This document shows positions 1 to 64,000 of a DNA stretch of 64,000 nt, in pieces (the stretch's first letter is position 1; each line of letters starts with the position of its first letter). Origin of the DNA: a virus; the IMG/VR virus record IMGVR_UViG_3300023283_000146, positions 1 through 64,000 of that record, one strand, 5' to 3'. The position numbers and the translations under genes were made by a program. The notes under the pieces are model-generated. The model worked only from the letters and a program-made list of their open reading frames with translations, had not been told where the DNA came from and ran no database searches.

Positions 1-401
1 GTTCCAGCCCCACTAGCCGAAAAGGCCAGCAGTCCACTGGACGTTCCTGACAACAGCGGTAACGTTCCAGCCCCACTAGCCGAAAAGGCCAGCAGTCCAG
101 AGGCTGTGCCCTGCAGCAAGGGCAGGACGGCCGTCGCTGTGGCCGTAAACGTCAGCGAACCTGCCGCTGTGCCCAGCAGGAGCGGTAGGTCGCCTGTGGC
201 TGTGCCGCTGAAAACCAGCGAACCCGCCGCTGCGCTCTGCAGCAACGGCAGGGACCCGTCAGCGGTCCCTGAGAAGACTTGTTGACCCGAGGCAGAACCT
301 TGCAGCAACGGCAGGTTGCCTGACCCACTTCCCGAGAAAGTGAGGTCACCAGACCCTGAGCCAGTCAGAAGCGGCAGATTGCCACTACCTGTGCCGCTAT
401 A
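1..401 (-). repeat. coding tandem repeat, 63-nt period, at least 6 units (peptide LPLLxGxxxGxLxFxGxxxGx)
   Basis: LPLL recurs exactly every 21 residues in my translation. Plus-strand bases 1-36 and 64-99 are identical. Confidence 0.85.
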
Positions 402-1631
402 GGTGTCTTGCTCTAAGAGGAGGACCGCGAACGTGTGTCCTGAAGCAGCGTCTGTTGTTTTGTTCAGCGTGAAGCCATCGCTGTCCCAAGAGTCAACATC
501 TGCTTCAAAAACTTTCACCTTGCGGTGGTTGGTGAAGTTGAAACTTTGGCTGCCGTCTAAGAAGCTTGAGTTATTTGAGGTGCTCTGTGCTTCCTGTTCT
601 GTGTGGCCAATACAGGTTTCTTCGCCCCGGTCGTTCGCAAACAGTAGCCCGCCACCACCCATATCATTGTTGTAGGTGACGGCAGAGTCAGGCCAGCCAT
701 AGTTGTCTACCTGGAAAAGCCCCAGGAACGCTTGCGGTTTGAAGCCAACACCCGTGAAAGCTTCTGTGCCCGTAGTGGCGTCAGTGTTGTAATGTGCAAG
801 CGCAACTGCGTTGTCTGGAAACCTAATAGCCAGGTAGCCAATCCTTGGGCCACTGCCTGTGTCTCCAAAATCTCCAATATCAGAGCTGATCTCAAATCCT
901 GTAGAAGTCCAAGAGTCCAGCTCAGTTGAAGGGAAGATGTTTGTTGCTGGCCGTGCACTTTGACCAAGGTTGCGGTAACGCATACCGCCGTTTTCACTGG
1001 TCGAGGCCCCGGTCTCAGCAATCCAAGAGATGCCTCTTGACTCCGAACCATCACCTGGGGTCCGAACTGTCAACGCAAAGTTTCCAACAAGCAAGTTGGA
1101 CGGTATTGCATTGAAGTCCATATAGCCAGACAATGTGAATAACATGTCTGGCTTGAACCCAACGTTCACAGCTGTGGTGCCTGCACCAATCGCTGGTGGC
1201 ACCTCAGAACCTACGGCAACTTCAATATCGTCGCCAAAGAACATGACGACTGAGATTTCGTAGGCAACACTAGGTGCGTTGATCCAATCGATTCGCACCC
1301 CACCAGAGATGAACGAGTCCATGTCAGCTCGCCCATCGAGGCTGCCCGCATCATCCGTGATCAGAACAGCACTAATGCTCTGACCTGTGCGAGATGTGTC
1401 CATCGTGCTGACATTGTCTTCCGACTGCAGCACGACCCCCTTCTCAGTCGTCCCGTCTGTAAAAGCGACCGACCAGACCCGCCCATCAAAGAGCGAGCCG
1501 TCGTCGGTCGTAGCTAGGGTGACTAAGAAGATCGCCGCTTTCGGCGTCTCCGAGACACCCGAAATAGTGATGTCTTGCGTCCCTGTCGACGTGTTAGCGT
1601 TGACAGTCGTCGACCGGATAGACGCAATCAC
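1..1631 (-). CDS. hypothetical virion-module protein, truncated by the left window edge; C-terminal part is an exact-period 21-aa repeat array
   Basis: Absent from the ORF track because no stop lies inside the window. Hand translation of the minus strand from GTG at 1631 (first start after an in-frame TGA) stays open for 543 codons to position 1. Same strand and directly downstream of portal and the 147-aa gene. Confidence 0.6.
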   Translation of the reverse strand, partial: MIASIRSTTVNANTSTGTQDITISGVSETPKAAIFLVTLATTDDGSLFDGRVWSVAFTDGTTEKGVVLQSEDNVSTMDTSRTGQSISAVLITDDAGSLDGRADMDSFISGGVRIDWINAPSVAYEISVVMFFGDDIEVAVGSEVPPAIGAGTTAVNVGFKPDMLFTLSGYMDFNAIPSNLLVGNFALTVRTPGDGSESRGISWIAETGASTSENGGMRYRNLGQSARPATNIFPSTELDSWTSTGFEISSDIGDFGDTGSGPRIGYLAIRFPDNAVALAHYNTDATTGTEAFTGVGFKPQAFLGLFQVDNYGWPDSAVTYNNDMGGGGLLFANDRGEETCIGHTEQEAQSTSNNSSFLDGSQSFNFTNHRKVKVFEADVDSWDSDGFTLNKTTDAASGHTFAVLLLEQDTYSGTGSGNLPLLTGSGSGDLTFSGSGSGNLPLLQGSASGQQVFSGTADGSLPLLQSAAAGSLVFSGTATGDLPLLLGTAAGSLTFTATATAVLPLLQGTASGLLAFSASGAGTLPLLSGTSSGLLAFSASGAG

Positions 1632-1669
1632 TAGGTGGGTGGGGTGTCAGGCTCTAGCGAGCCAGGCCA

Positions 1670-2113
1670 TCAGGATTCCGGCATCGTAATCGTGAGCGAA
1701 GTCACTTCTACCTTTGCTCCGGCCACAATGTCCTTCGCATTGAGAACGAGCTCTTCCCCATTGTCAGGGTCAGCGGATTCTCGCACTGCGCCTTGGATCT
1801 TCGGAGTGTCGTCACGGTCCAACAGCCTGAAGAAGGTGGCCGTGCCAGTGTTGTTGGCATCCGTGTCATCCGAGATTGCGTTGGCCGTAGCCGTTGCTCC
1901 CGGTGCAGCGTCAGTGGCATTGCCGAAGGCCGGATTGCTTAGATCTAGCTCTGCAAGCACAGTGTTGCCCGAGAGAGCAGTGTCAGGAGCCGTGGGCGCA
2001 GTGCCGTCATAGATGACGAGCTTGCCCTGGGCGTTGGACGTACCAGCATCAACTGAGTCAACAGCGGTATCGCACATGTCAATCGCGACCGTGTTGGCAA
2101 TCGAAAGGGTCAT
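1670..2113 (-). CDS. hypothetical protein (147 aa), virion module
   Basis: ORF track. Start overlaps the portal stop (2110-2113). Ala/Thr/Asp-rich, no motif recognised. Confidence 0.6.
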   Translation of the reverse strand: MTLSIANTVAIDMCDTAVDSVDAGTSNAQGKLVIYDGTAPTAPDTALSGNTVLAELDLSNPAFGNATDAAPGATATANAISDDTDANNTGTATFFRLLDRDDTPKIQGAVRESADPDNGEELVLNAKDIVAGAKVEVTSLTITMPES

Positions 2114-3534
2114 TGGTTCTCCTCTGTGGTTTGCTCACCTTCTGGTGAAGGCTCTTCAACCCCAACACTAGGGTTGGGTTGACGTCTGGTGGGCAGCAAT
2201 GAGCTGTCCGCCATCAGGTTGATTTCTTCAGGCATGGTCAGGCCGAGCAAGTCACGAACCTGCCGCACAGCCGGATCATCCGGAGTAAGGATTGCACCAG
2301 CTTTCGCGAGATCGGCTAGTGCTCCTGTCACTTGTTCAATGTCACGGTAGGTGATCGCTTCAGTCTTGAGCGTGGGCATCAACTCAACAGGCCAACCGTT
2401 GAGCTCAAAGATGCGCCGCACAAGATCTCGCATGTAGACCTCACGGATCTCTTGCAGAGTTGAATCTACAATCAAGCCGAAGTTGTTCGATTTGTCTCGC
2501 GCAAGCGCGTGCGAGCCCGAGCTCCCCTCACCAAGCAGGAGGTTCTCCACCCCCAGTGTGCGGGCCATTTCAAGGTTCTTGCGCGCGATTGCCTGAGCGA
2601 TAGCTTCCTGAGACGTCGACCCTGCCCGCAACAGCGACATATCCCACTCCTTCACATTAGAAGGAGTCGAAGCATCATCTTCAGAACGATACGTCATGCT
2701 GTCCAGCAGCAGGCCGAGCTGAGGATTGCGGATGTGGTTTTCAATGAAGGTTTTCAGCGGCTTGACAATACTGTCTTTGTCTTCCTTAGAAAGCCTTCCT
2801 GCTTTGACCTCTTCTTCCAACGCAGCGAGCGGCGCTCTGCCCACGGGCATGCCGCGGAGGTCTGTCTCGAAGCCATAGCCTTCGAGCTTCTCTAGCTGCT
2901 CAAGCTCAGTTGCTCCTTTGACTACGTGCCGTAACAACCCCAACCCTTCAGGTGAGTCAGTCAAGGAGTCATCAACCAGGTACACGATCTTCTCGCGTGG
3001 CAGATAGATCTCCTCAAAGTTCTGGGGCGATCTTTGGATGACCCCGGCGACTCGCCCACCAACTTCTACGTCCCATCTTTCGATTGTGTGCTGTGGGCGT
3101 GCATCAACAGAAAGGAGCCCAATCTCTCCGGATTCAAGCTGTTGTGCTGTCCACTCTTGAATCGAGAACCCCCAGAACCGATAGCCTGCGCTCCGCCGAA
3201 CTATCTTGTGAAATGGGGTTTCTACGATCTTGGACAGAATCTCTTCTGTCTTCTGTGCAAGCTCTGCCGCCCGAGGCCCACCACCTATCGCTGGCTCATA
3301 CACCCACCGCGCCTTGGCTGTTAGGTTGAGAAAGAACCGAACACCAGCTGCAACGATTGCTGTGTTCGTGAGGATTTCACTGTAGCGAGTCCACTTCTGC
3401 TCACCAGTAAGATCTTTGTTCTTCTCGACCGTTTGGATGATGCCGCCATAAATCGGAGTACCGATTGTGCCGGCTTCTTTCGTTGCCGGAACGTTGCGGC
3501 GCAGGGGCGCGAGTAGTTGATCAAGAAAGGGCAT
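2110..3534 (-). CDS. portal protein (positional call)
   Basis: 474-aa ORF beginning 4 nt after the terL stop on the same strand. Size and position are typical of portal proteins; no motif verified. Confidence 0.7.
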   Translation of the reverse strand: MPFLDQLLAPLRRNVPATKEAGTIGTPIYGGIIQTVEKNKDLTGEQKWTRYSEILTNTAIVAAGVRFFLNLTAKARWVYEPAIGGGPRAAELAQKTEEILSKIVETPFHKIVRRSAGYRFWGFSIQEWTAQQLESGEIGLLSVDARPQHTIERWDVEVGGRVAGVIQRSPQNFEEIYLPREKIVYLVDDSLTDSPEGLGLLRHVVKGATELEQLEKLEGYGFETDLRGMPVGRAPLAALEEEVKAGRLSKEDKDSIVKPLKTFIENHIRNPQLGLLLDSMTYRSEDDASTPSNVKEWDMSLLRAGSTSQEAIAQAIARKNLEMARTLGVENLLLGEGSSGSHALARDKSNNFGLIVDSTLQEIREVYMRDLVRRIFELNGWPVELMPTLKTEAITYRDIEQVTGALADLAKAGAILTPDDPAVRQVRDLLGLTMPEEINLMADSSLLPTRRQPNPSVGVEEPSPEGEQTTEENQ

Positions 3535-3537
3535 GTC

Positions 3538-5043
3538 TCAACCGCCAATGATCTCGGGTGACGACCCGAGGGGTGTGCGCTTCTTCACTTGTAGTTCCAT
3601 GTACGCGCGAGAAGCCGCATCAATCTGGTCAGTGTATTCACCGGCAGGAAACAACATAGCTTCCTGAATGAACGTTTCATTCCATGAGCCCCTCACCAGA
3701 AACAGGTTGCCTGCTTCAGCTTGAGCGGCCAACGGACGGGCACGATCTTCCTTGCTGCCCGTCTCAGGAGTGAACCGAACGTTGTACCCATGCACGAGCG
3801 CAGCGAGATGCCCCTTTTGTGATTTGCCCGCCTGCCCAGGGTCTTGCGGAAGCCCAATCTTGACGTCCAGCCCGTCAGCTGTGGCGCAAGCGACGACTGC
3901 CTGCTCTACCGCATGCGGGCTACCTTTGAGACGACGTGAGTGCTCGATATAGATGCGGCCGCGGGAGTCTCTCGACATTTTGACGCCCGCAGTGAACTTT
4001 GCCCGCTTCTTCACAGAACCTGCGAGGTCCCAGCCGCGCACCACCCGCACTGCATCAGCCGGTGCTGAGTCTACAAACTGGAAGAACTCCCTCTTGAACA
4101 TGCCACCACCCCGTGGCACTGGACGCTGTTGCAGCTGTCCTGCCTCCGCATAGGTGCCTCCCCAGGCACGCATCTGTGGCTTGAGTTCGTTCTCTAAGTA
4201 GTTTCGTGAGAAGAACTGGGGCCACAACAGCTCCCCTTCCTCTGTCCTGGGGTCTTCAAAGCCAATAATCGTCTTGCACTTCCGGTCCTGCTCAAACTCC
4301 ATTGGCAGGCAAAGGTGCGTGTAGCCGAGATCATGCTTGAGGATTAGCCCACTGATGTCGTTGGTGTGAACCCTCTGCATGATCACAACGATCGCAGAGC
4401 GATCAGGATCGTTCAGCCGGGTTGGCACAACCTCAGTGAACCACTGCGCCGCATCTTCTCTGCGCGCCTCCGAGTCAGCCGTCTTGATGTTGTGCGGGTC
4501 GTCGATCGTAAACCGATCACCCCGCTCACCAACAGTCATGCCTCCAACAGAGGTTGCAATCCTAACCCCCATGTGATCATTGTCATACCGGACCTTCGCA
4601 TTCTGATCTGCCGTCAGGTGGAAACGATCTCCCCAGGCTGCCTGGTAGCGCTCCGATTCAATGAGAATGCGACAACGTCGGTTGTCTCGAATCGTTAGTT
4701 CCTCGGAGTATGAGCTCGAGACATAACGCAACTGGGGCCGGTTCTTCGGCCCCCACTCCCAAGCCGGCCAGAACACACACGTGGTCATCGACTTCATGCA
4801 ACCTGGCGGCACATTGATCAACAGACGCCGAATCTCTCCGTTCGACACTGCTTCAAGATGCTCACAGATCGCCCCGATCGCCCAGCCATTTACAAAGTCA
4901 CGACCCGGCTCTAGCACTTCCCACATGTACTGGATGAAGCCAACTAGACGCCGCTCCGCCTCCAGCCGGTCCATCGCCTCCAGCGCAGCTTCTGGGTTCT
5001 CTAAGGCTGCAGCCAGAGCACGATCAATCTTCTCGTTCGACAC
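3538..5043 (-). CDS. terL: terminase large subunit
   Basis: 501 aa, GTG start preceded by AGGAAGA. The N-terminal ATPase-like region (LINVPPGCMKSM) and the C-terminal nuclease-like region look like TerL. Preceded by terS and followed by portal. Confidence 0.85.
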   Translation of the reverse strand: MSNEKIDRALAAALENPEAALEAMDRLEAERRLVGFIQYMWEVLEPGRDFVNGWAIGAICEHLEAVSNGEIRRLLINVPPGCMKSMTTCVFWPAWEWGPKNRPQLRYVSSSYSEELTIRDNRRCRILIESERYQAAWGDRFHLTADQNAKVRYDNDHMGVRIATSVGGMTVGERGDRFTIDDPHNIKTADSEARREDAAQWFTEVVPTRLNDPDRSAIVVIMQRVHTNDISGLILKHDLGYTHLCLPMEFEQDRKCKTIIGFEDPRTEEGELLWPQFFSRNYLENELKPQMRAWGGTYAEAGQLQQRPVPRGGGMFKREFFQFVDSAPADAVRVVRGWDLAGSVKKRAKFTAGVKMSRDSRGRIYIEHSRRLKGSPHAVEQAVVACATADGLDVKIGLPQDPGQAGKSQKGHLAALVHGYNVRFTPETGSKEDRARPLAAQAEAGNLFLVRGSWNETFIQEAMLFPAGEYTDQIDAASRAYMELQVKKRTPLGSSPEIIGG

Positions 5044-5677
5044 CAGGGTCTTCCTCTTCGTTCTCTATGTCAATGGTGCGCGCCTGCTCCAACTGCTGCG
5101 CTTCTCGTGAAGCCTTCACCTGTTTCAACAGGTGCCGAAGCTGCGCCTGCTGCTCAGGCGGTAGGTCCTTCAAGACTTCAAGGGTTGGGTAGACCCCAAC
5201 CGCACCTTCGTGCTTCACCGTTTTCTGGACAGAGGTTCGGTCGCGATACTCAGCAATGTGGCGTTTCGCCAACATCGCCAACAGTTGATCACTATATTTA
5301 CGAACCTTGCCCTGTACCTGCCCTCTGTGGAACACAGGTTCGTCCCAACCATCGATTGCTCGACGATGGATCTCTGCCTCGATCGATTCTCGATAGACCT
5401 GCATCGCCTCTTCCTCCGCCATCGCAAAGGAAAGGTCTTTCTGGGCGGTTTTGTAGACAGTCTGCCGAGTCACACCAGCCCGCATAGCTGACTCAGCCTT
5501 CCGCCCCGTCTTAGCGAGAATGTCGAGATAAATCCTCTGCCGAGCTTTGTCGAACCTCGTCCACGACTTCAGGTTCGATCCTCGCTCGCCAGCTGCCTTG
5601 TTGGTTCCGCCGAAGGTCTCCGGGTACCGAACACGACTCTCTTTCGACTTCTTCTTTCTCTTCGCCACAAGCGCCAA
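5024..5677 (-). CDS. terS: terminase small subunit (HTH type)
   Basis: 217 aa overlapping the terL start. Basic N-terminus, then an HTH-like stretch (ILAKTGRKAESAMRAGVTRQTVYK) and a coiled-coil, acidic C-terminus. Confidence 0.7.
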   Translation of the reverse strand: MALVAKRKKKSKESRVRYPETFGGTNKAAGERGSNLKSWTRFDKARQRIYLDILAKTGRKAESAMRAGVTRQTVYKTAQKDLSFAMAEEEAMQVYRESIEAEIHRRAIDGWDEPVFHRGQVQGKVRKYSDQLLAMLAKRHIAEYRDRTSVQKTVKHEGAVGVYPTLEVLKDLPPEQQAQLRHLLKQVKASREAQQLEQARTIDIENEEEDPGVERED

Positions 5678-5928
5678 GAATATCCGTTCCTGGGGCCGGG
5701 CGCATCAGTGAAAGATCAAGAGAACGGAGCCCTGCCTAGCTACATGGCATCACCAGACAGGGCTCCAAGCGGCGCAACCCCCATTCAGAGAAAGGCTGGT
5801 CAGTGAAATCCTGCGCCACCACATAAACTCGAACAAGGGTCGTCGACAGCTCAAGAACCCAGGCAGCAGGGTTCTGGCTCAAGAAGACACGCGAAAAGGA
5901 GCGAAAAAGACAAGGCTGGTGGCCCAGA

Positions 5929-5950
5929 GGGGGCGGCGGTAGCCGCCCCC
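5929..5950. terminator. GC hairpin (9-bp stem GGGGGCGGC, loop GGTA); possible attenuator between element A and terS
   Basis: Perfect inverted repeat seen directly. On the minus strand a T-rich tract (tctttttcgctccttttcg) follows about 15 nt downstream. Confidence 0.3.
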
Positions 5951-5988
5951 TAACTCTGTCTGGGGGCCCTCGAATAGTGTTTCGGGCT

Positions 5989-6270
5989 CCGAACGACCTA
6001 CTCGACCTTGTCTTCTGCCGTGGCCTGAGGTCGTTCGGCGTAAGTCCGGCCCAGCACAGCGGTTACTCTACCTACTCTACCTACTCGACTTGAGAGAGAG
6101 GAGAGAGATCAGAGTTGCAGGTCGCCCCGCTGGGCAAATGCACCGATCTCTCCTGGTTTTGTTGCAAAGGTCGAGTAGGTCGAGTAGGTCGTTCGGGGCC
6201 TGTGCTCTGAAGGAGTTACGGCGAACGACCTTGAAACACACAGGTCGAGTAGGTCGAGTAGGTCGTTCGG
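5989..6270. repeat. composite repeat element A: direct and inverted GGTCGAGTA / CGAACGACC motifs around a GAGAGGAGAGAGATC tract (weaker copies extend to about 6420)
   Basis: ccgaacgacctactcgacc (5989), ctactcgac + gagagaggagagagatc (6080-6110), ggtcgagtaggtcgagtaggtcgttcgg twice (6169-6195, 6243-6270). The same order of sub-motifs recurs at 43147-43421. Confidence 0.85.
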
Positions 6271-6539
6271 GCGTCTAGGTTCAGGCCTGAACGTGATGGA
6301 AGCTGTGTGTAGGTGATGAAGCTGAATCGGGTCAAGGGCCGATGCGTCTTGACTCGACCTACGGTGGCTCGAACGACCTGCGGCCCCCGCCGCTCGACCT
6401 GGGTGAGGCGGGTCGAGTTGGAACAAGAGACAAGTTTGGTTTTTGGTGGAAATGTCTCGAGCGTCGGAGCGGGCCAAAGTGAGCCCCCCTACCGGGGGTC
6501 CCTCTTACCGAACTTTTACGACAAATCTATTTACTGAAG

Positions 6540-6668
6540 TCTTACGTAAGACTTTCGTAAGATTACACAACTCTTACAGTGATTCACTAAAGCCCCAGTC
6601 TTACGTAACTCTTACGGTGATTCACTAAAGTTGCAGTCTTACGTAACTCTTACAGTGATTCACTAAAG
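6540..6668. repeat. one perfect TCTTACGTAAGA palindrome (6540-6551) followed by a 38-bp tandem repeat x3 (core CTCTTACRGTGATTCACTAAAG at 6571, 6609, 6647)
   Basis: Read directly from the sequence. Confidence 0.9.
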
Positions 6669-6695
6669 TCTCGGTCTTACACAAGTCTTACCAAG

Positions 6696-6770
6696 AAAGG
6701 CTAAAGGTGAAAGAAGCTGGGGAAAGGCTAAAGGTGAAAGAAACCCGGGAAAAGCTAAAGGTGAAAGGGC
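6696..6770. repeat. 26-27-bp tandem repeat x3 (core GCTAAAGGTGAAAG at 6700, 6727, 6753)
   Basis: Read directly from the sequence. Purine-rich on the plus strand. Confidence 0.9.
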
Positions 6771-7088
6771 CGGCCAGCCGAGGCCCCGCCCCACCGACCG
6801 AAAGAACGGGCCGGTTCGACAAGGGCCCGCGCCGGCCGGGCCCCGGTAGGGCCGGGGGCGAGCGACGGCCCCGGCCCCTACCGCTAGCCCCCTACCCTTA
6901 CCGGATATACCCTTCCCCAGCCCCCGCCCCGCTAGGCTACGTACCGCTGGCCCTACGCTGCGGCCCGGCGGGCCTTAGCTACCTTGCCGTTTACGCCCCG
7001 CCCTAGGCCCCCGGGCCTTAGTACGGGCCCTACCGTTACGGCTAAATAGCAACGGCCCTAGCCCCCCGCTGTAATACAAGAAACACAA

Positions 7089-7131
7089 TAGCCGCGGGCC
7101 GTTGGTAGTAGCTACCAACGGCCCGCGGCTA
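7089..7131 (-). terminator. 20-bp perfect inverted repeat downstream of the last island gene
   Basis: tagccgcgggccgttggtag / ctaccaacggcccgcggcta separated by 3 nt, 17 nt after the stop at 7148. No clean U-tract. Confidence 0.5.
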
Positions 7132-7147
7132 GCGTAAGGTTACCGCC

Positions 7148-7390
7148 CTAAGCGGCTAGCAGCGGGAGCAGCGCAACGGCCCCGCCGAGGAGCATAAGGG
7201 CCGCGCCCCACGCCAGCGGCCGCATAACGGCCCGCTCTTCGGCCCGTAGGGCCGCGGCGGCCAGGCGGTGGTATTCCCGCCGCTCGGCGCCGCTAAGGGC
7301 GGGCCGGCGGTCCGCCAGGTCGACAAAGCGGGCCCAAGAAACAGGGCAGAAGCCCGCGGGACGGCTGTCTTGGTATTTAGCGGTAGGCAT
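7148..7390 (-). CDS. hypothetical small protein (80 aa) with a hydrophobic C-terminal segment
   Basis: Track ORF 7148..7414 trimmed to the internal ATG at 7390 (MPTAKYQ...). This ATG has the same ATGCCTACCGCT start as the upstream mini-ORF. The C-terminus AWGAALMLLGGAVALLPLLAA looks transmembrane. Confidence 0.5.
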   Translation of the reverse strand: MPTAKYQDSRPAGFCPVSWARFVDLADRRPALSGAERREYHRLAAAALRAEERAVMRPLAWGAALMLLGGAVALLPLLAA

Positions 7391-7397
7391 GGCTAGG

Positions 7398-7484
7398 CTA
7401 GGCGAAAGCGACAAGAGCGCTAAGGGTAAGGCCCAGGGCGGCGGCGCGGACGGCGAGAGCGGTAAGACGAGGAGCGGTAGGCAT
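7398..7484 (-). CDS. possible 28-aa hydrophobic peptide (MPTAPRLTALAVRAAALGLTLSALVAFA)
   Basis: Not in the track (too short); my translation. Begins with the same 12 nt as the next gene and sits just downstream of the duplicated GC-rich leader. Confidence 0.3.
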   Translation of the reverse strand: MPTAPRLTALAVRAAALGLTLSALVAFA

Positions 7485-7575
7485 GGCTAGCGGTAGGGTT
7501 AGGGGCCCGGGGGCGGCCGGGCCGGCCGGCGGGGCCGCGCCCCGCTATATGGAGATAACGGCTAGCGGGGGGCCT
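7485..7575 (-). promoter_or_regulatory. GC-rich upstream/leader element, copy 1 (copy 2 at 9032-9115)
   Basis: Shares aggggcccgggggcggccggg (7501-7521 = 9044-9064), then ccccgc-(N)-atat and acggctagcggg blocks with copy 2. Both abut a minus-strand ATG. Confidence 0.4.
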
Positions 7576-7595
7576 AACCTTTAGGCCCCCCGCTA
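7563..7595 (-). terminator. 15-bp stem hairpin downstream of gene 7636..8043
   Basis: tagcggggggcctaa / ttaggccccccgcta with a 3-nt loop. Confidence 0.45.
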
Positions 7596-7635
7596 ATATA
7601 GCCGCGCTTACCGTAAGCTACGCTAACGGCAATAC

Positions 7636-8043
7636 TTACGCCCCCAGGTCCCCGAACGGGCCCCCCAGGTAGGGCCCGTAGCTAGGGGCGCCCGGCCGGC
7701 GCGGACAAAGGGCGGCCCAACGCCGTACTAGCCGCTGTAGCGCCCGCCGCTGGTGCCCTTTGGCCCGGCCCCGCTGGGCGTTTACCGCCCGCGCCACCGC
7801 GGCCCGTAGGTAGCCGGGGCCGCGCCCGTGGTCCGGTAGCGCTGCTCCTAGGGCCCGTAGGTCGGCTGGCGTAGCGTAGTAGCCCGCTAGGGCGTCCTCC
7901 GCTACGGTAGCGGTAAGCGCGGCGGCCCCGTTGGGCCTAGCGTACGGCCTAAGGGCCGCATGCCCACGCAAGGCGGTAAGTAGGCGGGCGGTCGGGGGCG
8001 TAGCGCGGCGGGCGGCGCGGCGGCGGCGGAGCGGGGAGCGCAT
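7636..8043 (-). CDS. hypothetical Ala/Arg-rich protein (135 aa)
   Basis: ORF track, the only long frame here. Upstream context ccctagctactactagctATG lacks a Shine-Dalgarno. Confidence 0.5.
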   Translation of the reverse strand: MRSPLRRRRAARRATPPTARLLTALRGHAALRPYARPNGAAALTATVAEDALAGYYATPADLRALGAALPDHGRGPGYLRAAVARAVNAQRGRAKGHQRRALQRLVRRWAALCPRRPGAPSYGPYLGGPFGDLGA

Positions 8044-8132
8044 AGCTAGTAGTAGCTAGGGTAGCGGCGGGCGGCGCGGGGGACCGCCCCCCGCGCACAA
8101 CGTTACTTTTCGGCTAGGGCGGCCGGGGCCCT

Positions 8133-8564
8133 TTAGCGGCTTAGCGGTTTACGGTACGGCAAGCGCCACAAACCTTTAGCGCCCGCCAGCCAGTCGCCCC
8201 CGCCGGCCGGCTGGGGCCCGCCGGCCCGTAGCCGGGCTAGCCGGTAGGCCCAGCGGCGCTCGTTCCGCTGGTCCGTTTGGCCTAAAGCCGTTAGGGCTTC
8301 TAGGTACGCTACTAGTACGTTTATAGCCGTAGGGCGGCCCCGCCATTTGTAGCGGCTTTTGTAGCTGTTGTGGTCGGTAAGCCGTAGCGCTAGAAAAGCT
8401 ACTTCTTGAACGGGCCCGGCTACGTATACGGCTAGGGCCCCGTGTACTGCCCGTAGCCGGTTACGGGTAGCGGCGTCGAGCTCGGGTTCGGCTAGGTAGC
8501 GGGCCGTTAGGCTTAGGGCCGCGGCGGCAATGCGCCGGTTACGTACTTTGTGGGGGGCTTCCAT
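8133..8564 (-). CDS. hypothetical protein (143 aa)
   Basis: ORF track. A 9-bp GC hairpin (8074-8096) lies downstream. Confidence 0.5.
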   Translation of the reverse strand: MEAPHKVRNRRIAAAALSLTARYLAEPELDAATRNRLRAVHGALAVYVAGPVQEVAFLALRLTDHNSYKSRYKWRGRPTAINVLVAYLEALTALGQTDQRNERRWAYRLARLRAGGPQPAGGGDWLAGAKGLWRLPYRKPLSR

Positions 8565-8586
8565 AGCGTAGTAGTGGCGGGGGCGC

Positions 8587-8787
8587 CTATTGCTTTTCTT
8601 CTTGGTACTCCACCGTGTCGTCCACGCCTGCTTCGTAGGCTTTTTGTACTAGCTCAAAAAGTTGGAACCGGGTCAGGATAACCGGGCCTTGGCGGAGCGC
8701 GTAGGCTACAACGCCAAAGTATTCGTCAATCACACAGTCCGCCATCAGCTCGCTGGTCTCGATGGGGTGTCCGTCGTATTTGCGCAT
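8587..8787 (-). CDS. hypothetical 66-aa protein, tandem paralog B
   Basis: ORF track. Clearly homologous to 8831..9031 (MRxxDGHP..SELMADCxID.YF....Y....GP.xLTR.QL..LVQ.AY.AGV...VEYQ.EKQ). Conservation at protein level supports coding. Confidence 0.7.
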   Translation of the reverse strand: MRKYDGHPIETSELMADCVIDEYFGVVAYALRQGPVILTRFQLFELVQKAYEAGVDDTVEYQEEKQ

Positions 8788-8823
8788 GGTAGGTAGGTAG
8801 GTAGGTAGGTAGGTAGGTAGGTA
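8788..8823. repeat. (GGTA)9 microsatellite, i.e. (TACC)9 on the coding strand, abutting the ATG of 8587..8787
   Basis: Nine perfect units counted. They fill 36 of the 43 intergenic nt between the two paralogs. Confidence 0.95.
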
Positions 8824-8830
8824 GGGCCGC

Positions 8831-9031
8831 CTATTGCTTTTCTTTTTGGTACTCCACGCCTTCGCGCACCCCCGCTACGTACGCTATTTGTACCAAGCTT
8901 AGCAGCTGGTAGCGGGTTAGCAGCGCTGGGCCCCCGCGCTCTACGTAGTTGTCGGTGTTGAAGTAGTCGTCGATCAGGCAGTCCGCCATCAGCTCAGAGA
9001 CTTGCTCGGGGTGTCCGTCGTGGTGGCGCAT
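8831..9031 (-). CDS. hypothetical 66-aa protein, tandem paralog A
   Basis: ORF track. Paralog of 8587..8787, preceded by cctacgctacctaccATG. Confidence 0.7.
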   Translation of the reverse strand: MRHHDGHPEQVSELMADCLIDDYFNTDNYVERGGPALLTRYQLLSLVQIAYVAGVREGVEYQKEKQ

Positions 9032-9115
9032 GGTAGGTAGCGTAGGGGCCCGGGGGCGGCCGGGCGGCCGGCGGGGGGCGGCGCGCCCCGCGCATATACA
9101 TCTACGGCTAGCGGG
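9032..9115 (-). promoter_or_regulatory. GC-rich upstream/leader element, copy 2
   Basis: See copy 1 (7485-7575). Lies at the left edge of the divergent control region. Confidence 0.4.
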
Positions 9116-9454
9116 CCCCGGTAACCTTAGCCTACCTAGCCCGTTTAGCGGATTTACGGCCCTAAGCGTAGCCGTAAGCTAGGCTTACGGCCCCCGCCCC
9201 CTAGCGAGGGCCCTAGCGGGGGCCTACGGCCCGGCCGCCCCTTAGCGCTCCGGCCCTACGGCCCCGGGGCCGGGCCGTAAGGCCGCTAGCTTAGGGGCCC
9301 CTACGGCCCCGGGGGCCGCCGGCCGTTTAGCTAAGGCCCGGGGGGCCGGCCGGCCGACTAGGCTAGCTGGGCGCGCGCCCCGCCCTACTAGGGGCCGTTG
9401 CCTTTAGCTCATTACCAAAATAATACGTAAGATTTGAGTATGGTCTTACCTACG

Positions 9455-9672
9455 TCTTACGTAAGAACCGTGTAAGACAAGCTTGTTTACATAGATCTTA
9501 CGTAAGACTTGAGTAAGGCCGTCTGCGCACGATTTACGAAGATCTTACGTAAGACTTGAGTAAGATCGTGATTCTTACGAAGATCTTACGTAAGACCTTC
9601 GTAAGATCGTGATTCTTACGAAGATCTTACGTAAGACTTGAGTAAGACTTACGTAAGACTTGTTCTTACGAA
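9455..9672. repeat. array of five perfect 12-bp palindromes TCTTACGTAAGA plus one 10-bp version, embedded in about 41-49-bp tandem units
   Basis: Perfect copies at 9455, 9496, 9543, 9584 and 9625; CTTACGTAAG at 9648. Unit starts GATCTTACGTAAGAC. Confidence 0.95.
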
Positions 9673-9706
9673 GATCTTACTAAAGTTCGGCAACCGATCG
9701 ACCGAA

Positions 9707-9787
9707 ACACAAGTCACCCTCCGACCAAAACACAAGTCACCCCTTGACCGAAACACAAGTCACCCTCCGACCAAAACACAAGTCACC
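9707..9787 (+). repeat. 4 x 23-bp direct repeats, each carrying ACACAAGTCACC
   Basis: Motif starts at 9707, 9730, 9753 and 9776. Three or four more degenerate copies follow up to the ATG at 9889. Confidence 0.95.
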
Positions 9788-9888
9788 CCGTAAGGAAACC
9801 GTAAGAACGCAAGTCATCATTTGCCACCACGCGTCGACAAGGTATCCTTGCCCAGTCACCAGTAACACCAAGTCATCACCAAGTCACC

Positions 9889-10101
9889 ATGGAACACAAC
9901 ATCCGCAAGAACACAGAGCACGATGCCTGGGAAGTCATCGATGAGCTCGGCTACGTGGTCATCCCCACCACTCCGCACACGATGCGGACGGCTCGGCAAG
10001 CAGCCTACCTGGCGGCCCTGCTGGAGCTCGCTGAGCAGAATGACCAAATCGCTCGGCAAGTCACGGCTCTGCAAGAAGACATCCTCGCAGACCACAGCTG
10101 A
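9889..10101 (+). CDS. hypothetical early protein (70 aa)
   Basis: ORF track. ATG directly preceded by ACCAAGTCACC. Confidence 0.7.
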   Translation: MEHNIRKNTEHDAWEVIDELGYVVIPTTPHTMRTARQAAYLAALLELAEQNDQIARQVTALQEDILADHS

Positions 10102-10110
10102 GGCACTGCT

Positions 10111-10257
10111 GTGAAGGCTACCGATCAAGAGCTCGACCGCATGGCCGCTGGGCAAATGGTGCTGTGCGGTTGCTGCCGCGCTGCTGAAGCCTACGCACTG
10201 ACTTTGTGCGAAGAGCTCCTGTGCGAAGAGTGCTGGGATGCACACCTGAGTCAATAG
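10111..10257 (+). CDS. possible Cys-rich mini-protein (48 aa, GTG start)
   Basis: Not in the track. My translation is VKATDQELDRMAAGQMVLCGCCRAAEAYALTLCEELLCEECWDAHLSQ. Fills the gap between neighbouring genes. Confidence 0.35.
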   Translation: MKATDQELDRMAAGQMVLCGCCRAAEAYALTLCEELLCEECWDAHLSQ

Positions 10258-10283
10258 CAAGTCACCCCCAACAACAAGTCATC

Positions 10284-10700
10284 ATGCAAGAATACGACAT
10301 CACCCTCCTGGACGACGGCACCCTCGACACTGTGTTCGTGTGCAATCTCTGCGAGCAGGAGCTCCGCTACAGCCACATCCAACGGGACGCGGAAGGCGAC
10401 ATCGAACCGGACGAGCTCGACCGAGTGCTGGACGAGCACGCGGAAGAGTGCGAAGCCTTCGCTGCTGTGGAGTGGCGGGCCCGGAATGCTTTCGCCCGCC
10501 AAAGCCTGACCACGTTCCCCCAGGCCGGCCTGGGCGGATGCCGCGAATGTGGTCAGGAGGCCCCGAGCATACGGCTGGACCCTGACTCTGGCCGCCCCCA
10601 GGAGCTCGGCCATTTCTGCAGCTTCGCCTGCGCAGCCACCTTCCTGGGCATGGAGGATGAAGAGATCGAAGCGTGGGAATGGTGGGGCCCCGAAGCCTAG
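10284..10700 (+). CDS. hypothetical early protein (138 aa), CxxC-rich
   Basis: Track ORF 10206..10700 trimmed to the ATG butted against CAAGTCATC. CNLC, CRECG and CSFAC motifs are present. Confidence 0.7.
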   Translation: MQEYDITLLDDGTLDTVFVCNLCEQELRYSHIQRDAEGDIEPDELDRVLDEHAEECEAFAAVEWRARNAFARQSLTTFPQAGLGGCRECGQEAPSIRLDPDSGRPQELGHFCSFACAATFLGMEDEEIEAWEWWGPEA

Positions 10701-10770
10701 CCGCAGGTTTCTCGAAGAAACCTAAGGCCCAGCCGCCAACAGGACGATATACAGAAGGCAAGGGCACCAA

Positions 10771-10812
10771 CAAGTCACTCCGCAACACAAGTCACTCCGC
10801 AACACAAGTCAC
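10771..10812 (+). repeat. 3 x 17-bp direct repeats carrying CAAGTCAC, the last abutting the ATG at 10814
   Basis: CAAGTCAC at 10771, 10788 and 10805. Confidence 0.9.
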
Positions 10813-10813
10813 C

Positions 10814-11437
10814 ATGAACACCATCATCGACACCAAATACACCCAGCCCACTGTTCGTGTGCATCTCGCATACGACAGTCTCTACAATCCCGCGCTGGAT
10901 CTCGACGGCAACACTGACCCTGAAACGTGCGCAGCGCTGAAGCGGGAGATCGAGCAGATCGAGCGGGGGGAGCTGACCCCCGTGTGTGTTTGGCAAGAAC
11001 GGCACTGCCGCTGCTGTGGCACCTGGAGCCGAGAGGGGGATGTCATGGGCGTCATCGTCGGCAGTATCGAGGAAGCCTGGGGCTACGTCAAGAGCGAAGA
11101 CTTGTTGGCCACGCCGCAAGCCACGCGTGCTGATGCTCTGCGCGAGCTACACGAGGACATCTCTGCCTTGCGCAATCACATGGAAACAGCTGGCCTGGAC
11201 ACCAAAGGCCAACAGCTGGCCGCCCGTCGAATGGCCTCCTTGCAGCAAGAGCTGAACAGGGTGAACCGGCAAAGGCTACTGGAGGAGCTGAGAACGTTCG
11301 CAGAGACCATCGTGGACTACGGCGTGCCCACCGTGGGCGCTCGTCAGATCGTGCAGCAGCGACTGATCAGCAACACGGCTAAGGTGCTGCGGGAACTGGA
11401 TCAGCTGGATGCCGAGTACGATCCCAGTAAAGCCTAA
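10814..11437 (+). CDS. hypothetical early protein (207 aa)
   Basis: Track ORF 10673..11437 trimmed to the ATG preceded by CAAGTCACC. Confidence 0.7.
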   Translation: MNTIIDTKYTQPTVRVHLAYDSLYNPALDLDGNTDPETCAALKREIEQIERGELTPVCVWQERHCRCCGTWSREGDVMGVIVGSIEEAWGYVKSEDLLATPQATRADALRELHEDISALRNHMETAGLDTKGQQLAARRMASLQQELNRVNRQRLLEELRTFAETIVDYGVPTVGARQIVQQRLISNTAKVLRELDQLDAEYDPSKA

Positions 11438-11488
11438 AGCCTGGGGCCTGGGCAGCCGATAAGGTTCCTACACATGCGACAAGTCACC

Positions 11489-12337
11489 ATGAGCAACCGC
11501 TTCTCTGCCTCCAACATCGACCCCTCCGAGTGGGCGGAGGTTCTCGTGTTCCACTACAACGTGGAGGTCGATGGCTGGCCTGTGCCAGCCTACAATCTCG
11601 AAGCCCTCATCGCATTGCGCCAGGCGAACCCGGGCCGTTTCTTCCAGCATGAGAACGGGGGCTGCGCAATCTGTGGTGCGCGGTTCAAGTACGGGTCGGT
11701 CTTCCGCAACGAACAGACGGGCGACCACATTGTGGTCGGGTGGATCTGCGCGGAGAAGCTGGAGCTCACAAGCGACTTGGCCGCCCACCGCATGGTCAAG
11801 GAACGGGCCTTTGCCGCACAGCGGCGCACGCTGCGGCGCAGGGAGCTCTTCCGCTGGGCGCAAGCCAATCGTGATTTGCTTCCGCTGTTGCGTGTGGACC
11901 ATGGCATTACCCGTGACATCCGGCGGCAGGTGATTGCACGCCCCGAGCGCGGCCTCACGGGCCCACAGATCGATCTACTCCAGCGCCTCAAGCAGCAGGT
12001 CGCGGAGAAGGAGAAGCGTGACCAGGAGCCCAAGGTGCCGGCGCCGGAAGGGCGGCACACCATCGAAGGTGAGCTCGTCTCAGCCAAGCATGTTGACTCG
12101 GACTACGGCGTGCAGACCAAGATGGTGGTGAAGATCCAACAGCCGGAAGGGTCCTGGGTAGCCTACGGCACGATGCCGAGCATTCTCGAGGACACCTTGT
12201 GGGAGAGAGGGATCATGTTTGACCAGTTGCGAGAAAAGCAACTGCATGTACGGTTCACAGCTACCTTCAAGCGTAGCAATCGCGAAGAGCATTTCGCCTT
12301 CGCGAAGCGTCCTACTAAGGCTGAGCTACTCAGCTAA
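11489..12337 (+). CDS. hypothetical early protein (282 aa)
   Basis: Track ORF 11474..12337 trimmed to the ATG preceded by GACAAGTCACC. Confidence 0.75.
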   Translation: MSNRFSASNIDPSEWAEVLVFHYNVEVDGWPVPAYNLEALIALRQANPGRFFQHENGGCAICGARFKYGSVFRNEQTGDHIVVGWICAEKLELTSDLAAHRMVKERAFAAQRRTLRRRELFRWAQANRDLLPLLRVDHGITRDIRRQVIARPERGLTGPQIDLLQRLKQQVAEKEKRDQEPKVPAPEGRHTIEGELVSAKHVDSDYGVQTKMVVKIQQPEGSWVAYGTMPSILEDTLWERGIMFDQLREKQLHVRFTATFKRSNREEHFAFAKRPTKAELLS

Positions 12338-12368
12338 CACCACAAGTCACCAACCGACAAGTCACCTC

Positions 12369-12632
12369 ATGCGACTGCTTGAACAAATGAACGCTCTGCG
12401 CGACGGCCGTGTGCACGGCGGCTATTCCTGGGCTGCTGTCATGGCCGATGGTGAACTGCTCTGTGAAAGCTGCTTCACCGCACATTTCCGCTACATCTTC
12501 TGCACTACATGCGAAGATGATGACAGCAATACCCAGTGGAGGTTCATCGGGTTGACCAACAGTGGCGAAGCTGAACACACTGTGCACTGTGCACAGTGCA
12601 ACCGAGAAATCTGGAACCTGGAGAACGACTGA
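12369..12632 (+). CDS. hypothetical Cys-rich protein (87 aa)
   Basis: Track ORF 12219..12632 trimmed. Two motif copies lie upstream (CAAGTCACCAACCGACAAGTCACCTC-ATG). Confidence 0.65.
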   Translation: MRLLEQMNALRDGRVHGGYSWAAVMADGELLCESCFTAHFRYIFCTTCEDDDSNTQWRFIGLTNSGEAEHTVHCAQCNREIWNLEND

Positions 12633-12826
12633 TGAAGATCGAACGTCTTGGACACTACGCCCCCGGCAGCTTCGGGCTGCCGACACGCCACAATGAGCAG
12701 CGCACTGTCGTGCCTGTCTGGACGTGTGGGCGTCGTCGGAATGGACCAGACAACAAGCCATGTGTGCACTCCAGCCGCGAGGAGGCACGGGAGTGCCGGC
12801 GCCGAAGCACAAAGGTGCCCACGTAA
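12632..12826 (+). CDS. hypothetical protein (64 aa)
   Basis: Internal ATG of track ORF 12596..12826, overlapping the previous stop (TGATG). Confidence 0.5.
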   Translation: MKIERLGHYAPGSFGLPTRHNEQRTVVPVWTCGRRRNGPDNKPCVHSSREEARECRRRSTKVPT

Positions 12827-12838
12827 GCTTCGATCACA

Positions 12839-13087
12839 ATGAGTTCGATCACAATGAGGAACCCGAACCGCCAGCTGGCGGAAGTCGAAGTCGAACGGGT
12901 CGAGCCCCACTGGGCCTACGTGCGCATAGCACGTAGGCTGGACCCCGCCTTCCGTGGCCCGCCATCAGCGCTACGGCGTGGGATCGATATCAGCCACAAG
13001 GCCCAGGTGGGCGACTATGGTGTGCTTTGGTACATCGTTGGGCCGACCTATGGGCTGCAACAAGTCATCCTCATTCACAGGGACTAG
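12839..13087 (+). CDS. hypothetical protein (82 aa)
   Basis: ORF track; fits the gap in the operon. Confidence 0.5.
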   Translation: MSSITMRNPNRQLAEVEVERVEPHWAYVRIARRLDPAFRGPPSALRRGIDISHKAQVGDYGVLWYIVGPTYGLQQVILIHRD

Positions 13088-13104
13088 CGCAATACCAAGT
13101 CACC

Positions 13105-13524
13105 ATGGCACAGCACCAATGGCACCCTGGGCAAGAAGTCTTGCTATGGGCTGTCGATCGCCCAGGCGGGCTGATGAGGCCCAGCAAGGCCGTTATTGAT
13201 CGAGTGCTCAAGACAGGCCACGCGGTCCTGCGCATGCGCTCGGGACCACGATTCCGCCCAGACGGCACCCAAACCGGAGACCCGCTTCGGCACAGCAGGA
13301 TACAGCCCTGGGACGAGGAAGCGAGCCGCCTGGTACAGCAGTACCAGACGGCCGACCAAGCACGACGGGCTGCGCATGCGCTAGAGGGGCTGTTGAGTAA
13401 CGTACGCCCAAGGTGTCTCAAGTCTTGCGACTGGCAGCAGATCCATGAAGAGCTCTGCTCTACAGACAAGACAGTACGAAAGCTGATCGATTTACGGAAT
13501 AGGGAGAATGGTAGCGCTGGATAG
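13105..13524 (+). CDS. hypothetical protein (139 aa)
   Basis: Track ORF 13027..13524 trimmed to the ATG preceded by ACCAAGTCACC. Confidence 0.65.
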   Translation: MAQHQWHPGQEVLLWAVDRPGGLMRPSKAVIDRVLKTGHAVLRMRSGPRFRPDGTQTGDPLRHSRIQPWDEEASRLVQQYQTADQARRAAHALEGLLSNVRPRCLKSCDWQQIHEELCSTDKTVRKLIDLRNRENGSAG

Positions 13525-13620
13525 GTGCAAACCCTATACTTGTAGTGCGATGGTGACTTGTCGCTTTCTCTGCTGTGGTGTGGTGACGGCCGCAGCAGGG
13601 AAGAACCCTCCTGAAGGGTA

Positions 13621-13660
13621 GGGGCCTGTGCAGCGTTGGTGTCTGCACGGGCCCCTTTCT
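13621..13660 (+). terminator. rho-independent-type terminator splitting the early operon
   Basis: 13-bp stem ggggcctgtgcag / ctgcacgggcccc (one G-U pair), 9-nt loop, then TTTCT. Confidence 0.65.
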
Positions 13661-13709
13661 ATGTTGCCGCCTGGCGTTGCGTAGGCTAGCCTTACCTGCA
13701 CAGGCGCAG

Positions 13710-13913
13710 ATGAGTAAGGCACAGAGAGATCAACAGCACGTCGTTGTGCTCCGCGACGGGACAGTCATAGGGCCCTTCACTGCCCGTGAGGCCATCCAGT
13801 TCGTTCGCACAGGCATACGCTTGCCGAGATCCTCTGAGCTCCGTCATGCTTTCGTGCGCCCGCGCCTGCCCAAGGATGAGCCGAAAGATCCAAGACAAGT
13901 CACCCTTGAATGA
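13710..13913 (+). CDS. hypothetical protein (67 aa)
   Basis: Internal ATG of track ORF 13677..13913. First gene after the terminator. Confidence 0.5.
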   Translation: MSKAQRDQQHVVVLRDGTVIGPFTAREAIQFVRTGIRLPRSSELRHAFVRPRLPKDEPKDPRQVTLE

Positions 13914-14269
13914 ATCCGCAAACACAAGTCACCCCTGGTGAGCTTCGAATGCCTGGTGCGCTCCAAGAGCTTCGGCCATTTCTCTTGGATGCAGCTAAAG
14001 GCTATGAGACACGCCGAGAGCACCGTTTGGCTGAACCTTGCCATGTGCTAGCAACAGCCATTCAACTGCATGCCCGGCTCGATCTCACAGAGTTCGGTTG
14101 GGAGCATTTCCATGCACTGCGCCAGGCAGCTTCTGCAGCTTATTTCCACAGTGAAATAAGTGAAGAGCGTTGTATGTTCCTGATGTTGTGCGTACTGTGT
14201 GATGGTGCCTTGGACAACAGCTGTTGTCGCAAATGGCACCTGTCAGATCTGCCTACGGTGGTGTCGTGA
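13910..14269 (+). CDS. hypothetical protein (119 aa)
   Basis: ORF track. ATGA overlap with the previous gene; CAAGTCACC lies 5 nt upstream of the ATG. Confidence 0.55.
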   Translation: MNPQTQVTPGELRMPGALQELRPFLLDAAKGYETRREHRLAEPCHVLATAIQLHARLDLTEFGWEHFHALRQAASAAYFHSEISEERCMFLMLCVLCDGALDNSCCRKWHLSDLPTVVS

Positions 14270-14394
14270 TGTCAATCACTACGGTTGAGCTTTCAGACGG
14301 CCGTGTTGCTGATATCTACAGTCTGACCTTTGGGCGGGCCAGGCTTGGTGTCCGAGCAGCAGACAGCCTCAGCTATGATGACGCTTGGTGATAT
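14269..14394 (+). CDS. possible 41-aa protein
   Basis: Not in the track. The ATG overlaps the previous stop (TGATG); my translation is MSITTVELSDGRVADIYSLTFGRARLGVRAADSLSYDDAW. Confidence 0.25.
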
Positions 14395-14528
14395 AGCTCT
14401 TGGGATGCTGCGGTCGCAGCAGTGCAGCAATGGGACCCCCGAGAGCAAACAGAGCCAATGGGCTGGATACGTCACCCCAGCAGTGGCCGTAGTCAAGAGC
14501 TAGGTGGTGAAAAGCAAGTGATCCGTCA

Positions 14529-15092
14529 ATGGACCAGTCGATGAAAAGCGATAGACAAGTCATCTCCGAGCTACGAGCTCAGGTGGACTACTACAAGACG
14601 CGAGAGGAAGCGTTCTCAGCTGCTTTACAGGTACCTGACGAGGCAGAGGTTGATTGGGCGGCGCGGCTGCGAGGATTGCTGAGTGAACGTGATGGCCTAC
14701 GGATGCAGGTGCGAATGTTCGAGAACCTGGTTCAAGAACAAGCTCTTACTGGCGAACCCAGAGATGGCCACTACACCAATGATTTGCTGACTATGCAATG
14801 GCGCTGGCGTGCAGTTGCATATCTGCTTACGGCACGACAGTTGTGTCGGGCACTAGGTGAGGAGCCTGATGAAGAGACGTTGGGCTATGCCTACAATCGC
14901 GACAATGTTGAGTTGCATGCTGTGTTGGGGATGGCAAAAGCAACACAAGTCACTCTTGAAGACATCAAGCGTTGGACAGACCAACAGTGCCAAGAGGCAT
15001 ATGAGTGGGGGCTCATATTCTTTTTGAGCCGTTGGCGACAAAATCAGCCTTACGTTCCGCCACGCCCACAGCACGTTCCTGGGGTTCAATAA
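14529..15092 (+). CDS. hypothetical protein (187 aa)
   Basis: ORF track. Contains two internal CAAGTCA copies (about 14557 and 14946). Confidence 0.65.
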   Translation: MDQSMKSDRQVISELRAQVDYYKTREEAFSAALQVPDEAEVDWAARLRGLLSERDGLRMQVRMFENLVQEQALTGEPRDGHYTNDLLTMQWRWRAVAYLLTARQLCRALGEEPDEETLGYAYNRDNVELHAVLGMAKATQVTLEDIKRWTDQQCQEAYEWGLIFFLSRWRQNQPYVPPRPQHVPGVQ

Positions 15093-15131
15093 GGCCACAT
15101 AAACACAAGTCATCGCCCAACACAAGTCATC

Positions 15132-15410
15132 ATGAAGCCTTTGCGAAAACGTTCTAGCTATTCTTTAGTCAAGTTGCGTGAAGACTTGTGGGAGCTCCGA
15201 CAAAAAGTCGGAACTCTTCTAGAGCCACAACTCACACAACGGCTTCAAGAAGTAGAACACGAACTCAACCGCAGAGACGCGGCACTGCCTGCTTGCCTGT
15301 GTTGTCAACAACGAATCTGCATTCCGCTAGATGAAGACTGCATAGAGGTTGAAGCTATGCAGGGGTGGGTTTGCAGCAGAGAATGTCAAGAAGCCCTAGG
15401 CACAAAATAA
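15132..15410 (+). CDS. hypothetical protein (92 aa)
   Basis: ORF track. Two motif copies upstream, the second butted against the ATG (CAAGTCATC-ATG). Confidence 0.65.
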   Translation: MKPLRKRSSYSLVKLREDLWELRQKVGTLLEPQLTQRLQEVEHELNRRDAALPACLCCQQRICIPLDEDCIEVEAMQGWVCSRECQEALGTK

Positions 15411-15655
15411 TGGCGCAACCGCTAGGATCAGGAAAAGAACGTGAGTCACTATTCGCTCAACGTTTGCAAGAGCAACGTTTGGCCAAAGGCTGGTCTTATG
15501 AAGCCTTGTCTCGCAAGACCACACTGAGCAAAGAACACATAGGTCGTATCGAGCGTGACGAAAACTTACCGTCGCTGGATCTCTTTGAAGAGATTTGCAT
15601 CGCCCTAGATGTGCGCCCTGACTACTTGTTGGGTTGGAGCAACAAACCGAGATAA
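15410..15655 (+). CDS. XRE-family helix-turn-helix protein (81 aa)
   Basis: Internal ATG of track ORF 15365..15655, overlapping the previous stop (TAATG). FAQRLQEQRLAKGWSYEALSRKTTLSKEHIGRIERDENLPSLD is a typical Cro/C1-type HTH. Confidence 0.75.
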   Translation: MAQPLGSGKERESLFAQRLQEQRLAKGWSYEALSRKTTLSKEHIGRIERDENLPSLDLFEEICIALDVRPDYLLGWSNKPR

Positions 15656-15801
15656 TGTCACCCCCGAAAGTCGAAGTGAAGTGTATTTCTTGTGGCCATC
15701 GTTGGCTCGTTGGGCCACGTGAAATCGATGAAGATGACATGCCCATTTGCCCTAAGTGCAGTGACATTGGTGTTGCTGTAAGGGCACGAAACCACCGCTA
15801 A
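15655..15801 (+). CDS. possible zinc-ribbon mini-protein (48 aa)
   Basis: Not in the track. TAATG overlap. My translation is MSPPKVEVKCISCGHRWLVGPREIDEDDMPICPKCSDIGVAVRARNHR (CxxC...CxxC). Confidence 0.45.
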   Translation: MSPPKVEVKCISCGHRWLVGPREIDEDDMPICPKCSDIGVAVRARNHR

Positions 15802-15815
15802 ATCTCCAAGTCATC

Positions 15816-16010
15816 ATGGGCCGACGCCGAACCAAGAAGCCTGTCGAACAAGCAGAGCAACCGAAGAAACCTTCCCGTCCGAAGCTGAGAAAGCGCCCTC
15901 TTGAGCCAGGGGCGAGACACCTCAGCAGAGAAAAAGTGCTCCACATCTATGGGCACAAGGCCCAGCAAGTGAGCCCGGCCGGCAAGAACAAAGGCAAGAA
16001 GGGATCTTGA
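15816..16010 (+). CDS. hypothetical highly basic protein (64 aa)
   Basis: ORF track. ATG preceded by CCAAGTCATC, the last start-abutting copy of the motif. Confidence 0.5.
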   Translation: MGRRRTKKPVEQAEQPKKPSRPKLRKRPLEPGARHLSREKVLHIYGHKAQQVSPAGKNKGKKGS

Positions 16011-16024
16011 GCATCTGGTAGGGC

Positions 16025-16330
16025 ATGGGAAGCATCAAAACAGGCCAGTGTGCCAATCGAACGTGGGACCCCTTTCAGGTCGCCGAGGCGGATGACCCTC
16101 TCGTGCTGGCCCTGCGTCGCCTGCGGAACAGGGAGAACATCCTCGCCGAGGTCCTGTCCGTGCTCCTCCTGCCGGCGAACCGCCCGGCGATCCACGGGGA
16201 GATCATCGAGATGGCCTGGACGTGGGTCGAGCGCGCGGGGCTGGGAGACGTGCTCCCGCGCGTGAGCATCGAGGCCGAGGCGGCCCGGGTGATGGACCAG
16301 GAGGCCAAGCGTCGAGGGGGTGAAGTGTGA
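16025..16330 (+). CDS. hypothetical protein (101 aa), paralog of 17602..17880 with a DUF5131-like N-terminal stub
   Basis: ORF track. The C-terminal two-thirds align with 17602..17880 (ILAEVLSVLL.P.NR......IEMAWTWV.RAGL.D). The N-terminus carries ANRTWDPFQ. Confidence 0.55.
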   Translation: MGSIKTGQCANRTWDPFQVAEADDPLVLALRRLRNRENILAEVLSVLLLPANRPAIHGEIIEMAWTWVERAGLGDVLPRVSIEAEAARVMDQEAKRRGGEV

Positions 16331-16596
16331 CCCGCGAGAGCGAGCACGTCATCCGAAGCGTCGCGCTGCAGTCGGGGGCGCTGCTGGCCGTGATCTGCAT
16401 CGTCTGGACGCTGTTCGGGCCGGCGACTCCTGCAGGAGACCAGGAAGGACCCCAGGAAACGCGAGCGACTGTGCTCCCGCAGCCGAACACGTCGGAGACG
16501 GAGGAGCTCGAGGCCCTCGGGATGTGCACCTGGTGCGGTGAGAGGCGCCTCGATTGCTACTGGCACACGAAGGAGTGGCCGGAGGAGATCCGGTGA
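16327..16596 (+). CDS. hypothetical membrane protein (89 aa)
   Basis: ORF track. GTG start overlapping the previous stop; hydrophobic segment ALQSGALLAVICIVWTLF. Confidence 0.45.
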   Translation: MTRESEHVIRSVALQSGALLAVICIVWTLFGPATPAGDQEGPQETRATVLPQPNTSETEELEALGMCTWCGERRLDCYWHTKEWPEEIR

Positions 16597-17576
16597 ACGA
16601 CAACGCCAACCCGACCGACTACGCCGATCGAACGTGGGACCCCTACCAGGGGAGGGTGCAGGCATCCCCCGACCTTGCGCAACTCAGAGCCCCCTTATGG
16701 TGGACACAGCCGGGGCGGGTCCGAGTTCTTCCCGATCTGTTCTCGGCTCCCGATGAGATCGCTGACCGTGCGTTCGCCGTCATGGCTCTGTGTCCTGACT
16801 CGATATTCTTCCTGCATACGTCATGGGTCGAGTGGATGCGGCACTATTTCCAGAACATGGAAAGGCGCGGCGGCGCGCTTCGGGCGACTGTGGAGGCTGT
16901 GGATGCGCAGTTTTACTTGAAGTATGGCGACCCGCAGCGCAACTGCGCTCGCTACGCGCGCCCCGAGCGCCTGGAGGCTGGATTCCGCGCCATCGACCAC
17001 ATGTGGCGGGGCGAGCCCCTTCCCAATGTGTGGCTTGGCGCCCGCATCAAAGACCAGGCCACCGCCGACGAGCGCATCCCGCTGCTGCTCGACACGCCGG
17101 CCGCGCGGAGGTTCGTGCTGGCGGAGCTGGGCGGGCCGGTGGATCTGACCAAGATCAAGTGGCATCCGATTTACGTACAGCCGAACGCGGTTTGCAGGAC
17201 CGGGCTCAAGGGCTGGTCGCTGAACAACGCGCTTCAATCGCGCGCCGCGGACGAATGGAACCCCGAGAAAGTCGGCCTCGACTGGCTCCTCGTCGGCGGC
17301 GAGTCCAGACCGAGCGCGCAGCCGTGCGAGGTCGCGTGGATCCGGTCGCTCGTCGAGCAGGCGCGGGACGCTTCGGTGCCGTGCTTCGTCGAGCAGCTTG
17401 GCTCGCGTGTCATCGCGACGGCCCCGCGTGCTCCCGAGTGGCCGGGTAACCCGCCGTCTACCCGCGTCGATCAAGAAGGCTGCCCTCATATTCGGCGGGT
17501 CCATCTCATTCACTCCAAAGGCGCCGACCCGGCCGAGTGGCCAGAGGACCTGCGCGTGCGGGAGGTTCCAGAATGA
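16593..17576 (+). CDS. Gp37/Gp68 (DUF5131) family protein; N-terminal Cys motif apparently lost
   Basis: Track ORF 16554..17576 trimmed to a GTG overlapping the previous stop (GTGA). RTWDPYQG..., NVWLGARIKDQATADERIPLLL, LDWLLVGGESRP and VPCFVEQLG match my recollection of the family consensus. Confidence 0.7.
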   Translation: MNDNANPTDYADRTWDPYQGRVQASPDLAQLRAPLWWTQPGRVRVLPDLFSAPDEIADRAFAVMALCPDSIFFLHTSWVEWMRHYFQNMERRGGALRATVEAVDAQFYLKYGDPQRNCARYARPERLEAGFRAIDHMWRGEPLPNVWLGARIKDQATADERIPLLLDTPAARRFVLAELGGPVDLTKIKWHPIYVQPNAVCRTGLKGWSLNNALQSRAADEWNPEKVGLDWLLVGGESRPSAQPCEVAWIRSLVEQARDASVPCFVEQLGSRVIATAPRAPEWPGNPPSTRVDQEGCPHIRRVHLIHSKGADPAEWPEDLRVREVPE

Positions 17577-17601
17577 CCACCAACACCTTCGAGGTAGTGC
17601 T

Positions 17602-17880
17602 ATGAGCAATGTGGATGAAAATGAGGCGCGCTGCGTCGGCTTCGTCCCTCCCCGTGTCGATCACTCGGAGGCCGATCTAGACGCTCTGCGAGCAACCCGG
17701 AGGCTGCTCAAGAAGAGGGAAGAGATCCTGGTTGCAATCCTGGCAACGTTACTCCAGCCGGACAATCGCTCCAAGCTGCCGCCGAAGTTGGTTGAGATGG
17801 CTTGGAACTGGGTTCAGTGGGCGGGGCTGGAGGATGCCTTCCAGCGGGAGACCATCGAGCCCAAGGAGAAGGGGTCGTGA
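17602..17880 (+). CDS. hypothetical protein (92 aa), paralog of 16025..16330
   Basis: Internal ATG of track ORF 17398..17880. Homology to 16025..16330 seen by eye. Confidence 0.55.
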   Translation: MSNVDENEARCVGFVPPRVDHSEADLDALRATRRLLKKREEILVAILATLLQPDNRSKLPPKLVEMAWNWVQWAGLEDAFQRETIEPKEKGS

Positions 17881-18125
17881 GTAAGCATCCGGACCTAAAG
17901 CGGCAGCTCAACGAAGACCGCGCCCGGTACGTGGGCATGATACAGGCGGCCTGCGAGGTCCACGACCGCTTCGGCCCGTTCGGGCCTTTGAGCCGAAGGT
18001 TCGGCGTTGGTCGCGCCTATGAAGCGATCATAGAGTGCGCCAAAGAGTTGGCGCGACAGAACATGAGAACGCAGCAGCGACTGTATAGGGTGGAGCACGG
18101 CCGGCGCGAGGAGGACGACTCGTGA
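17877..18125 (+). CDS. hypothetical protein (82 aa)
   Basis: GTG overlapping the previous stop (GTGA), within track ORF 17802..18125. Confidence 0.5.
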   Translation: MSKHPDLKRQLNEDRARYVGMIQAACEVHDRFGPFGPLSRRFGVGRAYEAIIECAKELARQNMRTQQRLYRVEHGRREEDDS

Positions 18126-18439
18126 CCAACCCCGAGATCCGCGCCGCGCATGCCTCCGTAGTGGATGCGCTTCGTCGTCTAATGGACAAGGTGGCGGCCC
18201 CCGATCTGCGCGACGAGAGAGCAGGCGCGTTGGCGGAAGAGTTCTGCGCCATGAGCGATGACGGACAGGCGCGATTCTTCGAGGAGGTTGCGCGGATCAT
18301 GAAAACATGGCCCGCAGCGGCGGCCGTGATGCAACGCCACTACATCGGTAGACATCTCGCAACCTGCGAGTGTGTCTCCGACCCTGGGCGCGACTGGGTT
18401 CTAGATTTAGCCGAGAGCATCAAAGCTGCAAAGCAATAA
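18122..18439 (+). CDS. hypothetical protein (105 aa)
   Basis: ORF track; GTGA overlap. Confidence 0.55.
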   Translation: MTNPEIRAAHASVVDALRRLMDKVAAPDLRDERAGALAEEFCAMSDDGQARFFEEVARIMKTWPAAAAVMQRHYIGRHLATCECVSDPGRDWVLDLAESIKAAKQ

Positions 18440-18849
18440 TGACCTCCACGCTTCATCCCTTACTCGTTCGCCATGCCCAGTCGCTTGGGCTCCAAGTCAT
18501 CGAGACTCCGTGGCCGGCATGGCACGGGCCCAACACGGTGTGCGCGGACTGCGATGAAGACCTGTCGCACGAGATCGCGCACTGGCTGCTCGCTCCCCCG
18601 AGCCGGAGAAGACGGCGATGGTTCGGGCTCGGGCACCCCAACAATGGCGGCAGGGGCGGCGGCGTCACGTGGTCCTTCGCGCTGGAGGAAGAGAAGCAGG
18701 CCAGCCTGCTCGGCATCCTTCTGGAGCGCTCAGCGAGTATAGACCCGATGCCTACATGGAGGGACCACGGGTGGCACTACAACATCTCGGGCGCTGCGGC
18801 GGTCCTGCGTGAGCTACGCAGGAAGGGCCTCTACCCAGTGACCTTATGA
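18439..18849 (+). CDS. hypothetical protein (136 aa) with an HEIAH motif
   Basis: Internal ATG of track ORF 18370..18849 (TAATGA junction). HExxH at DLSHEIAHWLL. Confidence 0.55.
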   Translation: MTSTLHPLLVRHAQSLGLQVIETPWPAWHGPNTVCADCDEDLSHEIAHWLLAPPSRRRRRWFGLGHPNNGGRGGGVTWSFALEEEKQASLLGILLERSASIDPMPTWRDHGWHYNISGAAAVLRELRRKGLYPVTL

Positions 18850-19184
18850 GCAAGCGCAAGTACCCCGAGAAACCGTGCACAGAGTGTCCGTACATCGGCA
18901 ACGTGCCGGGCTGGATCGGTGGGCACGACGATCCGCGAGAGTTCATCGACTTGGTGAATGCGGAACAGGAAATGCCGTGCCACTCGAAGGTCGACTACGG
19001 AGACGACGAGTGGCAAATGAAGCAGTGGAGCGCGCCACGCTGCGTTGGCCAGTTGATGATGGCAAACCGTATGTGCAAGCGGTTCCGCGACCCCGAAATC
19101 GCGGAACAACAGGAGAGAGTGGGCAAGGCCCCGCACACTCCACTTGAGTTGGTCGATCTGCACAGGAAGGGGACGATCAAGTGA
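18846..19184 (+). CDS. hypothetical Cys-containing protein (112 aa)
   Basis: ORF track; ATGA overlap. Confidence 0.55.
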   Translation: MSKRKYPEKPCTECPYIGNVPGWIGGHDDPREFIDLVNAEQEMPCHSKVDYGDDEWQMKQWSAPRCVGQLMMANRMCKRFRDPEIAEQQERVGKAPHTPLELVDLHRKGTIK

Positions 19185-19209
19185 CGATGAAGGTAGAGGA
19201 AACTGACCA

Positions 19210-19800
19210 ATGACTCAGCACGACCGCGACACATACGCCATCGCCCGAGCCCTCAACCTGCTCCCGCCCTCCCCCGAAGCCAGCGCAGCGCACGAAGCGC
19301 TGACGAGGCTGAGCGACGCGGTCCACTGGCTGGAGAGCGAACGGGACAAAGCGCGGCGCCTCCTTGCCGGTGCCGCTGAACGTGCGGAAGAGGCGTTGTC
19401 TGAGGCTGGACTCGACAGCGCGCAGGCCGAGGGCGATCTCCGCTATTACGCGACCAGGCCTGCTGTGCGCGACGCGATTGGAGTGCTGGCCAAACACATC
19501 AGTCAGGATCGGGCCCAGATCGAGCAACTCCACTCCCGCCCCTGCCCATACGTCCGTGGTGAAGAGGGCGAGACGCAGTGGTGCGGGCTCGCTGAGGACG
19601 TCGTAGCGAAGAATCACTTTCGGATCACGGACCTCCAGGATGAGGTCAAGCGACTCCGCCATGCCCTGGCGTACTACGCCGACAGAAGCCAGTACGAGTA
19701 CCTTACGTGGTACGGCGTCGAAGGCCAGCAGATCTGCAACCCGCCCGTGCTCAGCGACCGAGGCGCAGTCGCGCAGCGCGCCCTGGGAGAACCCGAGTGA
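19210..19800 (+). CDS. hypothetical protein (196 aa)
   Basis: ORF track. Confidence 0.6.
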   Translation: MTQHDRDTYAIARALNLLPPSPEASAAHEALTRLSDAVHWLESERDKARRLLAGAAERAEEALSEAGLDSAQAEGDLRYYATRPAVRDAIGVLAKHISQDRAQIEQLHSRPCPYVRGEEGETQWCGLAEDVVAKNHFRITDLQDEVKRLRHALAYYADRSQYEYLTWYGVEGQQICNPPVLSDRGAVAQRALGEPE

Positions 19801-20114
19801 ACGAAGACCGCAAGCTCGACCGCCACCAGCGACGTGAAGCCGACAACCTGCTTGAGCAGGTCATCAAGGACCCTGAGGCAGCAGCTCATGAGATCGTGTG
19901 GCTGCGAGCCGCACTTGCCGAGCGGGGGTGGCATCCAATCGAGACGGCGCCGGACGAAGAAGAGACCTTCCTCGTACTCTGCGACGGCTCACCCTTCCTG
20001 GTGGACCGCATTGCTGGCAGGTGGTTTCTCGGAGGACCCGAAGAGGTAGAGGTGCACCCCACTCACTGGATGCCTATTCTCGATCCGCCCCTTCGCAAGC
20101 CAGAAGCTGAGTAA
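19797..20114 (+). CDS. hypothetical protein (105 aa), DUF551-like C-terminus
   Basis: GTG overlapping the previous stop, within track ORF 19707..20114. GWHPIETAPDEEETFLVL resembles the DUF551 pattern as I recall it. Confidence 0.5.
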   Translation: MNEDRKLDRHQRREADNLLEQVIKDPEAAAHEIVWLRAALAERGWHPIETAPDEEETFLVLCDGSPFLVDRIAGRWFLGGPEEVEVHPTHWMPILDPPLRKPEAE

Positions 20115-20347
20115 TGAACAAAACAGCAAGATCAACGAAGCCTGAGTTTAGCGATCGTTTGTACAGTGCACGTCTTAGACGTGGCTTTACGCAAGAAGAG
20201 TTGGCACAGCAAATAGGGCTAACACGAGTCAGTGTCTCCAACATGGAAGCTGGCGCACAAAACCCTAAGATAGAGACACTGCACCGTTTGTGTAGTGCTC
20301 TTGTGACAACCCCAGATTATTTTCTGGGGTATCGCAAGAAAATGTGA
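20114..20347 (+). CDS. XRE-family helix-turn-helix protein (77 aa)
   Basis: ORF track. LYSARLRRGFTQEELAQQIGLTRVSVSNMEAGAQNPKIETL is a typical HTH. TAATG junction. Confidence 0.75.
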   Translation: MNKTARSTKPEFSDRLYSARLRRGFTQEELAQQIGLTRVSVSNMEAGAQNPKIETLHRLCSALVTTPDYFLGYRKKM

Positions 20348-20355
20348 TGATTTAT

Positions 20356-21315
20356 TCAGGAAGGGTTGATGGCATGTACAGTGGCCGGTTCAACCTTCAC
20401 TTTGTTGAGTAAGCCTAGACTCTTGCCGTCTCTTCGTACCTCCAGGTTACCCTGGCAATCGTAGATCCAAAGAGGATCAACATCCTCAATGTCCCAGACA
20501 GCATAGTCGTCCGGGGTGCCTTCTTCACGACCAAAGTGACACCCACGCACGTACAGCCCACGTGCTGTGGCCTTCGGGCCGTTATCTCCAATACGGGTTG
20601 TCAACACAGCCGTTGGTCCTCCAGGCGGACCGTCTTTGCCGAACGGGTTGGAGAGCATTGTGCAACGAACCATTTGTGCCCAGGGGCGGCCTTCGATGTT
20701 GACCATGCCTCTGGAAGTCTGCTGCATGCGATTGTCCAGGACAGTGTCAGCTAGAACGACTGGGGTTTTGAGTGACCCTTGGCCATCGCCAAAGTTGTTC
20801 TTGTCTGGGGCCTGGAAGCTGTATGCGTAGGCCCCACGGTAACGACCCTCATTCCCTGGGCGAAGCACAGCCGTATTGGCCGCACCACAACGCGAGAGCA
20901 CAACAATAGGACCGTAGCCCTCGCGCCAATCAGGGTGCACTTCCCATTCTCTGTCGATGACTTGCCAGGCTTGGCCGCCCACATTACGAACAAAGCAACG
21001 GGACCAGAGCACCATGTCACTGTGCTTCAGCCGGCGCATACAGCCGTAGTACCAAGCATGCTCTACACCTACATGATCAGTGCGGACATTACGGAACACT
21101 CCGTTCTGAAGTGAGTAGCCGCGGCCACCCCACTTCTCTGCCCCATGGATATGGATGTTTTCGAGCAAGAAGTCACGAACAGACTCCCACGAGTCTGGAT
21201 ACTCCTTGTATGCGATAGAGCATGACAAACCGACATGCTCAAAGTTGAGGAACGCGACATCAGCCAGATGTTCATCTGACTTGAACTTGTAGAAGGTATC
21301 TAGGTTGATTTCCAT
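20356..21315 (-). CDS. hypothetical protein (319 aa), possibly a parallel beta-helix fold
   Basis: ORF track. A lone minus-strand gene convergent with the early operon. Recurrent short hydrophobic-x-N/G rungs (NIHIHG, FRNVRTD, CFVRNVGG, LADTVLDN, RCTMLSN, VRGCHFG) are weak evidence only. Confidence 0.6.
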   Translation of the reverse strand: MEINLDTFYKFKSDEHLADVAFLNFEHVGLSCSIAYKEYPDSWESVRDFLLENIHIHGAEKWGGRGYSLQNGVFRNVRTDHVGVEHAWYYGCMRRLKHSDMVLWSRCFVRNVGGQAWQVIDREWEVHPDWREGYGPIVVLSRCGAANTAVLRPGNEGRYRGAYAYSFQAPDKNNFGDGQGSLKTPVVLADTVLDNRMQQTSRGMVNIEGRPWAQMVRCTMLSNPFGKDGPPGGPTAVLTTRIGDNGPKATARGLYVRGCHFGREEGTPDDYAVWDIEDVDPLWIYDCQGNLEVRRDGKSLGLLNKVKVEPATVHAINPS

Positions 21316-21462
21316 GAAGTCACCTTTTGGGGCCTACTGACAGCTTAGCGCATGAAGCAGCACCAACGTCCAACGGAACATCAGGTTCTCGAGGCATACC
21401 CCAAAGGCACCATTTTCGACTTCCCAGGTAAAAACTCACGACTAACAGCTCGTAAGCGTGTG

Positions 21463-21507
21463 CTGTGTTGGGAACGTGAAGGCAAGAGTTGGCGCCTGTG
21501 TTGGGAA
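21463..21507. promoter_or_regulatory. 12-bp exact direct repeat CTGTGTTGGGAA x2 in a divergent intergenic region
   Basis: Copies at 21463-21474 and 21496-21507, between 20356..21315 (-) and 21582.. (+). Confidence 0.4.
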
Positions 21508-21581
21508 TATGCAGATCCTTTGCGACCACGACACTTCCAAGGCAACTGTTCCATCCAATACTTCATCGCGAAGATGTTTCC

Positions 21582-21809
21582 ATGATAGATTGGCTTCACA
21601 TGTTGCTTTATCTTTGCTGCAGTTACTATGATGCCTTGATACGCGCAGCTTCACCCAGGCGGGCAACGTACGGTTTGCTCGAACATTGGGTTCGTGCATT
21701 GTTGTGGCCACTTACCTTTACATTCTTCCTCTACTTACGTGTGAGGATGAAGTGGCTAATAAGACAAGCACATCAACAGGCAGCGCTTCACAAGGAGAAA
21801 GCTGAATGA
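21582..21809 (+). CDS. small membrane protein (75 aa), holin-like by size and topology only
   Basis: Internal ATG of track ORF 21489..21809. Hydrophobic stretches WLHMLLYLCC and ALLWPLTFTFFLYL. Confidence 0.45.
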   Translation: MIDWLHMLLYLCCSYYDALIRAASPRRATYGLLEHWVRALLWPLTFTFFLYLRVRMKWLIRQAHQQAALHKEKAE

Positions 21810-22219
21810 AAATACTCGTCTTCAGACTCATCCCTCTCGTGATGTTGACGGCGTTGGCCGCTTGTTCGGCATGCGCTGGGCCCAATGCGCAGAAGCACGT
21901 ACTGCTGCCCGCTATGCAGAGTGCTTGGCCTGGTGTTCAAGATGACATCGAGTACGGCCTCAATGACGCTTTCGAAGAAGGTCAAGTCACTGAAGCAGAG
22001 GTTGCCGAGCAAGAAGCAACGATGACCACGCTGGGCCTAGCGCTCAGCGAGAAAGACCTGAACAAGGTTCGCTCAACGAGTTGGACAGAGCTCAACACCT
22101 GGGGCGAACGCGGCATTGAAGCACGAGTAGAAGACGGCCTCTCTGAGAGTGTGGCCGCTTCTCTCACATCTAGGCTCACCGAGTTTGACAACGCTATGAA
22201 GGAGATCCAAGGGCTGTGA
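21806..22219 (+). CDS. lipoprotein (137 aa)
   Basis: ORF track. Signal peptide with lipobox MLTALAAC. ATGA overlap with the previous gene. Confidence 0.65.
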   Translation: MKILVFRLIPLVMLTALAACSACAGPNAQKHVLLPAMQSAWPGVQDDIEYGLNDAFEEGQVTEAEVAEQEATMTTLGLALSEKDLNKVRSTSWTELNTWGERGIEARVEDGLSESVAASLTSRLTEFDNAMKEIQGL

Positions 22220-22500
22220 AAGAAGACTTCATCAAGCTGTTGCAAGACGCAGCAACAGAAACAGGTGCGACTCTGCAAGCCAACCTAGAAGATCTCGCTA
22301 CGTTCGCAGAGCAACGCACAGAACACCTCAAGACCATGACAGCTGACCCGCACTTCCCCATGGCTGTCCGGGCTGAGCGGGATGCGGTAGCGCTACGCGC
22401 TGGCATCAATGCTTCTCGCCAAGGCAGTGCAGCGGACCAACGGCTGCTAGGGCTCATCCAAGGCGCACTAGCCTTTGCCGCCAAGGTGGCTGCTGCATGA
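22216..22500 (+). CDS. hypothetical protein (94 aa)
   Basis: ORF track; GTGA overlap. Confidence 0.5.
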   Translation: MKEDFIKLLQDAATETGATLQANLEDLATFAEQRTEHLKTMTADPHFPMAVRAERDAVALRAGINASRQGSAADQRLLGLIQGALAFAAKVAAA

Positions 22501-22504
22501 GAAT

Positions 22505-22537
22505 GCGGCCCCCAACACTCCCGTTGTTGGAGGCCGC
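22505..22537. terminator. bidirectional hairpin between convergent genes
   Basis: gcggcccccaaca / tgttggaggccgc (13-bp stem with one mismatch, 7-nt loop). Confidence 0.5.
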
Positions 22538-22592
22538 TAGCTACCCACCTAGGCCCCTGGTCCCCCCTGGGGCCCGCATCTTTGGCAGGCAG

Positions 22593-23219
22593 CTATTCGG
22601 AGAAGTACCCTTCTTCAGCCCAGAGAAGGCTCAGCAGCTCTAGCTGCTCCGCTTCCACTTCCTGGGCTAGGCGTTGCGGTCCAAGATAACTGATGATCGC
22701 TTCATCGATAGTCGGACCGTAGCTGAGCCAATCGTCCTCAACAGTACGCTCAGCAAGCCAGAGGCCCTCGTAAGGTGCGAGGACCACGCCCTCATAGGGC
22801 TTGAGGTAACCCCCCAGCCGGCGAAGCACCTGTTCCGAGGGCCGTTCCTCGGGCCGTAGCAAGCTCAGCCAACGCCCAAGTGAACCTTGGGTGAGCCCAC
22901 TACCGCACAGCGCTAGCTCGGTTTCCAGCCAGCGCACACGGTTTCGGGCTGCGCCCAAGGCTCCTCGGAGCTCTGTGATGCGCTCTCCTTGATCGTTCTG
23001 CTGTTCCGCAGGAGCATGCTGCCCAGGTTGTGGCCGGTGGCTGGGGGCCTCAGCAGGACCCTGCAGCACCACAGGCTGCTTTTGGACCACGCTTTCTGCA
23101 GTGGGGTGTGCCGAGTCTGCGTTCGTGTCAGCTTGACCAACCACCCAGTAGACAAAGCCCCACCAGAAAGTGAACAACAGGCTCGTGAGAACCACATAAG
23201 TGAAAAAGTGGCGCATCAC
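22593..23219 (-). CDS. N-terminally membrane-anchored protein (208 aa)
   Basis: ORF track. Hydrophobic segment FFTYVVLTSLLFTFWWGFVYWVV near the N-terminus. Confidence 0.6.
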   Translation of the reverse strand: MMRHFFTYVVLTSLLFTFWWGFVYWVVGQADTNADSAHPTAESVVQKQPVVLQGPAEAPSHRPQPGQHAPAEQQNDQGERITELRGALGAARNRVRWLETELALCGSGLTQGSLGRWLSLLRPEERPSEQVLRRLGGYLKPYEGVVLAPYEGLWLAERTVEDDWLSYGPTIDEAIISYLGPQRLAQEVEAEQLELLSLLWAEEGYFSE

Positions 23220-23223
23220 TATC

Positions 23224-23835
23224 TCAGGTGTTGATGGTCACAGAGGAACCACCAGAAACCTGAATCGTAGAACCGTTGTTCAGGTTGATGGTCATCGTTG
23301 CACCAACGCCACCGTTGTTGGTCACCTTCAACGTAGACCCACCTTGGGCATTGACGGTGCCGCCTGTGCCGGAGATATCGACATCGTTGCTGCTCCCCAG
23401 GTCAACGACGTCGTTGCCATCGAGACCATTGACAGTGCCCTCGAAGCCACTGAGTGAAGTCACTTCTGTGTGGCTCGCATTGGTGCCCTCTTCAGGATCG
23501 ATCCAGGCAGCACCAGAGCTGTCTTCGTTGTTGCACAACTCGACGCCATCGCTGTTGCTGAAACACTCCCCGGCACTGACCTTGTGCTTGTTGCCAGCCG
23601 ACTTCTGGCTGCGGTTTTCAGGTTCGGTGGTGCTGCCAGTACCTGTGCTGTCCGAGCCACTGACTCCGAAGGGTGAGCTGGAGCGCGGGAGAGTGCCGAC
23701 AGCCTCGTTGGCTTCCTCCTGCCCGCCGGGCGGCTGGACCGAAGTCACACCCCAGCCCGAGACGGCCGACTGAGAGCTCGCCGGCAGAGCAAGCGCAAGC
23801 AGGAAGAGGAGGAACACGGGGATCATAGCTTTCAT
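23224..23835 (-). CDS. secreted protein (203 aa)
   Basis: ORF track. Signal peptide MKAMIPVFLLFLLALALPASSQS. Gly/Ser/Thr/Asn-rich C-terminus. Confidence 0.65.
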   Translation of the reverse strand: MKAMIPVFLLFLLALALPASSQSAVSGWGVTSVQPPGGQEEANEAVGTLPRSSSPFGVSGSDSTGTGSTTEPENRSQKSAGNKHKVSAGECFSNSDGVELCNNEDSSGAAWIDPEEGTNASHTEVTSLSGFEGTVNGLDGNDVVDLGSSNDVDISGTGGTVNAQGGSTLKVTNNGGVGATMTINLNNGSTIQVSGGSSVTINT

Positions 23836-23932
23836 GATAGCCTCATGGGGTTAGCGGAGACCGTGGGCCCTGTGCCCAGGTAGTGCTAGCCTGTCCCCGA
23901 GGCCGCTAAACGGCAAGCCGGGTTGGCAGGTC

Positions 23933-24136
23933 TTACAGTTCGCTTACACGTCGTAGTATTTCATCGATCTTAGTCCGCTGGGCAGGAGTCAAGCGACGAC
24001 CTGATTCCACCCAACGGTCCACACTGTCGGCAAAGCCCATTTCCCACTGTGTGAGACCTTCTTCAACACCACACAGCTTTTGGGTGAGCTTTCGATCTTC
24101 ACGTATTTGCGCCTCTACTGAATCTCGTTCATCCAT
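23933..24136 (-). CDS. hypothetical protein (67 aa)
   Basis: ORF track. Confidence 0.45.
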   Translation of the reverse strand: MDERDSVEAQIREDRKLTQKLCGVEEGLTQWEMGFADSVDRWVESGRRLTPAQRTKIDEILRRVSEL

Positions 24137-25188
24137 TCCATCACCGAAGTGGCGTTGGGAGCACCTTGGCCAGGCGTGTTGGTGTAACGGTATTTGAAAT
24201 CATCCCAAACGCCAGGCCAAAGCTCATCAAACCGATCTATGAACAGCAGCCCGTGTCCTGCATCATGAAGGGTTGCGAACGGCGGCTCTTCATCCGGGTC
24301 CTTGGTGCTGTAGTGAAGCCAGAGCGGCGGCGGTACCACAGCCTCTTCGCCATGGTTCTCTAGGAAATCTGCTGCTCCCGCCTCAGTGAGAGTGCTGATA
24401 GCAACAGCATCTTTGAGGGAAACCCCTGGCTCGAAATGTTGCCAAACCGAACCAAAGGGGAGATCAACACCAAACCAGTGAGTGATGGTGTTGATAAGAA
24501 TGAGGGCGTCAGGTTTCTCAACGCTTGGGATACTCGCCCTTACAGCATTGTTCAAGTTGGCAATAGAACCGGCTGATTGTCCTATCGCAACAATGGTGGT
24601 GTCCGGACCAATCCGGTACATGTCACGATTCTCACGCACATGCCGGTACGCAAGACGCAGGTCACCCTCTGGTGATTGTGGGTGCTTCTGTTCTGGGGCT
24701 AGGCCGTAGCCGACCCCACCCAAGAACACAGATTCGTTTTGCAGCAGAGACCACCAAGGGTCAAAGGCGTGGTTGGGCAAGGTGGGTGATCCGCCAGAAG
24801 TAAACCCGCCACCAGAAGCGTAAAGCAGCAAAAAGTCAGGGTGGCCTGTGAACGACACGCGACGCCGCATTGAAATCAACTGCCACTCTTCCGGTCCATA
24901 GCGGACACGCTTACTGAGAATGTCTTCGTCTTCGCTACTTTCTACTGCCTCCCCAGGAACCAGGTTTGGAAGAAGGCTAGGCATCATCAAGGCGCTGGTC
25001 ACAGCAAGGGCCAGCACGAGCAAGGGAAGACGGTGGATGTACTGCATGAGGAGATTCATCAGTTTATGTTTCATGAGCCCACCAGAAGATAGTGGGCCAA
25101 ACGCAACCCTAGCATTATCAACACCATGTCGCGTAAGATCCCCGTAAGAAGACACAGCAGGTGTCGCCTTTTTGAATACATCACTCAA
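24115..25188 (-). CDS. alpha/beta-hydrolase (esterase/lipase-like) with an N-terminal membrane or signal segment
   Basis: ORF track. Nucleophile elbow GQSAG (VAIGQSAGSIANL), SGGGF oxyanion-like motif, hydrophobic RLPLLVLALAVTSALMM. Confidence 0.65.
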   Translation of the reverse strand: MSDVFKKATPAVSSYGDLTRHGVDNARVAFGPLSSGGLMKHKLMNLLMQYIHRLPLLVLALAVTSALMMPSLLPNLVPGEAVESSEDEDILSKRVRYGPEEWQLISMRRRVSFTGHPDFLLLYASGGGFTSGGSPTLPNHAFDPWWSLLQNESVFLGGVGYGLAPEQKHPQSPEGDLRLAYRHVRENRDMYRIGPDTTIVAIGQSAGSIANLNNAVRASIPSVEKPDALILINTITHWFGVDLPFGSVWQHFEPGVSLKDAVAISTLTEAGAADFLENHGEEAVVPPPLWLHYSTKDPDEEPPFATLHDAGHGLLFIDRFDELWPGVWDDFKYRYTNTPGQGAPNATSVMEWMNEIQ

Positions 25189-27581
25189 AAAGGAACAGCC
25201 GGCGGGTTGTAGAGCTCAGGATCGCTCCAGTCATAAGGCCCACCGAACTCCTGGTCCCAATGCCTACGGCACACTTCCAGGGTGGGCAGGAGATAAATGC
25301 GTGGCCGGTTCACAGTCTTCAAGCTTCCGTCTTCCTGCACCACTTCGACTGTACCTGCGTATTGCCCACGGTGACGGTGCTTAGGTGGAAACACTCTGCT
25401 CAGGAACTTACCCAAGCGCGTGCTGTTGCTTCGTGCGTTGTTCTGCCAGACACGTCGGTAGCTTGCGTAGTCATAAACCAGACGAGAAGCGAACACGAAC
25501 TCAGGCCAACTTTCGCCTTCAAAGACTTCACCTTGAACCAACTTACTGAACCACCACTCCTCTTCTGGGTTGAATGATAAGATCATTTGATCTTGTAGGG
25601 CTTGGGTTCGAGGCATGGTTCGTACGTCAAAGCCTTTCAGGTCAATATTCATCAGGTGGTGCATTAGCGCTTCATAGCCGCCGTTGTCCATTTGGCGCTG
25701 CACTTTGCCGAAATATTCAGTGTTCTGTTTTTGATCTTCACTTACATCCAACACAAAGAACCTACGCTCATCAAATCCTGCAGGCACAACCCAATCACTG
25801 TTCGAAGCCATGATCAAATGAACATAGTTAGGTGCCGCCTCAGCATCAACACCCTTCAACTCGACAGTAATGTTTTCTTCCGTAACCAGCATCTTGAGCA
25901 CACTTTCATGACGCCGGTCTCCTGCGTAAAATGCTTCATCAGCAAACAGAAGCACACAATCACGTAAGTGCGCATTGAAGTTTCCTACCAAGTGCTTGGG
26001 GTCACTGATATGCATATAGTGGCGACCAAACAAGCGCATGAAGTTACGGGCAAACACACCTTTTCCAGTGCCTTGCCTTCCTCGTAACACGACAGCCACA
26101 TGCCCAGGGCTGTCTGGGTGTTGGATAGCATTAGCCATCCAACGGATCAAATAGTCGAAGTGTTCTTCGTTACTTTGACAGATGTTTTGCTTGATGTGTT
26201 CTAGGTACAGGCTGCAGTCGCCTGGCTCAGGCTCATATGGATAGCCTTGCCACAGGTTGTAGCTGAGCTCAACTTCCTTTCCTGGAACGAACACAATCGT
26301 GTCGTATTGGCGCCTGCGGCTATGGTGAACCCACCAATGCCCCAGTGGCACCTGAACCACTTTTCCTTTCGGCCCGGCATATTCAATGTTGCGATGGCAG
26401 TAACGATTACGAAAGTCAGCAAAAGACTGAAAAGTCACTCTTGAACGATTCAGTGCCGGATCATGCTCTTCACTAATGATCCGGCATCGGCCCCCCACGC
26501 TTTCAATCACAGCGTGCTTGTCATTCAGTTCTGACAGTGAGGGGTCTACAGCATGGTCTCTGGCACGCCTAACCTGTCGCGCAGCATACCGCTGGGCACG
26601 GCCACCATAGTCATACACCGAGTCACTGATTCGATAGCGTTTGTCAGTGATCAGCGAAAAGATCGTATCGTCATCAACTTCTGAGCGAACCAGTTCACAA
26701 CAAACCCAGAACAACCACTCACTACGCGAAGGGTGCTTAGACGGATCTTCTGGATCCTTACCTTCACGAATAGCTGCTTTCACATTGTCCGGCACCGCCC
26801 GGGGCAGCTCATCTAGCTCTACCTGACGAGCTGTCGGAATAGCTGTCGCAGTGCCATTGCGACTTGCGGAGCTCGGCGCCTGCTCGCCCAGAGGGCGAGC
26901 CTGGGCGAATGAGCTGAGGCTGTAGGCTCGGTCTTCATGCGCCTCGACCAGCTGGGCCAAGGCAGGCTTACGACCCTTCTTCCGCTTCTTTTCGTTGGGC
27001 CAGTTGATGCTACCTGGCAGGCGCATGATCCTGTCCACATTATGACAAGGATCAGCGCCAAAACACGCTTCTAGTTCTCGATTATAGCGTTCTGCTTCTT
27101 CAGCTAGCTTTTCTTGCCCATCAAGTCGAATGGGCTTCTTTAGTTTCCAGAAGCCTTGGTAACCACCGCCAGAGAAAACAAGGCAAGTGGGCGGTGGGAT
27201 GTTCTTTGGGGTTTCTTGAAAGAGTGTGAGGATGCGCGCTTGTTCTTGTTTGATAGCTTCGAGACGCTCTTCCTCAGTTTCAAGGTCTTCACTAATCTGG
27301 GGGTCAACATCAACATGCAGCCATGCCATGGCTGCTATGTCGACTTTCAAGGGTTTCTTACGTAGCTTACGAAGAACAGGGTTGACGGAGAAGTAGAGGT
27401 TGTGCTCTTGCCCCTTCTTCTCCAGCCAACCCTGTGCTTGTTGTTCCTGGTCTGGCGAGAATGTGCGTGTTTCAATCCCGCCTGTTTCAGGGTGGATTGC
27501 GGTCAGAACCCAGAAGCCTTTATGCGCCCACCATTTCAGGAAATCAAGTGAGCGCGCATAGTCCGGCCGCGGCGGGCTCAC
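25185..27581 (-). CDS. primase-helicase (RepB-like primase N-terminus plus D5/P4-type P-loop helicase C-terminus)
   Basis: 798 aa. MRLPGSINWP primase-like motif, Walker A VVLRGRQGTGKGVF, Walker B-like LLFADEA. Confidence 0.8.
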   Translation of the reverse strand: MSPPRPDYARSLDFLKWWAHKGFWVLTAIHPETGGIETRTFSPDQEQQAQGWLEKKGQEHNLYFSVNPVLRKLRKKPLKVDIAAMAWLHVDVDPQISEDLETEEERLEAIKQEQARILTLFQETPKNIPPPTCLVFSGGGYQGFWKLKKPIRLDGQEKLAEEAERYNRELEACFGADPCHNVDRIMRLPGSINWPNEKKRKKGRKPALAQLVEAHEDRAYSLSSFAQARPLGEQAPSSASRNGTATAIPTARQVELDELPRAVPDNVKAAIREGKDPEDPSKHPSRSEWLFWVCCELVRSEVDDDTIFSLITDKRYRISDSVYDYGGRAQRYAARQVRRARDHAVDPSLSELNDKHAVIESVGGRCRIISEEHDPALNRSRVTFQSFADFRNRYCHRNIEYAGPKGKVVQVPLGHWWVHHSRRRQYDTIVFVPGKEVELSYNLWQGYPYEPEPGDCSLYLEHIKQNICQSNEEHFDYLIRWMANAIQHPDSPGHVAVVLRGRQGTGKGVFARNFMRLFGRHYMHISDPKHLVGNFNAHLRDCVLLFADEAFYAGDRRHESVLKMLVTEENITVELKGVDAEAAPNYVHLIMASNSDWVVPAGFDERRFFVLDVSEDQKQNTEYFGKVQRQMDNGGYEALMHHLMNIDLKGFDVRTMPRTQALQDQMILSFNPEEEWWFSKLVQGEVFEGESWPEFVFASRLVYDYASYRRVWQNNARSNSTRLGKFLSRVFPPKHRHRGQYAGTVEVVQEDGSLKTVNRPRIYLLPTLEVCRRHWDQEFGGPYDWSDPELYNPPAVPF

Positions 27582-27943
27582 ATCGACCAGTGTGTCAGCA
27601 GCCGATCGACAGGCGCATCACCCTTCTCCATGCAGTAAACCCAATATCGACAAACCCCTAGCGTTGCGGCTGTTGTTTCAATGGTTTCCCCTGCACGACG
27701 ACGTGCAATGAAACAACGCTCATGGTCTTTGAGCTGCTTCAAAGGCTTGAGCGGCTTGGGGCCTTTCTCTTGATCAGTCTCCCACATGCGGTAGGTGTGC
27801 AGGGAGACCCCATATTTCTCCGCTGCTTTTCGTTGAGTCAGCCCCATGCGCCGGCGCGCAATAAGTAGACGCTCACCCGACGTCAGCGTCTTGTTGATAA
27901 CAGACAATGTTTCAGCTCCTCTTCCTTGAGTCCACCCAACCAA
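27578..27943 (-). CDS. HTH DNA-binding protein (start uncertain)
   Basis: ORF track (TTG start overlapping the VRR-NUC 3' end). Two HTH-like stretches: LIARRRMGLTQRKAAEKYGVSLHTYRMWE and FIARRRAGETIETTAATLGV. Confidence 0.55.
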   Translation of the reverse strand: MVGWTQGRGAETLSVINKTLTSGERLLIARRRMGLTQRKAAEKYGVSLHTYRMWETDQEKGPKPLKPLKQLKDHERCFIARRRAGETIETTAATLGVCRYWVYCMEKGDAPVDRLLTHWSM

Positions 27944-28290
27944 ACCTTGGTTGCCTTCTTCAGTAACATTTCGCGCGTAGCGAGTCCGACTATTTTGGCC
28001 GCAACATCCCCTTCAAACAACAACCAGTCCTGGCGAACTTGTAACAACAAGTGGGCCTTTCCTTTAGCAGCATGCCTACGACGAAGCCACTCACGTTGAT
28101 GCGGTGTGAAGTGTGGAATCTTCAATGTGGTTTTGGCACTTCTCGGCCAACGACCAGCCTTCTTCAACTCTATCCACCCTTCAACGTAGTTGACATCCGG
28201 CGTGCCTGGGTACACTTTGTTCTCGACGCTTATCGCATCTAGTGGGCGTAATGCTCGAACCACCTTTTGGCGCATTGCCTTTTCTGACAT
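27883..28290 (-). CDS. VRR-NUC domain nuclease
   Basis: 135 aa. GTPDVNYVEGWIELKK matches the PD-(D/E)xK pattern of VRR-NUC. Confidence 0.75.
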   Translation of the reverse strand: MSEKAMRQKVVRALRPLDAISVENKVYPGTPDVNYVEGWIELKKAGRWPRSAKTTLKIPHFTPHQREWLRRRHAAKGKAHLLLQVRQDWLLFEGDVAAKIVGLATREMLLKKATKVWLGGLKEEELKHCLLSTRR

Positions 28291-28317
28291 GAGAACATGA
28301 TATCTATCATGTGCTAG

Positions 28318-30234
28318 TTATCCCACCTTCTCTATTTCACCCCATGAAGGCCCATGTTCTAGGTCAACCTTGTGTGGGACACTGCATTCAACACCCTTGC
28401 GCATGATTTCTGCTAGTTCTTCACTTTGTTTTCGATCTGAAACACTCAGGTCTAGCTCATCATGCACTTGAAGCTGAACTTTGAAACCTGCTTCTTCTGC
28501 TAAGATGAGCGCCATCTTTGTTTGGTCGCCAGAAGAACCCTGCACAGCACGATTGAGCGCCTTGTGCGTCCAATCATGTCGCGGGTTGCCGTGTTCATCG
28601 GGCGGCAGAGGAGGGAAATGGCACATCCGTCCTAGAATCGTTCGAATGCTGCCTGTGTTGTTGGCCTTTTCTTTTGCGATGTCGGCGATTTGCCTCGCCC
28701 AGGGCACGCGCCTGTGAAACTGTTCCAGGATGGCTTGTCCTTTAGGACCAGCGATTTCGACCATCTTTTGCCTTCGCTTAGAAAACACCCATTTGGTTTC
28801 TAGTCCTGCCTGGTGGCAGAGCTTAGCTTCACCCATCCCGTAGATTAGTCCCAGGAAGATGATCTTTGCAAAGCTGCGCTTCAATCCAGTGAGCTCAACC
28901 ATCATGCTGTGGAAGTCAGAGTCAGGGTCAGAGCGGTACCGCTCCGCTGCTTCTCTGGCGCCAGAGCAATCGGCTTGTTCTGCATAATGCACAGACCAAC
29001 GTGGTTCTTGTTGAGAATAGTCTGCACACAGCCACTCGCAACCTTCTTCAGGAACGTAGATAGATCGCCAAGGCTTACCAATCTCAGGGTCCTTATCAGG
29101 CGATATCTGTTGTTGTAGGTTTGGGTCTACACAACTCATCCTGCCCCAACGGGCGCCTTGCTCAGAATCATCTTCATCGCTTTTGGGGCCACGTAACTGA
29201 TTGAAGGTGCAATGAATACGACCATTGATTGAATGACGAATAATCGAAGCTGCAAAGGTCGTACGCAGCTTATTGAACTTCCGGGCTCGGATGATCAACT
29301 TTGCGACATCGTGGTCAATCGTCTCGAGCCAAAGCCCTCTGATAGAAGGCTTGTTTGTCTTCGGCGTGGTGGGTGGCTCAATGCCAATCTGGCGCAACGG
29401 CTGGGCTAACGCTTCAGCTTTCCAGACATCATCAGGTGTGAGCGAAACATCTGTCAACCGTCTGATTTCTGCAAGTTTTTCTCTTTCCTTTTGAAGTGCC
29501 CAAGACTGCACTTCTTCTAGACGCTTGAAATCAATGCGCACACCACGGCGCCGCATCTGAACTGTAATCGGCAAAAGCCGTGATTCTAAGTCAACAATCT
29601 GTTGTAGGTTCTTCTGTTCTATGTCAGCTTCTTGCTGTCGCAAAATCTGTAGCGGCAACAGAACATCCTGTTCACCGTAAGGGCCGACATACTCAGGGGG
29701 AAGGCGCCACAAGTCACGCTTCGGGTTCAGACCATATGCCTTGGCAGCTTCCTGAAGCAAGGTTTGGTCTTTGCCAGGAATCCCACGCCGCTCAGCGATG
29801 GCGTCCATGCTGTAGCTGTCTTGTAAGTCATCAATCAACGGCTCGTTGAGTTGGATGTCGCAACAACGAGCTTGATGAAACCGAACACCCTCTTCTTCAA
29901 GATAGTCAAGGTCATACGAGAGATTGGCCCCAACCAACTCACCCTTGAAGACCTTCGCTTGATCACGAAGATAGCTCAGAACTACATCTTCATCAAGATT
30001 GATGCCCGTGGCATGCCGTATTGGAAGATAGCAGCAAGGCCCGTCTTCAATGGCAAATGACACGCCCACCACATAGCAGCCCGGCCGCCGCACCCCAGGC
30101 CCTAGCTCGCGCAGCTGCTCATCGCGTGTCTCTACGTCCACTGCTACTCGTCGGGCCCCTGCCCAGGAGGGGAGCCTGGCTGGGTTGGGGAAGGTCCAGG
30201 AAGAGCTCGGCTGGAAGAGAGGAAGCTGGGTCAT
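28318..30234 (-). CDS. family-A DNA polymerase with an N-terminal 3'-5' exonuclease-like region
   Basis: 638 aa. Motif A CADYSQQEPR, motif B KIIFLGLIYGMG, motif C LQVHDELDL. Confidence 0.9.
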   Translation of the reverse strand: MTQLPLFQPSSSWTFPNPARLPSWAGARRVAVDVETRDEQLRELGPGVRRPGCYVVGVSFAIEDGPCCYLPIRHATGINLDEDVVLSYLRDQAKVFKGELVGANLSYDLDYLEEEGVRFHQARCCDIQLNEPLIDDLQDSYSMDAIAERRGIPGKDQTLLQEAAKAYGLNPKRDLWRLPPEYVGPYGEQDVLLPLQILRQQEADIEQKNLQQIVDLESRLLPITVQMRRRGVRIDFKRLEEVQSWALQKEREKLAEIRRLTDVSLTPDDVWKAEALAQPLRQIGIEPPTTPKTNKPSIRGLWLETIDHDVAKLIIRARKFNKLRTTFAASIIRHSINGRIHCTFNQLRGPKSDEDDSEQGARWGRMSCVDPNLQQQISPDKDPEIGKPWRSIYVPEEGCEWLCADYSQQEPRWSVHYAEQADCSGAREAAERYRSDPDSDFHSMMVELTGLKRSFAKIIFLGLIYGMGEAKLCHQAGLETKWVFSKRRQKMVEIAGPKGQAILEQFHRRVPWARQIADIAKEKANNTGSIRTILGRMCHFPPLPPDEHGNPRHDWTHKALNRAVQGSSGDQTKMALILAEEAGFKVQLQVHDELDLSVSDRKQSEELAEIMRKGVECSVPHKVDLEHGPSWGEIEKVG

Positions 30235-30239
30235 TTATC

Positions 30240-30620
30240 TCACTGAAAGGTAGTGGCGGTTGACTCTGTGCCGTCCTCATGTTGGTCTAGCTTGCAGCGG
30301 ACCTCTGCCTCAATAAGTAGCAAGTAGGACCGAAGATCAGCTATGTCGTCAAGCAGGTTGTCGCTGTTCTGTCCTGTGTGCAGAGCATCGCTGAAAGCTG
30401 CCTCAAGAATGTCCCAGCGATCGACCTGGAGATTCGCTTGTGTGATCTGATTTTCGATACGGTCCCACTTGCGCGCGAGCATCATGAATGCGCCAACCCC
30501 ACCGCGCTTCTTCCAGGAAGAGCCATACTGTTCTTCTTTGTTTCGAAGACGTTGCACATCCGCATCTACGACAGGCTGGATGTAGTCCATGTGATTGTAG
30601 GTTTTATCTTGGGAGCTCAT
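30240..30620 (-). CDS. all-alpha NTP pyrophosphohydrolase-like protein (MazG/DUF1599-like)
   Basis: Track ORF 30240..30722 trimmed to ATG 30620 (or 30590). EEQYGSSWKKRGGVGAFMMLARKWDRIENQ and DDIADLRSYLLL resemble that family as I recall it. Confidence 0.5.
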   Translation of the reverse strand: MSSQDKTYNHMDYIQPVVDADVQRLRNKEEQYGSSWKKRGGVGAFMMLARKWDRIENQITQANLQVDRWDILEAAFSDALHTGQNSDNLLDDIADLRSYLLLIEAEVRCKLDQHEDGTESTATTFQ

Positions 30621-31116
30621 CAGACAGCCTCCTGTGCTTGTCTTGAACGATCTTGTTGTAAAGCCAACCACACTGGTGGGGAACACGATGACTGTTTCTG
30701 GCAAACCAGGATTCAACCGCATCTTTCATCTTGGAAACCATGGTGTTGCCAAAGGCTTCTTGTTCTCGGCACCACAAGAACAACTCCAGCTTGTCAACAG
30801 CGTCAAGCCAGTCTTGTTCATTATCAGTTAGCCCAAGACAGGGTCTGCAGGGGAGACCTGCATACACAAACTGCTCAACTCGCTTGAGTCCTTGAGCTAT
30901 AGATGCATCACCCCACTTTACAGGTGCTGGGATATCGCCTGTCCAACGTTCAGGCACATCATGCCATAGAACAGAGCAGATCAGCCTGCGTGTGGGGTCT
31001 GGGTGTAGAACCAGCAGAAGACTTAGCGCATCATATGAGTGCTTACCGACAGAATAGTCTCCCACCTTGGGCAGCACATGGCATCGCTGAACATGCCCAC
31101 CCTCCCGAACTGTCAT
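30604..31116 (-). CDS. HD-domain phosphohydrolase (5'-deoxynucleotidase-like)
   Basis: Track ORF 30604..31161 trimmed to ATG 31116. Carries H...HD signature residues (VGKHSYDAL..., VLWHDVPE). Confidence 0.65.
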   Translation of the reverse strand: MTVREGGHVQRCHVLPKVGDYSVGKHSYDALSLLLVLHPDPTRRLICSVLWHDVPERWTGDIPAPVKWGDASIAQGLKRVEQFVYAGLPCRPCLGLTDNEQDWLDAVDKLELFLWCREQEAFGNTMVSKMKDAVESWFARNSHRVPHQCGWLYNKIVQDKHRRLSDELPR

Positions 31117-31127
31117 GATTTTTCGGA

Positions 31128-32177
31128 TTACTTCTTCTGCTGCTTTCTCTTCTCTTCCCACTTCTTTGCTCTCCTGTCAAGCCATTGATACGCGGCCAGG
31201 AACCAGTCTTGACTGCCACAGGCGCGAAGCTCACGTTGAGCTGTTGTGAATCGAACCTCAGACTTTGATTTGAAGGCTCGCCATGCACGAAGGTACGGGA
31301 CTGCAACAGTCCGAAAAAACGTATCTACGAACTCAGGCTCAGCGATCCTACCTTCTGCCCAGTCAAAGAACTGGTTCAGTTCACGCAGCCAAGATCCTGG
31401 GCGCAGACCTACTAGTGGCACTCTGTTTACACCAGGGTCTTCGTAAGGTGAAACAGGCCCTGGGGAAGGCGGTTCACCGGCTTTTTGCGCTAGTGTGTTT
31501 ACCATGTCCTGGTGGGGTTCAAGGTAGACATGTGCGTTGAAGGTGGTGTGCCAGTAGCGTCCCGGGGGTCGCATGATCAATGCAGCCATGTATTCCAGCA
31601 AGAAGCTGAAGTGCACAACGTTGGCGCCATACTTACCCCAAATGAGGTCGTTGGAACGATTGCACACCATCATGTCTAGCTTCCCATCTGCAGCAACCTG
31701 GAAGTAGGCGTGCGTGTTGCAAGGTAAGTCACGAGAATCAGCGTTTCCTAGGTCAGCCTTGGGGTCCCACATCGCTAACACTTGGCGACGGCACTGTGGG
31801 TTGCGTTTCAGCGCGAAAGCAATCGACCCCAGTTGGTTCACGTCAAAATGGCTCTTCCACCGATAGCCATACGCCCCATGGAAAACTTCTCCATCATCTG
31901 AATACTTGCTGATGTTGGAGTTGAACGCTGACACAAAGGCCACATCTCTCCGTCCAGCGAGCATCCAGAGGGCTTCGAAAAGATGGAAGAACGGATTCGC
32001 ATCTCGCTCTGGCCAGAACACCACGCGCTCTACAGGTGCGCCATAGCATGTGGTCAATGGCGCTGGCATTTGAAGCACAACGCCGTTACGTGTTTCCCTC
32101 TTCTCACCATATTTCAAGATGAATCGGCATGCTTCCGGGAGCGCTAGGTGGGCATTACGTGCGTTGATTGTGATCAT
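31128..32177 (-). CDS. thymidylate-synthase-family pyrimidine hydroxymethylase (probably dUMP-specific)
   Basis: 349 aa. DLPCNTHAYFQV carries the catalytic Cys (compare ThyA LPPCH..FQF). NRSNDLIWGKYGANVV parallels ThyA QRSCDVFLGLPFNIA. Confidence 0.8.
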   Translation of the reverse strand: MITINARNAHLALPEACRFILKYGEKRETRNGVVLQMPAPLTTCYGAPVERVVFWPERDANPFFHLFEALWMLAGRRDVAFVSAFNSNISKYSDDGEVFHGAYGYRWKSHFDVNQLGSIAFALKRNPQCRRQVLAMWDPKADLGNADSRDLPCNTHAYFQVAADGKLDMMVCNRSNDLIWGKYGANVVHFSFLLEYMAALIMRPPGRYWHTTFNAHVYLEPHQDMVNTLAQKAGEPPSPGPVSPYEDPGVNRVPLVGLRPGSWLRELNQFFDWAEGRIAEPEFVDTFFRTVAVPYLRAWRAFKSKSEVRFTTAQRELRACGSQDWFLAAYQWLDRRAKKWEEKRKQQKK

Positions 32178-32180
32178 TGT

Positions 32181-33050
32181 TCAACCCTTGACTATGTATC
32201 GACGTTTGAGTCGCTCACCTGCTTGAGCTCTGCGGTATTTGTCGTATTCACACAACACATGTTCAACTTCACGCATTTCCCACTGCGGCCAGTGCCTAGG
32301 CCAGTGGTGTTGTTCACGGCTCATGTTCAACAGCTCCCTCATAACACCCAGCATTGCTGTTTGCTGGGGTCGGCTGTTGTAGTTCCAGACGTCCGGCTTG
32401 TCTGCGTAAACCCACCCCAACCCACGCGCACAACCTGGGCCAGCAGAAGCCCATGAGTTGGTATCTTCAGCATGCTCCAAATAAGCTGTGTGCCGCAAAT
32501 CCGTCACTACTTCATACGCCATGAACCTGCCCAGGTAGGGGAAGCCCATAAGTCGGCGGTGGGTGTCTTCTAGGGATTCTTGCTTACCACCCAGCTCTTC
32601 TGGGAAATGAGCGTGAAAGTAAGTGATGCAATCTAGAATGCCCTTGAGCTTACTTTTGCCATCCGGTGATTTGATCACATAGGCGCCAGTAAACAAAGGG
32701 CAGTTGTTTTGTTGCTTGTGTCTTGTGAGCGCAGCTTCAGCTCTGGCTTCTGACCAGTGCTGCCAATCCAGAAGTAGTGGCTTCAAGACAGCACCTGTTT
32801 CAATACGGTTGAACCACCGAAAAGCAACCGTAGCGAACACCACACCTAGCTGGCTCTTGAGGGGCTCGCGAAGATTTTCCCGAAACCACACAGTGGTGGT
32901 ATCATCTTCGCGAAACACATTACAGAAGCGGAACTCCTGTAACACAGGATCAGTAGTCCAAGGCCAGGGCTCTGTTTGTTTCTTGAGGAAGATTTTGTAC
33001 CGCTCTCTTGCGAAAGCGAAGAAGTCCTCCTTCTTCTTCAGGTTTAGCAC
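32181..33050 (-). CDS. alpha-glutamyl/putrescinyl-thymine pyrophosphorylase-like (aGPT-Pplase) DNA base-modifying enzyme, candidate
   Basis: 289 aa. The N-terminal PWPWTTDPVLQEFRFCNVFREDDTTT pattern and its placement between the ThyA-like gene and the P-loop kinase fit the family as I recall it. Needs an HMM search. Confidence 0.55.
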   Translation of the reverse strand: MLNLKKKEDFFAFARERYKIFLKKQTEPWPWTTDPVLQEFRFCNVFREDDTTTVWFRENLREPLKSQLGVVFATVAFRWFNRIETGAVLKPLLLDWQHWSEARAEAALTRHKQQNNCPLFTGAYVIKSPDGKSKLKGILDCITYFHAHFPEELGGKQESLEDTHRRLMGFPYLGRFMAYEVVTDLRHTAYLEHAEDTNSWASAGPGCARGLGWVYADKPDVWNYNSRPQQTAMLGVMRELLNMSREQHHWPRHWPQWEMREVEHVLCEYDKYRRAQAGERLKRRYIVKG

Positions 33051-33616
33051 AACTGCAGTGTCTCCTCAATCACTTGTCGTGCTCCTTCGCGATTAGTGAG
33101 AAAAGTTGCCAGGCCAGCCTCTGTGAACTTCTCGTGGTTCTTCAGAGCAAGCTTGTGTTTTGTCTCTGTGTTTCGAGGGTTCACTGGTCCGAGCTCTTTG
33201 CCCAGGCGGGCGGCGCGGCGTTGGCGGCGCTCGTTTACGGATGCCAGGCAGGTTTCGATCGATGTGTTCAGCGTCACGACGATCAACGGGAATAGACCGT
33301 CTAGTTCGATAGTCCGGTTGCGGTCTGAGTTGACGAGTAGACCTTCGAATAACACATCTCGACCCATTTCATGGTTGGTGCCCACGAGCTCAAAGATGCG
33401 ATCGAGCTTAGGGATCGTGTCGCACCCACCACAGTCCGTCTCGTAGTGCCCCAGAACGGCGAGCGGGCGCCCCCTATCACGGTAACAGACGTAGCCCAGT
33501 GGGCGTCGTCGGCCTTCCTCCTTGAAAGCGATGCGGCGATCGTACAGGCTCATAACCTCACGAACCAGGGTGGACTTCCCACTACCGCTGGTGCCTCTGA
33601 TATTGATGATCATCAA
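33044..33616 (-). CDS. P-loop kinase, candidate 5-hydroxymethyl-dU DNA kinase
   Basis: 190 aa. Walker A at the extreme N-terminus (IINIRGTSGSGKSTL). Call rests on gene context. Confidence 0.6.
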   Translation of the reverse strand: MMIINIRGTSGSGKSTLVREVMSLYDRRIAFKEEGRRRPLGYVCYRDRGRPLAVLGHYETDCGGCDTIPKLDRIFELVGTNHEMGRDVLFEGLLVNSDRNRTIELDGLFPLIVVTLNTSIETCLASVNERRQRRAARLGKELGPVNPRNTETKHKLALKNHEKFTEAGLATFLTNREGARQVIEETLQLC

Positions 33617-33846
33617 CTGGGTTTCTGGTCATGGTTTGAGCCGCGCACCCGATTCATCAGTGTCTCTTGGTCGTATCGCAGCCTAGCTGCAGCAGCGATG
33701 AGTGCGTGACCAGCCTGAGTCAGAGCACAAGACAAGCACGGTGAACATTGTAGCTCATCTATGTTCTTCACCCTCACAACCATGCAGCCACAACTCATCC
33801 TCTCAACAATCTCTTCAACGTCCTCTAGGAACGGTCGCTCGTCCAT
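33613..33846 (-). CDS. hypothetical Cys-rich protein (77 aa)
   Basis: ORF track. CGC...CSPCLSC; ATGA overlap. Confidence 0.5.
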   Translation of the reverse strand: MDERPFLEDVEEIVERMSCGCMVVRVKNIDELQCSPCLSCALTQAGHALIAAAARLRYDQETLMNRVRGSNHDQKPS

Positions 33847-34250
33847 ACCAGCTTCACTCCTTCACCCTTCAGTGCTTCACCTTCTTCTGTAAACCTGTGT
33901 TTCCGGTAGAAGGAGCGTGCTTCCTCATTATCTTTCATGACATTCAGCACGATTCTGCCATGGGGGGTCTGGTTCATCAAATCTTGAAGAAGCAGAGTCC
34001 CCAGCCCTTTTCTCTTGTGGTCCGGATCTATCGCGATGAAGTAGAGCGTTGTCTCCGGCTGCCGAACCTTATGCCTCACACAGGTGAATCCGAGCAGTTT
34101 GCCTCCCCCCACCAGCTTACGAATCCACCCCTTTTCATATGCAGATTCTCCACTGAACATGTGGTTAGAGAAGTCACGTGTGTATCTTGATGACCGCGCT
34201 AGTTTCACTAACGCATCATGATCACGACGGGAAGCCTGGACCACCTTCAT
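33825..34250 (-). CDS. GNAT-family acetyltransferase
   Basis: Track ORF trimmed to the ATG overlapping the upstream stop (ATGA). Acetyl-CoA motif A in IAIDPDHKRKGLGTLLLQDLM. Confidence 0.75.
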   Translation of the reverse strand: MKVVQASRRDHDALVKLARSSRYTRDFSNHMFSGESAYEKGWIRKLVGGGKLLGFTCVRHKVRQPETTLYFIAIDPDHKRKGLGTLLLQDLMNQTPHGRIVLNVMKDNEEARSFYRKHRFTEEGEALKGEGVKLVWTSDRS

Positions 34251-35089
34251 GCGTAATGCTTCTGCAACATGCCTGCTGCCCACCCTGCAGCGAGCGTTCC
34301 ATTCTTAGAGCCGCCTGTCACAGCCCACAGATTACGCCCGAACTCTTCCAGAAGACAAGGTGCCTTTTGTTTTGTGACAGGCCGAATGCCCAGGAGTCGG
34401 AGTGGGTGGCTTTGCGCTCCTAGTGCCTTCTGCACACGGAGTTCAGATTCTTTCTGACGTTCAAGGGTCCAGTTTTCTGGCTTGATTGCCGTGCCATCAC
34501 CAGCCCAGACCACATGCTCCCCTTCTGGGCAAGCGACAATCTGTTTGTAGGGTGCCCAGGGCTGGATGAAGGGTTCTGTTCTCACCCCTGTGTAGCGAAA
34601 GGCAATGCCCTTCTTTCCGCTGACCTGCCCAAGAAGCTGTTCGATCAGGTAGGGGGTCCAGTAACCTGCAGCAACGATGATGACATCGTATTCATGGGCG
34701 TGTGAGTGATTTGCAGTAGCCAACCACCCAGTTGAAACACGCGTGACCCTTTCGTATCTAACTTCGATCATTCGACCAGAATGGTGGCACACACGAGCTA
34801 TGTCAACTTTGTGGGGCGGTACACGGAACACCTTAGCTGTGCGCCTAGAAGGCTTCACTCTGAACGTGAGCTCTTCCAAGCCATACAGGGTATCGAGAAC
34901 CCCTAAGCCTAGGGAGTAGTCCTCCTTGTTCATCTTGGAGAACCAACTCGGTTTCATCAGGAACCCACTCGCTCGGGTTCCTGCTTCTGGCTGTTTGTCA
35001 TCATAGACAACAACCTTGTTGCCCAGGCGGGACATGGTCTGAGCAATGGTGGTGCCAAAAATACCGGCGCCAATAATCGCTACATGCAT
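34247..35089 (-). CDS. FAD-dependent oxidoreductase (DAO/glycine-oxidase-like)
   Basis: Track ORF trimmed to MHVAIIGAGIFGTTIA... (GxGxxG dinucleotide fold at the N-terminus). The start overlaps the upstream stop by 1 nt. Confidence 0.75.
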   Translation of the reverse strand: MHVAIIGAGIFGTTIAQTMSRLGNKVVVYDDKQPEAGTRASGFLMKPSWFSKMNKEDYSLGLGVLDTLYGLEELTFRVKPSRRTAKVFRVPPHKVDIARVCHHSGRMIEVRYERVTRVSTGWLATANHSHAHEYDVIIVAAGYWTPYLIEQLLGQVSGKKGIAFRYTGVRTEPFIQPWAPYKQIVACPEGEHVVWAGDGTAIKPENWTLERQKESELRVQKALGAQSHPLRLLGIRPVTKQKAPCLLEEFGRNLWAVTGGSKNGTLAAGWAAGMLQKHYA

Positions 35090-35292
35090 CAGGGGTTGTC
35101 TTTCCCACGCTTTTTCTCTCGAGCTTGCTGCATGGTCACCTGCATTAGCGCACAAGTCATGGCTAAGGCTTCCTCACGGGTTACGTTTTCTTCACCGCAA
35201 AATGCACGAAAGATGCTAGCGTATGTCGGTACAACATGCTCTTGGATCTTTGCCAGGGCTTGATCAAGCCTGTGGATGTCTATCGGATCCAT
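35089..35292 (-). CDS. hypothetical protein (67 aa)
   Basis: Track ORF 35089..35355 trimmed to the ATG overlapping the upstream stop. Confidence 0.45.
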   Translation of the reverse strand: MDPIDIHRLDQALAKIQEHVVPTYASIFRAFCGEENVTREEALAMTCALMQVTMQQAREKKRGKDNP

Positions 35293-36152
35293 TATGCCTC
35301 CTGGGTTGGCAATGATTCTAGAAACGTGTCGGCCACACCACTTCGCGCACACCAAGGTTCTACGCCCTTTAGAATCTCAGTTGTGTCGTTGAAGAAAGGG
35401 TAGTGCCCATTCATGTGAGACTTCCACTTACAGAGCACTGTCTCTACTTCCTGGAGCCCAATGGGGCGGTCTCGTAGCGGGGGTGCCTGATAACCCCAGT
35501 TGTTGAAATAGTCTGCTAGATACGTGACTACTTCATCAAGCACACGATTGAGGTTTCGTGGCTTAGCGGTTTCTGGCAGTTTGTGCTTTGCTCTCCAGAG
35601 CATCACAGCTGCCTTCACGGGGTCCTTGAACATGAAAACATGCGCTTCATCAAATGTTACTGGGTAGTGCAGCACACGCTCAACCATGTCAGCAACCTTG
35701 AATGCAATCCAGTTGCCAAATAGGTAGTGCTCAGTGACACGTTGCATCACAGCCCCGCAAGTCTGAACCTCGGGCTTCCCAGCCATGTGCCGAACAGCTT
35801 GCTCAGGTTGAGCGTACCGAGATTGCATAGCTTCAACCATGCGAATGCCTTGAGCGCCTCTCGCGTGTCGTCGTTCATGGCCACGAGGCCATCGTGTGCC
35901 ATGCGGCGTTGGCTTCTCATTACGTGCTGCGGTATGCGCCCAGTGCCAGAAGTCTTCACCCTTGAACTCTGAAAGCCAGCTGGCCACACCACAGTCGTAG
36001 AAAAACCAATATGCTAACAGCCAACGCTCAGTTACATCTTGCGGCAGGTCAGCTTTCACTAAGCCAACGTACACAGGATCTAGGTCACCAGAAGAGATTA
36101 GGTGCTCTCCGAATGATTCAATGTCACAGCGCCTGTAGTTTCTCTTCCCCAT
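35292..36152 (-). CDS. second aGPT-Pplase-like / amino-acid:DNA transferase-like protein, candidate
   Basis: 286 aa. All-alpha-looking sequence (DLDPVYVGL..., RWLLAYWFFYDCG). Call rests mostly on context within the hypermodification cassette; needs an HMM search. Confidence 0.45.
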   Translation of the reverse strand: MGKRNYRRCDIESFGEHLISSGDLDPVYVGLVKADLPQDVTERWLLAYWFFYDCGVASWLSEFKGEDFWHWAHTAARNEKPTPHGTRWPRGHERRHARGAQGIRMVEAMQSRYAQPEQAVRHMAGKPEVQTCGAVMQRVTEHYLFGNWIAFKVADMVERVLHYPVTFDEAHVFMFKDPVKAAVMLWRAKHKLPETAKPRNLNRVLDEVVTYLADYFNNWGYQAPPLRDRPIGLQEVETVLCKWKSHMNGHYPFFNDTTEILKGVEPWCARSGVADTFLESLPTQEA

Positions 36153-36153
36153 T

Positions 36154-36477
36154 TCAAGCGTTATACCAATAGCGCTCTGCCGCTGCCGCTTGTTCTAGAG
36201 TCTGCTTCCCTCGTCTGGTCAATCTTGCTTGGTCATGTGCTGCGTCATAGTCCAGCAACTTTTCACGACAGGCTTTTATCACTGCTATGACGAAATATCG
36301 CGCCCATCTCCCTTTCGTGTGCTTCCATCCCCGCAGTCGGCGTATGGGTGAACGCACTGAAGGGGCTGCATCGATTAGGCGTAGCGCCTTCAATACGTCT
36401 GGTCCAACTTTCAACTCTCGCCCAGGGGTGGTTGGTGCTGCACCGTCTTGGTGAGGGGTCTCAGAGTTTGAGTTCAT
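36154..36477 (-). CDS. hypothetical protein (107 aa)
   Basis: ORF track. Confidence 0.55.
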   Translation of the reverse strand: MNSNSETPHQDGAAPTTPGRELKVGPDVLKALRLIDAAPSVRSPIRRLRGWKHTKGRWARYFVIAVIKACREKLLDYDAAHDQARLTRRGKQTLEQAAAAERYWYNA

Positions 36478-36800
36478 GACCGAGTTTCCAGGTCTTCTGG
36501 TTCCACTTCTATTAGCTTCCCGATCTGCTCCCAGCTACCGCACTCTCGGTCGATCGGCTCGAACACCTCTTGCACGAGCGTAGCCGCACCCGAGACATCG
36601 AGATGTGCAGACGCATGCTGTGCGAATACAAGCGCTTTCTCCCTGCTACGGAACGCCCGGTCGTTGCCCTCGAAGCACTCTCCGATGAAGCGATCCTCGC
36701 AGCTCTCGTCGCACTTGTGCCTGTGCGTCGTCCAGTGAACGAGCCAGCGGGTTGCACCTGCAAACGCTGGCGGCCCACCGCCTATGTCGAACAATCTCAT
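36474..36800 (-). CDS. hypothetical protein (108 aa)
   Basis: ORF track; ATGA overlap. Confidence 0.55.
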   Translation of the reverse strand: MRLFDIGGGPPAFAGATRWLVHWTTHRHKCDESCEDRFIGECFEGNDRAFRSREKALVFAQHASAHLDVSGAATLVQEVFEPIDRECGSWEQIGKLIEVEPEDLETRS

Positions 36801-36803
36801 CGG

Positions 36804-37064
36804 TCATCTGCGATGGCGGAAAGCCTGGTCGAGCAGGCCGTCGACGGTCGTGTCCATCATCGCGGCCAGGCGGCGCAGGTAGATCGGATGCGGTAGCGAG
36901 CGGCCGAGCTCCCACTGGCTCACCGTCTTTTTATATCCGCCGAGCAGCCGGGCGACCTCCGACTGGGCCAGACCTTGATTATGGCGCCACCGCCGGATGC
37001 GGTGGCCCAGCCGCTTGGCCGCGGTAAACGACTCGGTCGAGTCTCGCTGGTTGAGGCGCGCCAC
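36804..37064 (-). CDS. XRE-family helix-turn-helix protein (86 aa)
   Basis: ORF track (GTG start). IRRWRHNQGLAQSEVARLLGGYKKTVSQWELGRSLP is a typical HTH. Confidence 0.7.
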   Translation of the reverse strand: MARLNQRDSTESFTAAKRLGHRIRRWRHNQGLAQSEVARLLGGYKKTVSQWELGRSLPHPIYLRRLAAMMDTTVDGLLDQAFRHRR

Positions 37065-37212
37065 TACCAGTGCACCTGGATGTAGACGCGCTCAGCGGCG
37101 CCTCTGCCGAGGGGGAAGGTGGTCATGGTCGATCTGTGTGTTTCGTGTTTTGTGGCGTGACGAGCGGCGGTTTATCGCGCCGTTGACGGCTCACCGCCTA
37201 TGTCTGTCAGCC

Positions 37213-37452
37213 TCATCGGTCGAGTCTGCTTCGTTTAGGGATCGGCCAGCCACCGAACCGTTTCAGGTTACCTCTGTCACGACAGTCGGTCAGCGACTTG
37301 CCGCACGACGCGATGGGGCCCTCATAACCGCACTCACTGTATTTGAACGTGAACGGACACGGGGCCATGCGCGCGCCGCAGCGATCGCATTCGAACACAC
37401 CGCCGCGCAGCACCCACAGGTGGCCGTTGTGAGAGCAGACCAGCACAGTCAC
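37213..37452 (-). CDS. hypothetical Cys-rich protein (79 aa)
   Basis: ORF track. CDRCG and other Cys clusters. Confidence 0.5.
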   Translation of the reverse strand: MTVLVCSHNGHLWVLRGGVFECDRCGARMAPCPFTFKYSECGYEGPIASCGKSLTDCRDRGNLKRFGGWPIPKRSRLDR

Positions 37453-38105
37453 ACCTGCCTTTCTGCGCGGTAGGCATCGAGGAGGACATCAGTAGCTATC
37501 ATCAACAACTCCAAGGAATGCCCACCAGAGCAACTGGCGACTCGGCAAACTTTGTGGAGCGCGTTCCCACAGTGCCTGGCTGCGGCGACCGTAGCGTGCA
37601 CGTCACCAACTAAGGTGTCACCAGCTTCACTAGACCGGACAGCAGCGGAACCGTGCCATGCAGCGGCTGCTGCATAGCCGGCAGCAACCTCACACCGCCA
37701 CGCAGCTCCCTGCCCATCGGACTGGACGGGGACGCTTGCCGCCGTGCGAAGCCCCCAGGGCACGATGCGGCGCATCGTGCCCTGGGCAAGGGCCCGTACC
37801 CAACGGGTGCGATCCGTACCACCAGTCTTCGCCATTGCAATGGCTGGAAAGAACAGCGCCCGAGCACGCCTGTCCATAGATGGCCATGACTCATCACTAA
37901 GCCACAAGCCGTAGATGCGGTCAGGCCACGCGACACACTGAGGGACCTCCGACAACTCGCCAGTGGTGGCAAGACTGATGGCCTGCAGCAGGCAGACAGG
38001 CCCCTGATCATTTGGCGCTGGACCCTTGCGAAGACCTTTCATGAAGACTGAACACAATCGGTCTTCATTTATGTGTTTGCTCAGTTGCTGTCTTTCACAC
38101 CTCAA
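37449..38105 (-). CDS. hypothetical protein (218 aa)
   Basis: ORF track. Confidence 0.55.
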   Translation of the reverse strand: MRCERQQLSKHINEDRLCSVFMKGLRKGPAPNDQGPVCLLQAISLATTGELSEVPQCVAWPDRIYGLWLSDESWPSMDRRARALFFPAIAMAKTGGTDRTRWVRALAQGTMRRIVPWGLRTAASVPVQSDGQGAAWRCEVAAGYAAAAAWHGSAAVRSSEAGDTLVGDVHATVAAARHCGNALHKVCRVASCSGGHSLELLMIATDVLLDAYRAERQV

Positions 38106-38608
38106 GGGCGACCCTTCAGGTAGATCTTGCCAGTCGACTTCTCTTCGAGCCCGTACCCCACCTGGTGGTGGATGAGCTTGACCCCTTCGTAGGCGTCACG
38201 ATACTTCCAGCCGGTGGCCTGCATGATTTCTTCGATCGTTGCGCCTTCCCTCAGCATCCCGATGACCTGGGCCCGCTTCGTGCCCTCTCGGTGGGACTTG
38301 ATGGTGTCCTTCGGTTCGTAGTTGAAGGGCGCACGGGGCCGGCCTCGCCGGCCCGAGGTTTCGCTCCCGTCCTGGTTCTTCTTCTTCCCCGTCTTCTTGC
38401 TCACGGTCTTCTTCTTCGCACGCTTGACTTCGGTGGAGCCCATCGCTTGAGCCGCCCTCGCCTCCTCCACCCGACGCACTGCGTCGGCTTTCGTGCGAAA
38501 GGTCTTGATGGGCTTCTGAGCGATCTGGTTGTAGATGTCGACCAGCTCGGGGATGGACATGTTCTGGAGGTCCTGCGACGAGCTGCGTTCGTAGGTGACT
38601 GCGGCCAT
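38102..38608 (-). CDS. hypothetical protein with a DUF3489-like C-terminal winged-helix region
   Basis: ORF track. TKRAQVIGMLREGATIEEIMQATGWKYRDAYEG resembles the DUF3489 pattern as I recall it. Lys-rich linker. Confidence 0.5.
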   Translation of the reverse strand: MAAVTYERSSSQDLQNMSIPELVDIYNQIAQKPIKTFRTKADAVRRVEEARAAQAMGSTEVKRAKKKTVSKKTGKKKNQDGSETSGRRGRPRAPFNYEPKDTIKSHREGTKRAQVIGMLREGATIEEIMQATGWKYRDAYEGVKLIHHQVGYGLEEKSTGKIYLKGRP

Positions 38609-38791
38609 GGCGGCTTCCTTTCTCGGGTTCAGTGATCCCAGGCCCGTTGCCTAGGCTGCTCGAATCATGTCCTGGCGAGAAAGGAAGACAAGCCAGGGAG
38701 GACAACTATTCGTAAGCTCTGGGCGTTTCCAGGACTTACGGTGATCGGTTTTCGGTTCATGTTTCTGTGTTACCCGCTTCTTACAGTGCTC

Positions 38792-39994
38792 TTACGGTTC
38801 TCTTACGATGGTCAACCCTTCTTCTGCCCTGGTGACTGCAGTATAGAGCCAACGGTCCCGACTACCGGGGAAGACATGGCTCTCATCAATAACAAGAACA
38901 TTCTTCCACTGCGAGCCTTGGGCTTTATGTACAGTCATAACATATCCATAATCAAACTCGTCCGCCTCTTTGCGCATGTAAAAGGGAATATCCTTGCTTT
39001 CAAATGGGGCTCGGTGAGCAACAGTGCTCACCGTGTCTTCTGATTCAGGGTCTTGAACTGTTAGACCTATGAATAAGTCATCAATCACTTGTGATTCCAA
39101 CACGTGCCAAAGACCACCATTCAACAACCCTTGGTCATGGTTGTTACGCAAGCAGACCAGTTTGTCGCCAGGCTCAGGTAGGTGGCTATCACGTTTGAAG
39201 ACCTCTTCTCGCAAGCGGTGGTTGATCACTCGCCGCGTGTTGTTCTTACCCACGAGGATTTGACTAAAGCCAGCTAAGTCATCAATCGACAGCACACCTT
39301 TAGGCAGCACCTTGCAGGCTTCACCGTAGTCACCAAAAGCAGGAGTTTCTCCTTGCCGAATGCTGGTGGCCAGCTGAATGATCGGGGAGTTGAGTGCCTG
39401 TCGGTGAATGTCTGTCAAAAGAACATCTGGTTCTTGTTCAGTAAAATAGCCTGTCCCACGAACAGGCGGGAGCTGAGCAGGATCACCAAGGACAAGAACG
39501 GGATTTCCAAAGCTGAGGAGATCTCGCCCCATTGGCTCGCCCACCATTGAGACCTCGTCAACGACAATAAGGTTAGCGTCTCTGGCCGGGGACAAGATTG
39601 AAAGAACAAACGAAGGACGCGACAGGTTCGCGTTTTCTTCCTTGATTAGCTTTCGTAGCTCATTCTTTTTGTCCTCGTCTTCCTCTTTCTCAAGCTGTTC
39701 CTCTAGCTCAGCTAGTTTCGCCCGCGACTTATCCTTGGGTGTGTAGATAAGACGATGGATCGTAGAAGCCCCACGGCACCCCTTACGCTCAAGGACCGAA
39801 GCTGCCTTGCCTGTGAACGTAGCAAAATAGTAAGGCGGTTCTGCGAGCTCTGCCAGGTGCCTAGCGAGGGTTGTCTTCCCCGTACCCGCATAACCAAACA
39901 AGCGAAAGACTTGTTTGTCTTTAGGAAAAGAAATCCACTCGGCTACCTGTCGGAAAGCCTGTTCTTGCTGTGGTGACCAGTCAGGGTGGTTCAT
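38792..39994 (-). CDS. RecD/Dda-like superfamily-1 DNA helicase
   Basis: Track ORF 38792..40090 trimmed to MNHPDW... Walker A GYAGTGKTT, Walker B LIVVDEVSMV, C-terminal VMTVHKAQGSQW. Confidence 0.85.
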   Translation of the reverse strand: MNHPDWSPQQEQAFRQVAEWISFPKDKQVFRLFGYAGTGKTTLARHLAELAEPPYYFATFTGKAASVLERKGCRGASTIHRLIYTPKDKSRAKLAELEEQLEKEEDEDKKNELRKLIKEENANLSRPSFVLSILSPARDANLIVVDEVSMVGEPMGRDLLSFGNPVLVLGDPAQLPPVRGTGYFTEQEPDVLLTDIHRQALNSPIIQLATSIRQGETPAFGDYGEACKVLPKGVLSIDDLAGFSQILVGKNNTRRVINHRLREEVFKRDSHLPEPGDKLVCLRNNHDQGLLNGGLWHVLESQVIDDLFIGLTVQDPESEDTVSTVAHRAPFESKDIPFYMRKEADEFDYGYVMTVHKAQGSQWKNVLVIDESHVFPGSRDRWLYTAVTRAEEGLTIVREP

Positions 39995-40013
39995 GAAACA
40001 ATGGGGGGAAAGA

Positions 40014-40050
40014 GGGCCCGTTGCCCAGGTGGTTCTGGGGCAACGGGCCC
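40014..40050 (-). terminator. 13-bp perfect GC-rich hairpin between 40123..40962 and the helicase gene
   Basis: gggcccgttgccc / gggcaacgggccc with a 10-nt loop. On the minus strand it is followed by CTTTCCCCCCATTGTTTC. Confidence 0.45.
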
Positions 40051-40122
40051 TGCCACGCGGAGGTTCCGTCCGGGCTGCTACCGCAAGCAACGAGCAGACT
40101 CGTACGGCTCCCTCAGTGGTGC

Positions 40123-40962
40123 TCAGAAGACATCATCGGACGGGGCTGAACCCGCACCGGAAGTCGCATTCTCTGTGTCGTAGGCAACTTCAACCTCACC
40201 CTTCTTGATCTGCTTGTAGAGCTTGTTCCCCATTTGCAGCAGGGGGTGGGGCTTTCCATCGAGCATGGGCGGAATCAGAGAACGCTTGATATCATCATCA
40301 ACCGCGAACCCAGCATCCCAGGTGTACCATCGGCCATGCCGATTCGATTCTTGGCGGATGGCGAACTTCAGCCTGTGGGCAAAAAGCGGTGGGTTGAAGC
40401 CCAGCTCGACTTTCTGGAGCCGGTAGTTGAGACGCTTGATCGTCTTGATCATTGTGCTCTTGAAAGCGATGATCCCGTAGTCTTCAGGCTCCTCAGCTTC
40501 CGGTGACGAAATGATCATCCCGTACAGGTAGTAGGTCTCCTGCAGATCGTTGCCGTTAGGAGCCACACGAAGTGCCGGCTTCTCAGGGTTCGGCTCCGAC
40601 TTGAGCACTGGTTCAGCTTCCAGGTCATGGCGAGCAACAAACCCACCACCCTTCTGGCGCGGTACCCACTCGACCACACAATGGTCACGGTACACAGGCA
40701 CGAAGAAGAAGCCTTCTTCTCCATCAATGACTTCGCCAGTCACGAGGTTCAGAATATCACCGGCTTCCACCCCAGCGATATACTGTGGATCACCCTTAGC
40801 CAACTGAGGGCTGTTCGACTGCAAAACATTGAGGAAGGGGATGGCGATGTCGTTTGCTGTCACGTTCTCCGTGCCAGCACCCGCCATCTCCCCGTAGTCG
40901 TAGGTAGTGACCTGGTTTGACTTCTCGTCTCTCTTCGAGACTTCTTGTTGCTTCTTCGTCAT
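40123..40962 (-). CDS. hypothetical protein (279 aa); possible gp2.5-like ssDNA-binding protein
   Basis: ORF track. The C-terminus ...GSAPSDDVF (acidic tail ending in Phe) is reminiscent of T7 gp2.5-type SSBs. Sits in the replication/recombination neighbourhood. Confidence 0.35.
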   Translation of the reverse strand: MTKKQQEVSKRDEKSNQVTTYDYGEMAGAGTENVTANDIAIPFLNVLQSNSPQLAKGDPQYIAGVEAGDILNLVTGEVIDGEEGFFFVPVYRDHCVVEWVPRQKGGGFVARHDLEAEPVLKSEPNPEKPALRVAPNGNDLQETYYLYGMIISSPEAEEPEDYGIIAFKSTMIKTIKRLNYRLQKVELGFNPPLFAHRLKFAIRQESNRHGRWYTWDAGFAVDDDIKRSLIPPMLDGKPHPLLQMGNKLYKQIKKGEVEVAYDTENATSGAGSAPSDDVF

Positions 40963-41540
40963 TTGGTTTCCACTTTCGCGCGACGGAACTCGTACGCACC
41001 GAACATGCTCATGGGGAGGTCTCTCCCTTCAGCTAACGCTTGGCGAATAATGCGTTTCAGCGTAGCTGTTTCGATGCGCTGCTCTTCCTTGACATCAGGG
41101 AACTCAGCCTGCAACTGTGCCATCAACTGACGTGCCTGTTCTTCTTGCCCACGGTTGAAGGCTACGGCCACTTGACGTTTGATGTTGGCTGAATAGTTGT
41201 TCTTATCCAACCAAGCAATGACATTGTCCATGTTGCCTTTGGGCACAGAACATTTCAGATCCTTTCGCACTGTAACACGCAGGCCGGTGCGAGTGGTCAG
41301 GGTCTCTAGCCCCACCCTATCCATAAGGGCCGGGATCTGTCGGTCAGAAAGCTCACGGACAGCTGCCTCAGCGTCTTCGGCTTCCTTTTTCTTCTCTTGT
41401 GCTAGACGCTCTCGACGTCTTAGCTCCTCGACTAACGAAGTAAGGACTCTGAGATCCTTTTCTTCTACTTCTTCCGGGGACCCGGTCTCGTATTGTCCGT
41501 AGGGGTTGTCCGACACGACTGACATAGGTTGCTGGGCCAA
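40959..41540 (-). CDS. hypothetical coiled-coil protein (193 aa)
   Basis: ORF track; ATGA overlap with the downstream gene. Confidence 0.55.
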   Translation of the reverse strand: MAQQPMSVVSDNPYGQYETGSPEEVEEKDLRVLTSLVEELRRRERLAQEKKKEAEDAEAAVRELSDRQIPALMDRVGLETLTTRTGLRVTVRKDLKCSVPKGNMDNVIAWLDKNNYSANIKRQVAVAFNRGQEEQARQLMAQLQAEFPDVKEEQRIETATLKRIIRQALAEGRDLPMSMFGAYEFRRAKVETK

Positions 41541-41555
41541 GGGCGGGACGGCAAG

Positions 41556-43007
41556 TCAGATCCAGCCACGCTGGGGGTCACTCAGTATGAGCTGGGACAA
41601 CTCCACCTTATTACGGTGTGCTTGCAAAATCGCCTCGTCAATCGTATCTGCGCCAACGAGGTCAATATAAGTCACCGGATGTTCATCCATACCAGCTCGG
41701 TGAGCACGATCTTCACTTTGTTGCCGATCCAGTAGGTTATAGGTGTTGTTGTAGTAGACAACAGTCTTAGCAGCATGCAACGTAAGTCCTGTGCCTGCTG
41801 CGGCTGCATTACCTACAAAGACCTGGGCATCACCTTCTTGAAACTCTCTACGGGCCCTGGTCTTGTCTTCATCAGAGCAACGCCCGTCATACACCACAGC
41901 CTTTATTCCAGCATTCCTCAGCTTTACCACAATATCATCAATGTCTTGATGGTATTTGGCCCAGACCAGCATCTTGCCGCTGGTGTCTTCCACCACATCC
42001 ATCAACACACGCATACGCGGGTTTTTCTCTGTGAGACGATGAATGTTGCCCGATTCATCTTTCAAATAGTTTGAAGCCACTTGCTGCAAACGTTGAAGAC
42101 GAACAATCACATGAGGAGCACTAATCAGCTCACCGGAAGCTAAGACAGCAGCACATTCCTGCTGAAGTTCTTCATACACACGACGTTGTTCTGGAGCCAG
42201 TTCAAAATACCGTTTCGAATAAAGCTTCGGAGGTAGATCAAGCACATCCTCCTTCAGCAACCTAGTACCCACTTGAGCTACTACGTCCTTCAAGAGATGA
42301 AGGTTCCGGTAAGCTACGCACACTTCATATGAATCATTGGTCTTCGTGATCTTTCTTTGCCAAATACCAAAGAACGTTTTGAAATCTTGAAAGGTGCGAA
42401 CACCAAGCGGAAGCCAAGCATCAGGCTTGATGAACCTCACCTGGGTAAACACATCAAATGGTGAGTTAGATATCGGCGTACCAGTCAAAAGCCGTCTGTA
42501 CGGTGCGTGCTTTCCTGCCGCCGTAACCCTTCGTGTGCGCTTAGCGGAAGGTGTCTTGATCTTGTGTGCTTCATCAAGCACCAACATGACTCGACGCTTA
42601 TCCATGAACTTACGCATGAACACAGCGCCTGGCTGAGTCATCACTGCATCGTAGCTCGTGCACAAGATGGCCGGGCCATCATGCTTCAAGCAGACTTCAG
42701 CATCTTGTCGATGCCATTTCGTTCCTTTCTTCGCCGTTCTCCAATAAAAGACAGAAGTGCGCTCTGCAACAGAATCAGGAAAATGGGCTGGAATCTCATC
42801 CAAGGCCCAGTTGGTGTGGACCCCATTAGGTGCCACCACGACCACCCCATCTATTTCACCACATTCAATCAAACGCGCGGCTTGGTCCAGCACAGGCTTC
42901 GTCTTTCCACAGCCTTGCTCCCAGAAGAGCGCATGCGCTTCTCGCCGCCAGTTTTTCTCGACTTCTTCCTTTTGGTGATTGAAGGGGTCGGTCTTGTATT
43001 CGACCAT
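41556..43007 (-). CDS. SNF2-family helicase/ATPase
   Basis: 483 aa. Motif I EQGCGKT, DEAH box VLDEAHKIK, motif VI QSEDRAHRAGM. Confidence 0.85.
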   Translation of the reverse strand: MVEYKTDPFNHQKEEVEKNWRREAHALFWEQGCGKTKPVLDQAARLIECGEIDGVVVVAPNGVHTNWALDEIPAHFPDSVAERTSVFYWRTAKKGTKWHRQDAEVCLKHDGPAILCTSYDAVMTQPGAVFMRKFMDKRRVMLVLDEAHKIKTPSAKRTRRVTAAGKHAPYRRLLTGTPISNSPFDVFTQVRFIKPDAWLPLGVRTFQDFKTFFGIWQRKITKTNDSYEVCVAYRNLHLLKDVVAQVGTRLLKEDVLDLPPKLYSKRYFELAPEQRRVYEELQQECAAVLASGELISAPHVIVRLQRLQQVASNYLKDESGNIHRLTEKNPRMRVLMDVVEDTSGKMLVWAKYHQDIDDIVVKLRNAGIKAVVYDGRCSDEDKTRARREFQEGDAQVFVGNAAAAGTGLTLHAAKTVVYYNNTYNLLDRQQSEDRAHRAGMDEHPVTYIDLVGADTIDEAILQAHRNKVELSQLILSDPQRGWI

Positions 43008-43146
43008 GGCACTACAGCCTTTGCCCAGCGGGTGGGGGTTCTCGCACGGTCCTGCGAAGCGAGGGACCCTGGAAGCAGCAGCCGGAAGCTTCCCCCGGCT
43101 GCCCTCACGGGCCCACTCTCCGGGCTCCCCGCAACCCGAGCAAGCT

Positions 43147-43421
43147 GACTCGACCTACTCGACCTAGCGCTTTTGCTGTGGCTGAGGTCGTTCGTCGTAA
43201 ACCCTTCTAGCCACAGCGCCCGCCTGACCTACTCGACCTACTCGACCTTCTAGAGAGGAGAGAGATCTAGTGTGGTGGCACATCTCGCGACATCGCTCGC
43301 CTGGGCTGACTCGCAGGGGTCGAGTAGAGTCGAGCAGCCCTTCTGGGCACAGGAGTTACGACCGTTGGAAGGTCGTTCCAACGTCATGCGAGGTCGAGTC
43401 AGGTCGAGTCAGGTCGTTCGG
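43147..43421. repeat. composite repeat element B (twin of element A)
   Basis: gactcgacctactcgacc, gaggtcgttcg, cctactcgacctactcgacc + gagaggagagagatc, ggtcgagtagagtcgagcag, aggagttacg, aggtcgagtcaggtcgagtcaggtcgttcgg. Same order as in 5989-6270. Confidence 0.85.
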
Positions 43422-44085
43422 CAGTGAACAGCTGAGGAAGAGAGCCCCCCTTGCTTTGGTGGTTGGGCCCCTTCAACAGATACATCAGCCTGGTACGAGC
43501 AGCCCGCAACATTTCTCGATCTTTGGGTGTTAGCCCAGGGTGGCTCCCTTTCATTTCGAGAGAAACAAAGTAGAAAGTCTCTCCTGTGGTCCACAAAAAC
43601 ACATGAACAGATGATTGAACTTTTTGACTTTCGTACAAGTCACGGAGTGTGCTGTCAAGATGAAGGGTGTCTGTTTGTTTCAGCACAATGCCGTTCTCTA
43701 ACAGTTCATTGAACAACTTCCAGTATTGTTCATCTGCTGGTCTGCGCTTCCATGTGTCCTGAAGACTAGAGATACGTGTCTTGACATTGCCCCGCTCAAT
43801 AGCTTCATGAAGCAATGTCACATATGTTGGCCTTTGAACTGTGATGTCGCCACCACTGTTGTGAGCCATCATGATAGTGCCACGAAAAGCGCCAATGTGC
43901 CCCAGCAAGTGGTGCAACACCATATACGCCTCGTAGCCCTTACGGAATGCATCACCCGCCTTGTTTGCCCTTTTGTTGCGACGGTGGTGCACCCACCAAC
44001 GAAAGAAAACTGTCCCAAACCCACCTGCGCCAAAGAGGGCCAACACAATAGTCACGATGGGGTGTTCGTTATACTGAGGCATCAA
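43399..44085 (-). CDS. membrane-anchored hypothetical protein (228 aa)
   Basis: ORF track. N-terminal hydrophobic segment IVTIVLALFGAGGFGTVFF. Last gene of the tail operon; its 3' end overlaps element B. Confidence 0.6.
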   Translation of the reverse strand: MMPQYNEHPIVTIVLALFGAGGFGTVFFRWWVHHRRNKRANKAGDAFRKGYEAYMVLHHLLGHIGAFRGTIMMAHNSGGDITVQRPTYVTLLHEAIERGNVKTRISSLQDTWKRRPADEQYWKLFNELLENGIVLKQTDTLHLDSTLRDLYESQKVQSSVHVFLWTTGETFYFVSLEMKGSHPGLTPKDREMLRAARTRLMYLLKGPNHQSKGGSLPQLFTAERPDST

Positions 44086-46928
44086 GAAAACAACACCCCG
44101 TAACCATCAGTGCCCGTTGCCGGAGCTGTCATGTCAATATGCTTGAGCACACTGGATTCACCTCCAGTGTGGCGGATTTCAACTGTGTCTGCAACACTCA
44201 AGCCATTGATTGAACCTGTGGTACTGCCTCCTGCAATAAGTGTAGACCAAGCTCCCCCGTTCACTCGGGATTCTACATCATTGGTTACAAGCGCACTAGA
44301 TAGCGTGAAGTCGTGATCACCTGCAGCATCCACTGTGTAGGCGTTCGAAGTCTCATCGGTGTCTAGTGCGCCAAAGTTGAACTGCCCAGAGAGGGCGCTT
44401 GTTACATCAAAGTCCCAAGCCAAGTCACGGAGAGAGTCGAAGTTGTTGCCATCAACGTCATGGTTCGCTCGAGCCACTAGCCGCATGCGGGTTGGTAAGA
44501 CACCGTCGGTTTCTTTCAGGATATCGATACGATCGATCTCGAAGTCCTGGGAAGAACCACTGAGCGTGAACAGCAAGGTGTTCGTGCCGTCTGGATCATT
44601 ACGAACTTCTACATCATGAGTCGTGTTATTAGCACTCGGGAAATCTGAGAAAAGTGCGCCAGCATCCGTAGTTAGCGCTTCGATCTCTTGTTCAGTCCGG
44701 AAGTCCCGCCGGTTCAACGTAGCGTCAAAGTTGTACGACTCCGCACCCGTGCCGTCGGCTTCCAATGAGACTGAGCTTGCCCAGAGTGTTCCTTCAAGCG
44801 CAATCGAGCTCGGCGGATAGGGTCGCCGCACCCTATCGTTCATCGCAATCTGCACAGTCGTGGCTGAAGCCTCAGCCACGAGATCAGTCAACGAGTTGGG
44901 AAGAAGCTTGATATCTACGTTGTCCCCTGCCGGGAAGCTTACATCAGTCAGACTGCCGCCCGCGAACACCAACCAAACCGTATCGCCGGCACTGTGGTTT
45001 TGCTGGATAGAGTCCAGCACACCACGGTACACATTGTTGAGCTGTACGTCAGAACCAGAGTCCTGCGCTCCCCCCTGGGCGAACATGAACTCGTTATTTA
45101 CGAGAATCATGTTTTGAAGATTGACTCCGACCTCTGTTGTGCCCAGGCCGTCAGTGAACTCTGTTTCGATGGCTGCTTGAGAGTCGGGTGCTGGTGTGAT
45201 CAGCAGGGTGGACAGTGGGAAAGAAGATCCTACATCGAGGTTACTGGCTAGTTCACCAATACGCAAGAACAAGTAGGCTTCACCCGCATCCTCAAAGTCA
45301 CCAGAAGGCGTGCCGGGATCATGGCGTTCTACAATGAGGAAGTTGACCTCATTTCCTTGCTTGCGAGCACCGCACCAGATGCGGTCAGAGATGACCCCAC
45401 CGCCAAAGGGGTCACGCTTGACAATGGCCCGGGGAGCTTCAAAGACTATCTGCTCATCTGCCGGGAATGCGCTCAGCGTATCGCTGGGCGGGCTCCAACC
45501 TGTGGGTTGGTTGGGAGCGAATGCGCCAGCTTGGAATGCGAAGATGTCTTGAATGACATCTACAACGATCTCATTGTCAAGCAGACGGCCCATGTCGAGC
45601 CGCACAATACGCATTGGGAGATCTGTGAGATTATAGTCAGGGTCAGTAACAGCAATGACTTCACCAGGCAGTAGATCGTAGAATGAGCGATCTAGAATCA
45701 GCTTGGCCTTAGCCAAAGGGAAACTAAGCGTTTTCAAGTCACGCCAAGCGATTTGGCTGGCTAGGTCATCATCTTTGACACCAGGGTAGTTTTCAGTAGC
45801 AATGACACGAGTACCACCCTGAATACGAAGATTAGCTAGGTCTTGTGCTGGTGCGAAAGTTTCTTTGTAGCTATCAGCACGTGAACGGTAGCTAACCCGT
45901 ACTTCATTCGTGGTGTTTTCCCAGGCACCACGGCTGAAGTTGTCTGTAGAAACAGCATTAGACACCAACACTTTCCGCAAGCTGGCTATCGTGTAGTCAG
46001 CTCGCGCTAGTTTTACTTCCCACTCACCTGACGTGGGGTTCTGGTAAACAACACCCCCGATCTGTTCTTCTAGAAGCCTGAGTAGTTCTGAAGCTTCCAT
46101 TTGACGATCCATCACAAAGCTGAAGCCATTACCCTCCGTGGCCAGGGTGCCTGCAGCCGTTGTGAGGTTAGACGTGTTGATGTCAGAAGCATCAATCGCA
46201 AAGCCCCACTCTTCATCAGTGAGCAACTCATAGATGACGTTCACAGGGTTAGCGTCATTTGAGTTGACCAGAGCATTCGCACCAAGCCCTAGGCCGTCGG
46301 GGATACGACGAAGCTCAAAGCTCCATGGCTTGATGTTCGTGCTGTTGCCCACATACCCTTGTTCCAAGACTGTGTAGCAAGTCTTCGTGTAGCCAGGGGT
46401 GTCACCCCCTTCTGTCTGAAAGCTACTGAGATAGCTTGAAGGAGCTTGGCCAGCAGAACCTGCAAAGAAGCGCAGTGTTCCGACAACACCGCCATTGCCC
46501 AGGTCGGGGCCCCCGAACAACTCGGGTTCATCAACTTCAACGGTGTTGCCATCAGTAACAACACCGTCAAACACTAAGTCTTCACCAATCCAAACTTTCC
46601 GCAGTGAATCTACCGGGCCTCGACACAGACCAAACTGGATACCAACGGAGTATTGAAAACCGATAACGATTTGTTCAGAGCCGAAGATACCTGTTTTGAT
46701 CTTTTCAGTGACCGGAGTTTGCAAAAGATCGCCATACCACACCACATTCGGCCCCTTCATTTCTACAGTGCCCCAGATTAGTGGCACCGGCCGGCCTTCC
46801 GTAGCTGTGGGGAAGTTGAAGTCGCCTAGGCTGGCTGGCTTCGCATTTTCGTTATCCGGTTTCGGCCGAAGAAGCTCCGAAAGAACGAAAAGCGCGATGT
46901 AGACAAGGACTGTGAGGGGTTCAACCAA
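44082..46928 (-). CDS. tail-tip host-specificity protein (lambda J / GTA gp15-like)
   Basis: 948 aa. The N-terminus (LLRPKPDNENAKPASLGDFNFPTATEGRPVPLIWGT) resembles J-like proteins. Follows the BR0599-type hub gene. Confidence 0.7.
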   Translation of the reverse strand: MVEPLTVLVYIALFVLSELLRPKPDNENAKPASLGDFNFPTATEGRPVPLIWGTVEMKGPNVVWYGDLLQTPVTEKIKTGIFGSEQIVIGFQYSVGIQFGLCRGPVDSLRKVWIGEDLVFDGVVTDGNTVEVDEPELFGGPDLGNGGVVGTLRFFAGSAGQAPSSYLSSFQTEGGDTPGYTKTCYTVLEQGYVGNSTNIKPWSFELRRIPDGLGLGANALVNSNDANPVNVIYELLTDEEWGFAIDASDINTSNLTTAAGTLATEGNGFSFVMDRQMEASELLRLLEEQIGGVVYQNPTSGEWEVKLARADYTIASLRKVLVSNAVSTDNFSRGAWENTTNEVRVSYRSRADSYKETFAPAQDLANLRIQGGTRVIATENYPGVKDDDLASQIAWRDLKTLSFPLAKAKLILDRSFYDLLPGEVIAVTDPDYNLTDLPMRIVRLDMGRLLDNEIVVDVIQDIFAFQAGAFAPNQPTGWSPPSDTLSAFPADEQIVFEAPRAIVKRDPFGGGVISDRIWCGARKQGNEVNFLIVERHDPGTPSGDFEDAGEAYLFLRIGELASNLDVGSSFPLSTLLITPAPDSQAAIETEFTDGLGTTEVGVNLQNMILVNNEFMFAQGGAQDSGSDVQLNNVYRGVLDSIQQNHSAGDTVWLVFAGGSLTDVSFPAGDNVDIKLLPNSLTDLVAEASATTVQIAMNDRVRRPYPPSSIALEGTLWASSVSLEADGTGAESYNFDATLNRRDFRTEQEIEALTTDAGALFSDFPSANNTTHDVEVRNDPDGTNTLLFTLSGSSQDFEIDRIDILKETDGVLPTRMRLVARANHDVDGNNFDSLRDLAWDFDVTSALSGQFNFGALDTDETSNAYTVDAAGDHDFTLSSALVTNDVESRVNGGAWSTLIAGGSTTGSINGLSVADTVEIRHTGGESSVLKHIDMTAPATGTDGYGVLFS

Positions 46929-47736
46929 TGCCAGTCTCGAATGGGTTTTCAGTGGGGACGAAGGCGAACCCGCCGTGGTTGATCACATTATCGAACTTAT
47001 TCTTACAAGTGGCGATGGAATGATCGCAACCAGCAAAGAGGTTGATTGAGCTTCCCACAACACTAAATGGGAACGGCAACAGCAGGGTGATGGTTGTGCC
47101 AACATGGTCAGTGATCAACCGAAAGTCAGTCCCCCCGAAAGCCTCAGCAAAACCAGCTGTGAAGTGGTCATCAGCAAAAGCATCTGCCCCATCAACCTCA
47201 ATGTCATTGCCATCTTGAGACAACACTTCCCCAGTAAACAGGAAGTCTGCTTGATTCACCGTGCAAAGGTCATCATACAGAACGTTGTTGCAAGGTCCTT
47301 GGTAGGTCCAGCGGGGGATCGTTCGAGAAGCTGCTGAAGCTGTAGGAGCAACCGCCACCTTCGCTAGCTTGCCCTGATCCGTGAAAACTACGCTCTGAAC
47401 TGCCCCCGTGAAGAGCTGAACCACCGTCGGACTGGGCAAGTCACCACGTTGAATGCGCATGATGGTGACCACAGCCTTTTGCCCAGGAACGGAGGGCAGG
47501 TATTTCTGAACAAATGTGTTGTCTCCTGAAAGACTGAGCTCAACACGATTGGTTCGTTCCTCACTGCCCTGGCCAATGCTGCTGCGTACTGCTGGCTCTG
47601 GCTCATAGGTTATGCCAGAGATAGTGATTTCATCTTCTGTGCTTGTGTAGCGAAAGACCTCACTCCCGAGAACAATCTCAATAAGTTCAACAGGTTCACT
47701 GTCTTCAACACTACTTTCAAGAGAGTCAAAGCTCAT
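46921..47736 (-). CDS. tail hub protein, DUF2163 plus BR0599-type C-terminal domain
   Basis: 271 aa. The C-terminal GCDHSIATCKNKFDNVINHGGFAFVP matches the BR0599 motif as I recall it. Confidence 0.65.
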   Translation of the reverse strand: MSFDSLESSVEDSEPVELIEIVLGSEVFRYTSTEDEITISGITYEPEPAVRSSIGQGSEERTNRVELSLSGDNTFVQKYLPSVPGQKAVVTIMRIQRGDLPSPTVVQLFTGAVQSVVFTDQGKLAKVAVAPTASAASRTIPRWTYQGPCNNVLYDDLCTVNQADFLFTGEVLSQDGNDIEVDGADAFADDHFTAGFAEAFGGTDFRLITDHVGTTITLLLPFPFSVVGSSINLFAGCDHSIATCKNKFDNVINHGGFAFVPTENPFETGIG

Positions 47737-49433
47737 TCGAACACACCTTCGACAGGCGCGCTAACACGGGTTGCTCTGGCGCCAAGCTGATGTTCGAAGC
47801 GAATCGTGTCAGAAGCGAAATGAACTTCTTCCAAGTATTCGATCCGCTTGATCTCATCCACTGTGCGATTGGTCGGCCAAGTGGCATCGAGTTCAAGCTG
47901 TTCAGTGTCAGAGTCCACTTCTATAGAGTTCGTGATGGTACGCTCAAGCATCGTACCGTCTGTAAAGTGGATCCGGATTTCGTTTTGCGGCTGCTTGTTC
48001 TGCACAAAGGAAGCGTAGCCCACATTTGTGATAGTCATCGTGCTAGTGCCTGCCACCAAGGCAGCAGCCAGCTCTAGGTCCTTTGCAAATGTGGGTAGAT
48101 AGAAGGAAGTTTGTCGCCCGCCTAAGTCATGAAGCAGCTGCCGTATTTCCCAACGGGCCTGACGGCCAATAGCGAAGAACGCCTTACGGCTAGCCCGTCG
48201 GGTACGATCCCAAGGACTTTCTTGGAATGGCTCATTAGTCAGCGGGTCAAACCGAATGATGTTTCGCTCGAACTCCTCTTGCATTGTGCCGCTGACCACA
48301 TTTTGTCCATCAAGCAGCACTTTGCTGTTGTATGTTGAAAATGCCGCCGTGCTGGCAATATCAGCATCATTGTCTAGAACACGAAAGCGGACTGACAGCT
48401 CAGCCGCATTGACAGGGAAACGACGCCCCTGAATCCGTGCACTGGCGTGTCCTAAACGCAGTGGGGCAACAATCGTGCCGGGGGAATATGAGTTAGCAGG
48501 ACCCGATTCCAACGTAATCGAAGTCGAAGTCAGGGCAGAAACTGTTAGTACGTCAAATGTCGTTTGATCCGTATACAGCAGCACTAACCCGCCCACGCGG
48601 AATGAGCCGTAGTCAGTGTCTTTCACTGACAAGGTGGTTCCGCCTGCAGATACTGACGCGGTGAGCTTGGTCAAGTCATGCCAGACGGGCACACCAAACA
48701 CACGCGCTTGCCAATCGAACAGCAGGTTATGGATACGCGCTCGCTCAGGCCCATCAAGCAGAACCAGGTCCCATTCGAATATCTGCCGCGGGTTCTTGCG
48801 CAATCGAATACGCTGTTGAGAACCATCTTTGTGCACAAGCACATCTGTCAGAAACTCAACGAGCTCAGTGTAGGGGAGCTCAGGAGGAACTGAAAACAAG
48901 ACGATACGATTGATGACGATTGGGACTGAAATGTCACCAACGTCAAAGCTAAAGTCTAGTGTGTCATCAACTTTCGCCTCACCCGAAGCAGAGACCTCCA
49001 GAGTCATCTGGATGCCTTCCAGAGGCTCAACTACCGCCGAAAGTGGCGGATCGCCTGTTAGCTCAGTGCCATCACCAGCACCATTGGTAAAGGTCAACCA
49101 TGTGATCTCCAAATCTCTGAAGCCACTGAAAACTTCGATGGCGCCTGTTTGATCAGACAGCACGTTGCCAAAGTCAAATGACCTTGGAATAACGTGCACA
49201 TCTTCAAAGAAATCGATGCCAGAAGTTAGAGAAAGCTGTTCAGTGGCAGAGCCGAGATCAGTTTGAGTGAAGGACTTTTGGTCTACTGTGGTGAGTGTGT
49301 CGGAAGCTACAAATCCTGGTGGACTGTTGAGCACCACTTGCTTAGGCGGCCAGTCTTGGTGCTCAAAGCCAGCAACACCAGGAGAGTTGAAAGCTGTTGT
49401 CTCAGTAACTGTGGTGCCATCAAAACTCACCAT
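47733..49433 (-). CDS. distal tail protein candidate (566 aa)
   Basis: ORF track. Position immediately upstream of the hub gene, as in GTA-type tails. No motif verified. Confidence 0.5.
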   Translation of the reverse strand: MVSFDGTTVTETTAFNSPGVAGFEHQDWPPKQVVLNSPPGFVASDTLTTVDQKSFTQTDLGSATEQLSLTSGIDFFEDVHVIPRSFDFGNVLSDQTGAIEVFSGFRDLEITWLTFTNGAGDGTELTGDPPLSAVVEPLEGIQMTLEVSASGEAKVDDTLDFSFDVGDISVPIVINRIVLFSVPPELPYTELVEFLTDVLVHKDGSQQRIRLRKNPRQIFEWDLVLLDGPERARIHNLLFDWQARVFGVPVWHDLTKLTASVSAGGTTLSVKDTDYGSFRVGGLVLLYTDQTTFDVLTVSALTSTSITLESGPANSYSPGTIVAPLRLGHASARIQGRRFPVNAAELSVRFRVLDNDADIASTAAFSTYNSKVLLDGQNVVSGTMQEEFERNIIRFDPLTNEPFQESPWDRTRRASRKAFFAIGRQARWEIRQLLHDLGGRQTSFYLPTFAKDLELAAALVAGTSTMTITNVGYASFVQNKQPQNEIRIHFTDGTMLERTITNSIEVDSDTEQLELDATWPTNRTVDEIKRIEYLEEVHFASDTIRFEHQLGARATRVSAPVEGVFE

Positions 49434-49437
49434 AGCA

Positions 49438-50427
49438 TCACGCAGTCACTTTCTTGTAGGCAATGCCTGAGTAATCAGTGTGGTAGGCAACGTTGTCTGT
49501 GCTACGCAACAGCAACGGAAACATCACCCATGTGTCCGAACCAATCGTGACTTCTTGTCCAGAAGAGAAGTTTCGAATATTGATTCCGCGCACATCTGCC
49601 TGGTACCCCAAAAGGCGCATGCGGTTGTTGTCATTGTCGAGGTGCCACAGGCCGATCTTGTAGGCAGGAATCAACCCAGTCAGGCTCGAGCCGTTGAAGT
49701 TTCCAAACGCACGAGCTGTAGGGCCGCCTCGGAAGCCGCCTTGGATCCGCTCGCGTGGGTTACCGCCACTGTCATTACTGGGCGTGATGGTGGTGGTGCC
49801 CCACACAATACCCCACTTGCTGCTCGCGTCTTGGTTTGTCAGTCCTTCGCAATGAAGAGTAGCACAGAACTGTTCATTTACTTGAAGCCCATCTAGCAAA
49901 GTGCCAAAGATAGTGGACAACTTGTTAGTGGTGCCATTGTTGTTGTAGTGGGCATAGACATACTCACCCCCAGTCCATGTTCCCACCTTGCTCAGTTCCC
50001 CAAAGCCAAAGTGACGGTAGATGCCGGTTGACACTTCAACCACGACATGGATGTACGCCGGGTTCGAATCATTTTCGAAAAAGTGGTATGAAGGAAATGG
50101 CCCGTCACCTAGATCAGTTACGTGGCGTTCATTGTCCAGGATGGTGTCAACATGTGAGCTAGTATCGTTGTACCCATTACCTGAGTCATCCGTATGATCG
50201 CCAGGCAAGGTGCCAGCACCATCAAAGGCAAGTGCCTGATACAAGGCCAAATGCTGTGGGGTGGCTGTGTCCCAACGTGCCGACACAAACACAGTGTTCT
50301 TGGAAATCGCCCAATCTCCATTACCTGTGTCTAGCTCATCACCCGTCCAGCCATTAGACGTGGCGAACGTATTTAGCTTGGTGATGAGGTCGGCAAGATC
50401 TGTCGCAGTGCCGGTTTCGTAGGCCAA
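49438..50427 (-). CDS. tail-associated structural protein (329 aa), paralog of the C-terminal half of 50429..52006
   Basis: ORF track. Shared N-terminal GTATD..DL...L..FAT motif and shared C-terminal blocks. Confidence 0.55.
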   Translation of the reverse strand: MAYETGTATDLADLITKLNTFATSNGWTGDELDTGNGDWAISKNTVFVSARWDTATPQHLALYQALAFDGAGTLPGDHTDDSGNGYNDTSSHVDTILDNERHVTDLGDGPFPSYHFFENDSNPAYIHVVVEVSTGIYRHFGFGELSKVGTWTGGEYVYAHYNNNGTTNKLSTIFGTLLDGLQVNEQFCATLHCEGLTNQDASSKWGIVWGTTTITPSNDSGGNPRERIQGGFRGGPTARAFGNFNGSSLTGLIPAYKIGLWHLDNDNNRMRLLGYQADVRGINIRNFSSGQEVTIGSDTWVMFPLLLRSTDNVAYHTDYSGIAYKKVTA

Positions 50428-50428
50428 C

Positions 50429-52006
50429 TCAATCCTCCTTCAAGGCCAGAAAGCTGTACGTGCGTACACGATTGCCGTTTTGGAAAATGCGATAACGATC
50501 ATCACCAGAGCTCAAGAAGTCTTCAGAACTTTCGCCATTTGCAGCAGAAGTCCAAAAGACACCATCTAGCTCACCAAGTTGACTGTAAACCTCAGGTGAA
50601 ACCTGATCATCAGCACGCAACACTACGCAAGGGACTAGCACTCGCTCTGTGCCCTCTGAAGGGAAAACCTCCCAAGCACCAGCATTGTCATCAAACATGA
50701 CATCTTGCCAATCGACCCCGCCCGTGTCTGCCACAATCTCATCTTCACTATCAACCGGCACGTTCGGTGTGCCCAGCGGGTAGATGATGTTCTCTCGGTC
50801 ACCGGCAGTGGGCGTTGTGTCAGTATCAGTGAAGACTTCCGCATTGCGGAATGAAACCCATTCCCCCGCCGGCGACCACGCGTGCCCTGGGCCAGTGCTG
50901 CCACCACCACTTAGTGCGATAGCTTCACTGAGCCCTGCGACAGGCCCCGCAGTTTCATCGTAGGCAGCTTGAGGCCGGTTGGTTGATCCTGCAACATAGA
51001 GTGGGTAGGGCAGCTCAGAGGTGATGCCGAGAGGATTGAGATGGCCCAGGTAGAAGTGCATGTAGTGCGTAGTTGTGGCCGATTCGACCTTAGCCACACC
51101 CACAATGCGTCGACCGTTGATTGACACCCACCATTCAATGTTGAAGGCGTCTTGATCTTTCAACGGCACAATCGATCCTGCCGGCACATCTTCTTCTGGT
51201 GCGCCGTCTGTTTCTAGCCCAGGCGATATATCGGGCTGGTCCTGAAACTCAAGTCCACTGTTGTAGGCGGTCATTCCGAACAATGACCAGTTGAAGGTTG
51301 TGTCGGTGCCAGTCACATTTTGGCCCTGCCAAGTCTTGACACCGACCACGGGATTTGTTCCAGAAACCGTGCCAGTCATAATGAGCACTTGTTCTTGTGA
51401 CGTGGCGTCTTGCCATGTCACAGTAAGCTCACAACCACTGCCACCGCCCCCTGTGGTAGAAGCATCGTTCGCCGGTACCTCTTCATAGTTGCCAGCAGTA
51501 ACAAGAGAAACACCAGTCACCCCGCCACCACCATCAACACTGTCTACGTTGAAGACAGCTGTTACACCGTTGTGGCCTTGTAAGCCCCCGCTAACAGATA
51601 GTTGATCGCTAACGCTATAGCCGCTGCCAGCTGTGCCTACGGCTGCACTAGCTGCTTCTTGTGTGCGCCGATTGACTGTCCAGCCAGTGTCGTCCATGGT
51701 CAGGTCCATGGTCGCCCCACTGCCACTACCTCCAGTAACTGAGTTGCCAGAGGTGGTGGGGTCTGCCGTGTATGCACCACCTTCATTTACACGTACGCCA
51801 TCTATCACACCAGAAGAAACTGATGTCACCTCAATCGTGGCCGTGTGTGAAGCAGTACCACCTGCAACCGAAAGAATGTCACCAACAGCATAGCCGCTGC
51901 CACCATTGTTGACCGCAACAGTAGCCACGTGTCGGCTGGTGGCGATTTCAACTAACTGGTCTAGTAGGTCTAGGCGGTCAGTTGCTGTTCCACTATTCCA
52001 GGTCAT
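50429..52006 (-). CDS. tail-associated structural protein (525 aa) with two GSGY-type ~75-aa modules
   Basis: ORF track. Directly downstream of the tape measure. Modules at residues about 30-104 and 121-198. Confidence 0.55.
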   Translation of the reverse strand: MTWNSGTATDRLDLLDQLVEIATSRHVATVAVNNGGSGYAVGDILSVAGGTASHTATIEVTSVSSGVIDGVRVNEGGAYTADPTTSGNSVTGGSGSGATMDLTMDDTGWTVNRRTQEAASAAVGTAGSGYSVSDQLSVSGGLQGHNGVTAVFNVDSVDGGGGVTGVSLVTAGNYEEVPANDASTTGGGGSGCELTVTWQDATSQEQVLIMTGTVSGTNPVVGVKTWQGQNVTGTDTTFNWSLFGMTAYNSGLEFQDQPDISPGLETDGAPEEDVPAGSIVPLKDQDAFNIEWWVSINGRRIVGVAKVESATTTHYMHFYLGHLNPLGITSELPYPLYVAGSTNRPQAAYDETAGPVAGLSEAIALSGGGSTGPGHAWSPAGEWVSFRNAEVFTDTDTTPTAGDRENIIYPLGTPNVPVDSEDEIVADTGGVDWQDVMFDDNAGAWEVFPSEGTERVLVPCVVLRADDQVSPEVYSQLGELDGVFWTSAANGESSEDFLSSGDDRYRIFQNGNRVRTYSFLALKED

Positions 52007-55000
52007 CGAATGCCGAGCTCCTGTTGAAACAACCGCCGGTTTCTTCGAACAACATTGATCACAGCTTCTGTGCCACCACGGGTGTTGATTGCATCAGTGA
52101 CCTCTTCCTCACTACTGACATTCACAACTGTCACCTGGGCCGGCGGAGCAGTCACACTCACTTGGGGAGGAGCCTGCTGCCCACCAGCGGCTGTTCCTGC
52201 CGCAAATGCGGCCGTCGGGGCCGCTGGAATGACCTGGCCCGAGGTAGCCGGGTTGAAGATCTCCGGCCCCTCTTCTCCCACAAGGAGGGGCTGGTCGGGC
52301 GGGAAGTTACCACCAGCCTGGGCCGCCTGCACTCCTAGGGCTGCGCTCAGCAAACCACCCCCAGTCGTACCAGCACCAAACAAGCTGAGCAGGATTTGTC
52401 GTGAAAGCAGCCGAGCTACATCAGCGAGCAGGCTATCCACAAAGGCTGAGAAGTCTGCTTCACCTGTCGTCAGGAAACTTGTAAGCTGATCTTCAGCATT
52501 CTGGAAGGCGTTGACGACAGTTTGATCAGCTAAGGTAGAAAGATCTTCAAGGTTCTTCTGGGCTTTCAACAGCCCACTCTCAAGCCCAGAGCCGATCGTG
52601 TTGCTCAGCTCTGCCGTCGCGATCCTGTTGTCTCGCAACGCTGCGTTGTACTCTTCAACAGTGATCTTGCCTTGACGCAACAGATCATTGAGTGTTTGTT
52701 GTTGGTTGATGAGATCTTGGCGAGGACCACGGATTTCATCCAACAACCTCGCTTGATCTGCCAGGCGCTGTAGTCGTTCAAGCTCGCTCTGAACCAACTG
52801 CAGAGCTTGTTGATTCTCTTGCGTGGTGAGGTCGATACCTTCTTCTTCCAAATCATTGATGATCCGCAAGAGTTCAGCACGAACTTCCCGTTCGCGATTA
52901 CCCAACTGCAACAGGTCAGCTTCCTGGGCCAGTTGGGCCAACACTTCATTGAAGGCGGTCAAGTCTTGTGCCTCTGCTCCAACGGCGCCTTCACCACCCA
53001 CACCTGCAGCTGCTGCAGCTTGACGCTCCTCAGCAAGGGCTTCAGCATCAGCCAAGAGCCCCTCTACAAAGTCACGGGCAGGTGTCTGGTCCAGTGCTGA
53101 GAACAGGCCATCAAGCAATGAGTTGCCGAGCCGTTCACCAGCCCCAGTGAACGGGTTCTCAAGTCGGCCGAACAGGTTTTCTTCGCTCAGGTCAGCAAAG
53201 TTGTCCGCAACCCGTTCAGGTACCCCAGTAAAGGCATCAGCCACCTGAGCTCGGAAGTTGGCTTGTGCTTCATCTGCAATCTGCAGAGCAGCTTGCTGCC
53301 CACCTAGAGAAAGTGCCAACCGCGCAGCCGCCTGTAACTCGTTGAAAAATCGGAATGCGGCTGATCCGATTTGTTGTAAGCCTTGAATGAAAGCTTGAAT
53401 GAGCGCACGGATTGAGTTGATCCCATTTTCAACAGCCTGAATCAACCCGTTGACTGCATTGATCGCTACTTCCCCAATGACATTTGGCAGACCACCAAAG
53501 AGGGTTGTGATTGTAGTGAACAAGCCAGTGAACAGGATAACAACATTGTCAGTAACATCAGCTACCGTTAGTAGAATACCACGGATGCTAACTTCAATGT
53601 CAGGGAAGACTCGTTGCGCCGCAGCGAGAATATCATCAAAAATAGGTGCAAAGAAGTTGACAAAAGTTGCTGCTAGGTTTTGCAACCGCTCAAACACCAC
53701 CACGCCTAGATCACCTAACGTGGCTAGGCTGTCTTCCGAAAGCTGAATCTCATCACGGAAAACGACCAGTGGCGTGATCACAGCCGCGAGACCAACCACC
53801 AGAGCCCCAACAGGATTAGCAGCAATCACCGCACCTAGCCCACGAACAGCCACAATCGATCGTTGCAGCGTGCGACGGAACAAGTTTGCTTCGATGTTAG
53901 CTGCTCGCGTGGTTGAAGCTAACTGTGTTTGTGCTGCAGCGAGCGCTTGTGTCTGTCGGGTATGCTGCGCTTGAAGAGCAGTGAGTTGTCCCTCAATCGC
54001 CCGTTGTGCAAAGAAAGCTTCATTCGTATTCGTTACCGCCAACGCCCGCATACGTTCAGCCGCAACCTGGCTGATGGTGCTGCGCGTTTTAGCAATATCT
54101 GACTGAATAGAAGCAACCTGCGCAGCCGCTTGTTGTCGTTGAGCCTCAGCCGATCCAAGAACAACTACATTCCCCGCACGAACTGCCGCACGGAACTGCA
54201 AAAAGGCTTGCGCTGCATTGAATGCGTTCTGTGCTACTGGTGCTAGACGAAGCGCAGCAAATACCGTGCCCGCAGTAATGAGAACGCGAACAACTTCTCC
54301 CAGATTCAGCGCTAGCTCTCGTAGGGCTGTGGCCAGCCCACGAGTGATACCAGCACCCTCATTGAACTCGCCCAGAAGCACTTGAGCAGAGTTGCGAAGA
54401 ATCTGGAACGACTGCTGAAGAGTAGGGATTGTGCGCTGAAAGCGTTGGTCCAGCTCTTCCCGTGCATTTTGGAAAGCTGAGATGATAATCTCAGAAGTAA
54501 TCTCACCCTCAGCGCCCAGCTCGCGCAACTGGCCTCGAGTCACACCGAGCTCTTGCGCAATGACATCAGCAACAACTGGCAACTGCTCAAGGACCGCACG
54601 AAGCTCATCACCGCGAAGTGAGCCAGAAGCTAGACCTTGTGATAGCTGAATCAGCGCAGCGTTAGCTTCTTTTGCAGAAGCACCGCTGATCAGAATCGCT
54701 TGATTGATTGATTGTGTGAAACCAACCAACTCTTGTTGGGTTGTTCCTAGCTCACGCGCATTGATAGCTAGTCGCGCGAACAACTCAACCGTGCTTTCAA
54801 AAGAAGCTCGAGTGCGCTGTGAAACACCAAGCAAACGTTCAGTGACATTGGTCAACTCAGCTTGACCATCTGTCACAACCCGCAGCCGGTTTTGCAGATT
54901 CGTAAATGAGTCTGCCAGGTTCGTAACCTGCCGAACAGCCAACGCAATCGCCCCGAACGCGAACGCGCGACGAATCTGTGTCCGAAGACGATCCGCCGCG

Positions 55001-55092
55001 CGTTCAACACCCTGCAACTCTCGACGCACAGTACGACTGCCACGCCGAGCGTTAGCCGGGTCAACGACTACATTGATTCGGAAGTCAGCCAC
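52003..55092 (-). CDS. tail tape measure protein
   Basis: 1029 aa, Ala/Gln/Leu-rich and helical. GASAKEANAALIQLSQGLASGSLRGDELRAVLEQLP matches the TMP core region. Preceded by the G/GT chaperone pair. Confidence 0.9.
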   Translation of the reverse strand: MADFRINVVVDPANARRGSRTVRRELQGVERAADRLRTQIRRAFAFGAIALAVRQVTNLADSFTNLQNRLRVVTDGQAELTNVTERLLGVSQRTRASFESTVELFARLAINARELGTTQQELVGFTQSINQAILISGASAKEANAALIQLSQGLASGSLRGDELRAVLEQLPVVADVIAQELGVTRGQLRELGAEGEITSEIIISAFQNAREELDQRFQRTIPTLQQSFQILRNSAQVLLGEFNEGAGITRGLATALRELALNLGEVVRVLITAGTVFAALRLAPVAQNAFNAAQAFLQFRAAVRAGNVVVLGSAEAQRQQAAAQVASIQSDIAKTRSTISQVAAERMRALAVTNTNEAFFAQRAIEGQLTALQAQHTRQTQALAAAQTQLASTTRAANIEANLFRRTLQRSIVAVRGLGAVIAANPVGALVVGLAAVITPLVVFRDEIQLSEDSLATLGDLGVVVFERLQNLAATFVNFFAPIFDDILAAAQRVFPDIEVSIRGILLTVADVTDNVVILFTGLFTTITTLFGGLPNVIGEVAINAVNGLIQAVENGINSIRALIQAFIQGLQQIGSAAFRFFNELQAAARLALSLGGQQAALQIADEAQANFRAQVADAFTGVPERVADNFADLSEENLFGRLENPFTGAGERLGNSLLDGLFSALDQTPARDFVEGLLADAEALAEERQAAAAAGVGGEGAVGAEAQDLTAFNEVLAQLAQEADLLQLGNREREVRAELLRIINDLEEEGIDLTTQENQQALQLVQSELERLQRLADQARLLDEIRGPRQDLINQQQTLNDLLRQGKITVEEYNAALRDNRIATAELSNTIGSGLESGLLKAQKNLEDLSTLADQTVVNAFQNAEDQLTSFLTTGEADFSAFVDSLLADVARLLSRQILLSLFGAGTTGGGLLSAALGVQAAQAGGNFPPDQPLLVGEEGPEIFNPATSGQVIPAAPTAAFAAGTAAGGQQAPPQVSVTAPPAQVTVVNVSSEEEVTDAINTRGGTEAVINVVRRNRRLFQQELGIR

Positions 55093-55866
55093 TTCTCGAG
55101 CTCTTTTTCGACTGCTCCTTGGTCCACTCCATGAATCCTTCGTCCATGGACCGCATGATCCGCTTGAAGGCTCTCATCATAGGCTTAGTGAAGTCATGGC
55201 GGATAGCCCACTCTTCGATGTCTAGCCAATGAATCGGCCCTGGGGTCATGCCAAGCTGCCGTCCTGAGCTCAGATCAGTGCATCCTTCATAGTAGAGCTC
55301 CTCTCCTGGGAGGAGGTCAGGTTCGTCAAAAAACCAGGAAGGTGGCTTGCGGCCCTTTGCTAGCCCCGACTCAATCGACCAACCATCGCGCTGGTATCGG
55401 AGCTCCCACAAGAGCCGCTTCTTCAGTTTCCCGCAGTATCCTCGATGTCGTCTTCATCGATATCGTCTGAAGCAACCCACGTTCCCGGGTCTGCACACCA
55501 GGTGCGCAGACGATCGAAAAGCCAGCCCGGAAGAGCTCGCAGGAAAGCTTCAGCATCTTCCGGGGAAAAAGGTACCTCATTCCCTCCGGCATCCCGCACA
55601 CGCCACTGGCCCGTCAGCACATGCTTCGGGTACAGCTCCAGGTCCTCTGCCCTGTTCTCCTGGAGCATCTTCGCCGTCATCTGCCCACGGCGGGCGGCCC
55701 GGGCCATCTTGCGCGAGCGGCTCAACAGCGCGTTGTAGTAGCTCTTGTTCTCTTCAGTAGCCGGGAAACACTCCAGGGCTGGCTTCCCCTCGACCTCATG
55801 GAACGTGAACCACGCTCGTTGACCGGCCTTGACCTCGTACGCTTTCAGATAGCTGAAATCCGACAT
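55085..55866 (-). CDS. tail assembly chaperone frameshift product (GT-like), -1 shift at 55426-55432
   Basis: The downstream ORF (track 55085..55411) is in the -1 frame relative to G and is open from just upstream of the heptamer. Predicted junction ...DTAG-KLKKRLLWELRY... Confidence 0.65.
55423..55866 (-). CDS. tail assembly chaperone (G-like)
   Basis: 147 aa between the major tail and tape measure genes. Acidic C-terminus. Slippery heptamer just before its stop. Confidence 0.75.
   Translation of the reverse strand: MSDFSYLKAYEVKAGQRAWFTFHEVEGKPALECFPATEENKSYYNALLSRSRKMARAARRGQMTAKMLQENRAEDLELYPKHVLTGQWRVRDAGGNEVPFSPEDAEAFLRALPGWLFDRLRTWCADPGTWVASDDIDEDDIEDTAGN
55426..55432 (-). promoter_or_regulatory. 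-1 programmed frameshift slippery heptamer G GGA AAC
   Basis: Plus strand gtttccc is GGGAAAC on the coding strand, in X XXY YYZ phase with the G frame and immediately 5' of the TGA stop. Confidence 0.7.
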
Positions 55867-55940
55867 TGCTTTCCCTTTGTAGACATGACGCGGGCCTCGT
55901 TGTCTAACGAGGCCCGCGCATTGTCTCAGATCAGTAGTCC

Positions 55941-57461
55941 CTAGGCAGGCAGAACCGGGAACAAACTGACGCTAGCAGAATAGCCGAGGGTGGGGTCTTC
56001 ATGCGTTTCGCCCGTCAGGTTCAGCAACACAGTTTCATTGACAGGAAAGTCCTTCCCACCACCACCCAGAGTTAGCGCAGGAACATCCATCATGAACCCA
56101 CCATCATCGTTCTTGAGACCCCAGTCCATAGTCACAGTCGTGTTGTTGCGGAGCGCAGCTGCAACATCCGAGTCAGTGAACAGGATTTGTGCCTCAATAT
56201 CAAACAAGATGTTGCCGATGTTCATGAACACCGCGCCCAGGGTTGCAAGAGCTTTCTCCGCACTTGCCTGGTTATTGATCGTGATCGTGGCGGTCTTGAA
56301 ATCCGTCGTCAGGCCGGTCTCGTCAACTTCTGTGATGCGAAGCCGGAGGAAGTCAGCTGACGTGTTGAAGGCGTCAGTCTCATTGGGCTCTACCGGCGTG
56401 CTGGCGTTGGTGGCGCGAGTGGTCGTAGGCGGGTCAGTATCGGTACCAACAAAGCCTGGGGTCACCGTTGCCTTGTCTTGCCCAGGCAGGTTGAACGCGA
56501 GCTGGTTGTTGAAGTTTCCTTCCGCATACTCGTACTCATCACCCGTTCCGTCAGGGTTCTGCAGATTGGGCAGAGCAAGTTCGAACTGTTCCGACTCTTC
56601 TAGGAAGTCAGAGTCGTCAACATCTACGTCATGAACAAAGCGGCCAAAGAGCAGATCAATGCTCTTGCCAGAACCTGTCTGGTCTGCCGCTGCGTCCTTC
56701 AGCGGACCCTTGACTTTGTCCAAGACCAACGAGTTGGCAGAGATCGAAGAGATGCGACCAAACGCCGTTCCGTTGGAGAACTGATTCGCTGTCGCCGTGC
56801 CACCGATGTGAATGAACTGGCCAACAGTCAGGCTCAGAGTTGTGAAGTCCAACGTGGTGCTTCCAACCGTGTTGGTTGCATCCGTCCAGGTGAGATCACT
56901 TGAGGTACCACGAACCCCAGCAACTTCCAGCTTTGCGTTCCCGGCTGCTGTTGGACTTTCAGCAGTCAGGGTTGAATCAACAAGAGTGGCAGTTGTAGTG
57001 GAACTAGCCTGCACTTCATGCAGACCGTTATTGGCAGAGTTAGAGAACCCTCGCGTATAGACGAGTGTTCCACTAGCTAAGGCAGCACTGAGGGCATCAT
57101 GGGTGAAACCATCATCACCTGTGGTTTCAGGGTCTTTGGCTGCGACAAGGGTGTCATTGACAGAGTCAATAGCAGCAGGGCCCTTGTAGCTAGAGAAGAA
57201 GAACTTCGGCAGGAAGAGTTTCAAGAACTCCATTGTCAGATCATGACCGAACTCGACCGAAGAGTCAAGATCGGTGGTGGTGCCTTTCTGACGACGCCGG
57301 TTCTTACTAATGGGGTTCCGAGCAACCTTGCTGAGCTCAGCCCCATAGTTATTGATCTCGTTGGGCTCAAGCAGATACCAGGTGGGAGAGCCAGGCAGAG
57401 TGCCCAGGCTCGCCTCGGTGGCAACCGCGAGTGAGGTGAAGTTAGTCCGTACGCGGGCCAT
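55941..57461 (-). CDS. major tail protein (positional call)
   Basis: Track ORF 55941..57512 trimmed to the ATG at 57461, which overlaps the upstream stop by 1 nt (MARVRTNF...). Lies between a terminator-like gene and the chaperones. Confidence 0.6.
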   Translation of the reverse strand: MARVRTNFTSLAVATEASLGTLPGSPTWYLLEPNEINNYGAELSKVARNPISKNRRRQKGTTTDLDSSVEFGHDLTMEFLKLFLPKFFFSSYKGPAAIDSVNDTLVAAKDPETTGDDGFTHDALSAALASGTLVYTRGFSNSANNGLHEVQASSTTTATLVDSTLTAESPTAAGNAKLEVAGVRGTSSDLTWTDATNTVGSTTLDFTTLSLTVGQFIHIGGTATANQFSNGTAFGRISSISANSLVLDKVKGPLKDAAADQTGSGKSIDLLFGRFVHDVDVDDSDFLEESEQFELALPNLQNPDGTGDEYEYAEGNFNNQLAFNLPGQDKATVTPGFVGTDTDPPTTTRATNASTPVEPNETDAFNTSADFLRLRITEVDETGLTTDFKTATITINNQASAEKALATLGAVFMNIGNILFDIEAQILFTDSDVAAALRNNTTVTMDWGLKNDDGGFMMDVPALTLGGGGKDFPVNETVLLNLTGETHEDPTLGYSASVSLFPVLPA

Positions 57462-57865
57462 TACAGAGTCTCCTCGTAGTTGAACGGTGCTTCCATGAGA
57501 TACTGGAACCAACGTCCTGTCGGTCCAGTTGCGCGAATGTCCACGGCAGCAAAGTCCAGACCATCAAACTGGGTGCCGCGAAAAATGCCAGCAGCTACTT
57601 GCGCATGTGTGCGTGCTGAAGCAATACCCGCATTTTCTGGGGCGTAGATTTGCAAGAAAACAATCGCAGCCCTCCGAAACCGACGGTTGCCTGGCTGACC
57701 AAGTGTTTCCTGCGCCTCTTCTACATCCCGAACTGAAAGCCTAACCCACTCTGCATCACCTTGAGCGTTGAAAGCTTCGTTCTCAAACACAACTGGGGTG
57801 CGATCTCCCCAGTTGGTTGTGAACCGAGAGTAGACTGACTCAGCAGCTTCCAAAAAAGTCACCAT
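57461..57865 (-). CDS. tail terminator-like protein (DUF4128-like)
   Basis: 134 aa. Position and general pattern (…AIVFLQIYAP…RWFQYLMEAPFNYE). Confidence 0.5.
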   Translation of the reverse strand: MVTFLEAAESVYSRFTTNWGDRTPVVFENEAFNAQGDAEWVRLSVRDVEEAQETLGQPGNRRFRRAAIVFLQIYAPENAGIASARTHAQVAAGIFRGTQFDGLDFAAVDIRATGPTGRWFQYLMEAPFNYEETL

Positions 57866-58275
57866 CAGTCAGCCGGCCTCAACTTCCGTTCCGCATTCCT
57901 CACTGCTTTAGCTAGTCCGATTTGAACGTAGCCTGCAGGAGCTTGTGTTGAACTCCCCTCATTCAGCAGCAGGATGTAAGGCACATTGTTCGTGATAAAG
58001 ACCCTCCCCCGTTCAACACGATACTGGGTTGCAACTTCAGCAACCCCTCCTTGTTGAACACTTAGGTCTAATGTGCCTCGCTCAGCAAGCTCACGAGTGC
58101 CTGCTGTGTTTGCAAATGGCTGACCAATCTGAGGAACCCAGTTGGCCCGTGCCCAGCCGGTATCGCGCGGAGTCTCTTCAATCAGGATCGCTGTGGCTTC
58201 CAACGTCACGACTTTCATGGCTCGCTCGACAGTTACATCGAGCCCACCAACAATCAAGTCGATCTGGTCAACCAC
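57865..58275 (-). CDS. HK97 gp10-family head-tail/tail-completion protein
   Basis: 136 aa. TPRDTGWARANW and NNVPYILLLNEGSS match the gp10-family pattern as I recall it. Confidence 0.65.
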   Translation of the reverse strand: MVDQIDLIVGGLDVTVERAMKVVTLEATAILIEETPRDTGWARANWVPQIGQPFANTAGTRELAERGTLDLSVQQGGVAEVATQYRVERGRVFITNNVPYILLLNEGSSTQAPAGYVQIGLAKAVRNAERKLRPAD

Positions 58276-58284
58276 AGTCCCACC

Positions 58285-58566
58285 TCAACTGGTCTTCTGC
58301 TGTTTCTGCTGTTTCCGTTGTTTCCGGTTCGGTTGTCTCTGTGCCAAGGGCAGGCGGTGTTGCTCGTTGTTTCGCTCCGGGTCATCAGGGTTGAGCATGA
58401 CCGAACGATTGTCCCACATTTGACGTAACCGACGGTCCGAACAGACCACCCCACTGTTTCCAGGGAAAGGTTCGCCCGCCGCGAACTTCACCCCATTGAA
58501 GGTGAAGTCACGACGAGCAACCAACGGAGCAGTTGCATCAAAGGGCTGGGTGTCACGCAATCGCAT
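58285..58566 (-). CDS. hypothetical protein (93 aa) with a basic Gln/Lys-rich tail
   Basis: Track ORF 58285..58830 trimmed to ATG 58566, just after the capsid stop at 58571. The longer form would overlap the capsid gene by 260 nt. Confidence 0.5.
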   Translation of the reverse strand: MRLRDTQPFDATAPLVARRDFTFNGVKFAAGEPFPGNSGVVCSDRRLRQMWDNRSVMLNPDDPERNNEQHRLPLAQRQPNRKQRKQQKQQKTS

Positions 58567-58570
58567 GGCA

Positions 58571-59560
58571 TCAGGCGACAATGGTGTCCCAGAAGAAGCC
58601 CATGTCCGCCGAAACGAGCTTCTGATCGAAGGCCATTTCGATCTCCACCCGATCAGAGGAGCGACTCTCCATGCGGAATCGCTTGATGCGCTGGCCATTG
58701 GCCGCCGCACCAAGGTAGCCTGCCCACGAGAAGGTGTAGCCACCCGTCGGAACCATGATGCCCGGGTTCGGTGCAGCGTACACCAGCAGCGCCCTCTTAC
58801 CACCAATGAACTGGTGAGCGTTCGTGGCACCTTCAGCAGCCGTGTTCTCGATCGCCTTCATGATCAAGATTTCATCGACCTCGAAGAGTGCAGCGAGAGC
58901 ATTCACCGTGATCATGGCCGGCGAGCCCACCGTCTGGCCGTACTTCACACGATCAACGATGTCCGGGTGGTTCTTCAGAGCATCGAAGACCTCTTGGCCA
59001 AGCACAAGCTTGTTCGGCTCAAAGCCCGTGATACCAAGCACATCCGTCTTGGCAGCCGTGACATCTTCAATCGGAGTCGAGTTGTCATCGCTCCATTGCA
59101 GAACCTCGTTTGTGCTCGGCGAAGAAGCAACTCCGTCGTAGTCAAACGTCCAGATGCTGTCAGCAAAATACTTGCTGACCCACAGTTTCTCACGCTTGAT
59201 CAGCGCTTTGTGGCTGACCAGCTCCGTGGCCTCACGGTCAGGCCGTAGGACAGAGTCAGCATTGGCTCGACGCTGATCCGAGATGTCGTGGTGGTAGGCA
59301 TACACCGGCGCGAAGTAGTTCGGGGTGTTGTCTACCTCAAAGCCCGAGCCCGCACTTTCTGCATTCTCAGCACGGACTTCCATCTCATCACGGTTGAAGA
59401 ACCCGCGATCGTAGGTGTAGTAGCGATCCGACTGCATCTGCACCGGAATGTTCGGAAACACCCGGTCCGCGATGAAGTTACGGGCCTGCTGCAAAAAGGC
59501 AATGCTGATGTTCGTCAGTGGTTGATTGACATGAACATCGCCCGGCGTCGGTTGCGACAT
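58571..59560 (-). CDS. major capsid protein (lambda gpE-like family)
   Basis: 329 aa. Preceded by a DUF2190-type gene and a scaffold. General similarity to E-type capsid proteins recognised by eye. Confidence 0.8.
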   Translation of the reverse strand: MSQPTPGDVHVNQPLTNISIAFLQQARNFIADRVFPNIPVQMQSDRYYTYDRGFFNRDEMEVRAENAESAGSGFEVDNTPNYFAPVYAYHHDISDQRRANADSVLRPDREATELVSHKALIKREKLWVSKYFADSIWTFDYDGVASSPSTNEVLQWSDDNSTPIEDVTAAKTDVLGITGFEPNKLVLGQEVFDALKNHPDIVDRVKYGQTVGSPAMITVNALAALFEVDEILIMKAIENTAAEGATNAHQFIGGKRALLVYAAPNPGIMVPTGGYTFSWAGYLGAAANGQRIKRFRMESRSSDRVEIEMAFDQKLVSADMGFFWDTIVA

Positions 59561-59585
59561 TGTTGTAGCTCCTTGTGTTTGGAGA

Positions 59586-59957
59586 TCAGGCGAGAATGTG
59601 CTTGCTAACGAGAATCACTTCAATGACCTCGCCGCTGGCCCCGCCCGTGAGAGCCTTGGCCACTACGTGGTCACCGGAAGCAGCGGTGATGGCCTGACCG
59701 CTAGCGTCAGATTGCACTTTGTCACCAGCCGAGACACTACCTCCGGCAGTAACTTTGGTGATGCCGCCGATCACAAACTCCGTCGCCCGACCTTGAGCGT
59801 CAGGCTTGTTTGCAATCACGCCATCTGCATCCCCGCCAGCGGAACTCACCACAGCGACTTGGCCATTGGAGTCAATGACCCCAAACAGAAACTGCGAAGA
59901 GCTGAGATCGCCAGATGCTTCGATCGTGACGATATGCTGATTTTGCTTGAGCGCCAT
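59586..59957 (-). CDS. DUF2190-type head decoration/cement protein
   Basis: 123 aa. Gly/Ala/Val-rich beta pattern (GVIANKPDAQGRATEFVIGGITKVTAGGSVSAGDKV). Confidence 0.65.
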   Translation of the reverse strand: MALKQNQHIVTIEASGDLSSSQFLFGVIDSNGQVAVVSSAGGDADGVIANKPDAQGRATEFVIGGITKVTAGGSVSAGDKVQSDASGQAITAASGDHVVAKALTGGASGEVIEVILVSKHILA

Positions 59958-59988
59958 TGATGTGACCTCTTAGTTAGGGTTCGTTGAA

Positions 59989-61278
59989 TCAGGCAACACC
60001 AAGCACACGCTCATACGCAGCCGTACCCTCAGGAGTGTTCAGCACATCTGCACGAGCTTGCACTAGGTCCACCTTGTTCTCTTCAGAGTAGCGCTTCGCG
60101 AGCTTCTCAAGCTCCTCGTTCGGATCGCCACCCTCACCGGCCATCGAAGCCTTTTGCCCAGCCTTTCGGAAGGCCGGGCCGGCCAGGTTGTTCGCAGACT
60201 TCAGAACTTCCGTGACCTTGTCACGCAGGCCCTCGTCCTGGATGCCTTCAACAGCCTTGAAGAGCGCTACCTTGGCTTCGTGCTCACCAGCAATGTGGCT
60301 GAGCTCACTGCCAGCTCGCTTGCTCAGGCGATCATGTTCACGCGCCGCCTTCTCCAGCTGAGCTTCCTTGGTGGCCGCATCCAGCCGCTTGGCCAAGGCA
60401 ACCACCTGCGGATCCGCACTCTTACGGTATTCAATACCGTCTGCAGACTTGTAAATCACAGGGTCCTCATCCGCCTGCTTGTTCAGCGCTTCTTTACGCT
60501 GCTCAGCAGACAGCTTCAGAAACTGCGACTGCTCACCCTCAGATAGCTTACTGAAGTGAGCCTTCTCAGCATCAGTAAGGGCACCGAAAGCCTCCGACCG
60601 CTCAAGCCGCTTCTGCAGGTCGCCCAACTGCTTTTGAACGTCCCCACTGGGCGTGTCTTGGTTCTGATTCTTTTTATCAGACATTCCACTTTCTCCGTTG
60701 ATGTCCCGCTTCTCTGCGCGGAATCGACTGTTTGCGACCGCTAGCCGTTGGTCGCGATCAGGGAACTCACGCTTAGCCGTTTCGTTTGACATGAAACGTG
60801 AGACGAAGCCATTGCGATCCTCATTTTCGCGAGGCTTAGGCAACACCTTCGCAAAACTTTGTTCAGCGCTTTGTACCGGCGGTGATTTGAGAGCCCGCTT
60901 CATGATCACTTGGTGGGTGTGACCAGAAGCAGCGCCGACAGTAACTGAGCCATCATCATTCATCACCCAACTGTGGCGGTGCCCTATTTCTTCGCCTTCC
61001 GCCACATCCCAGGTGCTCATGCCGGCACGGTCAGCGAGATCAATCAGGTGGCTGTGTCCATCAACATCTGTCAATAGACGCGGCATCATGAAGCTCTCGT
61101 CCAGCCCCATGCTCTTACCTACACCCTCTTCCTCTTCTTCGCCATACTTGCCACCACCCCCCTCTCCAGTATCCCGCTTCATCAGCACTGCATAAGCGCC
61201 ACCTTGTGCACCCTTATCAACACTGCTGATCTCATCAATCTTCAGGCCATGGAGAATGCGCCGTTTACGAGCCATCAC
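59989..61278 (-). CDS. scaffold-like protein (429 aa) with three GHxH motifs and a long coiled-coil C-terminus
   Basis: ORF track. EISSVDKGAQGGA near the N-terminus; GHSH, GHRH, GHTH; Lys/Glu/Ala-rich helical C-terminal half. Sits between protease-like and capsid genes. Confidence 0.6.
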   Translation of the reverse strand: MMARKRRILHGLKIDEISSVDKGAQGGAYAVLMKRDTGEGGGGKYGEEEEEGVGKSMGLDESFMMPRLLTDVDGHSHLIDLADRAGMSTWDVAEGEEIGHRHSWVMNDDGSVTVGAASGHTHQVIMKRALKSPPVQSAEQSFAKVLPKPRENEDRNGFVSRFMSNETAKREFPDRDQRLAVANSRFRAEKRDINGESGMSDKKNQNQDTPSGDVQKQLGDLQKRLERSEAFGALTDAEKAHFSKLSEGEQSQFLKLSAEQRKEALNKQADEDPVIYKSADGIEYRKSADPQVVALAKRLDAATKEAQLEKAAREHDRLSKRAGSELSHIAGEHEAKVALFKAVEGIQDEGLRDKVTEVLKSANNLAGPAFRKAGQKASMAGEGGDPNEELEKLAKRYSEENKVDLVQARADVLNTPEGTAAYERVLGVA

Positions 61279-61832
61279 TCAACCTCCTCAGTTTTCGAGG
61301 GAATACGACATCCGCCAATGCTGAACATGCGGTATTCCCCCTGCTTGAACTTTTCAAGAGATTCAGTGTCGGGCTTGACAGCAATCATCAGGCCTGTGCG
61401 GTCTGTCTGGATGTTGAAAGCTTTCGCAACTTCTTTCGTTAGTGGCCAGGTGAAGACAACCGGCCCACGAACCTCCCCTTCGTGCATCGACTTATTGGCC
61501 CGTGAATGCTCACAAAAATCAGCTGCTGCTTCAAGCATGGCCTTTTCTGTGATGTGATCACCTTGGGTGTCGAAATACGGTTCACCGTTTTCTTCACAGA
61601 CCAGGGCCCAACCAAACACAAGTCCGAGGTCTTGATCGACCTTTAGGATCTTGGTCTCGACTTGGAAATCGTCATTCACCGGAGGTTCAGTTGTGGGGGA
61701 CTTCTGATTTCGAGACAAGGAAGAAGCTCGCTTCTGTGACGCGACTTTCTGTTTGCGGGCCTTCCGCTTCGTCTTCTTTCTCTGTGCCACGGGTGTTGAT
61801 CGAATCGAATGCTCACGAGGATAGCGAATCAC
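61275..61832 (-). CDS. XkdF-like putative prohead serine protease
   Basis: 185 aa. LGLVFGWALVCEENGEPYFDTQGDHITEKAMLEAAADF...SMHEG matches the XkdF pattern as I recall it. Confidence 0.55.
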   Translation of the reverse strand: MIRYPREHSIRSTPVAQRKKTKRKARKQKVASQKRASSLSRNQKSPTTEPPVNDDFQVETKILKVDQDLGLVFGWALVCEENGEPYFDTQGDHITEKAMLEAAADFCEHSRANKSMHEGEVRGPVVFTWPLTKEVAKAFNIQTDRTGLMIAVKPDTESLEKFKQGEYRMFSIGGCRIPSKTEEVE

Positions 61833-62803
61833 TCCTCCTCAGGGCCACGAAATCTTGTGGTCTTCGCACAACGGCATTTGATTGAGTCTTCAGCCGGAGC
61901 CGCAGGGTCGCCTGGGTAACGCAGAAGGTTTCCACGACCACTCAAGAAGGACTCACCAATGGGACGGCTTTGGCCATGCATAAATCGGTGAGAACCACGC
62001 ACACGTTCATCCTGAGAAGTGCTCCAACGTTGTTCGAGCTCTTGCGCATCGAGAGTGCCGTTCTCGATAGCCTGTCGAAACCCTTCATCACTGCCAGCGT
62101 GCACAGCTGACAATGCTTCCGTTCGTGAGATTGTCTCTCCACGAAACGCAACATAGCGCTCACGATAGCGCTCAACCATTCGATTGATCTGGTCTCGTGA
62201 AAGGGTTCGATCTCCCCGAATCGCACCAAGAACCGTTGGATCAAACCTCCGATCACGTAGTTCACGAGTAAGTGCTTCAGCAGAACCTTCTTCAAGAAGC
62301 CGCCGGAAGTTTTCAACAGCCCGTGTCTGAAACTGTGTCAGACCAAGGCTTTCACGAAAAAGCAGTGCTTGCTGACGTGGGTTGAGACCACGCTCAGTCC
62401 CTGCCACCAAAGCAGTACGCACCGCATTTCGTTGTTCATCTACAAACTCACGAATGAGCCTGAACTCATTCTGTTGGAGCTCTTGGACTGCTCGTGCATT
62501 GACCACATCAAATGCAGCTGTGACACGAAACGAGTCACCAATAAAATCCACTACAGCGCCACCAGCCAGCACATACACCTGCGCCCAAGCTGTTGCAAGC
62601 CGGGTGGCAGCAACCTCAGCAGCAAACAACGCTTCATCCACCCTGTTTTGTCGCAACAGGTCTTCAACAACACTCAGCGCTTGTGAGTCACGAACAATCC
62701 GTAAGGCTTCTTCAAATGCATTACGAAAGCGGGCTTCAGCCTGTGCAAGCAAGCGCTGAAGACGTTCTTCAGAAAACTCAAACGTCTGTTTGCGAAGAAT
62801 CAT
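61829..62803 (-). CDS. minor head protein, Mu F / SPP1 gp7-like
   Basis: 324 aa. C-terminal WSTSQDERVRGSHRFMHGQ...PGDPAAPAEDSIKCRC is the Mu F signature. Confidence 0.8.
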   Translation of the reverse strand: MILRKQTFEFSEERLQRLLAQAEARFRNAFEEALRIVRDSQALSVVEDLLRQNRVDEALFAAEVAATRLATAWAQVYVLAGGAVVDFIGDSFRVTAAFDVVNARAVQELQQNEFRLIREFVDEQRNAVRTALVAGTERGLNPRQQALLFRESLGLTQFQTRAVENFRRLLEEGSAEALTRELRDRRFDPTVLGAIRGDRTLSRDQINRMVERYRERYVAFRGETISRTEALSAVHAGSDEGFRQAIENGTLDAQELEQRWSTSQDERVRGSHRFMHGQSRPIGESFLSGRGNLLRYPGDPAAPAEDSIKCRCAKTTRFRGPEEE

Positions 62804-63174
62804 GCACGTGACAAGCAGGTGTAGGTGGCGCTAGCAGGGTCAATCATCACATTGACCACAAAGAAGGTTTGACCTTCAATAATGATTTTGTCATCTGTTG
62901 CTGGTACAATGCTTGAAGGCAAAGTCGCAGCTAACAACAGCACAGAGTCTGTTGCGTTCTGAACCAGTGTTTCATCGATACGATTGCGATCAATCGCTGA
63001 CCGTATCCCACGACAACTGAACTTTCGTTCAGTTGGGTTTGTGCCCCCAGTCAAAGATCCCGTGGTTCGGTCACCAGAAGTAACCTTGATGAGGGTGGCA
63101 GGAAGCAAGTCACGACCATTGTTGAAAGCCTGAGACACTTCCTTAGCTATATCGATCCCAAAAAGCTTAGGCAT
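62800..63174 (-). CDS. head-tail joining/adaptor-like protein (124 aa)
   Basis: ORF track. Size and position; weak resemblance only. Confidence 0.4.
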   Translation of the reverse strand: MPKLFGIDIAKEVSQAFNNGRDLLPATLIKVTSGDRTTGSLTGGTNPTERKFSCRGIRSAIDRNRIDETLVQNATDSVLLLAATLPSSIVPATDDKIIIEGQTFFVVNVMIDPASATYTCLSRA

Positions 63175-63956
63175 CAGATCCCATCCGACAGTCCATATTC
63201 ATCATCGAATACAGAAGAATCTCCGGTGCCCGAAGCAGTAGGCACAGGCAGCGAAGCTGAAGAAGTAAGAAACTGACGTAAGAGCTCCTGCACAATCAAC
63301 GGAAAGCGCAGACCACTTTTCGGCTGGAAGAACTCAACCTCAACTTCTCCAGCCTTCACACGACGACGGTTCGTGCCTGTGTTCTCTTGTGTCTCTAGGC
63401 CAGTGTCTTGACTAATCTCATAGGCTAGTTCAAACTGTGCGCTCTTGAGATCAGTCGGATACTCATCATCCTCTAGCTGATCACCATCCGCATCTACCAG
63501 ACCCTCACGAGGAAAGTCCGCTACTTGATCTTTGAAGGTGACTGTGAAATCTGCACCTGAACCACTGCCCCCACTAACAGAGGCAGGAGAAGAAGGGTCT
63601 TCTGTGTAGGTGCCGGCATGAATCAGATCAACAGCAGTGATGGCCCCGCCAGAGACACCAGTAACTTTCAACTGTGCAGCTTCCCCGAACGTGCCACCAC
63701 TAACAGTGAGGAGATCGTTGAGCGCATAACCTGAACCAGGCGTATTCACAGCCACAGTATCAATAATGTTGACACCTTTCGCTGTGCCCAGGAAGGTTTG
63801 TCGCTCAATGAGTCGGTAAGCTGTGATGAGCGCTCGCTTTTTGGCTTCTTCGCCCACACCCAGCCAGGCGAGTGCCGCACGAGCAGACTCATCAAGGTAG
63901 GCGTTTGCGTCCGTGAGCGTGCCGTAACTGTTCTTGCCGACTGTGAGAGTAACCAT
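63174..63956 (-). CDS. gp6/DnaT-like head-tail connector N-terminus fused to one GSGY-type module
   Basis: 260 aa. The N-terminus YGTLTDANAYLDESARAALAWLGVGEEAKKRALITAYRLIE is connector-like. The module lies at residues about 68-141. Confidence 0.5.
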   Translation of the reverse strand: MVTLTVGKNSYGTLTDANAYLDESARAALAWLGVGEEAKKRALITAYRLIERQTFLGTAKGVNIIDTVAVNTPGSGYALNDLLTVSGGTFGEAAQLKVTGVSGGAITAVDLIHAGTYTEDPSSPASVSGGSGSGADFTVTFKDQVADFPREGLVDADGDQLEDDEYPTDLKSAQFELAYEISQDTGLETQENTGTNRRRVKAGEVEVEFFQPKSGLRFPLIVQELLRQFLTSSASLPVPTASGTGDSSVFDDEYGLSDGI

Positions 63957-64000
63957 CAGGCGTTGTCCACGTTGGGCTCAATCGTCATCGTGCCCACGGC
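63956..64000 (-). CDS. 3' end of a further minus-strand gene entering from beyond the right edge
   Basis: Open frame ...AVGTMTIEPNVDNA-stop. Its TGA overlaps the ATG at 63956 (ATGA). Confidence 0.4.
   Translation of the reverse strand, partial: AVGTMTIEPNVDNA

Follow-up and report, generated by a model that had tools for sequence, protein, structure and literature searches.

The window, by which we mean the whole 64,000-nt stretch of DNA that was analysed, carries a compact block of minus-strand genes between positions 30240 and 36152, and all the ORFs originally listed there are present, including those of 67 aa and 77 aa (the latter Cys-rich). Reading from the upper end, these encode a predicted amino-acid:DNA transferase (35292-36152; also termed AADT, aGPT-Pplase2, PUGT or ADDT), a 67-aa orphan ORF designated s67 (35089-35292), a putative FAD oxidase (34247-35089; NGTO, gp47-like), a GNAT N-acetyltransferase (33825-34250; gp48-like), a 77-aa CxC...CxxC mini-protein designated s77 (33613-33846), a predicted P-loop 5-hmdU DNA kinase (33044-33613; 5-HMUDK), a kinase-associated helical paralogue (32181-33050), a ThyA-family enzyme (31128-32177), an HD phosphohydrolase of the YfbR-like 5'-deoxynucleotidase family (30604-31161) and a four-helix protein (30240-30620). 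The last gene of the colinear block, also on the minus strand, is PolA, a family A DNA polymerase (28318-30234; PF00476, 3.6e-42). From the transferase end to PolA the ten junctions measure -1, -1, -4, -22, -1, -7, +3, -34, -17 and +5 nt, where negative values are overlaps. The packing is thus as tight as the original prediction held, but only four of the ten junctions, rather than most, overlap by 1-4 nt. All the ORFs are intact and translationally coupled, and this tight coupling points to expression of the cassette as one operon.

The gp46-gp52 genes of the Pseudomonas phage PaMx11 (Abidjanvirus) constitute a 5-AcNmdU cluster (Lee et al. 2021, PMC8989533; Wen et al. 2024, PMC11472151). Eight consecutive genes of the window are orthologous to and colinear with gp46-gp52 and the polymerase, in the shared order AADT, FAD enzyme, GNAT, P-loop kinase, helical paralogue, dUMP hydroxymethylase and HD protein, on to PolA. 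By BLASTP the identities to gp46-gp52 are, in that order, 49% (over the full length), 40%, 49%, 48%, 46%, 51% and 46%, and PolA is 56% identical to the start of gp55. Because the values for gp46-gp52 reach only 40-51%, drift in substrate or acyl donor relative to the PaMx11 enzymes is possible.

Two of the genes had been read as all-alpha, aGPT-Pplase-like proteins, and profile searches placed both in DNA-acting families, above threshold. For the transferase that reading stands (PF18724, ADDT, 9e-28), and the helical paralogue belongs to PF18723 (HMUDK_hel, "5-hmdU DNA kinase, helical domain", 2e-49). The transferase is also 52% identical to M6 gp51 and YuA gp10. Crystal structures of PaMx11 gp46 and gp47 define the residues with which the window proteins may be compared (PMC11472151). 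Twenty of 22 such residues are kept in the transferase, including D25, W148, K152, E237, T238 and C241, so that the nucleophilic Cys, the Glu and Thr that bind the metal and the glycine contacts D24/W146/K150 (gp46 numbering) are all retained. Mutagenesis has identified two residues that switch the donor to glycine, K248 and Y257 in YuA numbering (PMC13458397), and these determinants correspond to K242 and Y251 in the window. The product is accordingly predicted from its sequence to be a glycine:5-PmdU transferase.

The original prediction of an FAD oxidoreductase and a GNAT acetyltransferase is borne out by Pfam matches to DAO (6e-16) and Acetyltransf_1 (3e-12). The top NCBIfam matches of the FAD enzyme are glycine oxidase ThiO and MnmC1, and it keeps 11 of 13 gp47 residues that contact DNA and substrate, including W71, Y203, Q205, R258 and K284. 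Also retained is Arg242 (gp47 numbering), the proposed binder of the glycyl carboxylate (PMC11472151). The enzyme is predicted to be an FAD-dependent N-alpha-glycinylthymidine oxidase/lyase. Its gene meets that of the GNAT in an ATGA overlap, and the GNAT contains the stretch KRKGLG, presumably the GNAT acetyl-CoA-binding motif. This protein is predicted to be a 5-NmdU N-acetyltransferase. Many related metagenomic loci, ten or more, carry AADT and FAD genes without a GNAT; the acetylation step is therefore separable, and 5-NmdU can be an end point. Furthermore, the family matches of the window GNAT are generic, e.g. RimI-like in NCBIfam, and for gp48 there are no structure or specificity residues on record for comparison. 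The pathway might then end at 5-aminomethyl-dU or carry some other acyl group, the GNAT using another acyl-CoA or acetylating not DNA but, for instance, a small molecule or a protein of the host or phage. We regard this as unlikely, in that the window protein resembles gp48, an enzyme with in vitro activity as an acetylase of 5-NmdU in DNA (PMC8989533), in position as well as in sequence, and the AADT, FAD and GNAT triad recurs in three related loci, among them L003 (IMG/VR IMGVR_UViG_3300025286_000287), the closest cluster found.

The kinase of the original prediction is likewise supported. The P-loop protein has the Walker A sequence GTSGSGKST and, besides its similarity to gp49, shares 32% identity (E 3e-9) with M6 gp54, which has been validated biochemically; its match to the Pfam 5-hmdU kinase model HMUDK_HMUD1 is below threshold (E 0.011). 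The adjoining helical paralogue had been taken for a second transferase-like gene that, with the two small ORFs, left room for a different or additional adduct. As an extra gene it was rejected, since it has orthologues in PaMx11 (gp50) and M6 (gp55; 33%, E 3e-44) and is hence a standard member of these clusters.

s67 has an ATG preceded by an AGGAGG Shine-Dalgarno sequence, overlaps each neighbour by 1 nt and is also among the genes predicted for an independent Logan contig. It gave no tblastn match at E<=1 in 50,697 phage records and no match in 62 related loci. For s77, a single other cluster (P0002, E 7.7e-4) was found among 1.84 billion representatives. In all three contigs with a readable position s77 lies directly upstream of the kinase gene, and positional homologues occupy this site in L003 and one other related locus. 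Conservation extends to C19, C21 and C37, with either C or H at position 40; the AF2 model comprises three short strands and a long helix (pLDDT 71) and yielded no significant fold match. The sub-threshold Pfam score of the kinase and the presence of s67 and s77 inside the operon are points that weigh against a PaMx11-type reading.

Could the helical paralogue, the small ORFs or both install another adduct, giving a final base unlike that of PaMx11? An hhalign comparison places EVEHVLCEY of the paralogue on the transferase motif EVETVLCKW, so that a Glu-x-x-x-Cys is aligned with the essential Glu/Cys of the transferase, with changes in the ligand pocket (W to F and, at two positions, K to E). 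In addition, neither PaMx11 nor M6 has s67 or s77, and no function for gp50 or gp55 was found in the literature. Nevertheless, the alignment is a weak one (probability 12%, E 0.0025), reconstitution with M6 lysate yielded GlyT without gp55, and s67 and s77 have no enzyme-like features and no Pfam family match. A different or additional adduct therefore seems improbable.

The remaining genes would bear on the supply of nucleotides. The ThyA-like enzyme matches Thymidylat_synt (PF00303, 3e-20) and phrog_5131 (2e-112). It contains DLPCNTHAYFQV with the catalytic Cys153 and GANVV with Asn186, and R174/S175 and H216/Y218 are also present. In HMMER alignments Asn186 falls opposite the Asn of PFNIASY in thymidylate synthase, a residue that we take to be ThyA Asn177, and opposite the Asp of the CMP 5-hydroxymethylase MilA, the closest solved structure. 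The Cys noted earlier is retained, the argument from an Asn that specifies uracil over cytosine holds at the level of alignment, and the product is predicted to be a dUMP hydroxymethylase. As anticipated, the HD protein is a phosphohydrolase homologue (YfbR-like PF12917, 6.5e-9; NCBIfam 5'-deoxynucleotidase, 5e-7, below cutoff). The 30240-30620 protein, which had been called a MazG/DUF1599-like NTP pyrophosphatase, has no sequence match in Pfam, NCBIfam or PDB and is one of a family that numbers at least 1616 clusters and lacks Pfam annotation. Its AF2 model of four helices (pLDDT 85) matches, by Foldseek against BFVD, phage proteins annotated "Nucleotide modification associated domain 1" (Nmad1, PF07659/DUF1599) with probability 1.0 and TM 0.5-0.63, and homologues occupy the same position in six related loci. 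The DUF1599 part of the claim thus stands as a fold-level match, and the pyrophosphatase label is not demonstrated. That the cassette is inactive, or represents ordinary nucleotide metabolism in which a plain thymidylate synthase has unrelated neighbours and the DNA is unmodified, is very improbable: NCBIfam names the ThyA homologue as thymidylate synthase only, well below cutoff, but the coupled ORFs are intact with their catalytic residues conserved, the DNA-acting families PF18724 and PF18723 are represented, and eight-gene synteny with a biochemically characterised cluster is unexpected by chance.

As a whole, these results strongly support the PaMx11-like thymidine hypermodification cassette of the original prediction, and the block is probably a complete operon of this type in an uncultivated tailed phage (siphovirus). 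This reading is based on the observation that the genes are orthologous and in the same order and that their catalytic and donor-specificity residues are conserved; we infer all the enzymatic activities, the end product and how much of the T is modified. The predicted chain runs 5-hmdU, 5-PmdU, N-alpha-GlyT, 5-NmdU, 5-AcNmdU. The ThyA-family enzyme would convert dUMP to 5-hydroxymethyl-dUMP, with the nucleotide balance biased by the HD hydrolase and possibly by the Nmad1-like protein, and the family A polymerase would place 5-hmdU in DNA instead of T. On the polymer, the kinase would turn a fraction of the 5-hmdU into 5-PmdU. The transferase would then flip out the base, Cys241 would attack C6, and expulsion of the phosphate would leave an exocyclic methylene to which glycine is added, giving N-alpha-glycinylthymidine. 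Oxidation of the N-C-alpha bond by the FAD oxidase would release glyoxylate and leave 5-aminomethyl-dU, the amine of which would be acetylated by the GNAT to 5-acetylaminomethyl-dU. Part of the T would in this way give way to a bulky base that obstructs the nucleases of the host. The pathway given in the original prediction agrees with that described (PMC8989533), with the correction that the kinase product is the monophosphate 5-PmdU. PaMx11 gp47 and then gp48 convert GlyT to nucleosides of 257 u (5-NmdU) and 299 u (5-AcNmdU); the latter is known there from in vitro reconstitution and not from any measurement on virion DNA (PMC8989533). We found no paper reporting native 5-AcNmdU, and a 2025 preprint that states it for Ab18 does so only through a citation.

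The likeness to PaMx11 extends upstream, to a DUF3489 protein (31% to gp45) and a Dda-like helicase (50% to gp42). Where PaMx11 has RNR genes, after this helicase and before the cassette, the window has none and instead carries ~2 kb of GC-rich sequence (36.15-38.1 kb). Unlike PaMx11, the window has s67, which separates AADT from FAD, and s77, which separates GNAT from the kinase, and its Nmad1-like gene stands in place of gp53 and gp54, to neither of which BLASTP gave a match. The packaging module is not PaMx11-like (the best TerL match is Shewanella phage S0112, 51%), nor is the structural module, and DNA similarity to PaMx11 is confined to short stretches of 65-76%.

The 5-NedU cluster of the Pseudomonas phages M6 and YuA (gp51-gp55) shares with the window the AADT and its glycine determinants, the kinase and the helical paralogue, as well as genes for the hydroxymethylase, HD protein and polymerase. 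The N-alpha-GlyT intermediate would be the same, but M6 tailors it with a radical-SAM isomerase and a PLP decarboxylase, homologues of which were not found in the window, where an FAD oxidase and a GNAT stand instead. L003, an uncharacterised 15-kb fragment, is closer (AADT 51%, FAD 41%, GNAT 56%, kinase 54%, helical 49%) and shares an s77 homologue between GNAT and kinase; it lacks a 67-aa ORF between AADT and FAD and the GC-rich upstream insertion. Analogous chemistry is found in the tRNA xm5U34 pathway (MnmEG, MnmC1), in which glycine on a uracil C5 methylene undergoes FAD-dependent cleavage to an aminomethyl group (PMC8989533); the similarity of the window FAD enzyme to MnmC1 is confined to the FAD-binding region. 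The window pathway would differ in acting on DNA rather than tRNA and in adding glycine by phosphate displacement, not by a folate/FAD route. Since the cassette matches a known pathway gene for gene, it is most simply another example of a described anti-restriction system, not a new kind, and what sets it apart from PaMx11 is s67, the rare s77 and the structural module.

On the minus strand, ten open reading frames (ORFs) follow one another between positions 30240 and 36152 of the window, and behind them lies a family A DNA polymerase gene (28318-30234) whose product matches the first part of gp55 of phage PaMx11 with 56% identity (gp numbers are those of PaMx11 unless M6 or YuA is named). Start codons were refined from the lengths of homologues and from overlaps, and with these starts the successive junctions have gaps of -1, -1, -4, -22, -1, -7, +3, -34, -17 and +5 nt. 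The ORFs form an operon with tight coupling between the genes. The tight packing described in the original prediction is thus evident, but overlaps of 1-4 nt, said there to be the rule, occur at only 4 of the 10 junctions. Promoter and terminator counts in a scan of 27.5-39 kb were at or below shuffle expectation, so that nothing usable came from it, and a tRNA scan of this DNA found none.

Profile searches assign the first gene of the block (35292-36152) to PF18724, 'Amino acid:DNA transferase' (9e-28), as its predicted role as an aGPT-Pplase-like transferase (AADT) would require. The FAD oxidoreductase, with an ORF spanning 34247-35155 and a gene start refined to 35089, belongs to the DAO family (6e-16), and the acetyltransferase (ORF 33825-34283, start refined to 34250) matches Pfam GNAT (3e-12). 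Further downstream, the ThyA-like enzyme (31128-32177) falls in the thymidylate-synthase family (3e-20) and in phrog_5131 (2e-112), and the HD hydrolase (30604-31161) is YfbR-like (6.5e-9). The gene at 32181-33050, previously read as a second transferase-like gene, matches PF18723, '5-hmdU DNA kinase, helical domain' (2e-49).

A tblastn search with the FAD enzyme retrieved 20 phage records, with the Abidjanvirus group (ZC01, Ab18, Ab19, Ab20 and PaMx11) on top. The annotated region of PaMx11 encodes, in order, gp46 (the AADT, annotated as hypothetical), gp47 (FAD oxidoreductase), gp48 (acetyltransferase), gp49 (a P-loop protein wrongly annotated as 'terminase small subunit'), gp50 (hypothetical), gp51 (thymidylate synthase), gp52 (HD), gp53, gp54 and gp55 (DNA polymerase). 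By pairwise BLASTP against the PaMx11 proteins, the cassette genes are orthologues of these and stand in the identical order, with amino acid identities of 49% for the transferase and gp46, 40% for the FAD enzyme and gp47, 49% for the GNAT and gp48, 48% for the P-loop protein (33044-33613) and gp49, 46% for the helical protein and gp50, 51% for the ThyA-like enzyme and gp51, and 46% for the HD protein and gp52. This synteny reaches further upstream, to a DUF3489 protein (31% to gp45) and a Dda-like helicase (50% to gp42). At the DNA level, a search against phages gave only short pieces of 65-76% identity, which indicates that no cultured phage is a close relative. In the window, about 2 kb of GC-rich DNA (36154-38105; GC 0.60) separates the DUF3489 gene from the transferase gene and is missing at the equivalent place in PaMx11 and in L003 (IMGVR_UViG_3300025286_000287), the metagenomic locus with the closest cluster found. 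This stretch encodes an HTH_31 protein (36804-37064) and, on both strands, ambiguous ORFs.

The chemistry of the PaMx11 pathway provides a basis for reading the window enzymes. Within DNA, 5-hmdU receives a single phosphate from 5-HMUDK (Lee et al. 2021, PMC8989533); next, an aGPT-Pplase of clade 2 (AADT) replaces the phosphate with glycine, giving N-alpha-GlyT (315 u). PaMx11 gp47 converts GlyT to 5-NmdU (257 u), which gp48 acetylates to 5-AcNmdU (299 u; PMC8989533). The functional residues of gp46 and gp47 have been named (Wen et al. 2024, PMC11472151), and we aligned the window transferase and FAD enzyme to them. Of the 22 functional residues of gp46, 20 are identical in the window transferase. 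These include E237, T238 and C241, equivalent to the metal ligands Glu243 and Thr244 and to Cys247, the proposed nucleophile; D25, W148 and K152, equivalent to the glycine contacts Asp24, Trp146 and Lys150; and the counterparts of the wedge Phe173 and of Arg94/His95. The choice of glycine as donor is set by two pocket residues, K248 and Y257 of YuA (Li et al. 2026, PMC13458397). The YuA numbering was checked, and these columns are occupied in the window transferase by K242 and Y251, inside the invariant motif ETxLCKWKSHxxGHY. With PF18724 membership, the essential Cys and the neighbouring Glu all present, the enzyme is a predicted clade-2 AADT, and with every listed determinant kept, glycine is its predicted donor.

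The FAD enzyme is identical to gp47 at 11 of 13 residues, among them W51, Y180, Q182, R242 and K268 in gp47 numbering, and differs at two (R181 to K, Y244 to V). Arg242 is proposed to hold the glycyl carboxylate (PMC11472151), and the enzyme, with base-flipping and glycyl-binding residues, is a predicted gp47-like oxidase. The nearest NCBIfam models, glycine oxidase ThiO and MnmC1, are likewise those reported for gp47. The GNAT gene lies directly downstream with a 4-nt overlap, as for a gp48-like enzyme. The P-loop protein, a putative 5-hmdU DNA kinase, possesses a Walker A motif and is 32% identical (E 3e-9) to M6 gp54, the 5-hmdU kinase that was actually assayed; against the Pfam model for this kinase, PF18748 (HMUDK), it scores 15.7 bits, below the cutoff of 27. 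In the ThyA-like enzyme the predicted strings DLPCNTHAYFQV and GANVV were found, at Cys153 and Asn186 respectively. In the HMMER alignment Asn186 falls on the Asn in the 'PFNIASY' motif of thymidylate synthase and on the Asp of the CMP hydroxymethylase MilA, the best solved relative, so that the proposed argument for uracil specificity holds at the level of the alignment. The protein is a predicted dUMP hydroxymethylase, a chemistry that sequence cannot tell from that of a methylase.

From the observed orthology and the conservation of the published determinants we infer the individual activities and the final product, and the predicted route leads from dUMP to 5-AcNmdU. dUMP would be hydroxymethylated, 5-hmdU would be incorporated into DNA and phosphorylated there to 5-PmdU, and this would be converted to GlyT, then to 5-NmdU and finally to 5-AcNmdU. 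The last compound is without a report from virion DNA, even for native PaMx11 (PMC8989533). As a whole, orthology, gene order and the conservation of functional residues support the main interpretation originally put forward, a thymidine hypermodification cassette that is possibly PaMx11-like.

The last ORF before the polymerase gene (30240-30620) probably encodes a 126-aa product, identical to a called JGI protein. No match was found in Pfam (E<=5), in NCBIfam or in phmmer and profile searches of the PDB, and BLASTP against PaMx11 gp53 and M6 gp61 revealed no similarity. Its family is large (at least 1616 clusters) and carries no annotation, and in six related loci a member holds the equivalent place, between the polymerase gene and an HD or ThyA gene. 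AF2 predicts with confidence (pLDDT 85) a protein of four helices. Foldseek against the PDB returned nothing below E 2.6, and against BFVD it returned repeated probability-1.0 matches (TM 0.5-0.63, E 4e-2 to 2) to phage proteins labelled 'Nucleotide modification associated domain 1' (Nmad1, PF07659/DUF1599); the Pfam HMM PF07659 itself gave no match. The product of this region (30240-30722 as first delimited) had been called a MazG/DUF1599-like NTP pyrophosphatase. The BFVD matches support 'DUF1599-like' at the fold level, but a profile or structure match of MazG/dUTPase type was not obtained.

Two small ORFs interrupt the colinearity, since neither is present in PaMx11 or M6. The 67-aa ORF (35089-35292) has an AGGAGG Shine-Dalgarno sequence, overlaps each neighbour by 1 nt and was called independently as a gene on a Logan contig; tblastn against phage records and against 62 related loci gave no hit. 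The 77-aa ORF (33613-33846) is very rare. For this protein tblastn against phages gave no match, a word-indexed search of 5.8 billion sequences returned only itself, and exhaustive HMMER over 1.84 billion representatives yielded one relative, the protein cluster P0002 (E 7.7e-4). Two more were located by position, in L003 (IMG/VR) and in a second metagenomic locus, L042. In all three contigs with a readable position (the window, L003 and L042) the ORF lies directly upstream of the P-loop kinase gene. Conservation covers C-x-C...C-x-x-C/H and, after it, a helix with the pattern A-G-x-x-L-x-A-A-A. An AF2 model of moderate quality (pLDDT 71) has three short strands plus one long helix and matched no fold significantly. 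The one hint of a zinc ribbon is the spacing of the Cys/His residues, and it is a reasonable guess that the protein is a metal-binding accessory linked to the kinase. L042 (Ga0209633_10017996, 1419-3079) carries a variant cluster in which the AADT precedes, in turn, a 65-aa ORF, a roughly 300-aa protein bearing a GxGxxG-like motif and a 149-aa Cys-containing protein. There the 77-aa homologue again directly precedes the kinase, and other genes stand in place of FAD and GNAT, for which no homologue was detected at E<=1e-3; this cluster may make a different modification.

The helical protein (32181-33050) is an orthologue of both gp50 and M6 gp55 (33%, E 3e-44). It and the transferase are true paralogues, with an hhalign match that is weak (E 0.0025, probability 12%). 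In this weak alignment EVEHVLCEY of the paralogue falls on EVETVLCKW of the transferase and LGRFMAYEVVTD on LFGNWIAFKVADM, so that Glu and Cys are retained, and the glycine pocket residues W148, K152 and K242 are replaced by F176, E180 and E268. Because the Glu...Cys dyad is kept and the charge of the ligand pocket is reversed, the paralogue could use another nucleophile or a hydride donor on 5-PmdU, an outcome of which could be, for example, the restoration of thymine where hypermodification does not take place. The 77-aa protein, which is lineage-restricted and in every placed case lies directly upstream of the kinase, could be a metal-binding partner that sets which, or how many, 5-hmdU residues are phosphorylated. 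Drawn from motif conservation and gene position, this combined reading, with an active second enzyme rather than a passive helical domain and a small protein that tunes the kinase, strikes us as improbable. A further proposal, that the second transferase-like gene signals a different or additional adduct, is not supported: orthologues are already part of both reference clusters, so the gene is no evidence for an extra adduct, and in the M6 lysate reconstitution GlyT was made without gp55 (Lee et al. 2021, PMC8989533). A frameshifted fusion of the kinase and helical genes was rejected, the two being separate adjacent genes in PaMx11 and M6 as well. The role of the PF18723 paralogue is a question for the whole family and is not peculiar to the window.

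The source contig is 64,766 bp long (JGI), and its proteins are found again in Logan run SRR23862446. The genome is that of a circularly permuted siphovirus; a terminal-repeat check of the window found no end duplication. TerS, TerL and portal genes lie on the minus strand at 2.1-5.7 kb, a GC-rich block of genes mostly of unknown function and mostly on the plus strand at 6-20 kb, the module for replication and nucleotide functions at 20-43 kb, and genes for tail and head, also on the minus strand, at 43-64 kb. TerL (3538-5043) is closest to that of Shewanella phage S0112 (51%) and of Rhizobium phages, not to those of the Pseudomonas phages that share the cassette. The structural module and the hypermodification/replication module therefore differ in their affinities, and the genome is mosaic.

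Several other features of this genome were recorded. Between 6000 and 20000 the GC content is mostly 0.59-0.65 (with a dip to 0.52 at 14-16 kb), compared with about 0.52 elsewhere, and 2 of 10 ORFs match PHROGs, both of them families of unknown function. Dense, iteron-like direct repeats occupy 6531-6709 and 9412-9807, comprising three copies of a unit with a 38-nt period (6563-6709), about eight copies of the 41-nt unit TTACGAAGATCTTACGTAAGACTTGAGTAAGATCGTGATTC (9412-9667) and, after this array, 23-nt repeats ACCCTCCGACCAAAACACAAGTC (9670-9807); an origin or a regulatory array may lie here. Two intergenic regions, upstream of the packaging operon with TerS and of the replication operon with the helicase (both on the minus strand), share a 117-nt direct repeat (73% identity; 5994-6110 and 43151-43267), which may be a common regulatory region. 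At the left end (16-330), a 63-nt unit is repeated in tandem about four times, probably within a structural gene that continues past the edge of the window. In the replication module, an Abhydrolase_3 protein of the alpha/beta-hydrolase fold (2e-6; 24115-25188) is encoded directly downstream of a RepB-primase/DUF5906 primase-helicase gene (25185-27581).

A survey of 54 metagenomic loci encoding AADT relatives separated three tailoring groups: FAD with GNAT, the PaMx11 type (L003, L019, L039 and also PaMx11); FAD without GNAT (many of the 54); and PLP with radical SAM, the M6 type (about 20 of the 54). This agrees with the combinatorial picture already published (PMC8989533). One locus on a 110 kb contig (IMGVR_UViG_3300028563_000011, 5992-12393) encodes an FAD enzyme resembling gp47, a 314-aa protein and a 398-aa protein of radical-SAM-like type, together with an AADT, a kinase and a helical paralogue, a combination not found among the characterised pathways in the literature covered. 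The cluster with FAD and acetyltransferase now reaches an uncultivated siphovirus whose packaging module is unrelated to that of the Pseudomonas Abidjanvirus group, which supports modular movement of the hypermodification/replication block between phage lineages. The phage's DNA is expected to withstand many restriction enzymes and to give an aberrant nanopore signal at T. The window also supplies a second AADT/NGTO/GNAT set (NGTO being the FAD enzyme), 40-50% diverged, for biochemistry or enzyme-assisted sequencing, and the CxC...CxxC ORF and the PF18723 paralogue are minor leads on how the extent and sites of modification are set. Compared with the systems already described, the cassette is a diverged new example of the known PaMx11 type, and what is new in it is the kinase-linked 77-aa mini-protein, the orphan 67-aa ORF and the mosaic genome context.
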